Shown here: piece after piece, positions 1 through 64,000 of the stretch | How positions within the stretch are numbered: the stretch's first letter is position 1 | Layout: each line of letters starts with the position of its first letter | Assembly (NCBI GenBank): GCA_049512935.1 | Contig: JBEKWR010000011.1 | Span: 17,406-81,405, forward strand | DNA: 64,000 nt | Source of the DNA: Candidatus Bathyarchaeia archaeon | GTDB lineage: Archaea; Thermoproteota; Bathyarchaeia; Bathyarchaeales; Bathycorpusculaceae | Reading direction: 5' to 3' | Translations under genes and position numbers: made by a program | The notes under the pieces: generated by a model | Seen by the model: only the letters and a program-made list of their open reading frames with translations | Database searches by the model: none | Told to the model about the DNA's origin: nothing

Positions 1-284
1 TCGCCCGTGTGCATGCCGCAGTCTCCGTTGACGACGATTTCGCCGCTTGTCATGCATTGGCCGATGCGTTTGACTTTGCCGCAGTCGCCGTTGATGGTGA
101 TGTCTGGGGTTTCAGCGTTGTCCTTGGTTATTTCGAAGAGGTTGCATAGTTTCAGCTGCTGGTTTCCCTCGGTTGCGGGGAGATTTGCGATTTCAGCGAT
201 GGTTTTGCCTTTGAAGACGTCTGGGCTGATGCAAGCCGCTTGGACGGGCACCTCGAATTTTCGGAGGGGTCTTAGAGTTATCAT
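1..284 (-). CDS. fwdC: Formylmethanofuran dehydrogenase subunit C (partial, runs off window)
   Basis: Manual translation from ATG 284: MITLRPLRKFEVPVQAACISPDVF...ITINGDCGKVKRIGQCMTSGEIVVNGDCGMHTG (GXGXG beta-helix repeats); directly follows fwdA. Confidence 0.9.
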   Translation of the reverse strand, partial: MITLRPLRKFEVPVQAACISPDVFKGKTIAEIANLPATEGNQQLKLCNLFEITKDNAETPDITINGDCGKVKRIGQCMTSGEIVVNGDCGMHTG

Positions 285-288
285 TTTT

Positions 289-1986
289 TTACACCGTTGC
301 CTTTATGGTTAGTTTTTCTGGGACTTTCAGGTAGTGATCGAACACTGGGTAGTTGTCGTATTCGATGGTCCAGTACTCACGGAATTTGCGTTTCATTTCC
401 TCGTCGATGATGCACGGCTCCTTTGTTTGCACGTCAAGCCACATGGTTCTGCCGCTGGCTTCGCCGACGACTTTGCCGTCTTTAACCACGATTTTTCCAT
501 CCTTGATGGTGTAGGCTGCATGCTTGAAGGCTTTGCGCACAGGCTTAAAGTCGACGGCTATGTCGGTTGTTTCAGGGTTAATGTTATAGATTGCAACGTC
601 CGCGTCTGCGCCGACGCCGAGGTGCCCCTTGTTTTTGAGCCCTAAAGCTTTGGCTTGCCCCGCCCGGGTCATGATTGCAAGCTCGTAAAGTGTGAGTTCC
701 CTGTCGATTGAGGGCAGCAGACTCTTTTTCTGGGCTTTCTTGTTGCAGTGATTCAGTGTTGCCGTCCGTGCCTTCTTGCTGTAAAGCCAGGCGAGGATCC
801 GCGGGTAAGCAAAGAATGGTCCTGCGTTGGGGTGGTCGGTTGTCAGGAAGATTTTCCACGGGTCCTTAACCAGCAACGCCAGCTCTAAGCCGATTGACCA
901 CTGTGTCGCGTTTACGGCGTTGTTTTTCTTGTATTGGAAGGGGATGATGCCGCCGCTTGTCTCGGTTTCTACGTCGCTGTTGACCCATTTGTGCCCGCTT
1001 AGCTCGTAGAGCGTGAACTCGAAGGGTCCGTCAGCGGTCATGGTTGTGGTGTCGGTGAATATGATTTGTCCCATGTCCACGGTCATGTGAGTGTGGGCGT
1101 TGAGGTAGCTGCTAATTTCCTCCGCCGCCGATTTAAAGTGGCTCCAGCCGTCACCTGCGAAACTGCTGAACTGCAAGTGCGTAATGTGCGCTACGGGTTT
1201 GCCGTCCGTGGACAAGTCTTCAAGCGCCCTCATCGTGTCCAAGGTTGTCGTGTAGTTTCCCGGCAGCCCCAGATTGTTGGTGTGAAGATGAATCGTGTGA
1301 GGCAGGTTAAGCATCTTGTTGACTTTCACTAAGCCACGCATGATTTCGCGCGGTGTGATGCCGAAGTTCGGCACTTGGTCGTCGATGCTGTGGACGTTAT
1401 GCCCAAAGCCCCAAGACTCCAAGCCGCCTGGGTTAACGATTTTTATCGCGTACCCCTTGGTGGTGTCCAGCATCCACGCTACGTGACGCGCGCACTCTTC
1501 GATGTTGCCTTTGGCGAGGTTTTCAAGCACGAACCACCAGTCGCCCAGCAGCGGGTAAGTGGCTTTGTCCACGAGCGGGATGTCGTTGAGTTCTTCATGC
1601 GTGTGCTTCGCTTCAAGCGGCGCCATCGACGGGTTCATGATTGTCGTGTAACCCATGTGTGAGTAGCGGTAGCCAGTGACGAACGTTGACGGGATCGAGT
1701 AGCCCGTGCCTGACCTTGTCATCGCGGTTTTGCGCACGACGTCTTTGACGTGGTCTTCAGGACGTACGATTCTGCCCGTGTTAACTTCGGCGCCTGCAAC
1801 GTGAGTGTGAATGTCTACGCCGCCAGGCATGACTGTTAAGCCTGTAGCGTCAATCACTTGGGCTTTGCTGGATACTTTTTTGACGATTTTGCCGTTCTTG
1901 ATGGCTATGTCCATTTTTTCTCCGTTGATCCCGTTTAGGGGGTCGAAGACGAATCCGTTTTTTATGATTAATTCAGTCATTTGCAA
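289..1986 (-). CDS. fwdA: Formylmethanofuran dehydrogenase subunit A
   Basis: Amidohydrolase motifs DIHTH, KIVNPGG, HLHTNNLG, TTDHPN; operon context. Confidence 0.95.
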   Translation of the reverse strand: MQMTELIIKNGFVFDPLNGINGEKMDIAIKNGKIVKKVSSKAQVIDATGLTVMPGGVDIHTHVAGAEVNTGRIVRPEDHVKDVVRKTAMTRSGTGYSIPSTFVTGYRYSHMGYTTIMNPSMAPLEAKHTHEELNDIPLVDKATYPLLGDWWFVLENLAKGNIEECARHVAWMLDTTKGYAIKIVNPGGLESWGFGHNVHSIDDQVPNFGITPREIMRGLVKVNKMLNLPHTIHLHTNNLGLPGNYTTTLDTMRALEDLSTDGKPVAHITHLQFSSFAGDGWSHFKSAAEEISSYLNAHTHMTVDMGQIIFTDTTTMTADGPFEFTLYELSGHKWVNSDVETETSGGIIPFQYKKNNAVNATQWSIGLELALLVKDPWKIFLTTDHPNAGPFFAYPRILAWLYSKKARTATLNHCNKKAQKKSLLPSIDRELTLYELAIMTRAGQAKALGLKNKGHLGVGADADVAIYNINPETTDIAVDFKPVRKAFKHAAYTIKDGKIVVKDGKVVGEASGRTMWLDVQTKEPCIIDEEMKRKFREYWTIEYDNYPVFDHYLKVPEKLTIKATV

Positions 1987-3464
1987 ACCGCCTCAACTTC
2001 AACTTCTTTCTCCGCTTTCTGCGCTTTGATTAATCGGACTTCCTCAAGGATTCTCTTTAGGAGCTCCTCGTCGTTGAGGATTCCCGGCGGTGGCTCCACA
2101 ACTTTCCGTAACATTATTGGCACGTGATCCATGCGGTAAGCTGAGCCCTCGTATTCTATTCCACACCACTGTGTTGGAAACACCACGTCGCCAAGCCGTG
2201 AGATAGCGTTCATGTCAGGGTTAATCGTGATTAACGGGTGCTTCAGCATATTTTGCATGGCTACCTTCGGAAAGTTCGCACCTGGATCTGACGAAATAAC
2301 CAGTGTTGCGTCGTTGTCGCCGCGTCTTAACAGGTCGATGGCTGTGAATTCCCCTGGATTGTATTGTGGGTACCCTTGTGAAAAGTCAATAGCATAGGGG
2401 TAACCTGTTGACCACGCGAAAACCACGTTTGCGCCTGTAACATTGAAGTGCCCCCGCATAGGCGAGATTACAAATTTGGTTTTTCTGTTAAGGTCCCGCG
2501 TTAACGCAATTGCTATTTCGATGTTTCTGAACCTGCCAGCGCTTTGAGTTAAGCCAAGACCGAAGAAAATGACTCCGAAGTCGCAGTTCACCATTGCGTC
2601 GGTCACTTCTTTGAGGTATTCGACAGGGACACCGCCAACTTGGTCAACGTCGAGTTCTTGATCAACTACTAAACATCTCATGGCGTCAAGTATTTCATAG
2701 TCTTTGTTTGGTTGAACTTGAATGAAGTAGTCAGCTGCCTCGGCAGTCATGGTTTTTCTTACGTCGACAACGATCAGTTTACGCCCCAGCTTCTGCATAG
2801 CCTGTGGCGGTGCACCTACAGTGCATGCTTGTGGAGCAATTGGAGGTTTATAGCCCTCTAATATTCGTCGCGAGACTGCTTCTAATTTTTTCTTGCTTTG
2901 GGTACCTTTTAGTTTTTCCAGGTAACTTTTCCATTCGCTGTCTTCGAAGCGTCCGTCAGTGAAACTGGTGTATCTTTCAAGATGTCTTGGATGTGAAGAC
3001 CATGGGTCGCATGCCCAGTAAACTATTAGGTCTGCACGATGTCTGATTTGACCAAGAGTGCATGAGGGGATACCGATTTCCTGTGTTGCCATAACCGATG
3101 GTCCGTGGCAAACGCTGCAACAGTTATCTAAGGCTGAGCCTAATTCTTCGGCTAATTGGACGCCGATGCGCTGCGCTTCGCAGGTTGAACTGCTCCAACC
3201 GAACAGCAACGGGTACTTTGCGTCTGTGAGAATTTGGGCTGCTTTGTGTACCGCTTCATCCATTGACACGGGAACTAACTTGCCGTCTTTTCGTATCAGG
3301 GGTTTTAGAATTCGCTCGTCGCTCTTGTACCCGTGGACCATTTTAGCTTCACATTGGGCGCAGCCGTTCTTCATTTTGACGATTTCGTTGTTTTCCACTG
3401 TTACTTCCAGGTCATCACATAGGCAACCGCATATTGGGCAAACAACTGATTTTATTTCTGTCAT
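1977..3464 (-). CDS. fwdB: Formylmethanofuran dehydrogenase subunit B (Mo/W-pterin)
   Basis: CPICGCLCDD Fe-S motif, SVCHGP (Cys ligand), MRGHFNV, AYRMD. Confidence 0.95.
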   Translation of the reverse strand: MTEIKSVVCPICGCLCDDLEVTVENNEIVKMKNGCAQCEAKMVHGYKSDERILKPLIRKDGKLVPVSMDEAVHKAAQILTDAKYPLLFGWSSSTCEAQRIGVQLAEELGSALDNCCSVCHGPSVMATQEIGIPSCTLGQIRHRADLIVYWACDPWSSHPRHLERYTSFTDGRFEDSEWKSYLEKLKGTQSKKKLEAVSRRILEGYKPPIAPQACTVGAPPQAMQKLGRKLIVVDVRKTMTAEAADYFIQVQPNKDYEILDAMRCLVVDQELDVDQVGGVPVEYLKEVTDAMVNCDFGVIFFGLGLTQSAGRFRNIEIAIALTRDLNRKTKFVISPMRGHFNVTGANVVFAWSTGYPYAIDFSQGYPQYNPGEFTAIDLLRRGDNDATLVISSDPGANFPKVAMQNMLKHPLITINPDMNAISRLGDVVFPTQWCGIEYEGSAYRMDHVPIMLRKVVEPPPGILNDEELLKRILEEVRLIKAQKAEKEVEVEAVCK

Positions 3465-3469
3465 GACAA

Positions 3470-3871
3470 TTACCTTCCATACTCCAGTTTTAAAAGTTCA
3501 TCCAAGGTCAAGACAGGCTCGTCGGGGGCGGGTTCAACGTCAACCATGAAGCCTTTGTACAGGGGCATGCCCATGCCGAAGGTTTCATCTCCGCATACGG
3601 CGTTCGCCCACAAACCGCAAGGGATGAAGACCAAGCCAGGGTTGCAGCCGTAGGGGTTCTTAGCTGCTTTAACGATGACTGAACCGTACTTTGAAGTGAC
3701 TTTAACGTTTGTGTGGCTTTTTATGCCTAGTTTTTTCATGTCAGCTTCATCAATAATGCAGATTGAGGAGCTATCAGAGTATTCTTTGGAGCCTTTCCCC
3801 ATCTCTTTCCCCACGCCTTGATCGATCGTTCTACCTGTAATCAGAATAACGCGCAGTTTCTGCTCTACCAT
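3470..3871 (-). CDS. fwdD: Formylmethanofuran dehydrogenase subunit D
   Basis: LITGRTIDQG, VFIPCGLWAN, GMPLYKG; first gene of the operon. Confidence 0.93.
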   Translation of the reverse strand: MVEQKLRVILITGRTIDQGVGKEMGKGSKEYSDSSSICIIDEADMKKLGIKSHTNVKVTSKYGSVIVKAAKNPYGCNPGLVFIPCGLWANAVCGDETFGMGMPLYKGFMVDVEPAPDEPVLTLDELLKLEYGR

Positions 3872-4060
3872 GCCTAAGACCTACCCAATAGAAATTTATA
3901 GAGTTATATTTAAAATTAAGTTAAATAAAAGTGTAAAATCCACCTGTAACTCGGCAGATGACATCAATTTAATCAATCCCTGAGCCGCTTAGATTCTCCT
4001 GAAGGAAAGTTTTCCTCAAAATTTAGCAGAAATATGCCGTTTTGCGACGGGTTCTGGTTT

Positions 4061-4101
4061 GTCAAGGTTTCTGGACTAAACCCCAGTCAAGGTTTGTTGA
4101 C
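4061..4101. promoter_or_regulatory. Pair of imperfect palindromes GTCAA-N6-TTGAC (putative operator)
   Basis: gtcaaggtttctggac (4061) and gtcaaggtttgttgac (4086); a similar pair lies at 8890/8925. Confidence 0.45.
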
Positions 4102-4187
4102 AAAAACCTATTTATGAAAACCTAGCTGAGAGATAGGCTGACTGCGAGTCTGACATTGAAAGTTGGAAGCCTCTGAGAGCGATTAAA

Positions 4188-5468
4188 GTGTTCGGCATAA
4201 AGAAAGCCTTCGTTATCTTCATCGTGTGCCTGATGATCATAGGTATGTTTCTCGACCAACCCGTAAAGGCCCAAGCCCAAATCAACATAACAATCAGCCC
4301 AAACGGGAGCCTAAGTCCGTTGACAGCGCCGGTAAAGCAAACAGGTGACATTTACGAGCTGACAAGAAATTTGGAGGGAACCATAACAATAGAAAGAAAC
4401 AACACGGTCCTCAATGGAAACGGATATGACGTTTACGGGGAATGCGAGGTTAACGACTTTAACTACGTTTTCGTTACTCCCCCAGTGGGCTCCTCGATTA
4501 TTTCAAACGTAACCATTGAGAACTTGACGGTTTTCGGGAGCTACACGGGGTGCCTGATTGGCATTGAATTAAGCGATGCCGCGCATTCGAAAGTTATCAA
4601 CGACACTGTTGCTGGAGTTACGAGCCTGCTTGCAATGAACGGTGAGTTCTATTGTGGAGTCGACGTCGAGGGCGGAGGCTCAAACGTCATATCTGGGAAC
4701 ACCTTGCTGAATGATCTCACTGGCACCTCGTTCTCTGAAACTCAACACAACCTTGTTGTCGACAACATCATTCTGGATAACGCAAGCAGTGGGGGCCTTG
4801 GCAGTTGCTGTATTTCATTCTGGAATGCCTCTAACAACATGATATACCATAACGACTTTATCGACAACATCACATATGGCGTGCAGGCTTGCGACGGCGC
4901 TTGGCCTGGTCTTGGAAGCCCCGATTCAAACAACACATGGGATGACGGTTACCCTAACGGCGGGAACTATTGGGGCGACTACTGGAAGCAGAACCCCGAC
5001 GCTGGCGAAGTGTACAATTCGGGAATCCTCAACATGCCCTACGTCATCGACCCGAAGAACAAGGATTTGTACCCTCTCCAAAACCCGTTTAACGCGACCC
5101 TGTACGCGCTGGAGACGGTTCCGCCGAAAATATCCATCCTGTCACCGCTAAGCATGGCGTACAAGGAATCCACCGTGGCTTTGGTTTTCACCGTGGATAA
5201 AGCCGCCACGCGGATGGGTTACAGCTTGGATGGAAAGCAAACCGTACCCGTAACTGGCAACGTCACCGTAGCCAACATGACGAACGGGTTGCACAGCCTT
5301 ACGGTTTACGCTAACGACACGTTCGGCGACATCGGCTCCGCAACCGTCAACTTCACCATTGCGAAGCCAGTGTCCTTCCCGACCGTGCCCGTCGCCGCCG
5401 CTTCAGCCGCATCGGCAATCGCCATCATCGTAGGCTTAGCCTTTTACTTCAAAAAACGCCGTCGCTAA
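4188..5468 (+). CDS. NosD/parallel beta-helix surface protein with C-terminal membrane anchor
   Basis: Signal peptide, beta-helix repeats, IYHNDFIDN...WDDGYPNGGNYW, C-terminal TM followed by KKRRR. Confidence 0.8.
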   Translation: MFGIKKAFVIFIVCLMIIGMFLDQPVKAQAQINITISPNGSLSPLTAPVKQTGDIYELTRNLEGTITIERNNTVLNGNGYDVYGECEVNDFNYVFVTPPVGSSIISNVTIENLTVFGSYTGCLIGIELSDAAHSKVINDTVAGVTSLLAMNGEFYCGVDVEGGGSNVISGNTLLNDLTGTSFSETQHNLVVDNIILDNASSGGLGSCCISFWNASNNMIYHNDFIDNITYGVQACDGAWPGLGSPDSNNTWDDGYPNGGNYWGDYWKQNPDAGEVYNSGILNMPYVIDPKNKDLYPLQNPFNATLYALETVPPKISILSPLSMAYKESTVALVFTVDKAATRMGYSLDGKQTVPVTGNVTVANMTNGLHSLTVYANDTFGDIGSATVNFTIAKPVSFPTVPVAAASAASAIAIIVGLAFYFKKRRR

Positions 5469-5610
5469 GGCTTGCCTGTTTGGCATTTCGAGATGCGCCT
5501 ATCTGGATCATCTGGAAAACTGGTAGGGTAGAAGGGACGGAAATGTTTTTGTTGGGTTCGTCGGTACTTTACTAAGTAAAGTTATTAAGCTTAATGCAGC
5601 CATATGATTA

Positions 5611-6258
5611 ATGAAGCTGGTTTCAATGGATTTGGTTTCTCTAACGCCCCAGGGTCGAATCCTGCTGACTCTGGCTCATGGGCAGCACACGTATGCAGAG
5701 CTGAAGGCTGAGTCTGGGCTCAGCGACAGATGGCTAACCATAAAGCTTCAGGAACTTGTTGCTGACGGCTCCGTTGCGAAAGATGGAAGATGGTACAGGG
5801 TATGCGAAGGAGCGAAAGTTTCAGCTTACGAGTTAAGTCTTTTCATGCGGGGTCAGGCGCAGCGAGTTGCTGCTGAGCTTGGAAAGCTGCCGCTGGTGGA
5901 GCTCGTTGTGCTTTTCGGGAGTGTAGCTCAACGGAAGGCGGAGCAATACAGCGACATTGACCTTCTAATAGTCGCGGCTGACACTGGTGAAAAATCACGC
6001 GGGATGATTGTGAATGAATTAAGGCGGCTTGAATCAACCTTTCATTTTGCAATCGAATCCCTGATATTGTCAGAGCAAGATTTCGCCAAAAACTTACGGA
6101 CGGCAGAGGGAGGAATCATTTTTGGTTTAGCTGAGGGCTTCGAGGTTTTGCTGGATCGAAAAGCCAACTTAAGTGATATGCTGCAAAGTCGGGTGCAGGA
6201 GATATTGAGCAGTTTCACTCGCCTAGACGAGGAAGCAATATGGTTGAAAGCAAAGTAA
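5611..6258 (+). CDS. wHTH-fused minimal nucleotidyltransferase (MNT antitoxin)
   Basis: LFGSVA...YSDIDLLIV motif; N-terminal HTH; overlaps the HEPN gene. Confidence 0.85.
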   Translation: MKLVSMDLVSLTPQGRILLTLAHGQHTYAELKAESGLSDRWLTIKLQELVADGSVAKDGRWYRVCEGAKVSAYELSLFMRGQAQRVAAELGKLPLVELVVLFGSVAQRKAEQYSDIDLLIVAADTGEKSRGMIVNELRRLESTFHFAIESLILSEQDFAKNLRTAEGGIIFGLAEGFEVLLDRKANLSDMLQSRVQEILSSFTRLDEEAIWLKAK

Positions 6259-6671
6259 GCGTTCTGATGAGAATTTCGGAAGCTAACCTGGCAAAGGCTG
6301 AGAAGCGCTTCAAGGATTCAGAGTTTGACTCGGCCGTTTTTCATGCGTCGATGGCGGTTGAGACGGCGGCTAACGCGATGATTCTCCGCTTAGGCGGCAG
6401 TGAAGCAAGAGACCATCGGGCGATAAGTGGGTTGGCGGCGGTTTTGAGGCGGGTGAAACCTGAGTTGCTTCAAAAGTTTGAGTTCAGGCAGTTGATTGAG
6501 AAAGGGTCAGACATTCAACGGGAAGTCGTCTACACTCGTTACCCGATAAGTACGGGCGGCAAATGGGTTACCCCCATGGAGTACTACAGCCGTGAGAAGG
6601 CTAAGGCGGTGCTCGAGAACGCTAAACTTGTTTGCGGCATCATCGAGAAGTACCTTGAAGAAAACAATTAA
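6240..6671 (+). CDS. HEPN domain protein (toxin partner of MNT)
   Basis: AVFHASMAVE, RDH, YTRYP motifs. Confidence 0.85.
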   Translation: MVESKVSVLMRISEANLAKAEKRFKDSEFDSAVFHASMAVETAANAMILRLGGSEARDHRAISGLAAVLRRVKPELLQKFEFRQLIEKGSDIQREVVYTRYPISTGGKWVTPMEYYSREKAKAVLENAKLVCGIIEKYLEENN

Positions 6672-6834
6672 TCAATTTGTCTCGGGGTATTCCTTCGAAA
6701 ATGCGAGGAGAAAAATGGGAAAAGAAACCAAAAGCTTAACCTACAGGACAAAACAGCACAATCAATTAATGGTTAGCTTAGTTTTTCATCGCACATGGGA
6801 CAGTGAATAGGAAGCTTCTTTTGCAGATGCAGCA

Positions 6835-7143
6835 CTAAATCCAAAGTGACGGCTTTTGACGGGCATCTGTTACATCGGGTTCCATTATGTCGGCAGCTCG
6901 CTGTAAGACCTGCTTGGTTAGATCCATGCAAATAGTCGGCGCTTTCAGGTGAACCGCTGCCACGTCGCCCTTTGGCTGCGTTCTGTGCGTGCTTACGTGA
7001 TGGTTGATTTCTTCGATCATTTCTCCCAAAGTTGGAACCATAGGGATTTTTTCGCCGCACTCCGGGCACCTTATGTATTTGATTTGGGTTTGTTCGTTCC
7101 CGTTTTCTTTGGTTGCTGGGTTATTTTCTGAGTTAGTTATCAT
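6835..7143 (-). CDS. Small zinc-finger protein
   Basis: IRCPECGEKI...NHHVSTH; ATG at 7143. Confidence 0.6.
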   Translation of the reverse strand: MITNSENNPATKENGNEQTQIKYIRCPECGEKIPMVPTLGEMIEEINHHVSTHRTQPKGDVAAVHLKAPTICMDLTKQVLQRAADIMEPDVTDARQKPSLWI

Positions 7144-7397
7144 GGGCAGACGCCTTGCACGTAAAGGGGCTGAATCGGGGTTTAAGCGCTTATAATATGC
7201 GGGTATAGTTGCGAAGACTATCTTGGCTGCTTTTTCCAAATTTGAGTTCCTTGCGCTCGCACTTATTTGTGCATCTTGCGGCTGGGATTACCCGGATTTG
7301 CATGTTTCATGCCTAAAAAATTAACGGCTAATCTGGATGCAGATAGCTGAATTGGAGGCAGAACAGAGAAATGGACTCGAATGAAGGCCTAACGAGC

Positions 7398-7685
7398 CTA
7401 AGTAGTCCCGAATTGCTCCAGTACTTGCCGTCCAAAATCCGTGATTTCCACTGCGTAAAACTTGTAAGGCGCCAAATTCTTCAAGGCGTCAGGTATATTC
7501 ACCAGCAAAGACTTTGCCAGACTCCTAACGGCTTCATTTATCTCATCTGGAAGTAACCCTGTTTTTTTGTGAATTAATTCGCCTTTCACCAGTTCACCCT
7601 TATCAAATTCCGCCAAGGCTTCCAGAACTTTTTTGGCTTCCATATCAATCATGTTGAAATCTTCAAGGTCAAAATTTTCAGACAT
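7398..7685 (-). CDS. Small winged-helix-like hypothetical protein
   Basis: IHKKTGLLPDEINEAVRSL...VEITDFGRQVL resembles a wHTH. Confidence 0.55.
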   Translation of the reverse strand: MSENFDLEDFNMIDMEAKKVLEALAEFDKGELVKGELIHKKTGLLPDEINEAVRSLAKSLLVNIPDALKNLAPYKFYAVEITDFGRQVLEQFGTT

Positions 7686-7859
7686 TTGAAAAACCCTGTT
7701 TAAACTTATGCATTATCCCTTAAAAACTCTTTGAAAAGCTCTGGGTAGCCAGATTAGGTCTACATTAATTTTTCACGGCACATCGGGCATTTAAGCGGGA
7801 GGCTCTTTTGCAGGTGGTTTTGTTCAACCATGCATGCGAAGCAAACTAGCAGGTAAGCG

Positions 7860-8147
7860 CTAAGAAGGGTTCTGTTTCGTTTCTTTGCTTGTTAGCAGTT
7901 TTATTATGAAGCAAGCATTTACTATCAAAAAGAAGACAAAGACGTAGAATGGGAAGTTAGCAATTGACATTGCAATTGGTACAATAACTTGACCTGTCGG
8001 TGCTGGTGCAATGGCAATGTTGGTAAGACTGTAGCTGTTTACTACTGAGCCGTTGATTTCTGAGAGCATCAATTGGCTGGAAAGATAAAGAAGCAAACCC
8101 ATAATGACATTGACACCGACAATGATAGCCGTAAATCTTTTTGTCAT
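7860..8147 (-). CDS. Array gene: small 2-TM membrane protein
   Basis: Two hydrophobic segments; ATG 6 nt from repeat R1. Confidence 0.7.
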   Translation of the reverse strand: MTKRFTAIIVGVNVIMGLLLYLSSQLMLSEINGSVVNSYSLTNIAIAPAPTGQVIVPIAMSIANFPFYVFVFFLIVNACFIIKLLTSKETKQNPS

Positions 8148-8153
8148 GTTAGT

Positions 8154-8256
8154 CTATCTCTAACGCTTTTCAGATTTAAGACTTATCTACCCTCTAATAG
8201 CGAAATTCCTAACCCTCGAATGTATTCGGTCATAGCCCTAACCGTTTAATGTACTT
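8154..8256 (-). repeat. Array repeat R1 (core 8154-8184 plus long extension)
   Basis: + strand ctatctctaacgcttttcagatttaagactt followed by atctaccctctaatagcgaaattcctaaccctcgaatgtattcgg... Confidence 0.9.
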
Positions 8257-8278
8257 TGCAGAATAGAAAGAACAGTGA

Positions 8279-8851
8279 TTATGGGGAATTTGTCCATACT
8301 GGCGTTACAGTCCAGTTGGCGAGGACGCCTTCATGGTAGATATCTAGGTTAACAGTTGCGCATTGTCCAGCTGTTAAATTTCCAAGTTGTGTTGGACCAA
8401 TGTCATATCCTATGTCTGAAACAATCGCAGCGTCAGTTCCATAATTGTAACCGTTAACTAAAGGAACAGTCATGTTTATTGCTATGTGTCCCGAGGTGGC
8501 GTAGGCGATGACTTTTAATCCTGCGTTGTACGCTGTCATGTTTCCCACGTTAACTGCTGAACCTTGAATGAAAAGTCTCCAATAATCAGCACCGTATGCA
8601 TCAATCGAGTTCCCAACACCTATTTGAGCCACACCTAATTGAGCCGTGATTTTTGGGTTGGTTAATAGTGAGATTTGATTGTTCAAATTAGCTATCTCTG
8701 TATTTTGATTTGCTATTTGATTGTTCAGAGAAGCTATCTTAGAATTTTCTTGTTTGACTACACCGTTATAATAAACTATTGTTCCAGCAAGTGCACTTGC
8801 AAAGAGTATAGCAATAACTGTGGCGGACACCACTTTAATTTTGCTAACCAT
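8279..8851 (-). CDS. Array gene: membrane-anchored protein with coiled coil and Ig-like domain
   Basis: N-terminal TM, IASLNNQI heptad repeats, beta-rich C-terminus. Confidence 0.75.
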   Translation of the reverse strand: MVSKIKVVSATVIAILFASALAGTIVYYNGVVKQENSKIASLNNQIANQNTEIANLNNQISLLTNPKITAQLGVAQIGVGNSIDAYGADYWRLFIQGSAVNVGNMTAYNAGLKVIAYATSGHIAINMTVPLVNGYNYGTDAAIVSDIGYDIGPTQLGNLTAGQCATVNLDIYHEGVLANWTVTPVWTNSP

Positions 8852-8889
8852 ACTTGCCAATAAAATGTTTTTTCAATAAAAGCGTATTC

Positions 8890-8940
8890 GTCAAGATTCC
8901 TTGACTAAAAGCGTAACCCATCAAGTCAAAGTTTCTTGAC
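8890..8940. promoter_or_regulatory. Pair of GTCAA-N6-TTGAC palindromes
   Basis: gtcaagattccttgac (8890) and gtcaaagtttcttgac (8925). Confidence 0.5.
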
Positions 8941-8951
8941 TAAGAATTAGT

Positions 8952-8973
8952 CTATTTCTGCGCTTTCAGATTT
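8952..8973 (-). repeat. Array repeat R2 (truncated or degenerate)
   Basis: ctatttctgcgctttcagattt; lacks the aagactt end; encodes the last codons of ORF 8952-9188. Confidence 0.65.
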
Positions 8974-9188
8974 GCGATGTTTGCATCATGCCTTTTGATT
9001 TCTTGGTGCTCATGGTATCCTGCTATGGATGCTATAATCATTCCTGCAAACCAAATAATTATAATAAAGGGGCTGATGACGCCCGGTGGGTTAATATAAA
9101 AAATATAGTACAAAGAAGAAAAAAACAAAATTAGCCATACTACACCACAGATTATTAGAATTTTATTCCATTTTGTTATCTTTAACAC
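8952..9188 (-). CDS. Array gene: small 2-TM membrane protein
   Basis: Two TM segments; GTG start 11 nt from R3. Confidence 0.65.
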   Translation of the reverse strand: MLKITKWNKILIICGVVWLILFFSSLYYIFYINPPGVISPFIIIIWFAGMIIASIAGYHEHQEIKRHDANIANLKAQK

Positions 9189-9199
9189 CTTACCAGTTT

Positions 9200-9230
9200 C
9201 TTTATTCTACGCCATGCAGATTTAAGACTT
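9200..9230 (-). repeat. Array repeat R3
   Basis: ctttattctacgccatgcagatttaagactt. Confidence 0.9.
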
Positions 9231-9261
9231 GCTTTCTTGAATAGTGCAAAAAAACAAATCA

Positions 9262-9663
9262 TTAGGGGCTTGAGATTGGACCACCGTCAAATACTACATA
9301 TATTGCTTGGCGTGCTACATCGTACGAAACTATTGTAACGTATTCAGAAGTAATGAATTCATAATCTAAGTAATTAGTTGTATTACCATTAGGATTTAAT
9401 TGCCAATCGTCCTCTGCAGGTTCAGAAGTCCAGCCAACATATTGAGATTTTGGCTTAAAAACAGCTGTTAACACAAGGTGAGTAGTGCGAGGCGCTTCTG
9501 TGTATGTGAATCCAGCAAAGTAAAACCCAGTGTTACCCACTTTTTCGCCCTTATAAATAAGAGTTAATGATTTTGTTTGGTCAAAGCCCCAAACAATAAG
9601 TGCCGTTACAGTGACCAATACAACAACAATTTCCGCTATTTCATAATACTTGGATTTTTTCAT
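9262..9663 (-). CDS. Array gene: membrane-anchored hypothetical protein
   Basis: N-terminal TM; ATG 16 nt from R4. Confidence 0.7.
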   Translation of the reverse strand: MKKSKYYEIAEIVVVLVTVTALIVWGFDQTKSLTLIYKGEKVGNTGFYFAGFTYTEAPRTTHLVLTAVFKPKSQYVGWTSEPAEDDWQLNPNGNTTNYLDYEFITSEYVTIVSYDVARQAIYVVFDGGPISSP

Positions 9664-9679
9664 TCTATCTCTGATATTT

Positions 9680-9709
9680 CTATTTCTACGCTATGCAGAT
9701 TTAAGATTT
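9680..9709 (-). repeat. Array repeat R4
   Basis: ctatttctacgctatgcagatttaagattt. Confidence 0.92.
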
Positions 9710-9904
9710 TTTTGAGCCAAAAAATACCGTGAGACCGCCAGCAACCAGAAAAGCAATCGCGAGGGTAGCCACTATTAAAGAACCATAAAAGTTAGAAGAC
9801 ATGTTTCCAGTAGTCTTATACATCAATTCCCTTCCAGCAAAGTATGCAATAATGAGACCGTCAATTAACAACAATATTCCGAGACCGATAAGTGTTGATT
9901 TCAT
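9701..9904 (-). CDS. Array gene: 2-TM protein (paralog of 10416-10628)
   Basis: Ends GGLTVFFGSKKS*; stop codon lies inside R4. Confidence 0.7.
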   Translation of the reverse strand: MKSTLIGLGILLLIDGLIIAYFAGRELMYKTTGNMSSNFYGSLIVATLAIAFLVAGGLTVFFGSKKS

Positions 9905-9917
9905 TTCGGCTCAATTT

Positions 9918-10034
9918 CCATTTATACGCCATGCAGATTTAAGACTTGTCATCAATGAAGACTTGCTAAAAACTAATGAGCATATCCTTAACCCTTGAAT
10001 GCACTCGGTAATAGTACTGATCGTTTGATCTACT
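9918..10034 (-). repeat. Array repeat R5 (core 9918-9947, extension ~9985-10034)
   Basis: ccatttatacgccatgcagatttaagactt; tccttaacccttgaatgcactcggtaatagtactgatcgtttgatctact. Confidence 0.88.
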
Positions 10035-10046
10035 ACGGAGACATGG

Positions 10047-10379
10047 TTATTCTAATTTGTGTAACTTAGCCCTTGCTCTTAACAACATTACTGTACATAA
10101 CAACAAAGAAATTATTGCAAATACACCAATAAGAGTCGTTGCGTACAAAAAGATTGCTTTGAGTGCGAGGTTATCTGTAGAAAAGTATTCTTCATAATTT
10201 ACAGTGAATAAAGCTGCAAAAAAAGCAAGACTGCCAAAGAGAAATGTTCCCCATAACTGAATATCAGCTTGAAGTTTAGCAAGGTCAATTTGTAATTTTC
10301 TCTCGATATCTATTTCATCATCTTTTTCTTCATGCTCTATAGAAAACAACCCAAGAATACTGATTTTTATCTTGGACAC
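10047..10379 (-). CDS. Array gene: 2-TM membrane protein
   Basis: Charged N-terminus plus two TMs; GTG start 15 nt from R6. Confidence 0.7.
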   Translation of the reverse strand: MSKIKISILGLFSIEHEEKDDEIDIERKLQIDLAKLQADIQLWGTFLFGSLAFFAALFTVNYEEYFSTDNLALKAIFLYATTLIGVFAIISLLLCTVMLLRARAKLHKLE

Positions 10380-10394
10380 TTGAATCCCTAAGTT

Positions 10395-10424
10395 CTATTT
10401 CTACGCTTCACTGATTTAAGACTT
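10395..10424 (-). repeat. Array repeat R6
   Basis: ctatttctacgcttcactgatttaagactt. Confidence 0.92.
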
Positions 10425-10628
10425 TTTAACTCCAAAAATAACCATGAGACCGCCGATTGCGACTATGACAGCGGCTATGATAATATCCCAAAGATACGAG
10501 CCTATCGCTGAAAGAATGTTAACTGTGGTCACGGTGTGTTCCATGTGCACACCTGAGAAATAGCCAAAAACTAACCCTATCGCAATCAGCACTATTCCAA
10601 TGCCAGCAACTATTGAACCGTGCCCCAT
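10416..10628 (-). CDS. Array gene: 2-TM protein (paralog of 9701-9904)
   Basis: Ends GGLMVIFGVKKS*; stop codon lies inside R6. Confidence 0.7.
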   Translation of the reverse strand: MGHGSIVAGIGIVLIAIGLVFGYFSGVHMEHTVTTVNILSAIGSYLWDIIIAAVIVAIGGLMVIFGVKKS

Positions 10629-10633
10629 GACTG

Positions 10634-10704
10634 CTATTTCTACGCTATTCAGATTTAAAACTTATCTACTCTATAATTGTGAAATCCCTAACCCTTGAAT
10701 GTAC
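10634..10704 (-). repeat. Array repeat R7 (core 10634-10663 plus partial extension)
   Basis: ctatttctacgctattcagatttaaaactt atctactctataattgtgaaatccctaacccttgaatgtac. Confidence 0.92.
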
Positions 10705-10721
10705 CCTTAAAATCTATACTA

Positions 10722-10931
10722 TCAGAGATACAATATAACCCAAAGCACAAATCCAATAACGGCGAAAACTAACATACCACCAAAAAACTTTGGAAGAAAA
10801 CTGTATCTTGAAATGTCTTTGTTCTTATCGAGTAAAATCTTGAATACTTCTCCAAATAAATCATAAAGTACTTGTGCAAACACAGCAAGCAAAACACCAA
10901 ATAGTAGCCAGAAGAACTCCGAATTTATCAT
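10722..10931 (-). CDS. Array gene: small 2-TM membrane protein
   Basis: Two TMs; ATG 6 nt from R8. Confidence 0.7.
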   Translation of the reverse strand: MINSEFFWLLFGVLLAVFAQVLYDLFGEVFKILLDKNKDISRYSFLPKFFGGMLVFAVIGFVLWVILYL

Positions 10932-10937
10932 AATAAT

Positions 10938-10966
10938 CTATCTTTGAGCATGCAGATTTAAGACTT
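10938..10966 (-). repeat. Array repeat R8
   Basis: ctatctttgagcatgcagatttaagactt. Confidence 0.85.
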
Positions 10967-11022
10967 ATCGTGCTTTCAAAACGTCAAAAAATCTTGGGTA
11001 TACGGTTAACTTTAATCTGGGT

Positions 11023-11238
11023 TTACCTACGCAAAATGCGAAGAATAATTAAGCCTGCAACGAAAAGCACGATGCCACCGAACATTATGAATACCATCAT
11101 TAAGTATATTGCTCCTCCAGCCCACTGATGAAAACGTAATGGTATATGCAACAATGGAATAGCCCACGTGAATAGTGTGTAGAACCACCAAACGATGTAT
11201 GCCAATGGCAATAAAACCCACACGTGTTTCTTGTTCAT
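11023..11238 (-). CDS. Array gene: small 2-TM membrane protein (start moved to ATG 11238)
   Basis: MNKKHVWVLL...; the upstream ATG in the ORF track would read through repeat R9. Confidence 0.65.
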   Translation of the reverse strand: MNKKHVWVLLPLAYIVWWFYTLFTWAIPLLHIPLRFHQWAGGAIYLMMVFIMFGGIVLFVAGLIILRILRR

Positions 11239-11255
11239 TTCTATCTCTGATACTT

Positions 11256-11284
11256 CTATTCCACGCTGTGCAGATTTAAGATTT
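11256..11284 (-). repeat. Array repeat R9
   Basis: ctattccacgctgtgcagatttaagattt; shares the leader ctatctctgata with R4. Confidence 0.88.
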
Positions 11285-11363
11285 TTGACCATTATGGCAG
11301 TTGCTTAAAAACAATTGCAAAAAATCAATTTATAGCTGCCGAAATAAAAAACGGGACTATATT

Positions 11364-11957
11364 CTATTCACTCTTTAAGAAAATTAGAAGTTCTTTCAAG
11401 CCTTTTTCTTCAGGTTTTCGTAATTCACCATCTTTCTTAAGCTGTTCGATAGTTTTTTTGAGATAAAGTTCTTTGGCTCTCTTTTTGCGAAAAACTAATG
11501 CGTATACTTCTGCCTCTGGGTAAATTATTTTGTCAGGATATGATAACCTCTCAGAAAGAATAATTGTAGCGAAACGCAAGTTTTTATTTTTTTGTTTGAA
11601 TTTGTCAAATGTGGTTTTTATATCCTCTGATTTCTTCTTACCAACAACGGCACTGTTACTGATTTTCAGAACAGCATCCAATTCTTTAACTGAATACTCT
11701 TTTCTGTTTTGGTCAACATCAGTCTTAATTAGATACAAAAGGTTCATTCCCGTTTTTACATCTTTTATTTTTACTCTAACATTCTGAGGCAATCTAATAT
11801 CTTTAGGAAGACAGTTATGAATGGCAATTTGGGTTGCTTTCCCAGATTTTAGCATTGGAGAACCAGTTTGATTAGGATATTCCTTTGTGACTTCGATAAG
11901 CATCTTATATTCTGTATCTTCATCAGATAATGATTTCAATTCTTCAAATTTAGTCAT
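11364..11957 (-). CDS. Array gene: Lys-rich soluble hypothetical protein (possibly nuclease-like)
   Basis: AT-rich 197-aa ORF, ATG 16 nt from R10; no firm motif. Confidence 0.6.
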   Translation of the reverse strand: MTKFEELKSLSDEDTEYKMLIEVTKEYPNQTGSPMLKSGKATQIAIHNCLPKDIRLPQNVRVKIKDVKTGMNLLYLIKTDVDQNRKEYSVKELDAVLKISNSAVVGKKKSEDIKTTFDKFKQKNKNLRFATIILSERLSYPDKIIYPEAEVYALVFRKKRAKELYLKKTIEQLKKDGELRKPEEKGLKELLIFLKSE

Positions 11958-11973
11958 TTTTTATCCTATAGCC

Positions 11974-12076
11974 CTATTTCTACACTAACCAGATTTAAAA
12001 CTTCTCTACTCTGTAATAGCGAAGTCCCTGACCCTTGAATGTACTCGATAATAGCGTAATCGTTTAATGTAAACTT
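11974..12076 (-). repeat. Array repeat R10 (core 11974-12003 plus long extension)
   Basis: ctatttctacactaaccagatttaaaactt ctctactctgtaatagcgaagtccctgacccttgaatgtactcgataatagcgtaatcgtttaatgt. Confidence 0.92.
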
Positions 12077-12096
12077 CACGTATGCGTAGGAAAAGG

Positions 12097-12738
12097 TCAC
12101 TGATTTAAGTTAGCGGTTTTTCGAAGCTTAACTATCACAGCAGCGGAGAACACGGAAAGAAGCAAGGGCACAATCACCGACCAAGACAGTTCTGAAACTG
12201 CTTGGGTTGAGGCTGGTGTTGATGTAGGTGTTGCAGTAGTAGGTGTTGGCGTTGCGGTTGGAGAATTACTAGTCGTTGTCGAAGCTTGACCGTTCCAGAT
12301 TATATTGTAGGTCTGCAACGTTGCGCTGTCAAGCATGGCGTAATCCATACTGCTTATTGAACTGCCAGAGGGAATTTGAAAGACTAATGCACCACTGAAT
12401 GAACCGCCATTAAGTACATTCACTGTACTCCAATTATTGAGGGCAAAAGTTTCAATGTCATAATAGTAAGCAACATTATTAGCTGTAGCTGAAAAATATA
12501 CTGGGTTAGTATCGAAACTGTCATAGCCATTGTTAGTAATAGTTATGTTAACAATCGCAAAAACGTAGCCTGATTGCGGACTGACATAAGCCAAGCCATT
12601 CCAAATTTGGTTCACCGTGAATGAACTGAAATTAATCGCTATGTTATCATCAGCTTTAACGGATTTTATGTTTGTCATCCAAACGACTGAAGCGAGAAAT
12701 AACATTAAAAGAATGGAGATTAGGATTTTTTTGTTCAT
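12097..12738 (-). CDS. DUF4352-like surface protein with Thr/Pro linker and PEF-CTERM-like anchor
   Basis: Signal peptide, FAIVNITITNNG...F..., TPT-rich linker, VSELS-TM-KLRK. Confidence 0.7.
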   Translation of the reverse strand: MNKKILISILLMLFLASVVWMTNIKSVKADDNIAINFSSFTVNQIWNGLAYVSPQSGYVFAIVNITITNNGYDSFDTNPVYFSATANNVAYYYDIETFALNNWSTVNVLNGGSFSGALVFQIPSGSSISSMDYAMLDSATLQTYNIIWNGQASTTTSNSPTATPTPTTATPTSTPASTQAVSELSWSVIVPLLLSVFSAAVIVKLRKTANLNQ

Positions 12739-12865
12739 TTTCTGCCCCTTGCTGGCTCTATCTGCTGCTTTAGCATATAAGCTTTAACAGGCTTGCCTTT
12801 TTGCCGTCGCTAGGTTGCCAACACAAAAAGCGAAAATAAAAAAGAAAAGAAAAGGGTTTGTTGGT

Positions 12866-13150
12866 TTAGAGGCGTTTGATGTAGCGGTTGACTTCCCAGT
12901 CGGTTACTTGCGTGCGGTACAGGTTCCATTCGCGGCGTTTTTCCCGCAAAAAGTTGTCAAACGCGGTTTCGCCCAAGGTCTCGCGCATCAGGTCGCTGGT
13001 TTCCAACTCGTCTAAGGCTTCCTCAAGCGAGTCTGGCAGGGAAACGATGTTTCGTTCTTTGCGTTCTTCGTAGGTCATCTGGTAAATGTTCAGCTCCACC
13101 GGGTCGCCTGGGTCAATGCGGTTCCTGATGCCGTCCAAACCCGCCGCCAA
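12866..13150 (-). pseudogene. Displaced duplicate of the glnA 3' end (last 94 codons)
   Basis: About 24 mismatches in 285 nt versus 16495-16779 (manual count); no 5' part of the gene. Confidence 0.9.
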
Positions 13151-13833
13151 AGCCTGCTTGCTTACCCATAGATAGCAATGGACCAGAAACCAAAACTAAC
13201 CCGCATAGATTATGTAAAAACCAAAAAGTTAACCCGTACACATAAGGGCAAAAAAGCAGGTTACGGTTAATAGATGGTACACGTGCCTCTTTCATTATCC
13301 TTAGAGAACATTAATTCTTTGTCTGCTAAAAACGCTCTTAACTCTGTAATGTTGCCGTTTGTCCTTATTGTAAGAATAAAAGCGCCACGTTCGTTTTTTC
13401 AATTACATTGACAAACTCTTTTTGTGAATATGATGACTGATTGTGCAAGCGTTAAAAAATAGCATCAAAAACTTCTCTTCCAATGAGGCGCACTCTTTTG
13501 TCAAAATTGCAGGGTTTGCATTTTCCACAATGGAGCATTTAGCAGAATATGATCTCCCTAACAATCGCAATTCAATGTCTTTGTAATCTTCGAAGTGCAT
13601 TGGCTCCATGCAAATCGCGTTCATGGTAATTCGTTCTCTCACACTGCATCGTAGGCTACTTCTTGCGGGTGGTTTCGATTGACAAAAGAATTATTTGCAG
13701 AAGATGTTTAAAAAATAGGTATAAAAGTGCAGACTTTCTATTGTGAGTCTGATTCCAGAAAATACATAAGCTTTTTTACTAATTTAACGTAATAGTCGAA
13801 CAATCTAGATACTATCACAATAGCGATGATAAA

Positions 13834-14679
13834 ATGGAAAAACCCGCTGTCGATACGATTATTTGCGGAGATTGTGAGCAAGTTCTCAGAGAAAACTATC
13901 CCAAAAACTTCTTCAACTTGATTGTCACATCGCCACCATATGCAGACAGAAGAAAGAAAATATATGGTGGCATCCATCCTGACAAATATGTAGATTGGTT
14001 CTTGCCAAAAAGCAAGGAATTTCTGAGAGTCTTAAAAGATGATGGAACATTCATTCTTAATCTTAAAGAGAGAGTTGCAGATGGAGAAAGACACACTTTC
14101 AGATTAGAGCTAATTTTAGAGATGCGAAAGCAAGGTTGGCTGTGGACTGAAGAGTTCATATGGCATAAGAAAAACTGCTACCCTGGTAAATGGCCCAATC
14201 GTTTCAGAGATGCATGGGAACCAATATTGCAGTTCAACAAGAAGAAAAAGTTCAAAATGTTCCAAGAAGAAGTTATGATTCCAGTAGGCGACTGGTCTAA
14301 AAGAAGGCTGAGCAAACTAAGCGAGACTGACTACGTTAGAGACGAATCTAAAACTAGCAGCGGTTTTGGAAAGAAAATTGTCAATTGGGTTGGAAGAGAC
14401 AAAGTTTATCCCACTAATGTTCTGCACATGGCAACTGAATGTGCATATAGAGGACACAGCGCTACATTTCCAATTGAGTTGCCTTCATGGTTCATTAAGT
14501 TGTTCACTGAGAAGCATGATGTTGTGTTAGACCCTTTCATGGGTTCTGGAACAACAGCTCTAGCGTCAAAACAATTGAGCAGACACTATGTTGGAATAGA
14601 CACCTCGGAAGAATATTGTGAGGTTGCTAAAGAGAGAGCTACAGTTGTGAGTCAATCATCATTGGATGTCTTACTATGA
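13834..14679 (+). CDS. Site-specific DNA methyltransferase (N4C/N6A, beta class)
   Basis: Catalytic TSPPY near the N-terminus; SAM-binding DPFMGSGTT near the C-terminus. Confidence 0.92.
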   Translation: MEKPAVDTIICGDCEQVLRENYPKNFFNLIVTSPPYADRRKKIYGGIHPDKYVDWFLPKSKEFLRVLKDDGTFILNLKERVADGERHTFRLELILEMRKQGWLWTEEFIWHKKNCYPGKWPNRFRDAWEPILQFNKKKKFKMFQEEVMIPVGDWSKRRLSKLSETDYVRDESKTSSGFGKKIVNWVGRDKVYPTNVLHMATECAYRGHSATFPIELPSWFIKLFTEKHDVVLDPFMGSGTTALASKQLSRHYVGIDTSEEYCEVAKERATVVSQSSLDVLL

Positions 14680-15437
14680 ACCAAATAGACATGAAGAAGG
14701 TTGTAGAGTTTGTTGATAGCAATATCGTTAACTTTCACAATGCAAAACTAGAATCTATTAAAGTGCTTCAACTTGATGAATTGTTAAAAAGAAAAAATCC
14801 GTACATGTTCAAAGCAAAAAACATTGCCACTGTTGAAGATTACGTGAGAAATCTTCTTGACGCACATCTGTATTCGCAAGAAGAAACAATGTTTGGCACT
14901 TTCTTAGAGAAACTTGCTATCTTCGTATGCAGCGAAGCCTTTGGCGGTCAGAAAACTCCTGCTGAAGGAATAGACTTAGATTTTTGTCGAGATGACAAAC
15001 GATACTTAGTGGCAATTAAGTCTGGCCCTCATTGGGGCAACAGTACACAAATAAAGAAGATGCTAGACTACTTCGCTCAAGCTAAAAGAATACTGAATTT
15101 AGATAACGTCTGTTGCCTCAATGGATGTTGCTATGGAAGATGCAACAAAGAGAACAAGGGCAAGTACATTAAGAAATGCGGGCAGTCTTTTTGGGAATTC
15201 ATCTCTGGAAGTAGCGAATTCTACAAAGAAATAATTGAACCACTTGGACATAAAGCAAAAGAGAGAAACGAAGAATTCAACCAAGAATACGCAAAAGTCA
15301 TAAATAAATTTGGGTTAGAATTTAGCGCTCTCTACTTGAAGGCAGACCACAGCATTGATTGGGAAAAAATTGTAGAATTCAACAGTGCAAGAAAAAAGCA
15401 GAAGAAATTTATTGCTGCAACACAAATAACTCTTTAA
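14676..15437 (+). CDS. Type II restriction endonuclease (PmeII-like)
   Basis: LLKRKNPYMF, GTFLEKLA, GIDL...AIKSGPHWGN; overlaps the MTase stop codon. Confidence 0.8.
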   Translation: MNQIDMKKVVEFVDSNIVNFHNAKLESIKVLQLDELLKRKNPYMFKAKNIATVEDYVRNLLDAHLYSQEETMFGTFLEKLAIFVCSEAFGGQKTPAEGIDLDFCRDDKRYLVAIKSGPHWGNSTQIKKMLDYFAQAKRILNLDNVCCLNGCCYGRCNKENKGKYIKKCGQSFWEFISGSSEFYKEIIEPLGHKAKERNEEFNQEYAKVINKFGLEFSALYLKADHSIDWEKIVEFNSARKKQKKFIAATQITL

Positions 15438-15513
15438 AATAACTTCTACTGATGCATTCTATTTCAATTGCAATTGATGAACTTTTTGCACTCATATCTA
15501 ACATTGGCTTAAG

Positions 15514-16284
15514 CTATGCATTTACTGTGAGAGTAACTTCATGAGTTGTTACTTCGTTGCCGTCTGCTAAAACAGTGATAGTGATAACGTACTTTCCTGG
15601 CAGCACATTGTGCGACGCTAGATTGAAGCTGTAGTCTGTACTTTGCCCTAATGGTCCTAAACCAGTGATTGAACTAAAATTAGGTGTTATAGTCAGTCCT
15701 GAAGTACCTGATGGCGCTGTTGCTGTTGCAGAGAAATCCGAATAAGCGCCATGACCGTTGCTCTTAATTTCAAAGTGCAGAGCTGTATTGTCATTTTGTC
15801 CAATTTGACTTTTTTCTGGAACAACTGGATACCCAAAGGGTTCAGTCCAATGAACATTTGTAATTTCTATTGATGGAAGCACATAGCACGTAGGACTTAT
15901 ATTAGCTGGGGTTGTGGTTCCATTGTAGGTATAGCTAATTGATATTGGGTAATAGCCATTAGCAATATCTGCCACTTGAATAAGGCAGGAAACTTGTTCC
16001 GTGGCGTTAGCTGCGACGTTAATTGAGTTTGAAGTAACTGTGCCAAATGCGTTTGACTCCAGAGTCACAAAAACTCCTTTTGCCTCTCCACCAGTATTCT
16101 GAACACTAACAGCAACTGAATAGTTCAACGTGGCTTCTGCCAAAAATGAGTCTAAACTGACAGATAGTACTGGGGGTTGTGATGGCTCTTTTGGTGGCAA
16201 ACTTAAGTAATACAAAGTACCAGCCAAACCAGCCGCTAAGATTAAACATACAATAGCAATTGCTGCAATGTACTTCGGTTTCAT
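15514..16284 (-). CDS. Membrane-anchored protein with Ig-like (CARDB-like) domains
   Basis: N-terminal TM, VSVQNTGG, beta-rich. Confidence 0.7.
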   Translation of the reverse strand: MKPKYIAAIAIVCLILAAGLAGTLYYLSLPPKEPSQPPVLSVSLDSFLAEATLNYSVAVSVQNTGGEAKGVFVTLESNAFGTVTSNSINVAANATEQVSCLIQVADIANGYYPISISYTYNGTTTPANISPTCYVLPSIEITNVHWTEPFGYPVVPEKSQIGQNDNTALHFEIKSNGHGAYSDFSATATAPSGTSGLTITPNFSSITGLGPLGQSTDYSFNLASHNVLPGKYVITITVLADGNEVTTHEVTLTVNA

Positions 16285-16494
16285 TATCAGTGCCTCAAAT
16301 TACGCACTCTATCGTTTTCAGTATTTAGTTATTGTTAACTTATATGTGTCAAAATCAAACAGTTAATTGAAATTGATCCCATACAGACTTAATGAGTACG
16401 CAAATGTATCAAACTGAACAGAGTTGTAGTATGCAAAAAAGTGAATTGAGACCCTGATTAAGCAAAAGAAAGGGGAAGGGAGGCTTTTCTTGTT

Positions 16495-17862
16495 TTAGAG
16501 TCGTTTGATGTAACGGTTGACTTCCCAGTCAGTTACTTGCGTGCGGTACAGGTCCCATTCCCTGCGTTTTTCCCGCAAAAAGTTGTCAAACGCGGTTTCG
16601 CCCAACGTTTCACGCATCAGGTCGCTGGTTTCCAGCTCGTCTAAGGCTTCCTGTAACGACTCGGGCAGGGATACGATGTTGCGTTCTTTGCGTTCTTCGT
16701 AGGTCATCTGGTAAACGTTCAGCTCCACTGGGTCGCCTGGGTCAATGCGGTTGCGTATGCCGTCTAAACCCGTCGCCAACAGCACCGCAAACTGCAGATA
16801 CGGGTTTCCTGCGCCGTCTGGGTTGCGGATTTCGCATCGGGCAGCGTTCTTGCGTCCGCCGAAGTTGGGTACGCGGATGAGTGGAGAGCGGTTCTTGTGC
16901 GCCCAAGCAAGATACACTGGCGCCTCGTAGCCTGGAACCAGCCGTTTGAAACTGTTCGGCCAAGAGTCAAGGATTGCGCACATTTTGCGTCCGTGAGCCA
17001 GTTGCCCGCCGATGAAGTTCCTTGCGAGGTCGGAGAGGTAACCGCTCTTTTCGTCGTTCGCGTAAAACAGGTTCTGGGTTGCATCCTTGTTCCAGAGGCT
17101 CTGGTGAGTGTGCATTCCTGACCCGTTTATGCCGCTGAAAGGCTTAGGCATGTAAGTGGTGACGTAGCCGTTTCTGGCGGCGACCACTTTCCCGCACATC
17201 TTCATTGTAATTGTTCGGTCAGCCGTCTTGAGCGCTTCGTCGTACTTGAAGTCGATTTCGTTCTGTCCCAAAGCGACCTCGTGATGGGATATTTCTATTT
17301 CGATGCCGAAGGCTTCAGCCGTGTCAGCTATTTCCCGCCTTAAATCATCTGTTAAGTCGCCTGGGTGAAAATCAAAGTAGCCCGCCATGTCAATCGGCGT
17401 CGGCAACCCGCCCTTTTCCTCGCTTTCCTTAACGATGAAAAACTCCAGTTCAGGAGCGCAGAAAAACGTGTAACCAGCCTTAGTCGCCTTGTCGATGGCT
17501 CGCTCCAAAACAAACCTTGGGTCGCCTTCGAACCGCTTGTTCTGCGGAGTGTAAATGTCGCAGAGGAGCCGCGCGGAAGACTTCTCTTTTGGACGCCACG
17601 GCAAAACCGCGAAAGTTGTCGGGTCAGGATAAAGCACCATGTCCGACTCTTCAATGGGCCTGTAACCCGTGATAGACGAGCCGTCGAAGGACTGCCCATT
17701 CTCAAAAATTGATTCAATGTTTTTCGAGTTTACAGCCAAATTCTTAAGCATGCCGTTTATGTCGGTGAATTGTAGCCTGATGAACTTGATTTCTTGCTCT
17801 TGGATTTGCTGGACAACTTTTGTTACGCTTTCTTTCCACGCCGCGTCTTTAAAATTTTTCAT
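16495..17862 (-). CDS. glnA: Glutamine synthetase (type I)
   Basis: FDGSSI, PELEFF, HHEVA, MPKP...NGSGMHTHQSL, KRLVPGYEAP. Confidence 0.93.
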   Translation of the reverse strand: MKNFKDAAWKESVTKVVQQIQEQEIKFIRLQFTDINGMLKNLAVNSKNIESIFENGQSFDGSSITGYRPIEESDMVLYPDPTTFAVLPWRPKEKSSARLLCDIYTPQNKRFEGDPRFVLERAIDKATKAGYTFFCAPELEFFIVKESEEKGGLPTPIDMAGYFDFHPGDLTDDLRREIADTAEAFGIEIEISHHEVALGQNEIDFKYDEALKTADRTITMKMCGKVVAARNGYVTTYMPKPFSGINGSGMHTHQSLWNKDATQNLFYANDEKSGYLSDLARNFIGGQLAHGRKMCAILDSWPNSFKRLVPGYEAPVYLAWAHKNRSPLIRVPNFGGRKNAARCEIRNPDGAGNPYLQFAVLLATGLDGIRNRIDPGDPVELNVYQMTYEERKERNIVSLPESLQEALDELETSDLMRETLGETAFDNFLREKRREWDLYRTQVTDWEVNRYIKRL

Positions 17863-18211
17863 GTTCCCATTTCACCTAGCGTTTAACTGTTTTACCCCGT
17901 TTAAATTAATAAGTGTTTAAGCATAAATATCTTTAACGACCCAAGGCTCTTTATAAGCAAAATACGCAAACGTTCAAAAACCAAACCTTTTTTCGACAAA
18001 CGAACAAACAAAAAAGGCAAACCCGCAGAACCTTCGAAGAAAAACAGGAGCTTTTTAAAGGGTGAAAAAAGTTTCCGCAGGCAACGCATCCTCCACAGAC
18101 AGGTTTTCCAAGGGTTTCATGCGTAAACGTTCGGTCTAAAACCTCTTTTCTATAGATACCCTGCTCTTTGAAAAAAATCTTTTAAGCAAGGTCAAAACAA
18201 ATACAAAATAG

Positions 18212-18448
18212 TTGAGAAAAATGAGACGGGTAAGATTAGCAGGTTTATTTCTTTTATATTTCGCTATAGCTATCCTAATTGAGGCTCTAATTTATATTAT
18301 AGCAATAAATTCGCAAGCCAATAGAACTATTAATGATTTAGATTTAATCGGTTTTGCCATAGGCATATCAGGTGCTGCGTTATATCGAATACCGAAAGAG
18401 CCTAAAGCAAAACAGAACCCTGCTCAGAATGCCCCTCTACCCCCTTGA
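18212..18448 (+). CDS. Small membrane hypothetical protein
   Basis: Two hydrophobic segments; AT-rich. Confidence 0.5.
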   Translation: MRKMRRVRLAGLFLLYFAIAILIEALIYIIAINSQANRTINDLDLIGFAIGISGAALYRIPKEPKAKQNPAQNAPLPP

Positions 18449-18589
18449 GAACTTGGGTAATAAAAAATCGGTGAAAAAAATTTGGGTAAAGCCAAAAAGT
18501 TTAGGAAAGACTTCACGCCCGAGCAATATGCTGCTTATTTAGAAAGATGGGCGAAGAATCCAGATAGTAGACCAAACCCGTGAATAGAC

Positions 18590-18805
18590 TTATTCGAATT
18601 CGGAGCGTGGCTTTTCCGTTTGTTTGATAATGTATTGGATCACAAAGACTGTGACTTCTTTGTGATGGGGCACCCATGTTGTTAAAATACGCTGACCCGC
18701 CTTTTTCTTGAATGTAATGTGCTTACTGAACCTCACTTCTTGAAATCCATTAGACCTTAGAATCTCAATTACTTTTCGCTAAGGCAACGGTCGGAGCTTT
18801 GCCAT
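18590..18805 (-). pseudogene. HicA-family toxin with in-frame TAG at codon 9
   Basis: MAKLRPLP*RKVIEILRSNGFQEVRFSKHITF...VPHHKEV...IIKQT; downstream of HicB. Confidence 0.8.
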
Positions 18806-19064
18806 GCATAACACTCTCAGGAACCTTGACGGGAATGTTCGTTAGAGAAAAAGACATTAAATCATCCAAAGAAGGCTTTGCAGTGTCTGGGTCACTTAAG
18901 TATTCATTGATGAGTTCAGCCAAGTTTTCTTTTACTTCTTTTTCTGTTTTTCCTTGCGTAGCAATGTCCAACGTAGGACAGGAAGCTACAAACCATTTTC
19001 CCTCTTTTGTTATCAGAATTGGAAGAGGTATCGTCTCACACATAATCGTTAGAAATCCCATCAT
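18765..19064 (-). CDS. HicB-family antitoxin
   Basis: KEGKWFVASCPTLDIATQGKTEKEVKENL. Confidence 0.85.
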   Translation of the reverse strand: MMGFLTIMCETIPLPILITKEGKWFVASCPTLDIATQGKTEKEVKENLAELINEYLSDPDTAKPSLDDLMSFSLTNIPVKVPESVMHGKAPTVALAKSN

Positions 19065-19188
19065 TGTCTTATAAGGATTTTACTAATCCAGAAACTCTAA
19101 TATCTGAAGATAATATGCCGCAGAATACAAAATTTAAAATGCGAAAAGGCGGACCTGAAAAATCAAAGGAACAGGCTTGCCTGGGAAT

Positions 19189-19372
19189 CAGGTATCAATC
19201 GGTTTATACCTGTTTTTTCCGCCAGTTCATTGTTTTCTGCATTAGGAAAAAAGTTAAGCTTACGCTTGATTTGGACTCTAAATCAAAAAATCAACCCGAA
19301 ACAAGCCCCAAGCAGAAGCGCCTATCCTATAGGGGTCTATACTATTTGTGACAAAAAACCAACACAAAAAGC
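19189..19372 (-). repeat. Dispersed non-coding repeat family B, copy 1
   Basis: Reverse complement aligns to 27171-27421. Confidence 0.85.
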
Positions 19373-19450
19373 GCAAACGAAAAATCAGCGGAATGTCTCA
19401 TGTCGAAAAAACGACAAAAAGAGGAAAATGGGGGTTGGGTTTGCCTCGGC

Positions 19451-20923
19451 TTAGTAGTCGAGGTACTTCATTATTTCCCACGGGGACACGTACAGGCAGT
19501 ACTGGTTCCAGTCGTTGGTTTTGAGCTCTATGAAGGCTTCGAACACGTGGTCTCCGAGGGCTGCTTTGATGACGTCGTCGCTTTCCATCTCGTCCAACGC
19601 GCCTTTCAGCGTGGTCGGAAGCTCTTTTATGCCGAGTTCCTTGCGCTTCGCCTTGGTCAGTTTGTAGACGTCCTCGTCAACTGGGTCGCCTGGGTCAAGC
19701 TTCTTCTTCACGCCGTCCAAACCAGCCATCATGATGCAGCTGAAAGCCAAGTACGGGTTGCATGAGGGGTCGACGCCGCGGTATTCGACGCGTTTCTGCG
19801 CCTGGTGCGAGGGACCCTTGTAGTACATGGGTATGCGTGCGAGTGCGCTGCGGTTGGCTTTTGACCACATGACGTAAATCGGAGCCTCGAAGCCTGGAAC
19901 AAGACGTTTGTAGCTGCTCACTGTTGGGCAGCACACTGCGGTTAAGGCTTTTGCGTGTGCAAGGACGCCGCCCACGTAGTACCTGCCAGTCTGGCTTAGC
20001 TCAGCATAGTCGTCTTTTGCGTCGTACATCGCGTTCTTGCCGTCTTTCCAGATGCTTGAGTGAACATGCATGCCGCTGGCGTTGTCAAGGTAAATCGGCT
20101 TAGGCATGAACGTCGCGATCAACCCATGCTTCTTAGCGATGTTCTTGGCGACAAACTTGAAGAACAACGCGCGGTCAGCGGTTTCCAGCAGCTCACCGTA
20201 CTTGTAGTCGATTTCCACCTGTCCGACCGTGGCTACCTCGTGGTGATGCTTCTCAATCGTCAAGCCGAAGTTGTCCTCCAAAATCTGCGAAACCTCGTTA
20301 CGGTAAGCCACCGTCGTGTCCTCGGGCGGGGTTCGATAGTATGCCTCTTTTGGTCTGAGGATGAAGCCGCCGGGCGTGATTTCGGGAGAGTTCGGAACAA
20401 CACGTGGGGCACCCCATGCGTCTCCTTCGCCGCTTTTTGGGGCGGCCCAAAGGTCCCATGTCATTTTGGTTGGGTCAATTGAGGTGAAGACGAAGTGTTC
20501 AAGTTCAGGAGCGAAAATTCCAGTGTATCCCATGTCCTTGGCTGCTTTTATGGCTCTTTTCGCGACGTAGCCTCTTGGACACGTCACAGAGGGCTCTTTT
20601 GCGCCTGAAGCCTCCAACGCGTCGCCGAGCACTATCGCGCTTTTCTGAGCAGGTTCAGTTTCCCAGGGCATTACGGATAAGGTTTTGGCGTCAGGCATGA
20701 AGATCATGTCGGATTCTTCGATTGATTTGAAGCCGCGCACGGAGGACCCGTCGAAGCCAACGCCGTCTGTGAACGCTGAGCCGCTTACATATTCTCGGGC
20801 AGGCAAAACCATGTCTTGAAGGATGCCTCTTACATCGACGAATGCGCTGTGCACCCATCGAATATTATTTGATTTGAGGGTTTCAATTGCTTTCTTTACC
20901 TGTTCACTCATGACTTTCACCAT
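19451..20923 (-). CDS. glnA: Glutamine synthetase (type I), second paralog
   Basis: FDGSSV, HHHEVA, MPKP...NASGMHVH, KRLVPGFEAP, ANRSA. Confidence 0.95.
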   Translation of the reverse strand: MVKVMSEQVKKAIETLKSNNIRWVHSAFVDVRGILQDMVLPAREYVSGSAFTDGVGFDGSSVRGFKSIEESDMIFMPDAKTLSVMPWETEPAQKSAIVLGDALEASGAKEPSVTCPRGYVAKRAIKAAKDMGYTGIFAPELEHFVFTSIDPTKMTWDLWAAPKSGEGDAWGAPRVVPNSPEITPGGFILRPKEAYYRTPPEDTTVAYRNEVSQILEDNFGLTIEKHHHEVATVGQVEIDYKYGELLETADRALFFKFVAKNIAKKHGLIATFMPKPIYLDNASGMHVHSSIWKDGKNAMYDAKDDYAELSQTGRYYVGGVLAHAKALTAVCCPTVSSYKRLVPGFEAPIYVMWSKANRSALARIPMYYKGPSHQAQKRVEYRGVDPSCNPYLAFSCIMMAGLDGVKKKLDPGDPVDEDVYKLTKAKRKELGIKELPTTLKGALDEMESDDVIKAALGDHVFEAFIELKTNDWNQYCLYVSPWEIMKYLDY

Positions 20924-21107
20924 ACTAAATCATATGTTTTAGAATCCCTTTAAAACGTAAACATATATAAGTTTATCCCTGAAATGTTTGAATAAACGTT
21001 CACCATGGAAAACTAAACGCGTGACCGTATGGTAATTCATAATTCTTAGGAATGGGTCATAAGATTGCATAACAAAAAAACGTTTTATTCTTCACATTTT
21101 CCGTTTC

Positions 21108-21566
21108 CTACGTTTCCCGCCGCAGAAAATCCCCAATATCAAGCACGTTCTTAACAGCCACCTTCTCTGCAGAACCGCCTAAGTCGCCAGTTATCCTCCC
21201 GAAGCCGAGGCATTCACCAAACTCATTCAGCACCAAGACAGCGTCGCCCTTCCGTTTGGACCCCATCGCCTTAGCTACGCCTGACCCGAAAACGTCTCTG
21301 CCGCAGATGAAAAGCCACGCAGCCTTCCCATTCAAGACCACCTTGTTTGCCGCCGCGTCAACAAGCATGTTAAGCAAGTTGAAGCTTGGAAAGAAAATTC
21401 CCTTCTTGACCTTGCCCAGGTACATGCCCGCACAGTAAAAGTTCGCAGGCATCCGCTTAAGCCGAGGATTAAGGAGGTAAAACCGCTGGTTTCTTTCAAC
21501 AATGAATTCCGCGTTAAACTCTACCTTAGCGCCCACAGCGGAAGCGAAGGATTCGTACGGCTTCAA
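21108..21566 (-). CDS. Nip7-like PUA-domain ribosome biogenesis protein
   Basis: GMYLG, WLFICGRDVF, DIGDFLRRE; coupled to RsmB/NOP2. Confidence 0.85.
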   Translation of the reverse strand: MKPYESFASAVGAKVEFNAEFIVERNQRFYLLNPRLKRMPANFYCAGMYLGKVKKGIFFPSFNLLNMLVDAAANKVVLNGKAAWLFICGRDVFGSGVAKAMGSKRKGDAVLVLNEFGECLGFGRITGDLGGSAEKVAVKNVLDIGDFLRRET

Positions 21567-22450
21567 TGTTCAGCCTCCTTCTTGAGTTTGCAGACAAAAA
21601 AGCCCTGCGTTTCACCAGGCCAAATTCTTCTGGAAAGGGCAACTTGAGCGTCAAGTTTTTTGCCAAACACGTCAGTCAACCCGTTTGCGCCTAAGCAGTC
21701 AACCTTCTGAATCTGAAGCCCCAGGTTTTTGATTGCCCAATCCATGTTTAACTCGTCCTCTTCGGGCTCAAGGGAACAGGTGGAATAGACTATTTCGCCG
21801 CTGTCCGTTAAGCACGCTGCTGCTTCCTTCAAGATTGCTCTCTGCACGTTCGCGTTCCGTTCAACGTCATCAATGGTTCTTCGGTAAAACCAATCCTTGT
21901 CACCTGCAAAGTTACCCGAGCAGGGAACGTCAAGCAGTATGCGGTCGAACTTTCGGTTAAGCATCCCAGCTTGACGCGCATCAACATTGTAAACGATTGT
22001 GTTGCTGACATGGCAGCGTTCCAGCTGGTTAGCCATCACGTTAAGCCTCTGCTTATTTGTGTCTAACGCGGTTATGACGCCGCTGTTTCCCATGACGTCA
22101 GCAAGCTGAACCGTTTTGCCCCCGGGCGCAGCGCAGGCATCAAGCACGGTTTTGCCGCTCAGGGCAGAAAAAAGCGTGGCGGGGATTTGCGCGGCTGCTT
22201 CCTGGATAGAGTACAGCCCGAGCAGGTATTCTGCTGTAGCGCCGACGGAAACTTTGGTTTTGCCGACCCAGTACCCCGCAGGCAAAAAAGGGATTTTCTC
22301 AAGTTCAACGCCTAAGCCATATAGCCGTTCTGGAAGGTTTTTTCCTTTACCGCTAGCTTGGTTTATTCGGATTGACTGCTTCAGGTTGACTTCCCTAAAG
22401 GTCCAGCCGAGCCGTGCGTAGCGGTCTAGGAAAAACTGTTTAGCTGACAT
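21563..22450 (-). CDS. RsmB/NOL1/NOP2 RNA m5C methyltransferase (start moved to ATG 22450)
   Basis: DACAAPGGKT, LLDVPCSG, VYSTCS. Confidence 0.93.
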   Translation of the reverse strand: MSAKQFFLDRYARLGWTFREVNLKQSIRINQASGKGKNLPERLYGLGVELEKIPFLPAGYWVGKTKVSVGATAEYLLGLYSIQEAAAQIPATLFSALSGKTVLDACAAPGGKTVQLADVMGNSGVITALDTNKQRLNVMANQLERCHVSNTIVYNVDARQAGMLNRKFDRILLDVPCSGNFAGDKDWFYRRTIDDVERNANVQRAILKEAAACLTDSGEIVYSTCSLEPEEDELNMDWAIKNLGLQIQKVDCLGANGLTDVFGKKLDAQVALSRRIWPGETQGFFVCKLKKEAEH

Positions 22451-22717
22451 CACCTCTACATTGCAAGGAGCAAATAAAAACTTTGCAGCAGCACCAACGC
22501 CTTCATCCCTATAGTTTCCAAAGCAATGATAACAGAAATAGCCAATAACTAACCTGTAAGCTATAACGCAATACATTGCAAGCTTATGAGAAAGAAAATT
22601 CCGCCAAGATTCAAAAAGCTAAGAAGATATGAAAACATTTGGAAATATCGTATTAGGAGCAGAAGAGAGTTTTGAAAAACTTTTGCTATCTTAGTCTTCT
22701 TCTAAGTGCCCTCTTAA

Positions 22718-22861
22718 TTATTGCCACTGTGGTAAAAACTCGACTCTACTTTTAAGGTAGCATGCTTGATAGATGCCTTTGTGGGAGTCTATCCTGTGTA
22801 CTCTTAGTTGCTCTGGATTACTACATATTTTATCGCAAATTGGACATTTAAGCAGGAGCAA
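22718..22861 (-). CDS. Putative C2H2 zinc-finger microprotein (47 aa, absent from ORF track)
   Basis: TTG start; KCPICDKICSNPEQLRVHRIDSH. Confidence 0.55.
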   Translation of the reverse strand: MLLLKCPICDKICSNPEQLRVHRIDSHKGIYQACYLKSRVEFLPQWQ

Positions 22862-22978
22862 TAGTTTCTGCAAATCAAAAACCTAACCTGCAGGTATAAG
22901 TTGATTAACTATAATAAGCAATGTGAATGTAACCCTACAGCAACAACAAGCATAGCGCTTGTCACTTTCACTTCACTT

Positions 22979-23009
22979 CTCACCTCTATGTTATGCAGAT
23001 TTAAGACTT
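22979..23009 (-). repeat. Solo copy of the array repeat (R11)
   Basis: ctcacctctatgttatgcagatttaagactt. Confidence 0.75.
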
Positions 23010-23378
23010 TCATTAGGAGGCTGGCGCTTTACTCGCCCATTTTTTGGTGTAGAGCATCGATAAGGGTGTGGAGTATTGTAGCGGGTTATCTTGGGCGGTT
23101 TTCGATGTGGGGTTCTGCTGCGGCCGCTGTTTCCATGTTTAGCCTGTGATGCATCTTGGTTTTTCCACTTGGTTCGCCTGCTTTCGAGCGCTCAGCTTTC
23201 CGTTTAATGCTCGAACCCTCGGGTGGTTAATGGCAGGAGCATCGAAGAAAAGCAGAACACCTGTACTATCCCAAATAATGGAGGGTCATAGTTTAGGTAT
23301 CACTCGTGAACACTTTGCACGTGCACTGCGCTGATTCAATTTTTATATTTGAAAACTAACTTGTAACAGGGGAAGCAG

Positions 23379-24473
23379 TTGAAGAATCCCGCCGCTTATT
23401 CATTCGAAACAGTTTTGGAAAAAGAGGGGAAGGCTCGGGAGGTTATAGAGGGGTGTAGAACGGAGAACGGCTTCAACGCCAGTACGCAACTCTATCACCA
23501 GCTTTGGCTAAGGGACCTTGTCTACTCTGAAGATGTCCTGCTAAGACTTGGATACCACAAGGATGTCGAAAATCACTTGTCCGAATTCATAAAGTTGCAG
23601 CGCAGAAGTGGGCAGATGCCGACTGTGATTGATTTTAGCGTCAGCAAATTGATTCGTCAAAGGTTTCAGCGCTGCTCATCTGATGCAGAAATTTTGTTTG
23701 TTATAGGGATGCACAAGTACGCTACCAGTGGAGGGAGCAGGTTTTTCGAAGAAAATGGGGAAGCTGTGAAATCGTGCGTTGCATTCCTCGAGAGCAAACT
23801 GGAGGCGAACAGGCTTATTCCCGGCATGGATTGGAGGGATGCAATGCCAGTTTACATTGACAAGTGCCTTCTTGCTAACCAGATGCTTCTAGCGGACATG
23901 TACGAGTTGCTTGGGAACTCCACGGCGTCGAACTTGGTCAAGGAAAACGTGAACAGGCTCTTTTATTTGGGGGATTTGGGGTGGTATGCAGACGCCGTCA
24001 GTTGGGAGGGCAGTGAACTGAAGCAGAATCATCACTTTGACAGCCTCGGAAACGCCTTAGCCGTCCTTAATGGAACTGCTTCGGGAAAAGCCCGCGACGG
24101 TTTTCTCAGAGGCTTTGATGTTGCAAAAACACCTTTCGGCTACAGAAACATCACGCCGTACTACGAATTCGACAGGGAAAAGGCGTTGGCAACGTGGTAT
24201 AGGGCATGTCGGGTGCCGTTCGGGGTGTTTCTCAGGAACAGGCCGGGCAAATACCAGAACTCTGCGATATGGTCTTTTGTCGAGGTAAGAGTGATTGAGG
24301 CACTAAGAAAACTGAAAGCCGACAGCGAAGCCCAAGCAGCAATCAGCCTGCTCCTTGAGCGCAAAGGCTTCAGCGAGTTCTACGATCCAACAACTGGAGC
24401 GCCAGAAGGAAGCGGGGGACAGCTTTGGACAGCAGCGGCAACGCTTTCAGCAATTAATCATTGCAAGCCTTGA
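23379..24473 (+). CDS. Six-hairpin glycosidase (amylo-alpha-1,6-glucosidase/GH100-like)
   Basis: LWLRD, DWRD, FDSLGN, YQNSAIW, FSEF...QLWTAA. Confidence 0.75.
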   Translation: MKNPAAYSFETVLEKEGKAREVIEGCRTENGFNASTQLYHQLWLRDLVYSEDVLLRLGYHKDVENHLSEFIKLQRRSGQMPTVIDFSVSKLIRQRFQRCSSDAEILFVIGMHKYATSGGSRFFEENGEAVKSCVAFLESKLEANRLIPGMDWRDAMPVYIDKCLLANQMLLADMYELLGNSTASNLVKENVNRLFYLGDLGWYADAVSWEGSELKQNHHFDSLGNALAVLNGTASGKARDGFLRGFDVAKTPFGYRNITPYYEFDREKALATWYRACRVPFGVFLRNRPGKYQNSAIWSFVEVRVIEALRKLKADSEAQAAISLLLERKGFSEFYDPTTGAPEGSGGQLWTAAATLSAINHCKP

Positions 24474-24525
24474 AAACCAAAACCCAAGCAAACCCTGAAC
24501 CAAAGCTCATGCGGAAACCCGCCCG

Positions 24526-24691
24526 TAACCGACAATAACGTCAACATGGAGTCAACATTGAAAGTCGCATCCCGCCCATAGCAAAGTCGCAACGCGCAAA
24601 CGTCTTCAAGCCCCAAACCAAAAAAGCAACACGGAACGCAAAGCGCCAAGGAGGAATGTCGCAACTTTCCCGCAGGCAAAAGTCGCAACTT
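24526..24691 (+). repeat. Dispersed non-coding repeat family A, copy 1 (four AAAGTCGCAAC-like motifs)
   Basis: Ungapped match to 63383-63548. Confidence 0.9.
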
Positions 24692-24924
24692 AAAAATTTA
24701 AACCAAAATCGACCCTGAAAGAACCCAAAAAACGGCGAAGACCAATCAGAAAACAGGAATCGTAGGCGCCAAATTTTTTCGGGAAAGCTTGCCATAAAGC
24801 TTAATAGGCTTCAATTCACTTTCCATGTCAGCTTACCAATTCCGAGAGTTATTAAAATGCCGAATAAACAGAAAAATCAACCAGTAAAAGTTACATATTC
24901 ACGCAAAACGGAGAGCGCATAGTT

Positions 24925-27141
24925 ATGGCGCGTTACAGGCAAACAGAAGAAATCGTCAAGCTGATGGAAACCCCAACTTTCATACGCAACACCAGCATCA
25001 TCGCACACGTAGACCACGGAAAAACCACCCTGTCAGACAGCCTACTAGCGGCAGCAGGAATCATCAGCACGCAAACCGCCGGGCAAAAACTGTTCCTTGA
25101 CTCATGGGATCTGGAGCAGAAACGCCAAATGACCGTTTTCGCCTCAAACGTCAGCCTAGTCCACACGTACCAAGGCCAAGATTACCTCATCAACCTCATC
25201 GACACGCCTGGACACATCGACTTTTCAGGCGCAGTCACCAGAAGCCTAAGAGCAGTAGACGGCGCACTTGTGGTTGTAGACGCCGTTGAAGGACCCATGA
25301 CCCAGACAGAAACCGTTCTCATGCAAGCCCTAAGAGAACGCGTCAAACCGATCCTATTCATCAACAAGGTTGACCGATTAATCAAGGAAATCAAGCTTTC
25401 GCCAGTGGAGATTCAACGCAAGTTCGCGAAGATTCTTCTAAGAGTCAACAACCTCATCGAAAAATACGCGCCTGCCGAACACAAGAAAGACTGGCAGGTC
25501 ACGGTGGAAGATGGCCGCGTGGCTTTCGGTTCAGCCCTTCATAAGTGGGGCTTAAACATTGACCACATGAAACTAAAGAAAGTCACCTTCCAAGACATCA
25601 TCGACGCGTACACAGGCGACCCAATAGACGTCGGAAGGAAAGTTGACGAACTCAGCAAAAGAGCGCCCCTGCCAGAACCCATCCTAGACATGTTCTGCAA
25701 GCATCTGCCTAATCCTTATCAAGCGCAGCCTTACAGGCAGCCGCAGATTTGGCCAGGAGACGTGAACAGCCCGACAGGTGTCGGCATGGCAAAAGTTGAC
25801 CCGAACGCGCCTCTGCTTATGTGCATATCCACCATCGAGGTTGACCCACACAGCGGAACGGTCGCAATCGGCAGAATTTTCAGCGGTTCAATTGAGCGAG
25901 GCAAAGTAGTTCAGCTTGTCAGCAGCAACCAGAAAGGCACGATTCAGCAGGTTTTCATGAGTATGGCGACGGACCGAGTTATCATTGACCGTGTTCCAGC
26001 AGGCAACATTGGAGCCATCGCCGGGTTGCCGTCGATTCACGTTGGTGAAACCATTGCTGAGGAAGGCATTGAGGTTCACTCGTTTGAAGGTTTAAGGTAC
26101 GTTTCGGACCCAGTCGTTACCGTTGCGGTTGAGCCTGAAGACGTCAAAGACTTGCCGTTGTTCGATAAAGTCATGCATAAGTTGACAACTGAAGACCCTA
26201 ACTTGCACTTCATCATGAACAAGGAAAGCGGCGAGTTCCTGCTTTCAGGCATGGGTGAGCTTCACCTTGAAATCACGGCTTACCGCATGCAGGAGGCTGG
26301 CCTAAAAGTGAAGCTTAGCAAGCCTATCGTCATCTACAGGGAAACCATAAGCCACGATTACCGCGGTCCACCGATCATGGGTAAGAGCCCCAACAAGCAT
26401 AACAAGCTGTGGATAACGATCGAGAAGCTGTCTGACGAAGTGATTGAAGCCATAAAGTCTGACAAGATCAATGACATGCAGAGCAAAGATGAGCGGACTA
26501 AGATTCTGCGTTCGATGGGTTGGGAAGCGGATGAGGCTAAGGGCGCGGTTGCTGTTGAAGAAAACTGTATTCTTTGCAATCGTATTAGGGGACGGCAATA
26601 CGTGGAGGAAGTTTTAGATCACATTAAATCGGGGTTCCGCGAGGCAGTGCACACTTCGCCTTTAGCTAAGGAACCCGCGTACGGCCTCAAAATCAACCTT
26701 GAAGACATCGTATTGCACGAAGACCCAGTTCACAGGGGTCCTGCTCAGGCTATCCCGATGACTTGGAGACCGATATACTGCGCTATTCTGCTCAGCGACC
26801 CGAAGCTTTTGGAGCCGCTTATGAGTTTTGAATGCAAAGTTCCAAGCGAATTCGTCAGCGCCGTAATCACGCTGCTGAACAAACGCCGAGGCAAAATCCT
26901 TGACATGCCATCCGAAGAAGACATGATCACCGTTAAAGCTGAAATGCCGGTTTCCGAGAGCTTCGGCATAGCTGATGAATTGCGCGGTTCAACTTCAGGC
27001 AGAGCTTTCTGGGCGACGCAGTTTAGCCGTTGGGCGCCCGTTCCCGAGCAGTTGCAGGCTGAAACCATCAAGAAGATCCGTGAACGCAGAGGATTACCGC
27101 CGATCCCGCCGAAACCAGAAGAATACTTCGAATCGGAGTAA
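24925..27141 (+). CDS. fusA: Elongation factor EF-2 family GTPase
   Basis: AHVDHGKT, DTPGH, NKVD, GMGELHLE, diphthamide loop HEDPVHRGPAQ. Confidence 0.92.
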   Translation: MARYRQTEEIVKLMETPTFIRNTSIIAHVDHGKTTLSDSLLAAAGIISTQTAGQKLFLDSWDLEQKRQMTVFASNVSLVHTYQGQDYLINLIDTPGHIDFSGAVTRSLRAVDGALVVVDAVEGPMTQTETVLMQALRERVKPILFINKVDRLIKEIKLSPVEIQRKFAKILLRVNNLIEKYAPAEHKKDWQVTVEDGRVAFGSALHKWGLNIDHMKLKKVTFQDIIDAYTGDPIDVGRKVDELSKRAPLPEPILDMFCKHLPNPYQAQPYRQPQIWPGDVNSPTGVGMAKVDPNAPLLMCISTIEVDPHSGTVAIGRIFSGSIERGKVVQLVSSNQKGTIQQVFMSMATDRVIIDRVPAGNIGAIAGLPSIHVGETIAEEGIEVHSFEGLRYVSDPVVTVAVEPEDVKDLPLFDKVMHKLTTEDPNLHFIMNKESGEFLLSGMGELHLEITAYRMQEAGLKVKLSKPIVIYRETISHDYRGPPIMGKSPNKHNKLWITIEKLSDEVIEAIKSDKINDMQSKDERTKILRSMGWEADEAKGAVAVEENCILCNRIRGRQYVEEVLDHIKSGFREAVHTSPLAKEPAYGLKINLEDIVLHEDPVHRGPAQAIPMTWRPIYCAILLSDPKLLEPLMSFECKVPSEFVSAVITLLNKRRGKILDMPSEEDMITVKAEMPVSESFGIADELRGSTSGRAFWATQFSRWAPVPEQLQAETIKKIRERRGLPPIPPKPEEYFESE

Positions 27142-27170
27142 ACCGCTCCCCCTTTCCTTTTTTCAGTCTT

Positions 27171-27421
27171 GCTTTTTGTGATGGTTTTTTGTCACAAATA
27201 GTAGAGACCCCTATAGGGTCGTAATCTGTCAACATACGTCATTTTAGTGATGGAATTCAACCACAAATACTAGACCCCCTCCCCTCTCCTTGTCAGATAG
27301 GTCAGGGCTTGTTTCAGGTTCGCTTTTTGGTTTAGAGCTCAAATTAAGCTCTAAAGAATTTTTTTTCCTGTGCGGAAACAACGAACTACCTGAAAAAGCA
27401 GGTTTAATCCATTGATACCTG
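27171..27421 (+). repeat. Dispersed non-coding repeat family B, copy 2
   Basis: gctttttgtgatggttttttgtcacaaatagtagagacccctatagg...caggtttaatccattgatacctg. Confidence 0.85.
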
Positions 27422-27643
27422 TTTTCAGACGCTCCGCCAAGCGGCAGCTCGCTTCAAGCAGAGATGTTTTGGGTTGCCTCTATGGTTTAGAGTCTGAATC
27501 AGTCTCAGCTTACTCTGTCTTGTGCGATTCTTGGCATATGAAGAGCCGGAAACAGGTACCGCCAACTTTTACGTCGTTGACGGGGAGGCGTTCGGCTCGC
27601 GGTCGGGGTAAGGCTTTAAAGCTGAAAAGCGGTTAAACCTGAT

Positions 27644-28249
27644 GTGACATTTATGATACTTGGAGTCTGCGGCAGCCCGAGAGAACAAGCCACCGAGTAC
27701 GTGTTAAACGAAGCCCTGCGGATGCTCAGCGAGAAAGGGTTCGAAACCCAGTTTTGGACGGTGCGGGGAAAATGGGTTGACTTCTGCGAGCACTGCGACT
27801 ACTGCCTCCAGAACAAGGAGTGCGTTATCCAAGACGACGTGCAAGAGCTCTACGCGTTGCTCACCGAGGCGAAGGGAATCATTTTTGCGTCGCCCGTGTA
27901 CAATGGCGGAGTCAGCGCCCAAATCAAAGCGTTGATGGACAGGACACGCGCGCTGGTCGCGGAGGACAAAGATGTTTTCAAAGGCAAAATCGGGATGGCC
28001 ATCGCGGTAGGCGGAGACAGGAACGGCGGACAAGAGTTTGCGCTCATGCAGATCCACTCGTTCTTCATCATCAACGGCATGGTTCCTGTAGGCGGCGGAT
28101 TCTTCGGCGCCAACTTGGGAGCGACCTTCTGGAGCAGAGACACGCTAGACGGGGTCAAGGCGGATGAGGAGGGCTTCAGAAGCTTGAAGAAAACCGTTAA
28201 AAAGTTTGCAGCCGTCATGGAAGAGGCTGGGGAAAAGCCAAAGAGTTGA
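27644..28249 (+). CDS. Iron-sulfur flavoprotein (Isf) family
   Basis: GSPR, CEHCDYC-x5-C, ASPVY, GGDRNGGQE. Confidence 0.9.
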   Translation: MTFMILGVCGSPREQATEYVLNEALRMLSEKGFETQFWTVRGKWVDFCEHCDYCLQNKECVIQDDVQELYALLTEAKGIIFASPVYNGGVSAQIKALMDRTRALVAEDKDVFKGKIGMAIAVGGDRNGGQEFALMQIHSFFIINGMVPVGGGFFGANLGATFWSRDTLDGVKADEEGFRSLKKTVKKFAAVMEEAGEKPKS

Positions 28250-28842
28250 TTGTCATGGGTGAAAGCGTTAAGGTTAAGAAACTTAAGGTTGCTTGGGGAA
28301 TAACTGGGGCTGGGGACAAAATCGCTGAAATCGTCGAAGTCATGAAGGATCTCAAGAAGCAATCGGAGGACAAGGTGGAGATTGACGTGTACATCTCCAA
28401 AGCCGCAGACACCATGCTCAAATTCTACAGGCTAGACGGGGAAATCAAAAAGAACTTCCCGAAAGTCATGGTTGAAATCAACGCCAACTCACCTTTTCTT
28501 GCCGCGTGGATGCAAAGCGGCAAATACGAGTTCCTGCTAATTGCGCCTTGTTCATCAAACTCAGTTGCCAAAATCGTTAACAGCATAAGCGACACTATGC
28601 TAACCAACGCCGCGCTCATGGCGCTCAAAGCGTTTCAGCACGTGTGGATTCTGCCGACGGATTACCGCGAAAGCGTCGTGTCCACGTTGCTGCCTAACGG
28701 GAAAGAAATGAAGCTGCGGGTACGCAAAGAAGAGGCCGACCAAGTGCGGAAACTGGAAGCCACCGAAGACGTAACCGTGTTCGCTAATCCACAGAAAATG
28801 AAAGAACATTTCTTGGAATGGCTAAAGACCATAAAAAACTAG
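28246..28842 (+). CDS. afpA: Archaeoflavoprotein AfpA
   Basis: VAWGITGAG, APCSSNSVAKI, LPTD. Confidence 0.8.
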   Translation: MIVMGESVKVKKLKVAWGITGAGDKIAEIVEVMKDLKKQSEDKVEIDVYISKAADTMLKFYRLDGEIKKNFPKVMVEINANSPFLAAWMQSGKYEFLLIAPCSSNSVAKIVNSISDTMLTNAALMALKAFQHVWILPTDYRESVVSTLLPNGKEMKLRVRKEEADQVRKLEATEDVTVFANPQKMKEHFLEWLKTIKN

Positions 28843-28910
28843 CTGCTAGCTGCACAACGAAATTGCCTCGTCTTTCATCATTTGCGGTTGACAGGTCAGT
28901 TTCCATTTCT

Positions 28911-29609
28911 TCATTGATTGATTTCGTAGGGTCGAGCGCGCATCTTGTCTTTTGCATTGTTTTCTTTCGCTTGCTTATCCCATTCTCTGTTTCCGAATAG
29001 GCTTGACATGGCCTTTGCGACGAAAAGCGGGAGGAAAAGGGCGGAAACTAAAGCTTCGGCTTCTTGTGATATGGGTTGACCAGTTGCGAGGTTGGCAGCC
29101 GCTAACGAAAGTCCCTTCGTAAGTTTTCGAGTCATGCCCCTCTTTTCGTTCAGCGGTTCACTGTTCAGAGCCATGCCCCAGCCGACTCGGATTTCTCCGC
29201 CCCACCTGAAATTTGACGCGTCAGCAAAATTTCGAATGATTTTAAACGCGATATCCATGTGCTCCTTTTCGGGGAAGCCGCAGTTCATAACTGCAACAAG
29301 CATCTGCGGTTTCGTCGGCGCGACGGCTTTTCGATGTTCATGAATCAGCTCCAACGCTCTGATGGTTGGCGAGGGGAAACTGTCAACGTACAATGGCGTA
29401 GCTAAGACCACTATGTCAGCGTTGTCAACGGACTTCAATAGCTTTTCTGTGCCGTCGCGCGTGTAAACTGAGCGAATAGCAAACGCTTCTTCGGAAACCA
29501 AACCTTTCTGCTCCAATTTGTCAACCAAGAATTTTCCAATTACACGCGAGTTGCTTTTGTCGCCTCTCGGGCTCCCATTCAAAAGCAGAACGTTTCTCGG
29601 TTGGCTCAT
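28911..29609 (-). CDS. Flavodoxin-like NAD(P)H-dependent oxidoreductase
   Basis: NGSPRGDKSNS, TPLYVD, NCGFPE. Confidence 0.8.
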   Translation of the reverse strand: MSQPRNVLLLNGSPRGDKSNSRVIGKFLVDKLEQKGLVSEEAFAIRSVYTRDGTEKLLKSVDNADIVVLATPLYVDSFPSPTIRALELIHEHRKAVAPTKPQMLVAVMNCGFPEKEHMDIAFKIIRNFADASNFRWGGEIRVGWGMALNSEPLNEKRGMTRKLTKGLSLAAANLATGQPISQEAEALVSALFLPLFVAKAMSSLFGNREWDKQAKENNAKDKMRARPYEINQ

Positions 29610-30178
29610 GATTTAACCTCCACCTTTTGCAACTGTTCCTCGACAAAGGCGGGTACCGTCTTGGGATCGTTATCCCGCTGGAAAACGCTGACGGCATGCG
29701 CGGGCGGACGAAAATTAAGCATGTTCCGCTCAGCTAACGCCACGAAGGTTTCTTCATAGTCTGCGCCGGGTTCTTGCGTTCCGATGACGAGTAGGTTTGG
29801 ATATTTTGTGTAGCGCATCTGGTGATGGATTTGCCCATGGTAAACTTTGAAATAGGGCAGTAGGATCGGGATGATGCGGTCAAGCGCCTTCTTCAGTTCA
29901 GAGGAGTATCCGCCGAAGGTAACTGGGGTCAGCCACACCAGCAGGTCGCTTTGAATGGCTTTCCTAGTGGTTTCCCGTCCCGCGTCATTAATCACGCAAA
30001 CGCCAGGAGTCTTAACCCAGCAGCCGAAGCAGCCAAGGCAAGGAGCAATCTGAGTGGAGCGAAGTTCGATTGGTTCAACCTCCCAACCCGCTTTGGTCAA
30101 TTGATCAACAATGGCTTTTTCTATCGCTTCGAGGGTTAGGTCGCCTTCTTTGGCGCCGTTAAAGATTACAGCTTTCAT
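29606..30178 (-). CDS. Flavodoxin/iron-sulfur flavoprotein family
   Basis: CLGCFGCWVKTPGVC, KKALDR. Confidence 0.82.
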   Translation of the reverse strand: MKAVIFNGAKEGDLTLEAIEKAIVDQLTKAGWEVEPIELRSTQIAPCLGCFGCWVKTPGVCVINDAGRETTRKAIQSDLLVWLTPVTFGGYSSELKKALDRIIPILLPYFKVYHGQIHHQMRYTKYPNLLVIGTQEPGADYEETFVALAERNMLNFRPPAHAVSVFQRDNDPKTVPAFVEEQLQKVEVKS

Positions 30179-30183
30179 TTTTT

Positions 30184-30852
30184 TTAGTCTCCAATTTTTT
30201 TGGTTTGAATGTTCTCGATCGAGCCGCGCAGGGCACGCAGCGTGAACTTAACCGTAGCGTCCCTGTCTGCATCCGCCCGTCTAAGGAATATCTCGAAACC
30301 TGGCGGAAGCAGAATCATGGCTCTTGTTGACTGAATGAGAAAAATCGATGTTTGCTGCGGATTTAGGTCAGGTTTAATAGAGCCATCCTTTATGCCCGTG
30401 ACCACTGCATTTAATACTGTTTCGAGGTTTTCGCAGCTTACCCTGATTAATTCCGCTGCGTTTATGTCGTCACTGCGTGCAACGGGTAAGTTTTCAGCTT
30501 CTACCAGTACGTGAAAGTAGTGGGGATGGCGCTTGTAGAATTCGTAATACGCCTGGCCTATTGCAAAAGCTTTTTCCAGTCCGCTCTGGTTTCGGTCTGC
30601 TGCGTCTTTGAACATTTCGTTCATTATGTGTGCTCCTCTTAGGGCGACGGCTGAGTACAGCGCTTCTTTGCTCTTGAAATACGTGTACAGTGTGCCTTTG
30701 GCAAGCTGTGCCTTGTCTGCAATTTCCTCTATGGTTATTTCGCTATAGTTTTTGGAGAAGAAGAGGGTTTGGGCAGCGTCCAAGATGAGGTTGCGGCGTT
30801 GTTCTTTCTCTTTTTCTCGTCTCTGCTGTGTTAACATTATTGTGACCGCCAT
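30184..30852 (-). CDS. TetR/AcrR transcriptional regulator
   Basis: ILDAA...TIEEIA...AKGTLYTYFKSKE. Confidence 0.92.
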   Translation of the reverse strand: MAVTIMLTQQRREKEKEQRRNLILDAAQTLFFSKNYSEITIEEIADKAQLAKGTLYTYFKSKEALYSAVALRGAHIMNEMFKDAADRNQSGLEKAFAIGQAYYEFYKRHPHYFHVLVEAENLPVARSDDINAAELIRVSCENLETVLNAVVTGIKDGSIKPDLNPQQTSIFLIQSTRAMILLPPGFEIFLRRADADRDATVKFTLRALRGSIENIQTKKIGD

Positions 30853-31074
30853 CCATTATTTGACTATCAGTCAATTAATGACTAACAGTCACACAACCCT
30901 TAAAAACCTTCCCACCCAAAACAAGCCAACAAAGAAACAGCCAAAGTTACCTCGGGTTCAAAAAAAGCCGCGCCTTGAAAAACAAGCCGAGAGAGATTCA
31001 AAACTCGCTCAAGCGATCCAAAGCCGCAGAAACGGGCTTCGCATTGAAGCTAAAAACTATGGCACAGGATTTTC

Positions 31075-32340
31075 TTAGCGTGATGGCGCATGAATATATT
31101 TGTTCACCAGATCTCGCTTGTTTACAACGTTGAGTTGTTTGAAGAGGAAATCAAACTTTACCTCGATTTCAGCTGCAATTGCGTCGCGCGTTTCCTGCGG
31201 CAACCGCATAATGTCTTTCTTGAAGGGCCCTAACCCTTTTTTGCGGGTTTTGTAGAGGAACTGCTCTTCTGTTTCGCCAGGTTTAGCCTCGTTTGCCGCG
31301 TTGACTTTTAGCCAAGCATAAATTTTCTTCTTCAGGTCGTCTGGGAAATGATTTGACTCGTAAATCATGTTCTGGAACTCCGTGGCTAAGTGCACCTCGG
31401 CGGTTTCGCATTCGACGAACTTGTGGAAAGCCGAGGGCGGCAACGTTGATGCGCCATGCTGGACGGCTCCCGCGAGCCCATATCGTTTGCGGGCAATCTC
31501 TGAGAGGGTCTTGAGCGTGTTAAAGTCGAGACTGATTTGCGCGATTGACCCATCAGGCAGGACTATGCCGCCGTGAGTTGTCCCAGTCTGAACAGAAATC
31601 TTGCTGATGCTGACTAACCCTTTAGGAAGCCTTTCTTTTAGGCCATCCATGAAGACGTGCAGGTCTTCAGGCGTCGAATTCTGATGCCCAATCTCGCCGA
31701 TTTCTCCGCCCACCGAAATCGTGGTTCCCTTCGGTTCATGTTGGCGAACAAACTGGGCAAGTTTTGCGCAGACGTCATAATTTAGGAGTTGCTGCTCTTT
31801 GTAGGTCGGTTTCGATAAGTCGACAAGGGTTGAGGAGTCTATGTCGATGTTGTAGAATCCCGAGCTTATGGCATCCGCAATTAAAGCTTGCAGGGCTTCA
31901 GTTTCTTTCTGCGGGTTTTCTTTGTACTTGGCGGCGTTGGCTTGGAAATGGTCGCCTTGGATAAAGACTGGTCCAGAATAACCCTCTTTTATCGCCGCTG
32001 CCATAACCATGCTTGCGAACTCGATTGGCGGCTGAAAAGTGTAACCGATCTCGGAGCGGGCAATCTCAAAGACGAAAGCGCCAGAATCATTTTTCTCCGC
32101 CACCCTGAATATTGCCCGAGCCAAATCATAAGTCATGCTGCGCAGGTTTATCGCTGGAACGGTGAAACCAGAGAATTCGCCCCTGCCGCGCGCCATGTAA
32201 AATTCTTGGATACTTGCGGGGTAAATTCCCTTGGCGGAAGCCGCGTCAAAAACTTTTTGAGCTAACGGCTTCTTTTTTGAAATGTCATCTTCCAAAATTA
32301 TTTCTGTTACGGTTTTCTCAACGTCAAACGATTTTGCCAT
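31075..32340 (-). CDS. Class II fructose-bisphosphate aldolase family protein
   Basis: QGDH, DIDSS, GEIGEIG, GTTHGG, VQHGAS. Confidence 0.85.
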   Translation of the reverse strand: MAKSFDVEKTVTEIILEDDISKKKPLAQKVFDAASAKGIYPASIQEFYMARGRGEFSGFTVPAINLRSMTYDLARAIFRVAEKNDSGAFVFEIARSEIGYTFQPPIEFASMVMAAAIKEGYSGPVFIQGDHFQANAAKYKENPQKETEALQALIADAISSGFYNIDIDSSTLVDLSKPTYKEQQLLNYDVCAKLAQFVRQHEPKGTTISVGGEIGEIGHQNSTPEDLHVFMDGLKERLPKGLVSISKISVQTGTTHGGIVLPDGSIAQISLDFNTLKTLSEIARKRYGLAGAVQHGASTLPPSAFHKFVECETAEVHLATEFQNMIYESNHFPDDLKKKIYAWLKVNAANEAKPGETEEQFLYKTRKKGLGPFKKDIMRLPQETRDAIAAEIEVKFDFLFKQLNVVNKRDLVNKYIHAPSR

Positions 32341-32469
32341 ACAGTCTCACATCCTCATATCGGTGCCTAACTTATGAGCCCTATTTCTCGTATTTGAGTA
32401 TTAAGCCTTGCTGAGCGCTAGCTTGCTGCAAATAAAAGTTAATATTGTTTTGTTGCTTAATGTGGATGC

Positions 32470-32994
32470 ATGTCTTTTCATGTTAGGCGCAAAGATCGAG
32501 AAATAACTGACCCTGAAGAGATGCGGCAGGTTCTGAAAACGACCCAGTACGTCACTGTCGCCCTCTGCATGGACAACGAACCCTACCTTGTCTCTCTAAG
32601 CCACGGGTACGACCAAGCCAAAAACTGCATTTACTTCCACTGCGCACCCGAAGGCAAAAAACTCGTTTACCAGAAGGCGAACAACAGGGTGTGGGGTCAA
32701 GCGGTGCTGGATTTCGGCGTGACGGACGAGTGCGACTACGTTTACACTTCAGTTCACTTCTGCGGCAAAATGGTCCTTGTCAGCGACCTCGGCGAGAAAC
32801 AGCACGCGATTGAAGTGCTGATACGTCAGCTTTCACTGGACCCAGACGCTAAACTTGCAAAGGTCAAGCCCGAGAAGCTGGAGAAGACAACGATCGGAAG
32901 AATCGACATCGAGTACATGACGGGCAAAAAGGGTTCGCCTAACAAAGACAGACTGCAAGAGTTGAATTACGTTTTCCGAAGAAAACCCAGTTAA
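32470..32994 (+). CDS. Pyridoxamine 5'-phosphate oxidase/NimA-like flavin-binding protein
   Basis: RRKDRE, EPYLVSL, IYFHCAPEGKK, YTSV. Confidence 0.85.
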   Translation: MSFHVRRKDREITDPEEMRQVLKTTQYVTVALCMDNEPYLVSLSHGYDQAKNCIYFHCAPEGKKLVYQKANNRVWGQAVLDFGVTDECDYVYTSVHFCGKMVLVSDLGEKQHAIEVLIRQLSLDPDAKLAKVKPEKLEKTTIGRIDIEYMTGKKGSPNKDRLQELNYVFRRKPS

Positions 32995-33036
32995 GATTGC
33001 ACGCAAGGAAAACGTCAAGGGCGGGTAAAGCGGGTT

Positions 33037-34230
33037 TTAGAATGCCCACGCACCCGAAGCGAACAACCACGTGAAAAAGAACAAGCCCGCGCAGAAAACC
33101 ACGGCTATAGCGATGTTAACTGATTTTTTTGTTGAAAGAAGCCCGAGCGCGAGGAAAAGCGGGAACATGGAGAGCACGTAGCGGGGTATGCTTATCCAGA
33201 AGCCTGTTGAAACCGCAAGCATCCAAGTCAGCAGCATGTAAACTTGGTAGGATGGCCGCAGCTTCATTTTGTAGGCGAGCCCGATCATCAGGTACCCGAA
33301 GACGGCGAAGACGATTTCAGCGTAGCCGATGGTGACGTTGAAGGGGTACGATGCGCCGCGTGCCCAGCCTAACGCCGTTCGCAAGGCGCTCAACGGCTGA
33401 AGGGTCTGGTACCAATGCGAGCTTTCAACCTGCATGAACGTGAAGAAGCTTCCAGTAACCTCAAAATTGATTCCAAGGTAAATCAGGAAACCTACGGCGG
33501 GCAGGCTCAGCCAGAGGAGACGAAGATCCGACGATTTCAATTTCCAGTTTTTCTGGTGGAAATACTCAACAATCAAAGCTGGAAGAAGAATTAACCCTGC
33601 GATCCGCGTTAACGATGCAAGAAAACCCAAGAAAGCCGCCAAAGACCAACGTGCGTTTCTCGCGTAGTAGAGGCTGGCTACGACCAGAGCGAGGAACAGG
33701 CTTTCGGTGTAGACGGCGGACATGAAATAGGCTGTTGGGAAAACGCATAGGAAAAGTACGGCTTTTTTGGCTACGCTGTCGCTGTAGTCGAGCTTTGCAA
33801 GTTTAAAGAGGTAAACGACGGCGACGATTGAGGCTACGTTTGACACTATGAGCCCTGACAGGTTGACGTATGAAAAATCAAACGTTATCAGCCGCACCAG
33901 AACGGGGTAGAGTGGGAAGAAAACGATGAAGTTGGCTTCGTCGCCTTGGTTCGTGTAGCCATGCTGGGCTATGTACATGTAATGGGGGCTGTCCCATCTT
34001 GCAAACATGCCCATCAGCAAACCGAACGGCTGAGTGGAAGATCCACTTGCAACCGCCGAATCTAACGCTGAAGCATAGCCTAAAACGAAAACTGCAAACT
34101 TGGCAACCAAAGCGATGACGACGGCGACTTTCAGCGAGTAAGGAATTTTCGCATACCAAGCTTTGATTTTCTCCCAAGCCACGGATAAACCTCCTGCGCG
34201 TGCATAATTTCTTTGAAAGATCATTTTCAT
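33037..34230 (-). CDS. GT-C mannosyltransferase (PIG-V-like) membrane protein
   Basis: RWDSPHY, FFPLYP, YTESLF; multiple TMs. Confidence 0.85.
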   Translation of the reverse strand: MKMIFQRNYARAGGLSVAWEKIKAWYAKIPYSLKVAVVIALVAKFAVFVLGYASALDSAVASGSSTQPFGLLMGMFARWDSPHYMYIAQHGYTNQGDEANFIVFFPLYPVLVRLITFDFSYVNLSGLIVSNVASIVAVVYLFKLAKLDYSDSVAKKAVLFLCVFPTAYFMSAVYTESLFLALVVASLYYARNARWSLAAFLGFLASLTRIAGLILLPALIVEYFHQKNWKLKSSDLRLLWLSLPAVGFLIYLGINFEVTGSFFTFMQVESSHWYQTLQPLSALRTALGWARGASYPFNVTIGYAEIVFAVFGYLMIGLAYKMKLRPSYQVYMLLTWMLAVSTGFWISIPRYVLSMFPLFLALGLLSTKKSVNIAIAVVFCAGLFFFTWLFASGAWAF

Positions 34231-34312
34231 GATTCAATACGTCGTGAACGTCATATAGTTTTTTGGATGATTCTCAAAGAAAGGGCAAAAGCGTTGAAGA
34301 GGCAATTTGCAT

Positions 34313-36145
34313 TTAGGAGCCACTTTGAGGTTCAACTTGGTATATTCTCAGGTCTCCGTTTGTGTAAACAACCTTCAGCCAGCTGATCGAGTTGAACCAT
34401 GCCGTGCAGCCTGGATAATGGGACAATTCGTCGTTGCCGACGTAAACGTATGACACCTTGTAGTCGGCTATCACCTGCTGCAGCGCCGTTAAGTTGCCTT
34501 GATACGCCGCTTGGACTTGGTCTTGCCGCTGGATAATCTCGCCAAGTGGCACGCCCCAGCCGTAGGCCCAGTTAACGTAGGAGGAAACGGTGATTCTTCC
34601 GCCGATGAACGCTGGCGGGCACTGAATGGAGTTGTTGTACGTCAGGAAAACCGAGTCCTGCGGAGTGTTGCTTCTGACCCAGAGCCCAAGCTGATACTCC
34701 TGCCAACTCGCAGCCGTGTAGTTTGTTCCAACGTTGTAGATGATGACACTTGCTGAAGTCAAAACGCAGAGCAAAACCACCGTTACGATGACGATTTTTC
34801 GGGTTTTGGCTAACATCACGCCAGCCAACACCGCGATGGGTATCCACGCGAAAATGAATAACTTGTACATGTCCCACACGTTGGGCGTGAGCACCAAAAT
34901 GTTTGGTAGCAGCACCAGGAAAATCATCGTGCCTTTGAGAAGTTCGTTCCCCGACTTCACGAAGGAAACGATTGCGATGATGAAGGGGATGCCGAGGTTC
35001 AGAAGGTAGTAGAGGGGCGGGTTATGCGCGAAGTTGGCGATCCACGCCGTGCTCAAAGAAATCGTCGCAGGCGGCCCGTTGTGGAAGATGAATGGCAATG
35101 CCAAAGCAGTCGGCAACACGAAGTAAAGGCAGTTTGTCAGCTTAAACCGCTTGAAGTTAAACAGGACAGCCACGGCGAAGGCGACGTAGCAGCACAAGAA
35201 AGCGACGTTGTGGAACTCGAAGAGCAAACCCGTCATGACGCCCGCCAACAGGAGCCTGTTTCGGCTGTTCATGTTCCTGAGCAAAGCCAACACGAAGGCA
35301 AACACGGGCAAGCCGATCAGAAGTGGTCTCTGCTGAAGCAGGTTATCAAATATGCTGGGCAAACCGAACAGCCCACCGTACTGGTAACCGTAATTTTGTG
35401 TCACGTTAAACGTTCCATTTAGCAACGCGCTGAACAGCCCAAAGTAGCTTAAACCCCAACCAAACGTCGCTATCACGGTGGCGATCACCGCGGCGCGCCT
35501 GCCGTCGGGTCGCGTCAAAGCGTAGATTGCGAAGCCGAAGATGACGATGAAGACGGCGTTTAGGAAGGGCAGAAGCTGGGGCAGGTAGCCGAAGACGTTT
35601 TCGACGATGGCAGTGTGGAAATCAACAAAGTAATAGTAGGTCATGGGTACCCCAGCGAAGTTAGGCATCTGCGGCGGAAAGTTCCCGTTGTTTATGCTCT
35701 CTATTATTTCGTAGTGCAGCGGCGTGTCCTGCCAGTTTGAACCCGTTAAAACTATCCCGTACTGGCTGCCGCGCCAAACGCTGATGAACAGGACAATTAG
35801 GGCAATGGCGAAAATGGTGGCAAACAGGAGAAGACTTGTTTTCTTTATGCGGTCTAGCCGAAGGAACTTTGGCGGCTGCAGTGGTTCACCCTTCTTGTAA
35901 ACCACCAGCGTGTAGGCTGCTGTCAAGGCGAGGAAGCTTAGCAATATTGTTTCGCGTGAGTAGCCGACAGCCAGGGAAAGGTAGTAAATGAATTCGACTG
36001 AAACCATGACGCTGAAAAGCGGCACGAAAGCCCAAATTTCATGGGACTTCAACTTGAAGAAGCGGTAGGCAATCAAGCCTGGAACGAGGAAAGTGAAGAC
36101 TAAAGCGGCGAAGAGGGCGATGTAGATTGAGGGAAACGACGCCAA
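34313..36145 (-). CDS. Multi-pass membrane protein, GT-C/DUF2298-like
   Basis: DTPLH, FPP..P.FAG, YYYF; C-terminal YVYVGNDE domain; true start uncertain. Confidence 0.7.
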   Translation of the reverse strand: MASFPSIYIALFAALVFTFLVPGLIAYRFFKLKSHEIWAFVPLFSVMVSVEFIYYLSLAVGYSRETILLSFLALTAAYTLVVYKKGEPLQPPKFLRLDRIKKTSLLLFATIFAIALIVLFISVWRGSQYGIVLTGSNWQDTPLHYEIIESINNGNFPPQMPNFAGVPMTYYYFVDFHTAIVENVFGYLPQLLPFLNAVFIVIFGFAIYALTRPDGRRAAVIATVIATFGWGLSYFGLFSALLNGTFNVTQNYGYQYGGLFGLPSIFDNLLQQRPLLIGLPVFAFVLALLRNMNSRNRLLLAGVMTGLLFEFHNVAFLCCYVAFAVAVLFNFKRFKLTNCLYFVLPTALALPFIFHNGPPATISLSTAWIANFAHNPPLYYLLNLGIPFIIAIVSFVKSGNELLKGTMIFLVLLPNILVLTPNVWDMYKLFIFAWIPIAVLAGVMLAKTRKIVIVTVVLLCVLTSASVIIYNVGTNYTAASWQEYQLGLWVRSNTPQDSVFLTYNNSIQCPPAFIGGRITVSSYVNWAYGWGVPLGEIIQRQDQVQAAYQGNLTALQQVIADYKVSYVYVGNDELSHYPGCTAWFNSISWLKVVYTNGDLRIYQVEPQSGS

Positions 36146-36399
36146 CGCGAGAATCAGCAGGAGGATGCAGAGCCAGTACTTCTGCAGAACCGATCGGTAA
36201 TCAGTGTTCCTTAATACTTCCTCTCACCGCCCCCAGCCGAACATTCAGACTAAAATATGCGGCACCGTATTAAAATTACGCTTAAACCCCACTTTCAGCA
36301 GGGCAAGCGACAAAAGAAATCCGATTCCAACAAGCTCATCAACTGCGCCTGCGGGAAAAGTTAATTAGCTAAATTATCGTGTATTGTTGCGGCGCTTAA

Positions 36400-36477
36400 G
36401 CCCAGGTAGTATAGTTCGGTCCAGTATATGCGGCTGTCGCCCGCAGGACCCGGGTCCAAATCCCGGCCTGGGCGCCA
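36400..36477 (+). tRNA. tRNA-Asp(GTC)
   Basis: Acceptor stem gcccagg/cctgggc, anticodon arm tgcgg-ctGTCgc-ccgca, T-arm ccggg-tccaaat-cccgg, encoded CCA. Confidence 0.95.
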
Positions 36478-36572
36478 CTTCTTCATGTCCGAATCTCCTC
36501 CTGAGGTTCTTAAAATTTCCAGTGCAAACAGTTAAATTTCAATTCAAGTAACTCTATTCTGAGTGTTAAAAG

Positions 36573-36830
36573 ATGTCCTTGGAAAGTGTTGTAGACGAGT
36601 TTCCTTTATTTAAGGAAAGAGAGGAGAAAGAACGCTTTCTTGTCATCTTAGGTCTTCTTGCTTCTCGAACCGTTACCTTGGCCAAAGCTGCCGAAGTTAT
36701 GGGTATGTCTCGTAATGAGTTCTCAGCCTTGCTTCGGACTGCTGGTTTTAAGTACAGCTACCTGGATGAGGCAGAGCTAAAGAAAGAAGCACAAGCTAGC
36801 AAGAGCTTACTCAAGAAGCGTTGCAATTGA
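36573..36830 (+). CDS. UPF0175-family antitoxin
   Basis: VTLAKAAEVMGMSRNEF HTH. Confidence 0.8.
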   Translation: MSLESVVDEFPLFKEREEKERFLVILGLLASRTVTLAKAAEVMGMSRNEFSALLRTAGFKYSYLDEAELKKEAQASKSLLKKRCN

Positions 36831-37309
36831 AAGCCACAGTTGACAGTTCAGTTCTGCTAGCACTTGGCAAACTCGGCTACCTTAAACTTCTTGGGAAAGT
36901 TTTCGACAAGCTGTTTGTAGCTCAATCAGTTTTTGAAGAAGTAAGAAACGATGAGGTAGCGGCGCAAATCCAAGAACTAAGGAACGAGAGATTGATTGAG
37001 ATAGTAAAATGTTCAAACCCCGAGTTACTTAACCTGTTGTCATCTAGCCTTGGAAAAGGCGAGATAGAAACCATGGTGTTAGCGCTTGAGTTAAAAACTG
37101 ATGCAACGTTGCTAGACGATTTGAAAGCTCGTAAAACGGCAAGACGATTAAAGATTAAAGTCATGGGTACAATGGCTTTGTTAAAGGCTTTCTTGGACCT
37201 AAAGCTAATCGAGCAGTCCCCTGAAGATTTATGCAAACAGCTTATCGATCAAGGCTTCTGGATCGACGAGGAACTATGCCTAAAAATACTCAAAGATAAG
37301 ACGGATTAA
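36821..37309 (+). CDS. DUF3368/PIN-domain toxin
   Basis: VDSSVL, LGKGEIE, LLDDLKAR, GT. Confidence 0.85.
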   Translation: MQLKATVDSSVLLALGKLGYLKLLGKVFDKLFVAQSVFEEVRNDEVAAQIQELRNERLIEIVKCSNPELLNLLSSSLGKGEIETMVLALELKTDATLLDDLKARKTARRLKIKVMGTMALLKAFLDLKLIEQSPEDLCKQLIDQGFWIDEELCLKILKDKTD

Positions 37310-37377
37310 TCGAAAAATTACACTCAGCTATAATGCATGTGATTTTGAGGGCGAAAAACGAACTAGACCAAGCGAAG

Positions 37378-37397
37378 CCTGGTCTGGGCGCCACTTC
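37378..37397 (+). repeat. Duplicated tRNA-Asp 3' end (attR-like)
   Basis: cctggtctgggcgccacttc versus cccggcctgggcgccacttc at 36462-36481 (18/20). Confidence 0.8.
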
Positions 37398-37493
37398 AAT
37401 TATTTTTTGGGATTCACGATACAGATGACAGGTTAAGATTTCCCGTTCATAACCGATAAATTAACCGTAAGATAAACGAATGCAGGGTCAGAA

Positions 37494-37691
37494 ATGGAAA
37501 GCAAACAAGAAACTCAAATTCCCTGCGTCACCTGCAAGTCTTATCACGCTAAACTCAGGAAGTTTTCCTGCAAACCGCATGATTGCAAGGAGCTCTCTTC
37601 GTGGCTTCTACAACACGTTCCTCAGCTTAGGCCAGACCGCGTGGAGATGGGAGTTCAGCTCCCTGAAACGTCGATTCCATACGTGGTTTAA
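37494..37691 (+). CDS. Small Cys-rich putative Zn-binding protein
   Basis: CVTC...CKPHDC. Confidence 0.55.
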   Translation: MESKQETQIPCVTCKSYHAKLRKFSCKPHDCKELSSWLLQHVPQLRPDRVEMGVQLPETSIPYVV

Positions 37692-37775
37692 AGTCAGGTT
37701 CATCCTTCTTCTTCAATCTGCCATTTAGTTGTTTGTGGTTCCTGTCTTGTTTTTTCGGAAAAACATATCAAGCCG

Positions 37776-39134
37776 ATGCAGTCATCATGCAAGTGTAACA
37801 TGACAGTCACATCGCCCCTGCAAAACGTTCATGGTTCAGATAATTGGTTAAAAGACATTTTGACCGCTGCGAAACTGGGAAGCACCGACCAATTGGTTAC
37901 CCGGAGCTCGGAGGATAGCCTGTGCGTTCTATGCAAAGGCTCAAGGTTTCTCTGCGGCAAAACCCGCTGTCCCATCATGGTTAAAGTCAACTACTTCCTC
38001 AAAAGCGTCCCGTTGATGAGTGAAGACATCGCAGGCATGTCGCCCCCGAGCGTTTTCATCGGGCGAATCGGCTACCCCAACGTCTACGCGGGTCCCCTCG
38101 TGCCGCCAGTGCATGAAGACACAAGCGTTTACGATTTGCCTGAACGCTGGTTCGGGAAATCCATGGATGAAATCGTCGGTTTCCGCAGCCTGCTTGTCAG
38201 GGGCAAGTACAGGGTTAATGTGCAGAGGTTCATGGATGCAGGCAAAATCTTGGATAGCACACGCGAGTTAGCCCTTGCTGACAGCAGCGTAGACATCGAA
38301 CTGAACCTTACTAAGAAACCCCACAGCTCCATTTTTTTGGATGACAACGTTCAACCGTTCGGTCCCTCCGCGCCAATTCGCGACCTGCACGTCGGCAACG
38401 CACGTTACGATGACAAGATCGAGAAGGCGTACTACGACACGGACCTGCGTGCTCAACCCGCGGTGCTTGAGCTTTACGGCAAAGGCGTCGTGGTAAGCAA
38501 GATTCAGAAGGCTTTCAGCGTCGGCGCTTTCGGAGTTGAAAAGAACAGGCGCTTGGTTCCGACAAGGTGGAGCATAACCGCGGTCGATGACATCATTTCT
38601 AAGAGTCTGATGGCGAAAGTCAAGACCTGCCCTGAAATCAACGAGTACAGGGTTTACGAGTCAATCTACCTGGATAACGTTTTTGAAATCTTGATGATTC
38701 CGCAGCAGTGGAGCTACGAATCCATGGAAGCATGGTATCCAGGCACGGTTTGGAACCCGACTGGGAACAGCGTGGCGATTTATTCAGATTGGGAAGGCAA
38801 CAGTGGACGAACCACCTACGCGTCGATTGGAGGCTGCTACTACTCCGCTAGGCTGGCAAGTTGCGAGCAACTGGTGAAGGAACGGCGGCAAGCCACGGTC
38901 ATCGTGCTGCGGGAAGCGCGCCCAGGATACATAATGCCGATAGGCGTCTGGCAAGTCCGCGAAAACGTCAGAAACGCAATGCGGCAAAAACCCTTCCTGT
39001 TCAAGAGCCTCGGCGAATCCTTGCAGTTCATCAGCGGCAAATTTGAGATTCCGATGCAGCGGTGGATACTGCAAAGCGAACTTTTGAAGCAGGCGTTGTT
39101 CCAAAAGAAAATATCAGACTTCTTCAAAGCTTAG
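37776..39134 (+). CDS. nreA: Nre-family PCNA-interacting DNA repair protein
   Basis: CVLCKGSRFLCGKTRCP, LVPTRWSITAVD, C-terminal PIP box QKKISDFF. Confidence 0.9.
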   Translation: MQSSCKCNMTVTSPLQNVHGSDNWLKDILTAAKLGSTDQLVTRSSEDSLCVLCKGSRFLCGKTRCPIMVKVNYFLKSVPLMSEDIAGMSPPSVFIGRIGYPNVYAGPLVPPVHEDTSVYDLPERWFGKSMDEIVGFRSLLVRGKYRVNVQRFMDAGKILDSTRELALADSSVDIELNLTKKPHSSIFLDDNVQPFGPSAPIRDLHVGNARYDDKIEKAYYDTDLRAQPAVLELYGKGVVVSKIQKAFSVGAFGVEKNRRLVPTRWSITAVDDIISKSLMAKVKTCPEINEYRVYESIYLDNVFEILMIPQQWSYESMEAWYPGTVWNPTGNSVAIYSDWEGNSGRTTYASIGGCYYSARLASCEQLVKERRQATVIVLREARPGYIMPIGVWQVRENVRNAMRQKPFLFKSLGESLQFISGKFEIPMQRWILQSELLKQALFQKKISDFFKA

Positions 39135-39206
39135 AACGAAAAATAATCAGGAAAAACCGATAAAGTAAGGCTAAAAATGAAGGGTGCGCCACGGCGGACT
39201 TGGGTT

Positions 39207-40208
39207 TTACGGTTTGGTTATTTTGGGGCGCTTTATTTTGATGAAGACAAAGAAGGCTGCTGCGATCGCTGCAATCATTGCGAAGGACCCGACGGCTGAT
39301 TCAGGCGCCACCTGTATGAAACCCGCGATGCTTATGCTGGTTGACACTGTCAGGTTTAAGGCTGGTCCGAGCCCGAGCAGGTTTTGGGCTGTGCTTGTCT
39401 GGTTCGTGAGGTCTATGTATTCCTGCGGCCACACGCTCTGAGTTGAGGCTTCAAGTTTGATCGTTGAACCAGGCGGCGTGTCTGTGGGAACCTTAACGGT
39501 GACCTGTGCGACACCATTGCTGTCTGTGAAGGCCTGCGCTGAGTTAACGTACGTGGAGTTCAATGTTTCGCTGGTGCCGCCTGAAAGTTCAAGCGTCGCG
39601 TTAAAGAGGATTTGAACGCTCGCCCGCGGCGTGCCCGTTGAATTGGTCAGCTGCGCTTGAAAAGTTACTGTTTGACCTGGAAGGGCAGTCAAGTTGCCAA
39701 CTGCAGGCGAGACCCATTTCAACTGGTCTCCCTGACGCACCACGTCTTTGCCTGCGGCGGTTGCCGCCAAGTTGATTCCCGCGTTTTGGATGGATGAAGG
39801 CAGATTCAACTGGCTCGAATTGTAGTTGCCTATGATTCTCCAGATTGCGTCTTGAACGATGGCTGCGGTGTCGTTGTTTGTCACGGGAGTCCAGCTTAGG
39901 ATGTAGCTGATTGCTCGCCATTGTGCCGTGTCGTTTGCTTGTGCAATATCGGCTTGGTAGGTTGAGTTTTCGTAGACTGTGCCGTTGTAGTTTAGGCAGT
40001 AGACTTCATCGGAGTATGTTGACGCGCCTGACGTTATCGTGACGGGAAACTGGCCGACCCAGGTGTTGTCTGAAATAATGCCTAAGTCCCCGTTGGAGTA
40101 GCTTGGGTAGCCCATTGTCACGCTGACGGCTTGCGCATAAACCAACGTAGTTGCAGCGGAAACGATTAATGCTGAAAGGATTACTGTTAACACTGCTTGC
40201 CTTCTCAC
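39207..40208 (-). CDS. Surface protein with putative Cys-Gln thioester domain and PEF-CTERM-like anchor
   Basis: YCLN, VQDAIW, AQNLL; VAPES-TM-KIKR. Confidence 0.7.
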   Translation of the reverse strand: MRRQAVLTVILSALIVSAATTLVYAQAVSVTMGYPSYSNGDLGIISDNTWVGQFPVTITSGASTYSDEVYCLNYNGTVYENSTYQADIAQANDTAQWRAISYILSWTPVTNNDTAAIVQDAIWRIIGNYNSSQLNLPSSIQNAGINLAATAAGKDVVRQGDQLKWVSPAVGNLTALPGQTVTFQAQLTNSTGTPRASVQILFNATLELSGGTSETLNSTYVNSAQAFTDSNGVAQVTVKVPTDTPPGSTIKLEASTQSVWPQEYIDLTNQTSTAQNLLGLGPALNLTVSTSISIAGFIQVAPESAVGSFAMIAAIAAAFFVFIKIKRPKITKP

Positions 40209-40415
40209 GTTTTCTCACGTCGTACTTGTTAAGATACTTCGGAATGACGCAACGGTTAATATAAGCAGAATTTCCAAACGTAAAATGAGTCAAGAACCGA
40301 TATATTCCAAGATTCAGACACACGAGGCTTCGGCGGAAAAGCGAGCTTGAGGATAAGCAGTGAGCAACGCAAAATTTTAAAAAAGCAGACTCTCATAACA
40401 CTGAACTGGAACGCC

Positions 40416-42041
40416 ATGTTCAACTCTGCGCCTCGACGGTTAATTTTGCCTTTCGCACCGCAAAAAAGCAGGGAACCGTTCAACGCCCAAGTTGAAGAAG
40501 CCGCTGTCTACGCGTTGGCTGAGCTTGAACGAATGAAGGGCGGCGGCTTGATTTTGAAGCAGCCAGAGGAAAAACTCTTGTTCTTAAGCAAGATCGGGTA
40601 TCCCCTGTGGCTGTACCCCACAGGCGAAGCCGCGTACCTTTTCGACGGGTTGAACGGCTCCGCTTTCACCATGTCATATTTTGAGTTGCCCGCCGCCAAG
40701 GGGTTCATGGACAGTTTGGAAGACAACTCAAAAACTCGGGAAGGCTTCATGACTTTCCTCTCCGACCACAACAACTATTTTACGCAGCCGAAGAGGGAGA
40801 AGGAGCTTTCGCTCAGCAACCTGATCGTTGACGTGGAGTTTCTAAAGGAGCTTGATGTTTACCGCAAAGAAGCCGTTGAACTGGCTGGTCAGCCTGAAAA
40901 TTTGTCTTTGCTTCCTCCGAGGCTTGACGAAGCAGCCATCGCTTCAATGCTGACGGAAATTGGCAACCTACAAGCGACTGTCAGGATGGACACTGAAACC
41001 TTCCAAGAATGTTTAAGGCTTCTGAACAAGACAACGGGGCAGTTCATCACCGAACTGGATTACGCGGCTGAAGCAGTAAAAGATGAGGCGAACGCTAAAA
41101 TTAAGGCTCAAGAAGAAGTGATTAACCCCAAAATCGCCGCGTTGAACAGCCAATACAAACGGCGAATAGCCGACTTAACCAGCAGCTTCGATCAGGAACT
41201 TGAGAACCTGGGAAAGCAGAGAGCTAAAACTCAAAGCTCCATTGAAAGCGGCGAAGTCAAGATCAGGCTTTACCAGCGGGAAGCTGAAGCCCAAGCCTCC
41301 AAAAATCATTCGATCTACGAGAAGCGTTGGAGAGAAAAAAGCGCCCAAGCCAAGAAGGAGCTTGACGGGCTGAAGAAAGATCTGAAACGTGCCCAGAAAA
41401 ACATCAAGAACCTAACCAAGCAGAAAGAGGCGCAAACAGCCCAGCTAAAGGCTGAGCTTGACGCGGAAATTAAGCATGCTCGACAACCCATAGTGGACCT
41501 TGAAAAAGCACGTGACGCTGAAATGCTTGTTTTCAAGCGGGAAACTGAGAAGTTGCTTAGGCTGGAGAAACCGATGGTTGATGGGCTTAACGGCGCCATT
41601 AACCTGGGCGAGGCTGTCAGCGCCAAATTCGCGTTGCTGGGCTTCGCAGATCAGCAGCTGAAGACTTCAGCGCTTTTTTATGTGCCCTTCTACGTGGCAT
41701 GTTACCAGTCTGGGTTCAGCAAACGCTTCCTGTTCCTACCCCCGTTGACCTCAAGCACCATGAATTTCGTCGCCAAACTCAAAGGCGCATTCGGCGCGTC
41801 AAGAATCAAGCAGGTCCTGACGCCCCGCTTCAAATCCATAAGCGTGCTGATCGACAGTGTCCAAGAGCTCGCTAAACAAGAATCCCTGTTCGAGAGCCAA
41901 ATTGTAGATTTAGGCGAAAAAAACAATCTCCTCATCAGGCAGTTTTCCCGCGGCAACATCGTTGAAGGCTTGGGTTACCTGCGGGCCGAAGGCTGGCTTT
42001 CAGACAAAGAGTACCAAGCAGTCAAGGACAGCTTGGCTTGA
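40416..42041 (+). CDS. Long coiled-coil hypothetical protein
   Basis: Central E/K/Q-rich heptads; YPLWL and FYVPFY flanking motifs. Confidence 0.75.
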   Translation: MFNSAPRRLILPFAPQKSREPFNAQVEEAAVYALAELERMKGGGLILKQPEEKLLFLSKIGYPLWLYPTGEAAYLFDGLNGSAFTMSYFELPAAKGFMDSLEDNSKTREGFMTFLSDHNNYFTQPKREKELSLSNLIVDVEFLKELDVYRKEAVELAGQPENLSLLPPRLDEAAIASMLTEIGNLQATVRMDTETFQECLRLLNKTTGQFITELDYAAEAVKDEANAKIKAQEEVINPKIAALNSQYKRRIADLTSSFDQELENLGKQRAKTQSSIESGEVKIRLYQREAEAQASKNHSIYEKRWREKSAQAKKELDGLKKDLKRAQKNIKNLTKQKEAQTAQLKAELDAEIKHARQPIVDLEKARDAEMLVFKRETEKLLRLEKPMVDGLNGAINLGEAVSAKFALLGFADQQLKTSALFYVPFYVACYQSGFSKRFLFLPPLTSSTMNFVAKLKGAFGASRIKQVLTPRFKSISVLIDSVQELAKQESLFESQIVDLGEKNNLLIRQFSRGNIVEGLGYLRAEGWLSDKEYQAVKDSLA

Positions 42042-42181
42042 TTCTTAGAAAGGTTTCAAAAAATTTATTGTACCTAAGCCGCAAGGACAAAAAAATCCCC
42101 CGTCCAAAATTCAAAATCGAATAGCTGATTTTCAGAAAAAGACTTATAGGCTACCAGTGCTAACGTGTGGTGGTTTTTGAA

Positions 42182-42265
42182 ATGGTAAACCTATTTGTCA
42201 GAGAAGAAGAAGACGAAGAAGACTGCGACGACTGTGACTGCGAAGATTGCGAAGACGAAGAATAA
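42182..42265 (+). CDS. Putative acidic Cys-rich micropeptide (27 aa)
   Basis: MVNLFVREEEDEEDCDDCDCEDCEDEE*; TATA-like ttatag upstream and T-rich tract downstream. Confidence 0.5.
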   Translation: MVNLFVREEEDEEDCDDCDCEDCEDEE

Positions 42266-42316
42266 AACTTCTCACAACTTCCTTTTTCTTTCAGATAAAT
42301 CAAAGGCGGTTTAGAA

Positions 42317-42724
42317 ATGAAAAAGTTTACGGGCAAAACCTCGACGGCAATAATTCCTTTTCCAGACGACAAGATTTTGCTTGTTAAAAGGGACACAGTG
42401 CCTTTCAAGTGCTACTGGGCACTGCCAGGCGGCAGAATGGAGCCGGGCGAAACCGTCGAGCAAACCATCGTTCGCGAATGCAAGGAGGAAACGGGGCTTA
42501 ACGTGGAAATTGTTCGAGTAATCGGCGAGTACGTTGAGAAAGGCGTTAAGGACGACGTGAAATACGAGTATTACCCAACCTGTTTTGTGGTGAAGCCAGT
42601 CGGCGGGGAAATCAAGCGGCAGGAAAGCGAAATCCAGGAAATCCAGCTGTTCAGCCTAAAAGCGCTGCCAAAGCCGCTCGCGTTCGAACACGATAAGATG
42701 ATAGTGGATTATTTAAGCCAATAA
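42317..42724 (+). CDS. NUDIX hydrolase
   Basis: WALPGGRMEPGETVEQTIVRECKEETG. Confidence 0.92.
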   Translation: MKKFTGKTSTAIIPFPDDKILLVKRDTVPFKCYWALPGGRMEPGETVEQTIVRECKEETGLNVEIVRVIGEYVEKGVKDDVKYEYYPTCFVVKPVGGEIKRQESEIQEIQLFSLKALPKPLAFEHDKMIVDYLSQ

Positions 42725-42730
42725 AATTGG

Positions 42731-43141
42731 CTACTGCTTCTCCAGTGCCTTTTTCAATTCGGCAAGTTCTTTTGAGAAGTCTGCTTCTTTGTCGGGCTTC
42801 ATGCCCTTCTTGGAAACCTTAAGCACAGTTTCGTACCCCGTGTACTCCAGCATTTTCTCCATAATCCCCATTGCTCTGCCGCTCCCGAATAGGCGGTGAG
42901 TGCAAAACACGACGGCTTTTTTACCTTCCACTTTAGGCATGTTTTCGATGAAGGCTGAGGCTTCTTTTGCTGGGCTGGCACCTTCAACGGGAGTGCCAAC
43001 AATTACGAGGTCAAAGTCTTGGATGGCTGACGGCTGCGTTTCTGCCATGGCGAAAATGGGCGCTTTCAGGGAATCGGCTATTGCTTGGGCTAAGCGTTTA
43101 GTGTTTCCGGTTCTTGAAAAGTAAACTACGCAGGTCTTCAT
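42731..43141 (-). CDS. Flavodoxin family protein
   Basis: YFSRTGNTKRLA, VGTP. Confidence 0.88.
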   Translation of the reverse strand: MKTCVVYFSRTGNTKRLAQAIADSLKAPIFAMAETQPSAIQDFDLVIVGTPVEGASPAKEASAFIENMPKVEGKKAVVFCTHRLFGSGRAMGIMEKMLEYTGYETVLKVSKKGMKPDKEADFSKELAELKKALEKQ

Positions 43142-43250
43142 GGTTTCTGATAGCGCTTGGTCGGTTAATATAACCTTCCATATAGCCACGGCGAGTTGGG
43201 GTGTTAATTTTAATAGTTAAGCAATAGTATTTTCTTTTGAGCGAAAAATC

Positions 43251-45023
43251 ATGGATTACTCAATAATCGCTGAAGCCTACGAGAAGATTGAAGCAACCAC
43301 GAAACGGCTTGAAATGACCGATTTGCTGGTTGAATTGCTAAAGAAAACGCCTAAAGAAGTCATAGCAAGGGTTGTTTACTTGACACAGGGCAAACTTTAC
43401 CCAGATTTCCTGGGCGTCGAGATGGGGGTCGCTGAAAAACTCGCCATCAAAGCCCTAGCCCGCGCTTCAGGGCAGAGCGAAACCGCCATCACAAATGACC
43501 TGCAGAAAAGCGGCGACATAGGCCAAACGTCACAGACATTTCTGACTAAACGTAAGCAGTCAACGTTTTTCACTCGGAAACTCACCGCCGAGCAGGTTTA
43601 TGAGACGCTGGACAAGCTGGCTAAAACTTCAGGGTCAGGTGCCGTGGACACGAAAATGGCGATGCTTTGCGGTCTTCTGACTGACGCGTCGCCCATGGAG
43701 GCAAAATGGATTGTTCGAACGGTTACAGGCAACCTGCGGCTTGGCATCGCGGACATGACGGTTCTTGACGCTTTGGCAATTGCTTACGGCGGCGGGAAAG
43801 AAGCTCGGGAACTGGTTGAACGCGCTTACAACATTTCATCTGACCTCGGCAGGGTTGCAAACATAGTTGTCGAGAAAGGTTTAGACGGAATCGAAAAGTT
43901 CCAAGTGATGGTTTTCGAGCCGATAAGACCCATGCTTGCCGAGCGGCTGGCTTCTCCTGAGGAAATCCTCGACAAGCTGGGCGGAAAATGCGCAGCCGAG
44001 TACAAGTATGACGGGGAACGGGTACAGGCGCACAAGAAAGATGACAAAGTAATTTTGTTTTCCAGGCGCCTAGAAAACATTTCCAGCCAGTACCCTGACG
44101 CCGTGGAATTGATTAAGGAAAAAATCGGCGCTAAAGAAGCCATTTTGGAAGCCGAATGCGTCGCGATGGACTTGGATACAGGCGACATGCGACCCTTCCA
44201 AGAGCTGATGCATCGGCGGCGAAAGTACGGCGTTGAAGAAGCAATTTCGCAGTACCCGATTTCACTCTTCCCCTTTGACCTGCTCTACGTCGACGGCAAA
44301 GACTTAACCCTTGAACCCCTCCGCGAAAGACGCCGCGAACTCCAAAAAATCATCAAGGAAACCGACCGCGTAACCCCCGCCATCCAAAAAATCGTTAAAA
44401 ACCCGAAGGAGCTTGAGGCTTTCTTCGAGGAAGCCATCGAGAAAGGCTGCGAAGGGTTAATGTGCAAATCCATCGCTGCAGACTCAGTTTACCAGGCGGG
44501 AAGCCGAGGTTGGCTGTGGATAAAGTACAAGCGCGACTACAAGAGCGAGATGACTGACACGGTGGATCTTGTGGTTGTCGGCGCTTTCCACGGCAGAGGC
44601 AAACGGGTTGGAACCTACGGCGCCCTGCTTTTAGCCACGTACAACGATGAAGAGGACACTTTTGAAACCGTAACTAAATGCGGCACAGGCTTCACCGACA
44701 AAGACCTCGTAACGCTTCGAGACACCCTCGCGAAGCACATTATTCCCCGAAAAAACAGCCGCGTCAAATCCTTGCTGGAAGCAGATGTTTGGTTTGAACC
44801 CAGCTTGGTGCTTGAGATTTTAGGCGCTGAAATCACTTTGAGCCCCATTCACGTGTGCGCGATGGATTCAATACGGAAAGACAGCGGCTTGGCGATTCGA
44901 TTCCCCCGCTTCACAGGCAAGTACCGCACCGACAAAAGCCCCGAAGACGCAACAACTTCCAAGGAAATCGTTGAAATGTACCGCGCACAACTCAAAAAAA
45001 TAAGCGAAACCCAAACTGCATAG
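43251..45023 (+). CDS. lig: ATP-dependent DNA ligase
   Basis: PMLA, EYKYDGER, EGLMCK, WIKYK, IRFPRF. Confidence 0.97.
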   Translation: MDYSIIAEAYEKIEATTKRLEMTDLLVELLKKTPKEVIARVVYLTQGKLYPDFLGVEMGVAEKLAIKALARASGQSETAITNDLQKSGDIGQTSQTFLTKRKQSTFFTRKLTAEQVYETLDKLAKTSGSGAVDTKMAMLCGLLTDASPMEAKWIVRTVTGNLRLGIADMTVLDALAIAYGGGKEARELVERAYNISSDLGRVANIVVEKGLDGIEKFQVMVFEPIRPMLAERLASPEEILDKLGGKCAAEYKYDGERVQAHKKDDKVILFSRRLENISSQYPDAVELIKEKIGAKEAILEAECVAMDLDTGDMRPFQELMHRRRKYGVEEAISQYPISLFPFDLLYVDGKDLTLEPLRERRRELQKIIKETDRVTPAIQKIVKNPKELEAFFEEAIEKGCEGLMCKSIAADSVYQAGSRGWLWIKYKRDYKSEMTDTVDLVVVGAFHGRGKRVGTYGALLLATYNDEEDTFETVTKCGTGFTDKDLVTLRDTLAKHIIPRKNSRVKSLLEADVWFEPSLVLEILGAEITLSPIHVCAMDSIRKDSGLAIRFPRFTGKYRTDKSPEDATTSKEIVEMYRAQLKKISETQTA

Positions 45024-45025
45024 CG

Positions 45026-45294
45026 TCATTTCTTGCCGTAGGCAGTTTCCCGGGGAAGAATTGCGTATACTACAATTGAGCCTTCTTCTGAAAGGTCGAG
45101 GAGTAATCGGTAATCTCCAACTCTGACGCGATAGCTTTTGCCTAGACCCTGCAATTTCTTGACATCAAGCGACCGCACAAGCCTTCTTCTTCCAGCGTTC
45201 CTATGACATTGTTTATTCTTGACTGGACCCTGACAGACAAATGCTCAAGCTATTTCTGTGCCTTCTTCTCTATGAAAACTGAGAGTTTGGGCAA
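45026..45294 (-). pseudogene. RelE/ParE-family toxin, disrupted
   Basis: LPKLSVFIEKKAQK*LEHL..., then a frameshift to DVKKLQG...YRVRVGDYRLL...PRETAY. Confidence 0.8.
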
Positions 45295-45301
45295 GAATCG
45301 A

Positions 45302-45511
45302 CTATCTTCCTTTTCCCGTCTTTTTCCAAGGCACAACTTCTAAAGTCTTGTTTTTCTTTTCCGCTTCGTATTCTCGGTAGGCTTCCGCCTCATCAGGCAA
45401 AGGTGCACATCCGATCACGCGTTCTTCAAGCAGTCCACTTAATCCTTCGACTTTTTTGTTCAGCTCCAAAAGCAAGCTTCGAATCTCCTTAAGTTCGGTT
45501 TCAGTGGTCAT
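45302..45511 (-). CDS. Putative antitoxin of the RelE-like toxin
   Basis: Small acidic ORF directly upstream of relE; PLPDEAEAYREY. Confidence 0.7.
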   Translation of the reverse strand: MTTETELKEIRSLLLELNKKVEGLSGLLEERVIGCAPLPDEAEAYREYEAEKKNKTLEVVPWKKTGKGR

Positions 45512-45603
45512 GGCTTATCCTAAAATCCTATTGTGCCCATTTGTATTTAATGGTTGTCGATAGAAACAAATTGCGGGACCTTAAACCAAGAACTGTCGCG
45601 AGG

Positions 45604-45954
45604 TCATTTAAGGCGAAGGGCTCGTATTTTATTTTCTCTGACTATGATAAAATGCTTTTCAATTTGGGCTTGGCTTTTCAAAGCGTTTGAGACAACTTCA
45701 ACCACATGTTGGGATGATTTGGGAGCAAACTTTAGAAGGATTACACCCCAAGTCTTGAGTTTCTGCCTGAAAACAAGTTCTGAAAAGTCGGAATCAAATG
45801 TTATCAATACCCTTTGCTGCTGGACCGCAATCGCTAGTACTGCCTCGTCGCTTACTCCTGACGTTAGCTCCTTTAATGAAATAATGTCTATTCCTTTTCT
45901 TTTGAGCGCATTAACTGCTTTTTGGGAGATGTTTTCGTCGGCAAGAAGCTTTAT
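45604..45954 (-). CDS. DUF5615 PIN-like toxin, start codon ATA (possibly inactivated)
   Basis: (I)KLLADENISQ...SDEAVL...LITFDSDF; frame open from 45954. Confidence 0.7.
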   Translation of the reverse strand: MKLLADENISQKAVNALKRKGIDIISLKELTSGVSDEAVLAIAVQQQRVLITFDSDFSELVFRQKLKTWGVILLKFAPKSSQHVVEVVSNALKSQAQIEKHFIIVRENKIRALRLK

Positions 45955-46184
45955 GGTAATGGGTATACCTTCTCTTCTTTTACCATTTCAGCAGCGTACT
46001 TCAAGACAGCCATTATATCTTCGCGCTTTAACTGAGGATAATCATCCAATATTCTCTCAGTAGTCCAGCCGTTGGCAAGAAGATCTAAAACAAACTCAAC
46101 TGAAAGCCGCGTGTCCCTTATTACTGGTTTTCCAACTAGAATTTTTGGGTCAACTACGATTCTTTCTTGCCAATCATCCTGCAT
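45951..46184 (-). CDS. DUF433 antitoxin
   Basis: IVVDPKILVGKPVIRDTRLSV...YPQLKREDI. Confidence 0.9.
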   Translation of the reverse strand: MQDDWQERIVVDPKILVGKPVIRDTRLSVEFVLDLLANGWTTERILDDYPQLKREDIMAVLKYAAEMVKEEKVYPLP

Positions 46185-46338
46185 ATTTTTTACCGATTCA
46201 TATTAAATCTATCAAGAAATATTAACACTTTTGCCTTACCTAAAACTGATTGAACACTTAATTCAGCTTCATTCTATTTTTGGAAGGCTAAAACTGATAA
46301 GCATCTACCGCTAAAATAAGAGTCGTGCGTGAATTGGT

Positions 46339-46986
46339 TTGGCGCAAGACCCAGAAAGAATGAAGTCACTTATCGCTTTTAAGAAGCGGCTTGAAGACCA
46401 GCTTGAAAAATTAGCTGCTGAATCCAAAGAATTGGAGGCGGCGCTGGATACGGTTAACGAGATTTTGCTTGAGAAAGGCTTCAAACGCGGGGACATGAAA
46501 GAGGTTTCTGAAACGCCTCCGCCGACTATGCCTAAAGAAGTTGTTCTGCCGAAGCCCACGCCTGAGCCGCCAATCGTTGTTCAATATGCGCCTGAAGCTT
46601 CAAAGCCTGCTCCGCAACGAATGCCTGAGAAGGAGAGCGTAATACCGCTGAAAACCATGGCGGAAGAGCCGCTGGCGCTGATCTATTTTGATAAGCAGGC
46701 TATGCACGTTTTGCCTGACGAAAGCAAAAACTTCAGCGTTAACACACCGCCCTTCGAGAATTTCCTCGTTGAGAAGGTTTTTGAAAAAATGCAGGAGAAG
46801 GACAAGGAACTGGTTAAGGCTAACCAATTGACAGCAGACCGCATGTTTTCCTACAGCATTGTTCGGGAAGGCGATTTAATCAGGGAAATAGTGATTCGAA
46901 ACGTTGATGACGAACGACTCAGAGAACTTAAGTCAAGCATCCGCTGGACTTTCGAAAAAATGTATGAGAAAATGAAGAGTTCCTAA
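46339..46986 (+). CDS. Hypothetical protein
   Basis: Long ORF with N-terminal coiled coil and Pro-rich linker. Confidence 0.7.
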   Translation: MAQDPERMKSLIAFKKRLEDQLEKLAAESKELEAALDTVNEILLEKGFKRGDMKEVSETPPPTMPKEVVLPKPTPEPPIVVQYAPEASKPAPQRMPEKESVIPLKTMAEEPLALIYFDKQAMHVLPDESKNFSVNTPPFENFLVEKVFEKMQEKDKELVKANQLTADRMFSYSIVREGDLIREIVIRNVDDERLRELKSSIRWTFEKMYEKMKSS

Positions 46987-46988
46987 GT

Positions 46989-47324
46989 TTAAACTGTGTG
47001 TTTCAGTATCGTTTCAGCTATCTTGTTTTTCGCGCATAAGCCAACGAGCCTTTCTGCTTCAGAGCCGTTCTTGAAAAGTATCATGGTTGGGATGCTGTAA
47101 ACTTGGAAGCGTTCAGCCGTAGTCGAGTTCTCGTCAACGTCAAGCTTGCCGACCAAAATTTTCCCACTGTACTCCTTCGCCAACTCCTGAATGGTCGGCG
47201 CCAAGGCTCTGCAGGGTCCACACCAGCTAGCCCAGAAATCAATTAAAACTACCTTGTTGTTCTTGATTGTTTCGTCAAAATTGGCGTCAGTCACGTGAAA
47301 AGGTTCAGTAATCATAATTTTCAA
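46989..47324 (-). CDS. trxA: Thioredoxin
   Basis: WCGPC, SIPT. Confidence 0.95.
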   Translation of the reverse strand: MKIMITEPFHVTDANFDETIKNNKVVLIDFWASWCGPCRALAPTIQELAKEYSGKILVGKLDVDENSTTAERFQVYSIPTMILFKNGSEAERLVGLCAKNKIAETILKHTV

Positions 47325-47527
47325 CTCCTTTTACAACAATAGTAATTTTGAACACGTTTCATATAAACCGTTCTAGACGCAGCCCGTTCTTTTTACCGCA
47401 AAGTTAATTTCGTTTCGGCGACCAGAAGAGGCATGACTCCAACGTTTTCATGGATGCTTTGTCGTTTTTGACTGCAACACTTAAAGACATCTTCCCCTCA
47501 AATCCTTGTTAAAAGGCGGCTTACTTT

Positions 47528-48031
47528 TTGGGCAGCACCTCCGATGCAGAGAAGTTCGGCAAAGGCTTGGATTCAGCTAAAAACTACAGTGAAGTCTGGA
47601 AAATAGTTAAGGACACGGTGCAGTTTTCTTCAGGCAAAAAAAGGGAGAGCATGATGCTGTTCTTGGACGATTTGCCCTTGCAACTGGGTGCGTATTACCC
47701 TGTTGGAACCAACAACATCGTGCTTAACCGCTCGCTAGTCGAGATTGTTGAGGCATCCGTAAGCTCCAAGCCGACGGTTAACGCGTTGGTCTACAACCTT
47801 CTGCTGCATGAGTACTTGCATGCGCTCGGTGAACTCTCAGAAGTTGAGGTTAGACGCATGGTTTTTGAAGTTGCAAGGAAATGCTTCGGCGAGCAGCACA
47901 TCGCAACGGAGATTGCACGCAAAAGCCCATGGATTCTGCTTAAAGACATCCCGCTTGGACCATACGGCGCGCCTAAGCGCGTTATGGAAATCGTAAAAGA
48001 TTTCGAAAAAACAAGCCACTACATCGTGTAA
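47528..48031 (+). CDS. HExxH zincin-like hypothetical protein
   Basis: LLHEYLHALG. Confidence 0.7.
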   Translation: MGSTSDAEKFGKGLDSAKNYSEVWKIVKDTVQFSSGKKRESMMLFLDDLPLQLGAYYPVGTNNIVLNRSLVEIVEASVSSKPTVNALVYNLLLHEYLHALGELSEVEVRRMVFEVARKCFGEQHIATEIARKSPWILLKDIPLGPYGAPKRVMEIVKDFEKTSHYIV

Positions 48032-48037
48032 GGAGAA

Positions 48038-48445
48038 TCAGCTTTCTTTCTCGTTGATTGCCATGATAGAGAATTTTATCTGCTTCACGGGCTTGTTGGC
48101 TTTCAACCCGTCGATTAACCCTCTGAGCCGCTCCGAGGAACCTTTGACAACCATGACTTCAAGGCAGCTTGTCTCGGACAAGTGCGCATGCAGATAAGCG
48201 GTTATCATGTCATCAAACTCGTGCTGCAGCCTGAATAGCTCCTTGTTCTCCTCAGTTTTCTCGTAGAGAACCGTTATCGTGGCGATGACGTTTCCCCTGA
48301 TTTTTCCCAGCTCATTGTACTGGGTAAGGTACATGCGGACTGCCTGGCGCACCACTTCTGAACGGTTTGCGCCCCGATCCTCGCCAAGAATAGTGTCCAA
48401 CTCCTCTAGTAGTTCGTTTGGCAGTGAAAGACTAATAATGCTCAT
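48038..48445 (-). CDS. NikR-family ribbon-helix-helix metal regulator
   Basis: IISLSL, NRSEVVRQAVR, LQHEF, HAH, CLEV. Confidence 0.88.
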   Translation of the reverse strand: MSIISLSLPNELLEELDTILGEDRGANRSEVVRQAVRMYLTQYNELGKIRGNVIATITVLYEKTEENKELFRLQHEFDDMITAYLHAHLSETSCLEVMVVKGSSERLRGLIDGLKANKPVKQIKFSIMAINEKES

Positions 48446-48643
48446 TTAATTCACCTAAGCTTAATTCCTCTCTTTCTATTGGGTTTGCTTGACTTAAATA
48501 TTGCCGTTTTAGTTTTTAAAAATTAGGCGTTTCTAAGGATGGACTTAAACAACCTTTATCTATCAGGCAACTATGATTCCGACAATTAGGGGAATGACAG
48601 CTATCTCTACACTATTAGTAGTATCTATGAAGGAGAGAGAAAA

Positions 48644-51600
48644 GTGAAAAACGCAAAGATTAGAATAATGTTTGTGCTGATAGCCGCAGTCTTTTTAACC
48701 TCTTTTCTGTTTGTCGACTTTGCCCATGATTTAACCCCGTCTGCCAACGCCAACTCCGACCGTTCAGTAACGCTTTATCCCATAGGGTCAAGCAAGGGTC
48801 AATACAGTCAATTTAGCGAAATTCCAAATCAAAATGTCATTTTTGCAGATGAATTTGGAGAGGGCGATTTTTCTGCATATTCAGGTTCAGCTCATGATGG
48901 TGCTTCATCAACGGTAACAGTGCAATCAACAACAGTTTATTCAGGAACATATGCTGCAAAAATTTCAGCAGCTAATAATGGTGGATATGCTTACTTTTAT
49001 AAGACTATCAGTACAAATGATACCCAGCTTAATTTACGATTTTACGTGGATTTTATAACATTACCAGAAACTACATCTGGTAATTCTTGTCCTCTTCTGT
49101 ATATTTCATCAACTTATGGAGGTGGTCAGTATGGAACAAGAATAGATTTGTACTATAATGGCACAAAGGATATTTTCAGATTTTACGATAGTTATGGTGG
49201 AAATTACTATCCAGGCACTACAGCACTCCAAACAGGAACTTGGTACTGTGTAGAGCTTCAAGCTGAACAGTTTGGAACAAACGCACGTCTTTATTTGAAC
49301 GGTAATCAGGAAATACAGGGTCATAATGACCACGGATATGCGTTTAACGCATTTTACTTCGGTCCCGCGATGAAAGGTGGCGGAACAAATACAAACCATG
49401 CTGGACAGCCAGAAACGATGATTATTGCCGATGTAGTTTGCTCTGGAAGCTCTATCGGGCAAGAAAATCGCCCGAACTTGGTTAGTGGTAGCTCAAGTAC
49501 AACAGCCTTACAAATTTCTGCTTATACTTCACAAACTAACCCTGCAACATCGGAACAAGAAACGGAACCATTGCAAGGCGCACAAGTCAGTGGCGTAGGC
49601 TGCTTGGGTCCTATTACTAGTGTGACTGCTTATATGGTTGGTGAAGCGTCGGCAACGAGCAATTGTGCTGCTGAGACCCTGCTTGTTGATACGAGTACCA
49701 ATGCAAACGCCTACGCGGGAGCTATGGGTGCTCAATCAATCACAGGTGGGAGTGGAGACCTTTTAGGAAGTGGGGGTGCATCTTCTACAAGTGGTTTCAG
49801 CGTTTATTCAGACACGTATTCGGTTGACCCTGCAACAGGAAATGCTTGGACATGGGCAGAAATCAATGCGACGCAGGCAGGAGCAAAAGCCACATCCTTA
49901 GGGGCTGGAAACGCGATTCAATTCTCCGAATTTTATGTAACTGTAAGCTACAGCGCTCAAGTTCTCATAACAGTTACGTCTTCAACAACAGGGTCAGGAT
50001 ATATTGCCGTTGACGGAACAAGTTACACGACACCACACACTTTTACTTGGACTATTGGAAACTCTCACGCACTCGCCGCGAATAACCCCGCAAACGCGAT
50101 TTCAGGTCAAAGCCAATACATCTTTAATAGCTGGAGTTCAACAAGCATAGGCACTCCTCAAACAAGTGCAAGCTATAATTATTCAGTTCCCTCTTTCTCA
50201 GAAACAGTAACAGCCTCTTTCACCAAACAATTTTACTTAACCGTCATTGGCGGCAATAATCCAACAGGCAACGGCTGGTACACTTCAGGCACAACAGCAT
50301 CTTTTAGCGTGTCTACTTCTGTTGAAACAAGCGCAACTACGATGGAAGTTTTAAGTGGCTGGACAGGCACAGGAACAGGCGCATACACAGGACCATCAGC
50401 ATCAAACAGCGTTATTATGAACAACCCAATCACTGAAACCGCGACATGGAACAAAGAAACTATCGGAGTTATTGGGTACTCCGATGCTACGTACAAAAGC
50501 GGATACACTTCTAACATGGTAAATTTGGGAGCTCCCGACGTGTACCTTATACCTTTAGTGACCCCAAGCAACATGACGGTAACGAATTTAGCTTGGTACT
50601 CATACGGAAGCTCTGGACTATACGGCGTGGTGATCTATAACAATAGAGGCAATGTTCCTTACCAACTATTATATGATAAAAACGGGTTCTCTTTCTCAAA
50701 ATCAGCATGGAATCAAGCCACTATAAGCTATAATCTTGTTGGCGGAACAAAATATTGGTTTGGCATAATTACAAGCGCTGCAACTTGGGCTGCGGGAACC
50801 GATCAATCAACAACAGGAACTTTGCGTTATTCTGCTAGTTACCCTAACCCGTCTGCAACTTACAGCGGAAGCGGATTTTTCTTTTCTGCTACTATGTCAC
50901 TCTACGTAAATTATACTGCTACTTCACCTAATTTTCCCCCTATCTTTTCAACAGTTGCTTACAACGCTATTATTGCAAATCACACAACAGACTTCTCAAT
51001 TCCTATTTCCGATTGGACTAACATTGAAGGATACATGTTTAGCTCTAACTCCACAGGAACAATGAGGAACTCTACCTTTACATCGATTTCACCATCATTT
51101 TCAGCAACAGCCAATTCTGTAGTCGTTATGCCGAAAGCCGGAAACTCTATCGCTGTCCAGTGGTTTGCCTTAGGAGCAGACGGTTCATGGGGAAGCAGCC
51201 CCACCTATACATTCACAAGTTATCCTACACCAAGCGGATTATACATAATAGGCAATCAGATTTTCGAGCCAAACGGAACCGTCATAACATTAAAAGGCAT
51301 GGACTCTACGTACCTGATGCTAAATGACGGCGAATACGGCTCATGGATGTACCCTAACGGCTCTATCAGTTGGTTAACCTCTAGTTTAGACAAAACGGGG
51401 GTTTCAGACTTTTTGACCTTCTTACAAGCCTCAAACTGTAATTTCATTAGGCTCCCCCTAACAGTCTCATTCTGGCTAGATAATACTGACAACTATCAAA
51501 GCACCATCGAATATTTAATAACCCAAGCAGCCAACCGAGGCATCTGGATAGACATTGTGTTCTACAACAATAATGCCACAGACTCCGAGCCGGTAGGAGT

Positions 51601-52369
51601 ATTACCTTGGAATGATGTTGGCAATAACGTTTTAAATAGCAGTGCTGACTTCGTAAATCTCTGGGCAAACGTTGCTACAACGTTAAAAAATTACCCCACG
51701 GCTCTATTTGAACTTTGGAACGAACCTCAAGGCTCAAGCGCAGACGAAACTACATGGTTTACCGTCGCGCAACAGTGTATAAACACAATAAGAACTTCTG
51801 GCGCTTTACAACCTATCCTGCTGCAATGGGATACCCAGTTAAGTTACGACTTTAACCCTAATGGAGGTGGAGTTCGATGCGGTATGTCATGGGTTTTCAC
51901 TTATCCCCTATCAGACCCAGTTGGCAACCTGATTTATTGCGCCCATATTTACTCGGGAGCAAATAACGGTTTCTACAATTCGAATGGCTATACAATGGTC
52001 TCTGATTACTCAGATATTCAATACGCATTGACGCAGGAACAAGTCTTCGCGGTAGCGGCCATCCATCCTGTTTTCATAGGCGAAATAGGCGATAACATTT
52101 TAGATACCGGAACTACAACGGGAGTCGTTTATGTTAATGGGGTCGCCGACAACAATGAACAAGACGTTTTTTTTAATAACACACTTACGATTCTTGACCA
52201 AACGCAAGGAGTGATTGGATATGCTGGGTGGGCAGCGCCACCGTGGAGAACCGGTGTAGGCGAATATTACGGTTTCGTTGTTGGTGGAGCAGCAAACTAC
52301 GAACTTGACAACTCGGGGTTGATTTTTATTGCTCATACAGGCGGAATGAGCTATTCAGAATACACGTGA
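48644..52369 (+). CDS. Large secreted multidomain protein with C-terminal GH5-like glycoside hydrolase
   Basis: Signal peptide; beta-sandwich and Ser/Thr-rich repeats; IRLPL, FELWNEP, HIY, FIGEIG. Confidence 0.8.
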   Translation: MKNAKIRIMFVLIAAVFLTSFLFVDFAHDLTPSANANSDRSVTLYPIGSSKGQYSQFSEIPNQNVIFADEFGEGDFSAYSGSAHDGASSTVTVQSTTVYSGTYAAKISAANNGGYAYFYKTISTNDTQLNLRFYVDFITLPETTSGNSCPLLYISSTYGGGQYGTRIDLYYNGTKDIFRFYDSYGGNYYPGTTALQTGTWYCVELQAEQFGTNARLYLNGNQEIQGHNDHGYAFNAFYFGPAMKGGGTNTNHAGQPETMIIADVVCSGSSIGQENRPNLVSGSSSTTALQISAYTSQTNPATSEQETEPLQGAQVSGVGCLGPITSVTAYMVGEASATSNCAAETLLVDTSTNANAYAGAMGAQSITGGSGDLLGSGGASSTSGFSVYSDTYSVDPATGNAWTWAEINATQAGAKATSLGAGNAIQFSEFYVTVSYSAQVLITVTSSTTGSGYIAVDGTSYTTPHTFTWTIGNSHALAANNPANAISGQSQYIFNSWSSTSIGTPQTSASYNYSVPSFSETVTASFTKQFYLTVIGGNNPTGNGWYTSGTTASFSVSTSVETSATTMEVLSGWTGTGTGAYTGPSASNSVIMNNPITETATWNKETIGVIGYSDATYKSGYTSNMVNLGAPDVYLIPLVTPSNMTVTNLAWYSYGSSGLYGVVIYNNRGNVPYQLLYDKNGFSFSKSAWNQATISYNLVGGTKYWFGIITSAATWAAGTDQSTTGTLRYSASYPNPSATYSGSGFFFSATMSLYVNYTATSPNFPPIFSTVAYNAIIANHTTDFSIPISDWTNIEGYMFSSNSTGTMRNSTFTSISPSFSATANSVVVMPKAGNSIAVQWFALGADGSWGSSPTYTFTSYPTPSGLYIIGNQIFEPNGTVITLKGMDSTYLMLNDGEYGSWMYPNGSISWLTSSLDKTGVSDFLTFLQASNCNFIRLPLTVSFWLDNTDNYQSTIEYLITQAANRGIWIDIVFYNNNATDSEPVGVLPWNDVGNNVLNSSADFVNLWANVATTLKNYPTALFELWNEPQGSSADETTWFTVAQQCINTIRTSGALQPILLQWDTQLSYDFNPNGGGVRCGMSWVFTYPLSDPVGNLIYCAHIYSGANNGFYNSNGYTMVSDYSDIQYALTQEQVFAVAAIHPVFIGEIGDNILDTGTTTGVVYVNGVADNNEQDVFFNNTLTILDQTQGVIGYAGWAAPPWRTGVGEYYGFVVGGAANYELDNSGLIFIAHTGGMSYSEYT

Positions 52370-52406
52370 TCGTTGGTCTGCTTTATTAAAAAAAGCCGAT
52401 TTTTTA

Positions 52407-52436
52407 TTTATTAAAAAAAACGCAAAACTTAATAAA
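52407..52436. promoter_or_regulatory. Inverted repeat TTTATTAA-N14-TTAATAAA upstream of the metal ABC operon
   Basis: Perfect 8-bp arms ending 32 nt before the start codon. Confidence 0.45.
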
Positions 52437-52468
52437 GTCTTCTGATAATTTCAAATATTGAGAAATGT

Positions 52469-53401
52469 ATGAAAAAAACGTCCTACATAATAGCCGCAGT
52501 TTTAATCGCTGTAATCGTATTAGCAGCCTTCATAGGCACATATCTGTCGAGCCACCCTACCGCAAACTCAAATCCAACATCAAACGTGGTACAAGTGGTT
52601 GCGGCAGAAAATTTCTGGGGCAGTCTGATAGCCCAGCTTGGCGGAACCCGTGTCCATGTGTTTAGCATCGTTACCGACCCCAATGCTGATCCTCACGAAT
52701 ACGAAAGCAGCAGCGCTGATGCCATAGCAATTGCAAATGCCCGTTTAGTAATCGTTAACGGGGCAGGATATGACACTTGGGCTCAACAGCTCATAGCCGC
52801 AAGTAATACTCCGAATCAAGTGGTCTTGAACGTTCAAGAACTCATCAACCAGCCAATCGGTGCCAACCCTCATTTTTGGTATAGTCCTTATTACGTGAAT
52901 GATACAGTGAATGCGATGTACAAAGACCTCGTTTCCATCGATCCGACCGACACTGCATATTATACACAGCAGTATGCTGCACTGAACACATCGCTGGCAG
53001 TATACAACGGAGTCATCGACCAGATAAAACAACAGTTTGGAGGCACGAAAGTGGCATCTACAGAGAGCATCTTCGTTTATCTGGCGAACGCCGCAGGTCT
53101 CGACCTTGTCTCTCCTTCCGCGTTTATGCAAGCGGTCTCCGAAGGAAATGATCCGCCTGCACAGAGTATCGTGCAGTTCGACCAGCTTATCCAGAGTGGA
53201 ACGGTTAAAGTGCTGGTTTACAACTCACAAACGGTGACGCCTGAAACTCAAACCATCGAATCTATGGCTACTCAATATCATATTCCTATTGTTGCGATAA
53301 CGGAGACGGTTCAGCCGCCGACTGCCCTGTTCCAAGACTGGATGAATTCAGAGTTAATCGCTTTACAAAACGCACTAAATCAAACAGCTTCTGGGAAATA
53401 A
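52469..53401 (+). CDS. Zn/Mn ABC transporter substrate-binding protein
   Basis: DPHEYE, NPHFWY. Confidence 0.9.
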   Translation: MKKTSYIIAAVLIAVIVLAAFIGTYLSSHPTANSNPTSNVVQVVAAENFWGSLIAQLGGTRVHVFSIVTDPNADPHEYESSSADAIAIANARLVIVNGAGYDTWAQQLIAASNTPNQVVLNVQELINQPIGANPHFWYSPYYVNDTVNAMYKDLVSIDPTDTAYYTQQYAALNTSLAVYNGVIDQIKQQFGGTKVASTESIFVYLANAAGLDLVSPSAFMQAVSEGNDPPAQSIVQFDQLIQSGTVKVLVYNSQTVTPETQTIESMATQYHIPIVAITETVQPPTALFQDWMNSELIALQNALNQTASGK

Positions 53402-53404
53402 TGT

Positions 53405-54205
53405 ATGAACACACGATACGAGATCATCTCTTCTGAGAATTTGGTGGCAGGCTACCCAGACAACATAGTTTGGCAAAACGCCAATCTAACCATCAATCGT
53501 GGCGAGTTTGTAGCGGTTATCGGCCCTAACGGCGCAGGTAAGACGACTCTGTTCCGTTTGCTCCTCGGGTTACAGCAACCACTCAGCGGCACAATCAAGA
53601 TATTTGGCGAAGCGCCCAAGCGGGGCAATCCGCAGATTGGTTACGTGCCTCAACGTCACATGTTCGACGATGAAACTAATGTTGAATCTTTTGAACTTGT
53701 GCGACTGGGGTTCTCTGGAAAGCAGTGGGGTACTGGTCGTTTTTGGAGAAAAGACGACTACAAAGCAGCTCTCAACGCGATGGAAGCCGTTGGAGCCAAG
53801 GATTTGGCTCATCGTTCTCTTGGCGTGTTGTCAGGCGGAGAACTGCAAAGAATATTTCTTGCCGAGGCACTGGTAAGCAACCCCTCTGTCCTGCTGCTTG
53901 ATGAGCCGTTATCGAATCTTGACATGAGACGTGAGAAAGAGTTGCTGCAGCTTATACATAGTGTAGTTCAATCTCGCAATGTGACTGCGTTGCTGATTGC
54001 CCATAACATCAACCCTCTTTTGCCGTATCTTGATAAGGTGGTCTACATCGCCAACGGCAAGGTGGCGACTGGAGCACCGCAAGAGGTCCTCACATCAGAA
54101 TGTCTCTCAGCTTTGTTCGGAGTTCAGGTCGAGGTCCTCCGAGACTCTAGGGGCAACATAGCAATTGTAGGCATTGAAGATAGCCACAGGTGTCAACCAG
54201 AATGA
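53405..54205 (+). CDS. Zn/Mn ABC transporter ATPase
   Basis: GPNGAGKT, LSGGE, LLLDEP. Confidence 0.92.
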   Translation: MNTRYEIISSENLVAGYPDNIVWQNANLTINRGEFVAVIGPNGAGKTTLFRLLLGLQQPLSGTIKIFGEAPKRGNPQIGYVPQRHMFDDETNVESFELVRLGFSGKQWGTGRFWRKDDYKAALNAMEAVGAKDLAHRSLGVLSGGELQRIFLAEALVSNPSVLLLDEPLSNLDMRREKELLQLIHSVVQSRNVTALLIAHNINPLLPYLDKVVYIANGKVATGAPQEVLTSECLSALFGVQVEVLRDSRGNIAIVGIEDSHRCQPE

Positions 54206-55128
54206 CCTCGATTTCAACCTCTACGTCAGTTCCTACTTTCAGCATTAATCCATGGGTCGACCTGCAACAGATTTTTCGCTATCCGTTCATGCAGCATGCC
54301 TTCGAGGCAGGAACAATAGTTGCAATCGTCGCGGGCATTGTTGGCTACTTCGTCGTGTTGCGCCGCTCCTCATTCGCAGCACATGCGCTCTCCCACATTG
54401 GTTTTTCTGGGGCAGCAGCGGCAGTATTAATCGGAGTTAACCCAGTTTACGGTCTTCTCGCGTTCACAAGTTTAGGCGGACTCGGAATAGCCGCGCTTGG
54501 TCGGCGTGCTGCCCAGCGTGACGTCCAGATCGGAACAGTTCTTGCATTCATGCTTGGTCTGGGCGTGTTGTTCCTCAGCCTCTACAAGGGTTACGCACAG
54601 CAAGCGTACTCCATTTTGTTTGGAGAAGTACTGGGAGTCAGTCCCAGCGCTGTTCTTTTGACCCTCGTTGCCGGCGTGATAATCCTGGTTTTAATTGCGG
54701 CGGTATATCGACCACTCTTGTTTGCATCGCTTGATGAAGATGTGGCGGAAGCAAAGGGAATGCCCGTGCTTTTGCTCGGAGTAATTTTCATGCTCCTAGT
54801 AGCGGTGGCAACGTCATTTGCGGTTCAGGTTGTTGGTGTTCTGCTCATTTTCGCATTGATGGTAACCCCTTCCGCAACCGCTCAAATGTTGGCAAAACGA
54901 CCACGGCAGGTCATAATTATTTCTATAGCCATTGCTCTGCTAGCAACATGGCTTGGACTTTTTATCGGCTTTTATACAATCTACCCTGTTAGCTTTTTCA
55001 TATGCGCTATAGTGTTCGTTTTGTACCTGCTTGTCCGATTCGTTTACCCCAAAATTAAGCCCTTAAAAACCGCCCAGATCGATAAACCCCAGATTGAGGC
55101 TAACAGCCAACTGGTCAAATCCGAATAG
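54190..55128 (+). CDS. Zn/Mn ABC transporter permease
   Basis: ALSHIGFSG, ILFG, VVGVLLI. Confidence 0.9.
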   Translation: MSTRMTSISTSTSVPTFSINPWVDLQQIFRYPFMQHAFEAGTIVAIVAGIVGYFVVLRRSSFAAHALSHIGFSGAAAAVLIGVNPVYGLLAFTSLGGLGIAALGRRAAQRDVQIGTVLAFMLGLGVLFLSLYKGYAQQAYSILFGEVLGVSPSAVLLTLVAGVIILVLIAAVYRPLLFASLDEDVAEAKGMPVLLLGVIFMLLVAVATSFAVQVVGVLLIFALMVTPSATAQMLAKRPRQVIIISIAIALLATWLGLFIGFYTIYPVSFFICAIVFVLYLLVRFVYPKIKPLKTAQIDKPQIEANSQLVKSE

Positions 55129-55174
55129 AAAATCCCGTAAAAACTCAAGCTGGAAAACAAAAAAAGGAATGGGT

Positions 55175-55747
55175 TTAGTAGTTTTCAACCCAAACTTCGA
55201 AATACGCTTTCGGATGCGCGCACACAGGACATTTTTCTGGCGCGTTTTTGCCTTCGAAGACGTAGCCGCAGTTTCTGCATTTCCATTTGATCGGCTGATC
55301 CTTGCCGAATACTTTGCCCTGCTGGAGGCTTTCAAGCAGCTTATTGTATCTTCGTTCATGGTAAGCTTCGACTTTTGCAATCATACGGAAGGTTGTGCTA
55401 ACGTCTTTGAAGCCTTCTTTTTCAGCGACTTCGGCGAAATCGGGGTAAAGTTTGCCCCACTCGAGTTTTTCGCCTTCTGCAGCAGCCTTAAGGTTATCAG
55501 CGGTTGAGCCGATGACGCCTGCCGGGTAGGCGGCTGTGATTTCAACCATTCCGCCCTTGAGATGCTTGAAGAACAGCTCCGCGTGTTCCTTCTCGTTGGC
55601 TAATGTCTCCTCGAAGATGGCGCCGATCTGCTCGTACCCTTCTTTTCGGGCTACGCTGGCGAAGAACGTGTATCTGTTTCTTGCTTGGGACTCGCCTGCG
55701 AACGCTGCTAAGAGGTTTTTTTCTGTTTGGCTACCAACAAAATCCAT
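55175..55747 (-). CDS. rbr: Rubrerythrin
   Basis: AFAGESQARNRY, EKEHA, WKCRNCG...CPVC. Confidence 0.95.
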   Translation of the reverse strand: MDFVGSQTEKNLLAAFAGESQARNRYTFFASVARKEGYEQIGAIFEETLANEKEHAELFFKHLKGGMVEITAAYPAGVIGSTADNLKAAAEGEKLEWGKLYPDFAEVAEKEGFKDVSTTFRMIAKVEAYHERRYNKLLESLQQGKVFGKDQPIKWKCRNCGYVFEGKNAPEKCPVCAHPKAYFEVWVENY

Positions 55748-56064
55748 GATTCTTGACTCCTACCAGATATGGTTTGAAACGGAAAATAAAAGCGTTGCCC
55801 GTGCGGTCATCGACTAAGTTATTTATCGTTAAAGAACGAGCAATTTATCGTGTTTTTTTAGTCTTGGCTTGTTTGCGTGCATGCTCGTAAGATTAGCCTG
55901 CAGGAGGATAAAGCATACAACAGTTCGGCGGAACATACCCCAAGTGCCGATGCCTCACGCCCCGTATTCCCTCTTTTTCTTTTGGTTGAATACGAGCCAG
56001 GTTTTCAAGATAGTTTGAGCTCTCGCTTAGAAAATGTGGAGTCTTGATTGGTTCCACAATTGAA

Positions 56065-56298
56065 CTAACTAACGTTTCTCCTTATTGCTGCGGGCTGTTT
56101 TCCCATTTTTTTCTTGAAAGCCGTAAATGCTGCAACCGCCACGAAACAAACAGACAACGCCAGAAGGACACCTAGTGGAGATTCAGGCATAACGAAAACT
56201 GGCGAACCCAACGCAATCGGAGTCCCAGTCAAAAATTCAATCGGAATACGTGCGCGCTGGGAAGTGGCGTCATCGAAACGATTTGCCACCGTGTTCAT
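56065..56298 (-). pseudogene. Orphan C-terminal sorting fragment (PEF-CTERM-like)
   Basis: IPIEFLTGTPIALG...VMPES-TM-KKK, homologous to IPVSALTGTPIAVG of the upstream giant protein. Confidence 0.6.
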
Positions 56299-56407
56299 CT
56301 TGTCCCGCTAGGACTCTACTTTCTAAGCTTGGGCGTACTCATTTGATACGAGACCCTTATTGAAATAAGCTTTTAATTTAGGGACAAACCAGCGCTCGTG
56401 ACGCGAT

Positions 56408-59400
56408 CTACTTTGCCTTTCGTTTCTTCATGTAGACAAAGAGCATACACAAGATTATTACAACCGCAACTATCATTACAATTATTATCGACAAGGAAGT
56501 GGCACTTAACGTTAACTCCGTGGTGCTTGACTTCAGGGTGCCCACAGCGATGGGGGTTCCAGTTAAAGCTGAAACTGGAATAGTTCCCGTGATGGTGTCT
56601 CCTAAAGAAGTAATGTCGCTTGCCAATACCCATTGTGCTCCGTTCCAGTATAGCATTAGCATCTGATTAGAAATGCCAGTGAATGTAATTGTTGCCATCC
56701 CGTCAGAAATTCCTTGAACTCTTACATCATAGTAAACCGCGTAACCCAAGCTAACAGCACCCACGCCCGGATTCGCAGAACCATAGTCGGTAGAAGTAAT
56801 TGAAACTGGGGTGCCGTCTGAGGCAGAGGATCCGCTGATGCTTACGCTTACCCCCGTTGTTGCCGTCTGATCCACTGTGGCAGCTCCCTCCGAAGTACTT
56901 ACCGTGGTCGACGCGCTTCCAGTCGGAGCGACATTCACCGTAACCGAAACAGCAGAAGAAGTCACCACTCCTCCCGCGCTATCCGTCACCTGAAGCTCAA
57001 AGTTCCAAACGCCCGTAGCCGTAGAACCAGAAGTAATAAAGTTGTAGCTCGCTGAATTCGAGCCCGCATCAACGTATGAGCCGCCAGGAGCCATCTCCAT
57101 CCACTGATAAGTGTACGGGCTAGTGCCAGTCGAGACAGTTGTGGAAGTCAAAACTGAAAACTGCCCCTGATCCACCGCAGCCGGCGCAGCAGTAACAGTC
57201 GGAGCAGCCAAATCAGAATACACCGTAACTGAGACAGCGTTGGATGCTGGAGAAGTTACTGGAGTGGAAGCGCTATCCGTCACCTTGCAGGTAACCGTAT
57301 GCGAACCTGCCGCAGCAGTATAAGAATAGCTTGCACTGTTAGAGCCAACCGCGGAACCATCCAAATACCACTGATAATTAATCGTGCCTGAACCGCCACT
57401 GGGAGTAGCCGTAAACGCCTGGACATGACCAGCAGTCAAAGTAAGCGGGCCAACAGGAGTGATGCTCACACTCGGCGAAGCGTTCACCGTAACCGACGCA
57501 GCAGTGGATTGAACCGAAGTCGCACTTGAATTGTCAGTAACCCCCGCAGTAATAGAGTAAGAACCCGCAGAAGCGGTGGCAAAAGTAAAGGTTGACGCAA
57601 ACTGACCACTCTGAGCAGCCCCATTCACATACCACTGGTAAGTCGTGTAATTTCCTGTCCCGCCACTAGGAGTAGCAATAAGCACTTGAGACTGACCTAT
57701 ATCCAAAGTTGTAGATGCGGGAGAGACAGAAACGGTTGGAGCGACATTCACCGTAACCGCCACTGAGTTTGAAGTGAGCACTGCTGAAGCTGCATCAGTG
57801 ACCTGAAGCTCAAAACTCCATGATCCAGCGGTAGTGGAACCAGAAGTTACGAAAGAATAGCTGGATGAAGTTGCGCCGCTAATCGAGGAGAAAGAACCAG
57901 CACTAGGAGCTTTCTGGAGCCACAGATACTGGTAAGGTGAAGTTCCTGTCGAGACAGCCGTAGAAGTCAAGCTGCTAGTTTGACCCTGATCGACCGCAGT
58001 CTTGGAGGCAGAAGCAGTCGGAGCAGCCAAAGCAGTGTTTACCGTAACCGTCGCAGCCGAAGAAGTCACCGCTGCACCTGTGCTGTCAGTGACCTGGAGC
58101 TCAAAGTTCCAAACGCCCGTAGCCGTAGAACCAGAAGTAACAAAGCTGAAACTCGCTGAACTCGTACCCACAGCCGCATAGCCTCCGCCAGGAGCCTTCT
58201 CCATCCACTGATAAGTGTACGGGCTAGTGCCAGTTGAGACGGCTGTGGAAGTCAAAGCTGAAGTCTGACCCTGATCCGCCGTCGTCGGTGCAGCAGTAAC
58301 AGTCGGAGCAACTAAAGCGGGATACACCGTAACCGAGACAGCGGTGGATGCTGGAGAGGTAACTGGAGGGGAAGCGCTATCCGTCACCTTGCAGGTAACC
58401 GAATGTGAACCCGCCGCAGCAGTATAAGAGTAGCTTGCACTGTTAGAGCCAACTGCAGAACCGTCCAAGAACCATTGATAACTCAATGTTCCCGTACCGC
58501 CACTAGCCGACGCCGTAAACGCCTGAACCTGACCAACATCCAAAGAAAGCGGACCAACAGGAGCAACACTTACAGTCGGCGAAGCATTCACCGTAACCGA
58601 CGAAGCAGAAGACTGAGCTGAAGTCGCGCCTAAACTGTCAGTAACCGTCACAGTAATCAAGTAAGAACCCGCGGAACCAGGAGAATAACTAAACGTTGAC
58701 GCAGTTTTACCATTCTGAGCTGCCCCATTCACATACCACTGGTAACCCGTGTAAGACGCTGAACCGCCGCTGGGAGTAGCCGAGAACAGTTGAGACTGAC
58801 CAACATCCAAAGTAGCAGATCCAGGAGAGGCAGAAACGGTCGGAACAACATTCACCGTAACCGCGACAGAGTTTGAAGTGACCACTGCCGAAGCTGCGTC
58901 AGTTACCTGAAGCTTAAAGCTCCAAACACCCGTAGCCGTAGAAGTCGTAGTGACAAAGTTGAAGCTTGCTGAATTCGAGCCGACATCAACGTATGAGCCA
59001 CCGGGAGCCATTTCCAGCCACTGATACGTGTATGGACCAGTGCCAGTTGAGACGACTGTGGAAGTCAAAGCTGAAGTCTGAGTCTGATCAACAGTAGTCG
59101 GAGTAGCCGTCACAGTCGGAGCAGCCAAAGCAGAATACACCGTAATTGTGACAGCGTTAGATGCAGGAGAAGTAACTGGAGTAGAAGCACTATCAGTCAC
59201 CGTACAAGTAACCGAATGCGAAGTCCCCGCAGCAGTGTAAGAGTAGCTTGCACTGTCAGAGCCAACTGCAGAACCGTCCAGATACCACTGATAACTCAAT
59301 GTCCCCGAACCGCCACTAGCCGACGCCGTAAACGCCTGAACCTGCCCGACATTCAAAGTAAGTGGGCCAACAGGAGTGACACTTACAGTGGGCGAAGCAC

Positions 59401-62400
59401 TCACAGTAACAGAAGCCGCTGTAGATTGAGACGAAGTCGCGCCTAAACTGTCAGTAACCGTCACAGTAATCAAGTAAGAACCCGCGGAACCAGGAGTAAA
59501 ACTAAACGTCGATGCAGTTTCACCAAACTGAGATACCCCGTCCACGTACCACTGGTAACCCGTGTAACTGCCTGAACCGCCAAAAGCAGACGCAGTAAAC
59601 GTCTCAGACTGACCGAAATCCATAGTCCACGCAGAAGGAGACACACTCACGGGCGAAGTGCTTATCACCCAAACCGTACCGTCATCACTTGTTACATAGA
59701 CGTATGCTCCGTTGGGCGTTACAGCCACAGCCCTAGGATAGATGTATCCAACGGGTACCGTCGCCGTCACCGTGTTCGTAGCCGTGTTTATCACCGAAAC
59801 CGTATAGCTGGCGTCATTTGTAACGTAGGCGTATGCGCCGTCAGGCGAAAAAGCCACACCGTAAGGAATGCCTAAACCGGTTATCGTCGCCGTTACCGTG
59901 TTCGTAGCGGTGCTTATCACCGAAATAAAATTGTCGCCTGCATTTTCGCCTTCATTTGTAACGTAGACGTATTCGCCGTTAGGCGTTACAGCCACACCTG
60001 TAGGATAGATAAAGGTTCCAACAGTTATCGTCGCCGTCACTGTATTCGTAGTCGTGTCTATCACCGAGACCGTACCGCTGACGGTATTTGCTACATAGGC
60101 GTATGCTCCGTTGGGCGTTATAGCAACACCTTCAGGCTGGTATCCAACGGGTATCGTTGCAATCACTGTATTCGTAGCAGTGCTTATCACCGAAACCGTA
60201 GCGTCGCCGTCATTTGTTACATAGACATATGCTCCGTTGTGCGTTATAGCCACATTCCAAGGTTCGTTTCCAACGGGTATCGTCGCAATCGCTGTATTCG
60301 TAGCCGTGCTTATCACCGAAACCGTATCGTCGCCGTCAGTTGATACATAGGCGTATGCGCCGTTAGGCGTTATAGCCACATCAAAAGGGTTCCATCCAAC
60401 GGTTACCGTCGCAGTCACTGTATTCGTAGCCGTGCTTATCACCGAGACCGAATCGCTGTCCCAATTTGTTACATAGGCGTATGCGCCGTTGGGCGTCACA
60501 GCCACCCCCTCAGGATAGTTTACAACGGGTATCCTCGCCGTCACGGTCGGCGCACCCAGAGCAGAGTACACCTGCACCGTAACGGGGTAGGAAGTCACCA
60601 CTGTTCCCGCGTTGTCGGTCACTTGGAGCTCAAAACTCCAAACGCCCGGAACCGTATAACCTGAAGTAACAAAGTTGTAGCTTGATGAATCCGTACCTAC
60701 CGTAACATAGCTTCCTTGAGGAGCCTTCTCAAGCCACTGATACGAGTACGGAGGAGTGCCTGTAGACAAGGCAGAAGAAGTCAAAGTGGAAGACTGACCC
60801 ACATCAATCGTGTCCGCCGAAGGTGTCACGGATGGAGCATTAAGCGCAGAATCCACCCAAACCGTCGCAGCGGAAGACTGAGACGAAGTCGCGCCTGAAC
60901 TGTCAGTAACAGTCACAGTAATCCTAATCCAGTAAGAACCCGCTGACTCAGGAGAATAACTAAACGTCTGAGCAGTCTGACCAATCTGAGCCACCCCACC
61001 CACGTACCACTGGTAACCCGTGTAACTGCCTGAACTGCCAAAAGCAGACGCAGTAAACGTCTCAGACTGACCAGCATCCATAATCCAAGAAGAAGGCGAC
61101 ACACTCACAGACGCCACCGTATTCGAAGACGTGCTTATCACCGAAACAGTATAGTCTAAATAATTTGTAATATAGAGGTATGCGCCGTTAGGCGTCACAG
61201 CCACATCCCAAGGATAGCTTCCAATGGGTATCGTCGCCGTCACCGCATTCGTAGCCGTGTTAATCACCGAAACCGTACCGTCTATGTTATTTGCAACATA
61301 GGCATATGCGCCGTCGGACGTTACAGCCACATAATATGGCTGGGTTCCAACGGGTATAGTCGCCGTCACCGTATTCGAAGACGTGTCTATCACCGAAACC
61401 GCGGCGTTGCCAGCAGTTGTAACGTAGGCGTATGCGCCGTCGGGTGTTACAGCCACATCCCAAGGAAAGCTTAGACCTATTCCAACGGATATCGTCGTCG
61501 TCACCGTGTTCGTAGCCGTGCTAATCACCGAGACCGAACTGCTGTCGGGGTTTGCGACATAAACGTATGCGCCGTTAGGCGTCACAGCAACACCAAAAGG
61601 ATTGCTTCCAACGGGTATGGTCGCCGTCACTGTGTTCGAAGACGTGTCTATAACCGAAACCGTATTGTCGCCTTCATTTGTTACATAGGCGTATGCTCCG
61701 TTGGGCGTTATAGCCACACAGCGAGGATTGCTTCCAACGGTTACCGTAGCTGTCACCGTATTCGTAGCCGTGCTTATCACCGAAACCGTACCGTCGTTCC
61801 AATTTGTTACATAGGCGTATGCACCGTTAGGCGTCACAACCACACCATTAGGATCACTTCCAACGGGGACCGTCGCCGTCACCGTATTTGAAGATGTGCT
61901 TATAACCGAGACCGAATTGCTGCCGAAATTTGTAACATAGACATGGTTGCCGTTGGGCGTTACAGCCTCACCAATAGGAAAGAGTCCAACGGGTATCGTC
62001 GCCGTCACGGTGCTAAAAAGCGTGGGAAGCACGGAGACCGTATTGTCGCCATTGTTGGCCACGTATATGTCGCCGTTAGAAGATGCAAAGGCAACTCCAT
62101 AAGGTTCACTGCCGACTGGCATCGTTTCGACGACCGTGTTGCTAAACGTGTCTATCATGGAAACCGTATCATCACCAACGTTTGCCACGTATATGTCGCC
62201 ATTAGATGAATCGTAGGCAACTCCAATAGGTCCACTGCCGACGCCTATCGTTCCAACGACCGTGTTGCTTGACGTAGCTATCACAGAAACCGAATATCCG
62301 CCCAAGTTGGTCACGTAAATGTCGCCGTTAGATGCGTAGGCAACTCCATAGGGATAATTGCCGACGGGTATCGTGGTGACGACCGAACTGGTTGACGTAT

Positions 62401-63000
62401 CTATCACGGAAACCGTATTATCAACCGCATTATTGCCATTGTTGGCCACGTATTGTCGCCGTTAGAAGATGCAAAGGCAACTCCAATAGGTCCACTGCCG
62501 ACACCTATCGTTCCAACGACCGTGTTGCTTGACGTAGCTATCACGGAAACCGAGTCATCGCCAAAGTTGGTCACGTATATGTCGCCGGTAGATGAATCGT
62601 AGGCAACTCCATAAGGTCCAGTGCCGACGCCTATCGTCTTAACGACCATGTTGCTTGACGTATCTATCACGGAAACCGAATTATCGCCAAAGTTTGCCAC
62701 GTATATGTCGCCGTTAGCAAAGGCAACTCCATAAGGAGAACTGCCGACGCCTATCGTCTTAACGACCATGTTGCTTGACGTATCTATCACGGAAACCGTA
62801 TTATCACCACTGTTGGTCACGTAAATGTCGCCGTTAGATGCGTAGGCAATTCCATAAGGGTCACTGCCGACTGATATCGTTGGATATGCAGCATGGGCGA
62901 CTTTTATCGAACTTAAGGCAGAGAATAGGAGGATTCCTATAAATAACGACAAAAGAATCGCGCGACGCGCACTGTTTTTATTTATTATTTTTCTGTTCAT
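56408..63000 (-). CDS. Giant surface protein: YVTN beta-propeller repeats, Ig/PKD-like repeats and TM anchor; split by a 1-nt frameshift near 62452
   Basis: ORFs 62404-63000 and 56408-62449 share the same repeat; ccacgtattgtcgcc versus ccacgtatatgtcgcc in sister repeats. Confidence 0.88.
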
Positions 63001-63042
63001 CTTTGTTACCGGCTTATCTTCACCAATGCCTTCTTCTTGCCT

Positions 63043-63101
63043 TTATAATTTGTCCTATCTTGATTTATAATTTGCACTATCTTGGCTTATAATTTGTCCT
63101 A
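63043..63101. repeat. Three tandem 22-bp repeats containing TTATAATTTG, upstream of the YVTN gene
   Basis: ttataatttg at 63043, 63065 and 63087. Confidence 0.85.
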
Positions 63102-63382
63102 GCAGGTGTCATACGATTAGAATGCGCGCTTGGGGTGTATGCGCCTCAAATAGACACGCATAAATTTGGTAGGAAAACACCCAGTTTTGAGTGATGCAAC
63201 GCTTTCTTAGGCTTTGGTTCAACCTTAACATCTTCAAGCACCCATGCAAACAGAGTTTTTCCTATCAGCATACTTTTCTAAGAAATCGGCGACGCTGCAT
63301 GGGAAGACAATTCACCAAGGTTTCACTGAAGTTGCTCAAACAAACTCTGAACCATACCCCGCCGAGAAACCTCACCCGCTCA

Positions 63383-63548
63383 TAACCGACAATAACGTCA
63401 ACATGGAGTCAACATTGAAAGTCGCAACCCGCCCATCCCAAAGTCGCAACGTTCAAACGCCTTCAAGCCCCAAACCAAAAAAGCAACCCAAAATGCAAAC
63501 TGCCAAGGCGGAAAGTCGCAACTTTCCCGTAGGCAAAAGTCGCAACTT
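63383..63548 (+). repeat. Dispersed non-coding repeat family A, copy 2
   Basis: aaagtcgcaac at 63418, 63440, 63512 and 63536. Confidence 0.9.
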
Positions 63549-63722
63549 TAATTTTTGCAGGAATGCATTAGGCTTTTATCTGCGGTTTCGCTAATTGTTT
63601 TCTGCCGGATGATGAGAAGGCATTAGCTTGACAATCAATGGATGAAAGTTCAGAGTTACTATGACGGCAAAGGGTGAATAATTATAAATAGGAGTTAGCC
63701 CCATTATGCCGTGGGGTTAACA

Positions 63723-64000
63723 ATGCGAAAGTTTGCGAGAGAATACATAGAAAAGTACCCGAGCGTCAAAAAAATATATGACGCCATAACAGGGTCAAGA
63801 AGAATGGGAAGCGAAATAACCGTTTCCAACTATGTCAATGGCATATCTAAATTTGTCTGTTACCTGGGCTATTCAGACCCAGAAACGGCGCTAAGGGAAA
63901 TCCAAGAAGGAAAGGTTAACGCTGGAGCTAAGGCAGACTTGTTTATTGACTACGCTTTAGATCAACTGAAAAAAAGCCATTCTACAGTAAGAACCTATAT
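63723..64000 (+). CDS. Probable tyrosine recombinase/integrase, N-terminal part (runs off window)
   Basis: MRKFAREYIEKYPSVKK...SEITVSNYVNGISKFVCYLG...FIDY...KSHSTVRTY resembles an integrase core-binding (SAM-like) domain; catalytic domain not visible. Confidence 0.55.
   Translation, partial: MRKFAREYIEKYPSVKKIYDAITGSRRMGSEITVSNYVNGISKFVCYLGYSDPETALREIQEGKVNAGAKADLFIDYALDQLKKSHSTVRTY

What the first reader, a model, noticed from the sequence alone, without database searches (positions are those of the whole stretch)
7860..12076. Integron-like array: ten small co-oriented genes, each with the same ~30-bp element upstream
Seen: + strand consensus CTATTTCTACGC-(variable ~4 nt)-CAGATTTAAGACTT at 8154, 8952 (partial), 9200, 9680, 9918, 10395, 10634, 10938, 11256 and 11974. 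Exactly one minus-strand ORF of about 67-197 aa follows each copy. In 9 of 10 cases the start codon is 5-17 nt from the element. The ORFs are AT-rich, mostly unrelated, and mostly membrane proteins. R4 and R9 share about 50 nt right up to the ATG of unrelated genes, so the leader behaves as a module independent of its cargo. Known: integron arrays and pdif modules have a site-ORF-site layout. Here there are no GTTRRRY/RYYYAAC attC hairpins, and on the coding strand the element reads like an archaeal BRE/TATA (AAGTC-TTAAAT) at normal promoter spacing. Inference: a possibly undescribed archaeal cassette-accretion system in which one element serves as both portable promoter and junction or recombination site (two conserved arms around a variable centre), diversifying envelope or defence proteins.
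Basis: partly seen in the sequence, partly recalled or inferred. Interest (0 to 1): 0.92.

Follow-up and report, generated by a model that had tools for sequence, protein, structure and literature searches.

The report
Reused archaeal promoter heading orphan-gene cassettes
A 32-base promoter is copied almost unchanged in front of nine small, unrelated genes here and of hundreds of other orphan genes in related peat archaea, so promoter-plus-gene units behave as movable cassettes, but nothing shows a dedicated integron-like recombination machine.

Summary
The repeat is real: 9 full copies, one relic and one degenerate copy lie in window 8154-12114 (10 hits against 0.7 expected). On the coding (minus) strand it reads A-AAGTC-TTAAAT-CTGnAnAGCGTAGAAATAG. 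Start codons lie 35-46 nt after AAGTC, as expected for an archaeal BRE/TATA promoter with leaderless or short-leader mRNAs.

It is not a general promoter. G000 has about 18 copies. The exact pattern occurs only in Bathyarchaeia MAGs, in a subclade of one genus.

Across 216 copies it heads 112 unrelated protein clusters, mostly without a Pfam family. Arrays are strictly co-oriented. The same promoter-ORF cassette sits among different neighbours in different species, and is far less diverged at synonymous sites than core genes. One copy drives an extra, separately transcribed gene in a tailed provirus of the genus.

The array lies in a 12.5-kb insertion next to glnA.

Against an integron-like system:
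- The element has no dyad symmetry or attC features.
- No recombinase gene lies nearby or recurs near the copies.
- Copies are scattered over many loci.

Best reading: a portable core promoter with a probable operator, heading autonomous orphan-gene cassettes that are shuffled by general recombination and spread by viruses. The closest analogues are T4-phage PeSL cassettes and "putative mobile promoters".

The parts
11973..12005 (-). Promoter element copy heading ORF10 (AAGTTTTAAATCTGGTTAGTGTAGAAATAG)
   Evidence: PWM 45.1; start codon 46 nt after AAGTT
11254..11286 (-). Promoter element copy heading ORF9
   Evidence: PWM 39.6; start 46 nt after the first base; leader shared with the ORF4 copy (D11)
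10936..10968 (-). Promoter element copy heading ORF8; right arm divergent
   Evidence: PWM 35.3; start at 35 nt (leaderless class)
10633..10665 (-). Promoter element copy heading ORF7
   Evidence: PWM 50.0; start at 35 nt
10394..10426 (-). Promoter element copy heading ORF6; its BRE/TATA overlaps the last codons and stop codon of ORF7
   Evidence: D5; gap -9; the same gene-promoter overlap is seen in L024 and L057
9917..9949 (-). Promoter element copy heading ORF5
   Evidence: PWM 50.7; start at 43 nt
9679..9711 (-). Promoter element copy heading ORF4; overlaps the stop codon of ORF5
   Evidence: PWM 53.9; loose ends of metagenome contigs at 9679/9680 and 9709-9713 delimit the unit
9200..9232 (-). 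Promoter element copy heading ORF3
   Evidence: PWM 48.0; start (GTG) at 42 nt
8154..8186 (-). Promoter element copy heading ORF1 (1-nt insertion in the right arm)
   Evidence: PWM 43.1; start at 37 nt; the same leader is found in ORF1 homologues of other species
8950..8979 (-). Relic copy: right arm kept, TATA half lost; lies within the 3' end of ORF3
   Evidence: D8; read from the sequence
12085..12114 (-). Degenerate copy (TAACTTAAATCAGTG...) overlapping the stop codon of the DUF4352 gene
   Evidence: sequence printed; read from the sequence
7860..11957 (-). Ten co-oriented small ORFs. ORF1 7860-8147 (95 aa), ORF2 8279-8851 (190 aa), ORF3 8952-9188 (78 aa), ORF4 9262-9663 (133 aa), ORF5 9701-9904 (67 aa), ORF6 10047-10379 (110 aa), ORF7 10416-10628 (70 aa), ORF8 10722-10931 (69 aa), ORF9 11023-11238 (71 aa), ORF10 11364-11957 (197 aa)
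   Evidence: no Pfam family above cut-off; the ORF1 and ORF7 families have dN/dS 0.10-0.53; ORF5 and ORF7 are paralogues
12006..12076 (-). Long-form upstream module (ACATTAAACG...ACATTCAAGGGTYAGG...CGCTATTACAGAGTAGAG) directly upstream of the ORF10 promoter. Other copies lie at 8187-8274, 9950-10042 and 10666-10720
   Evidence: D2, D4, D7; 18 of 199 copies carry it; not more structured than shuffles
8890..8943 (-). Two GTCAAG-N4-CTTGAC palindromes upstream of ORF2: a different promoter or operator type
   Evidence: D19; paralogous copies on C5, C24, C25, C6 and C1 of G000
3985..16485 (.). About 12.5 kb of strain- or species-specific inserted DNA between the molybdopterin-binding-domain gene (3470-3871) and glnA (16495-17862); GC 0.34-0.42 over 7-16 kb
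   Evidence: in G092 the two flanks are 364 nt apart and collinear
12840..13150 (-). 316-nt duplicate (89% identical) of the 3' end of glnA, marking an internal junction of the island
22979..23011 (-). Solitary copy outside the array
   Evidence: (PWM 25.1)

Best explanation
The ~32-nt element is a complete archaeal core promoter. It consists of a BRE (A-AAGTC), a TATA box (TTAAAT) and a 17-nt conserved stretch (CTGnAnAGCGTAGAAATAG) that reaches to about 6 nt before the transcription start. Transcription should start about 35 nt after AAGTC. About a third of the genes are then leaderless and another third have an 8-11-nt leader.

The left half is the ordinary BRE/TATA flavour of this organism. 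The right half is specific to this family. It most likely binds one shared regulator, or sets promoter strength; this point is inferred.

Each copy plus the ORF behind it forms an autonomous expression cassette. Such cassettes carry mostly orphan genes and lie in AT-rich variable islets. They are exchanged among species of one Bathyarchaeia subclade and also ride on a tailed provirus as an extra, separately transcribed gene ('moron').

They pile up head-to-tail. The window holds the largest pile seen, inside a 12.5-kb insertion next to glnA.

The inferred mechanism for pile-up and shuffling is general recombination that uses the repeated promoter as portable homology. A single crossover between a promoter on an incoming or excised DNA and a resident copy inserts the cassette in the same orientation. 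This is how PeSL cassettes behave in T4-type phages. No dedicated integrase is involved.
For: Geometry:
- Of 216 copies, 159 have an ORF of at least 30 aa starting 24-89 nt after AAGTC. There are two sharp peaks, at 35-37 nt (51 copies) and 43-46 nt (45 copies). All 9 window copies fall at 35-46 nt.
- Conservation runs from -2 to +29 only and vanishes in both flanks.
- tRNA genes of G000 have similar BRE/TATA (e.g. AAGCTTAAAAT, AAGTCTAAATC) but not the right half.

Specificity:
- About 18 copies occur in the 2.3-Mb genome. Every exact left arm in G000 is followed by a recognisable right arm (10 of 10, read).
- The exact pattern occurs in 103 stretches of 185,579 species' genomes. The 100 listed are all Bathyarchaeia/Bathyarchaeota MAGs.
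- It was found in 0 of 16 genomes of other genera of the order, and the reversed control gave 0.
- Within the genus it is in 42 of 80 genomes and tracks relatedness: glnA identity >=79%, 18 of 19; <=74%, 0 of 14.
- A relaxed search in 5 near-complete negative genomes gives background counts.

Portability:
- 159 downstream proteins form 112 clusters, 84 of them singletons.
- In the Pfam scan of 78 cargo proteins, 21 families matched one protein each (at most 21 of 78 proteins matched).
- The ORF1-family cassette has different neighbours in 6 species.
- The 2-cassette islet on C1 is missing at the same site in G092, G064, G019 and G016. One of its cassettes lies elsewhere in G063 at 88-91% identity, with homology starting at the first base of the motif and ending at the stop codon.

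Horizontal spread:
- Cassette dS is 0.35 between G000 and G064, against 1.3-1.4 for glnA1/glnA2 of the same genome pair.
- One motif copy drives a 245-aa membrane ORFan on the opposite strand inside the tail module of a tailed virus (large terminase subunit, portal protein and tape measure protein identified). That virus is 97% identical to a provirus in G020, and the cassette is missing from the related provirus in G092 (85% identical); the G064 match begins at a contig end, so it cannot show this.

Arrays: 141 of 216 copies have a neighbour within 2 kb, and in 141 of 141 it is on the same strand.

No recombinase.
Against: - No transcription start was mapped, and no RNA run holding the region was listed. 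Promoter function rests on geometry alone.
- 57 of 216 copies have no ORF of at least 30 aa in range. Some sit at locus ends. Some have longer leaders (C6) or may be decayed.
- A 17-nt invariant stretch between TATA and the start is longer than known core-promoter elements. Its binding factor is unknown.
- Homologous recombination at the element is not demonstrated. Where the 3' end of a shared cassette could be seen, it ended at the stop codon and not in the next motif. At this divergence (core dS above 1) neutral flanks are unalignable, so breakpoints cannot be placed.
- The contigs of four metagenomes showed the same arrangement or only fragments, with no variant order and no circle junction.
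- The copy and cargo counts include some overlapping loci: 213 copies with full flanks reduce to 199 distinct sequences.
- The dS estimates rest on 64-95 codons of AT-rich genes and the NG86 method.
- All genomes are MAGs.
Confidence: 0.6

Rival explanations
1. Integron-like or other site-specific cassette system. An unidentified recombinase recognises the element (two arms around a centre) and inserts or excises single promoter-ORF units.
For: - The layout is site-ORF-site, with minimal spacers. The upstream stop codon abuts or overlaps the next module in 5 of 9 junctions.
- Co-orientation is strict, 141 of 141.
- Cassettes are found in different arrays.
- The element and its long form have sharp edges in many contexts.
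Against: - The arms TTAAATCTG and GCGTAGAAA are not inverted repeats (read from the sequence).
- Only 2 of the 4 centre positions vary.
- The 5-bp stem shows breaks rather than compensation: for example 17 single-sided changes against 2 double changes at pair 11-23.
- No attC core sites are present.
- G000 has 1 PF00589 hit, on C2, and 0 PF00239 hits (genome 93% complete).
- 3 of 93 listed copies lie within 5 kb of an integrase hit in five relatives.
- No flanking family recurs in more than 6 sources (clusters judged by BLAST only, not scanned against Pfam).
- Copies are scattered over many loci instead of one platform.
Confidence: 0.07
2. The array is a piece of one integrated virus or plasmid, and the repeat is that element's own promoter, as virus-specific promoter motifs are in other viruses. 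The dispersed copies are remnants of the same element family.
For: - Nearly all copies in G000 sit in AT-rich patches: GC 0.35-0.44 in 14 of 19, against 0.477 for the genome.
- The cargo is small orphan genes, zinc ribbons and membrane proteins.
- The array lies in a 12.5-kb insertion with a duplicated glnA 3' end, a typical integration scar.
- A tailed provirus of the genus carries a copy.
Against: - No integrase, replication or capsid gene was recognised in the island.
- The tailed virus has only one copy in 12.6-13.5 kb, on an inserted gene of opposite strand. Its own genes do not use the motif.
- IMG/VR gave 0 exact and 3 degenerate-pattern hits, all three from that one virus.
- Islets can be as small as two cassettes between housekeeping genes.
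Confidence: 0.15
3. An ordinary, vertically inherited regulon. One transcription factor of this subclade controls a set of genes, and the similarity of the promoters reflects selection for its site, not mobility.
For: - The motif's distribution follows phylogeny.
- Conservation is at the level of primary sequence, as for a protein-binding site.
- The arrangement is stable in four metagenomes.
Against: - The cargo is not conserved between species: 84 of 112 clusters are singletons.
- The cassette sites are empty in close relatives.
- Cassette dS is 3-4 times lower than core dS.
- Thirty-two nearly invariant positions, including BRE and TATA, are far more than a factor's site needs. Convergent origin upstream of more than 100 unrelated orphan genes is implausible (inference).
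Confidence: 0.1
4. A miniature transposable element (MITE-like) that carries an outward promoter and inserts upstream of genes.
For: - The unit is short, with many copies and sharp edges.
- The long form is about 120 nt.
- A 12-nt inverted repeat lies at the two edges of the C1 islet.
Against: - No terminal inverted repeats lie within the unit, and no target duplications were seen.
- The unit is always at a fixed distance and orientation to a start codon.
- Homology of shared cassettes includes the ORF, not the element alone.
Confidence: 0.03

Closest known systems
PeSL (promoter-early stem-loop) regulatory cassettes of T4-type phages (Arbiol et al. 2010, PMC2839356, abstract and outline read; Comeau et al. 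2014, PMC4122927, search listing only)
   Same: - A short conserved regulatory motif containing a strong promoter is repeated between small, non-essential, mostly orphan genes in variable regions.
- The genes are co-oriented.
- According to that abstract, recombination between the repeats shuffles, deletes and inserts single genes without a dedicated integrase, and can make one-gene circles.
   Different: - This case is a cellular archaeal chromosome plus one provirus, not a phage hyperplastic region.
- The promoter is of the archaeal BRE/TATA type, not sigma-70.
- No stem-loop terminator is part of the unit.
- Neither recombination between copies nor mini-circles were shown here.
Putative mobile promoters (PMPs) of Matus-Garcia, Nijveen and van Passel (commentary PMC3575422 read in full; the NAR 2012 paper itself not read)
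   Same: Highly similar upstream sequences lie in front of non-homologous genes within a genome and are shared between taxa. The mechanism of movement is unknown.
   Different: - PMPs were defined as at least 80% identity over at least 50 nt in the -150 to -50 region. The present core unit is 32 nt and lies at -46 to -5 from the start codon, so that screen would miss it. Only the 18 long-form copies of 199 would qualify.
- Most PMP families are pairs. This family has up to 32 copies per genome and 253 copies in 42 other genomes.
Integron gene cassettes (intI, attI, attC)
   Same: Arrays of co-oriented single-ORF units are each bounded by a conserved short element. The cargo is diverse and mostly of unknown function. 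The same cassette appears in different arrays.
   Different: - The conserved element is at the 5' end and is a promoter, whereas integron cassettes are mostly promoterless and are read from the integron's common promoter (recalled knowledge).
- There is no attC-type imperfect palindrome, no integrase and no single platform.
Phage morons (an extra gene with its own promoter inserted between phage genes; recalled concept)
   Same: The 245-aa membrane ORFan with its own copy of the element sits on the opposite strand within the tail module of the tailed provirus. It is absent from the related provirus in G092 (85% identical); the G064 match begins at a contig end, so it cannot show this.
   Different: Here the same promoter also heads hundreds of chromosomal cassettes outside any recognisable prophage.

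Membership tests
Archaeal core promoter (BRE/TATA) | A/T-rich TATA box centred about 26-27 nt upstream of the transcription start, with a purine-rich BRE directly upstream | tested here: met
   TTAAAT lies at positions 5-10 of the unit. Start codons of the leaderless class lie at 35-37 (51 of 159), which puts the TATA centre at about -27/-28. tRNA genes of G000 show similar BRE/TATA. The expected geometry is recalled knowledge.
Archaeal core promoter (BRE/TATA) | Transcripts start at the predicted place | not testable with these tools
   No RNA run holding the region was listed.
Integron | Tyrosine recombinase (IntI) encoded next to the array | tested here: not met
   G000 has one PF00589 hit, on C2:123574, a different contig from every motif locus. 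3 of 93 listed copies in five relatives lie within 5 kb of a hit above cut-off.
Integron | attC sites: imperfect inverted repeats with RYYYAAC / GTTRRRY cores that fold as hairpins | tested here: not met
   The two core patterns occur 0 and 2 times (5.5 and 4.3 expected). The arms are not inverted repeats. The 5-bp stem lacks covariation.
Integron | Cassettes gathered at one attI platform and mostly promoterless | tested here: not met
   Copies lie at 7 or more loci in G000, and 75 of 216 are solitary. Each cassette carries its own promoter-like unit.
PeSL-type mobile regulatory cassette | Conserved strong promoter repeated between small orphan genes in variable regions | tested here: met
   Promoter strength was not tested.
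PeSL-type mobile regulatory cassette | Stem-loop terminator joined to the promoter | tested here: not met
   The long-form upstream parts fold no better than shuffles (z 0.76, -0.48, 1.16, 0.68). Oligo-T runs of 5 or more occur in 4 of the 8 intergenic spacers that precede an element copy within the array (5 of all 10 spacers tabulated).
PeSL-type mobile regulatory cassette | Recombination between copies causes gene gain or loss; one-gene circles exist | tested here: inconclusive
   Cassettes have different neighbours in different species, but breakpoints are unresolvable at this divergence. The contigs showed no circle junction within repeats, and contigs cannot show rare forms.
Putative mobile promoter (PMP) | At least 80% identity over at least 50 nt upstream of non-homologous genes | tested here: inconclusive
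   The core unit is only 32 nt. Matches of 45-125 nt at 80-92% between the window and other genomes do occur where leader or long form is shared.

The most novel reading that the evidence does not exclude
The element is both a promoter and the substrate of a dedicated, still unrecognised recombination activity. That activity would be host- or virus-encoded and unrelated to tyrosine or serine recombinases. It would capture single orphan genes into co-oriented arrays, giving an archaeal counterpart of integrons in which the cassette brings its own promoter. The evidence does not exclude this. Strict co-orientation (141 of 141), end-to-end packing, sharp unit edges and cassette exchange between species all fit. 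Only two recombinase families were searched by name, plus a recurrence screen of neighbouring ORFs.
Probability: 0.08. Interest if true: 0.9.

Novelty: new variant of a known kind. Interest (0 to 1): 0.6.

Why it matters
- It shows promoter reuse in an uncultured archaeal lineage at an unusual scale. One 32-nt core promoter is nearly invariant in front of more than 100 unrelated orphan-gene families in over 40 species.
- It gives a concrete, testable model for how newly acquired or newly born genes become expressed in archaea. They travel as ready-made promoter-gene units, partly on viruses.
- It supplies a candidate native promoter for Bathyarchaeia, for which no genetic tools exist.
- It points to an unknown factor that binds the 17-nt right half.
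- It offers a marker for finding the accessory, virus-exchanged gene pool of these peat archaea.
- If recombination between copies is confirmed, it would extend the PeSL principle from T4-type phages to archaeal chromosomes.

Tried and rejected
Expression. The look-up of sequencing runs listed no RNA holder. This says nothing about expression.

Strain variation. Read laying used the contigs of X3-X6.
- X3 and X4 tile the reference arrangement, for example one piece covering 9681-12964. X5 and X6 give only low-depth fragments.
- Most joints have sides of 20-33 nt at the repeats and come from other loci or organisms.
- The joint 8941->12120, seen in 3 runs, is explained by a paralogous locus at C5:15195-15310 of G000. 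It is not a deletion variant.
- The two 'goes back' joints (9706->7861 and 10991->9679) do not lie within two repeat copies, so they are not circle junctions from recombination between repeats.

TFB paralogue idea. G000 has three TFB genes. Proteins of this type at about 80% identity occur in all 81 genomes searched, whether motif-positive or not. No discrimination was possible, so the idea was dropped as untestable here.

Hairpin or RNA structure. The core unit folds weakly (z -2.1 and -2.3) but shows no covariation. Rfam found only one tRNA in the window.

Function of cargo.
- Pfam gave nothing above cut-off for the 10 ORFs.
- ORF10 has only 6 relatives among 5.8 billion proteins.
- Its AlphaFold model has mean pLDDT 51, so no fold search was made.
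- PADLOC matched 5 of 78 cargo proteins.

General promoter consensus. The consensus drawn from 1628 crude ORF calls was diffuse. The tRNA upstream regions were more useful.

Exact insertion boundaries of the C1 islet could not be placed. The empty-site spacers of the relatives are not alignable.

A ~55-nt direct repeat flanking a two-cassette block in L034/L089 was searched for. It occurs in only 5 places (4 distinct) and not in G000. It is noted but not pursued.

Literature. Searches (terms: Bathyarchaeia, TATA box, promoter motif; archaea, conserved promoter, unrelated genes, leaderless, genomic island) found no paper on this motif. This is no proof that none exists. Supplementary files were not consulted.

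Full report
**1. What is in the sequence**

The window's minus strand between 12114 and 7860 carries ten co-oriented small ORFs.

The shuffles expect 0.70, and none of 100 reaches 10. Nine hits lie at 8171-12003 and one at 22996. The repeat finder recovers the 34-nt family (D1) and its relatives.

On the coding strand the unit reads A-AAGTCTTAAATCTG-nAnA-GCGTAGAAATAG.

Nine ORFs (ORF1 and ORF3 to ORF10) have an intact copy. Their start codons lie 35-46 nt after AAGTC.

ORF2 (8279-8851) does not have an intact copy.
- The 'partial' copy at 8950-8979 has lost its TATA half and lies within the end of ORF3.
- ORF2 has instead two GTCAAG-N4-CTTGAC palindromes (8890-8943; D19).

A further degenerate copy overlaps the stop codon of the DUF4352 gene (12085-12114).

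None of the ten ORFs matches Pfam above cut-off. By my own hydropathy count, nine have at least one membrane segment. ORF5 and ORF7 are paralogues.

In both paralogues the last codons and the stop codon (K-K-S-stop, AAA AAG TCT TAA) are themselves the BRE/TATA of the next promoter (D5, 72). This overlap is kept in two other species.

**2. The unit is a core promoter by geometry**

I collected 216 copies, each with at most 4 substitutions in the 22 fixed positions. They come from G000 and 121 loci fetched from relatives. Some loci overlap: 213 copies had full flanks, giving 199 distinct sequences.
- 159 copies have an ORF of at least 30 aa that starts 24-89 nt after AAGTC, and 57 have none.
- The start distances have two sharp peaks, at 35-37 nt (51 copies) and 43-46 nt (45 copies).

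With TTAAAT at positions 5-10, a start near position 35 puts the TATA centre about 27 nt upstream. That is the canonical archaeal spacing (recalled knowledge). The first class would be leaderless and the second would have an 8-11-nt leader.

Information content is high from -2 to +29 and falls to background on both sides. Positions 0-13 and 18-25 were used for selection. Positions -2, 15, 17 and 26-29 were not, and they are still conserved: position 15 is A in 189 of 199 and position 17 is A in 183 of 199.

Upstream regions of the 37 tRNA genes of G000 show similar BRE/TATA sequences but never the right half. TATA-like hexamers are only mildly enriched upstream of 1628 crudely called long ORFs.

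So the left half is the organism's ordinary BRE/TATA, and the right half is specific to this family.

**3. It is not a hairpin or a recombinase-type core site**

The arms TTAAATCTG and GCGTAGAAA are not inverted repeats. A possible 5-bp stem (TCTGC/GTAGA) gives z-scores of -2.1 and -2.3. Across 199 copies, however, changes on one side break the pair rather than being compensated.

The attC core patterns are at or below expectation. The long-form upstream parts fold no better than shuffles.

**4. Distribution**

- G000 (2.30 Mb, 49 contigs, GC 47.7%) has about 18 copies. Nine are in this array. The rest lie on C1 (2), C6 (3-4), C15, C24 and C28, plus window 22996.
- 14 of 19 PWM hits lie in 3-kb surroundings of GC 0.35-0.44.
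- The exact pattern AAGTCTTAAATCTG-N4-GCGTAGAA occurs in 103 stretches of the 185,579-species collection. All 100 listed are Bathyarchaeia or Bathyarchaeota MAGs from peat, bog and soil projects.
- Among relatives it is found only in the window's genus (0 of 16 genomes of other genera in the order). The reversed-pattern control gave 0 everywhere.
- In a draw of 80 genomes of the genus, 42 have it, with 1-32 copies and 253 in all.
- Presence follows relatedness to G000, using glnA DNA identity as a proxy:

| glnA identity to G000 | genomes with the motif |
|---|---|
| >=79% | 18 of 19 (median 8 copies) |
| 77-78% | 11 of 18 |
| 75-76% | 7 of 18 |
| <=74% | 0 of 14 |

  The Spearman correlation is 0.75 over 69 genomes. 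Eleven genomes without a listed glnA match were left out. Kin are not independent.
- A relaxed search (3 mismatches, shorter pattern) in five near-complete negative genomes gave counts like the reversed control.

The family therefore belongs to a subclade of the genus and is not a diverged universal motif.

**5. Cargo and modularity**

The 159 downstream proteins fall into 112 clusters, 84 of them singletons. The median length is 95 aa, and 62 of 159 have at least one predicted membrane segment.

I scanned 78 cargo proteins: one representative of at least 60 aa for each of 72 clusters, plus six from G000.
- In Pfam, 21 families matched one protein each, so at most 21 of the 78 proteins matched. 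They include NYN, GNAT, NosD/beta-helix, EVE, LAGLIDADG and zinc ribbon.
- In PADLOC, 5 proteins matched.

The genes are real. dN/dS is 0.26-0.41 in the ORF1 family and 0.10-0.53 in the ORF7 family.

The same cassette occurs in different company.
- The ORF1 family, with the same promoter and leader, is found in six species, each with other neighbours.
- The ORF7-family gene keeps its overlapping downstream promoter, but that promoter heads four different genes.
- The window's ORF1 and ORF7 have a long-form upstream module that their homologues elsewhere lack.

On C1 of G000, two cassettes (2.3 kb) sit between phosphoglycerate kinase and a HAD-like gene. At that site G092, G064, G019 and G016 have only 46-154 nt. 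One of the two cassettes is found in G063 on another contig at 88-91% identity. There the homology begins at the first base of the motif and ends at the stop codon.

Synonymous divergence of cassettes is 0.35 (G000-G064), 0.36 (G000-G047) and 0.47-0.60 (ORF7 against L024 and L057). For glnA1 and glnA2 between G000 and its closest relatives it is 1.1-1.7. This suggests transfer between species after they split. The caveats are short AT-rich genes and NG86 estimates near saturation.

**6. Arrays**

Of the 216 copies, 141 have another copy within 2 kb, and in all 141 the nearest copy is on the same strand. Chain sizes are:

| copies in chain | number of chains |
|---|---|
| 1 | 75 |
| 2 | 31 |
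| 3 | 15 |
| 4 | 4 |
| 5 | 2 |
| 8 | 1 |

The chain of 8 is this window at that stringency. Within the window, the preceding stop codon abuts or overlaps the next module (short or long form) in five of nine junctions.

**7. The surrounding island**

In G092 the genes of window 1-3984 are collinear with, and 364 nt from, the 3' end of glnA. So about 3985-16485 is inserted DNA. It contains:
- a NosD-like beta-helix protein;
- a nucleotidyltransferase/HEPN pair;
- a zinc-ribbon protein and a small wHTH-like protein;
- the array;
- a DUF4352 secreted protein;
- a 316-nt copy (89% identical) of the glnA 3' end (12840-13150);
- an EcoO109I-type restriction-modification pair;
- a 256-aa secreted protein.

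No integrase, replication or capsid gene was recognised.

**8. Recombinases and recurrent neighbours**

G000 has one PF00589 hit (C2:123574) and no PF00239 hit (the genome is 93% complete).

In G019, G085, G047, G013 and G003, I compared the two listings. By my reading, 3 of 93 listed copies lie within 5 kb of a hit above cut-off, all three in G085. Nine lie within 10 kb.

I clustered 845 ORFs of at least 90 aa lying within about 4 kb of copies. No cluster is present in more than 6 sources. The recurrent ones look like secreted proteins or housekeeping genes. The clustering used BLAST only, and the clusters were not scanned against Pfam.

**9. A virus link**

IMG/VR gave no exact hit. A degenerate pattern gave three contigs that share the same genes. 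They encode a large terminase subunit, a portal protein and a tape-measure protein.

Each contig has one copy of the element. It drives a 245-aa membrane ORFan on the opposite strand within the tail module.

The same virus is present at 97% identity over 12.6 kb in G020 of this genus. Related proviruses at 85-92% occur in G064, G092 and G053. In G092 (85% identical) the part carrying the cassette is not matched; the G064 match (92%) begins at base 1 of its contig, so it cannot show whether the cassette is there.

The cassette therefore behaves like a moron and has an evident vehicle.

**10. Strain-level test**

No RNA run was listed. Contigs of four peat or wetland metagenomes laid on 3500-17500 show the reference arrangement (X3, X4) or fragments (X5, X6).

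Loose ends delimit the repeat unit at 9679/9680 to 9709-9713 and at 10633/10634 to 10666/10667. Depth is raised over the repeats.

No joint indicates a variant order of this strain or a circle formed between two copies. One recurrent joint is explained by a paralogous locus. Contigs cannot show rare forms.

**11. Interpretation**

Shown:
- The repeat exists.
- It has the geometry of a promoter.
- It is restricted to one lineage.
- Its cargo is unrelated and mostly orphan.
- The promoter-ORF units assort independently.
- Arrays are strictly co-oriented.
- No nearby or recurrent recombinase was found.
- A copy is present on a provirus.

Inferred:
- The unit is an active promoter.
- The right half binds a shared factor.
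- Arrays grow and shuffle by general recombination that uses the repeated promoter as homology. A single crossover between two parallel copies necessarily yields co-oriented tandem cassettes.

The closest described analogue is the PeSL cassette of T4-type phages (PMC2839356, abstract). The general phenomenon was named 'putative mobile promoters' (PMC3575422, full text).

Noticed in passing
window 12840-13150 and 16464-16779: The 3' end of glnA (16495-17862) is duplicated: 316 nt, 89% identical. The two copies bracket an EcoO109I-type restriction-modification pair (13834-15437) and a 256-aa secreted protein (15514-16284). It looks like the scar of an element integrated into the 3' end of a protein gene, without a recognisable integrase.
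   Followed up: partly
window 8890-8943; G000 C5:13.6-18 kb, C24:5.2 kb, C25:11.9-12.7 kb, C6:91.8 kb, C1:127.3 kb: A second repeated upstream region has two GTCAAG-N4-CTTGAC palindromes. It precedes ORF2 here and follows DUF4352-like gene ends at paralogous loci. It is probably the operator of another regulon of secreted proteins.
   Followed up: partly
window 8187-8274, 9950-10042, 10666-10720, 12006-12076: A 'long form' exists: about 46-90 nt of conserved sequence directly upstream of 4 window copies and of 18 of 199 copies overall. It is built from two similar half-units (ACATTAAACGGTTAGG... / ACATTCAAGGGTTAGG...) and has a sharp distal edge near 8272 in several genomes. It is unstructured as RNA and may be an upstream activator site.
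   Followed up: partly
window 9701-9711 and 10416-10426; L024, L057: In the ORF5/ORF7 family the C-terminal K-K-S and the stop codon are encoded by the BRE/TATA of the next promoter (AAAAAGTCTTAA). This overlap is conserved in at least three species while the downstream gene differs.
   Followed up: yes
window 5611-6671: A nucleotidyltransferase (Polbeta/NTP_transf_2) and HEPN gene pair, a likely toxin-antitoxin-type module, lies inside the inserted island.
   Followed up: no
window 16495-17862 and 19451-20923: Two glutamine synthetase paralogues lie 1.6 kb apart. Both are conserved in the closest relatives.
   Followed up: no
L141 (IMG/VR contig) 1-12593; G020:C30:40353-52945: A tailed virus with large terminase subunit, portal protein, tape measure protein and a ParB-like/methylase gene is present as a provirus at 97% identity in a genome of the genus. 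Relatives at 85-92% occur in G064, G092 and G053. This links a virus to a host in peat Bathyarchaeia.
   Followed up: partly
L034 about 2326-4020 and L089 about 5244-6967: A block with two cassettes is 92% identical between two genomes. In L034 it is flanked by a direct repeat of about 55 nt (GGCTCAC...AAAAGCCTTGAAGA type). The repeat was found in only 5 places (4 distinct) and not in G000. It may be an att-like site.
   Followed up: partly
L131 about 2975-2990 and 5255-5270 (G000 C1 islet edges): A perfect 12-nt inverted repeat (AAATCTAAATCC / GGATTTAGATTT) lies at the two edges of the 2.3-kb two-cassette islet. The left copy is the end of the phosphoglycerate kinase gene, and both resemble the TATA half of the element. 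It may be chance.
   Followed up: no
window 7398-7685: A 95-aa wHTH-like gene directly downstream of the array has DNA matches (66-82%) in many genomes of the genus, including motif-negative ones, at varying places. It is not array-specific.
   Followed up: partly
G000 C12:32709, C1:35720, C6:11466: G000 has three TFB genes, two of them about 82% identical to each other. Genomes of the genus show 1-6 strong TFB matches each.
   Followed up: partly
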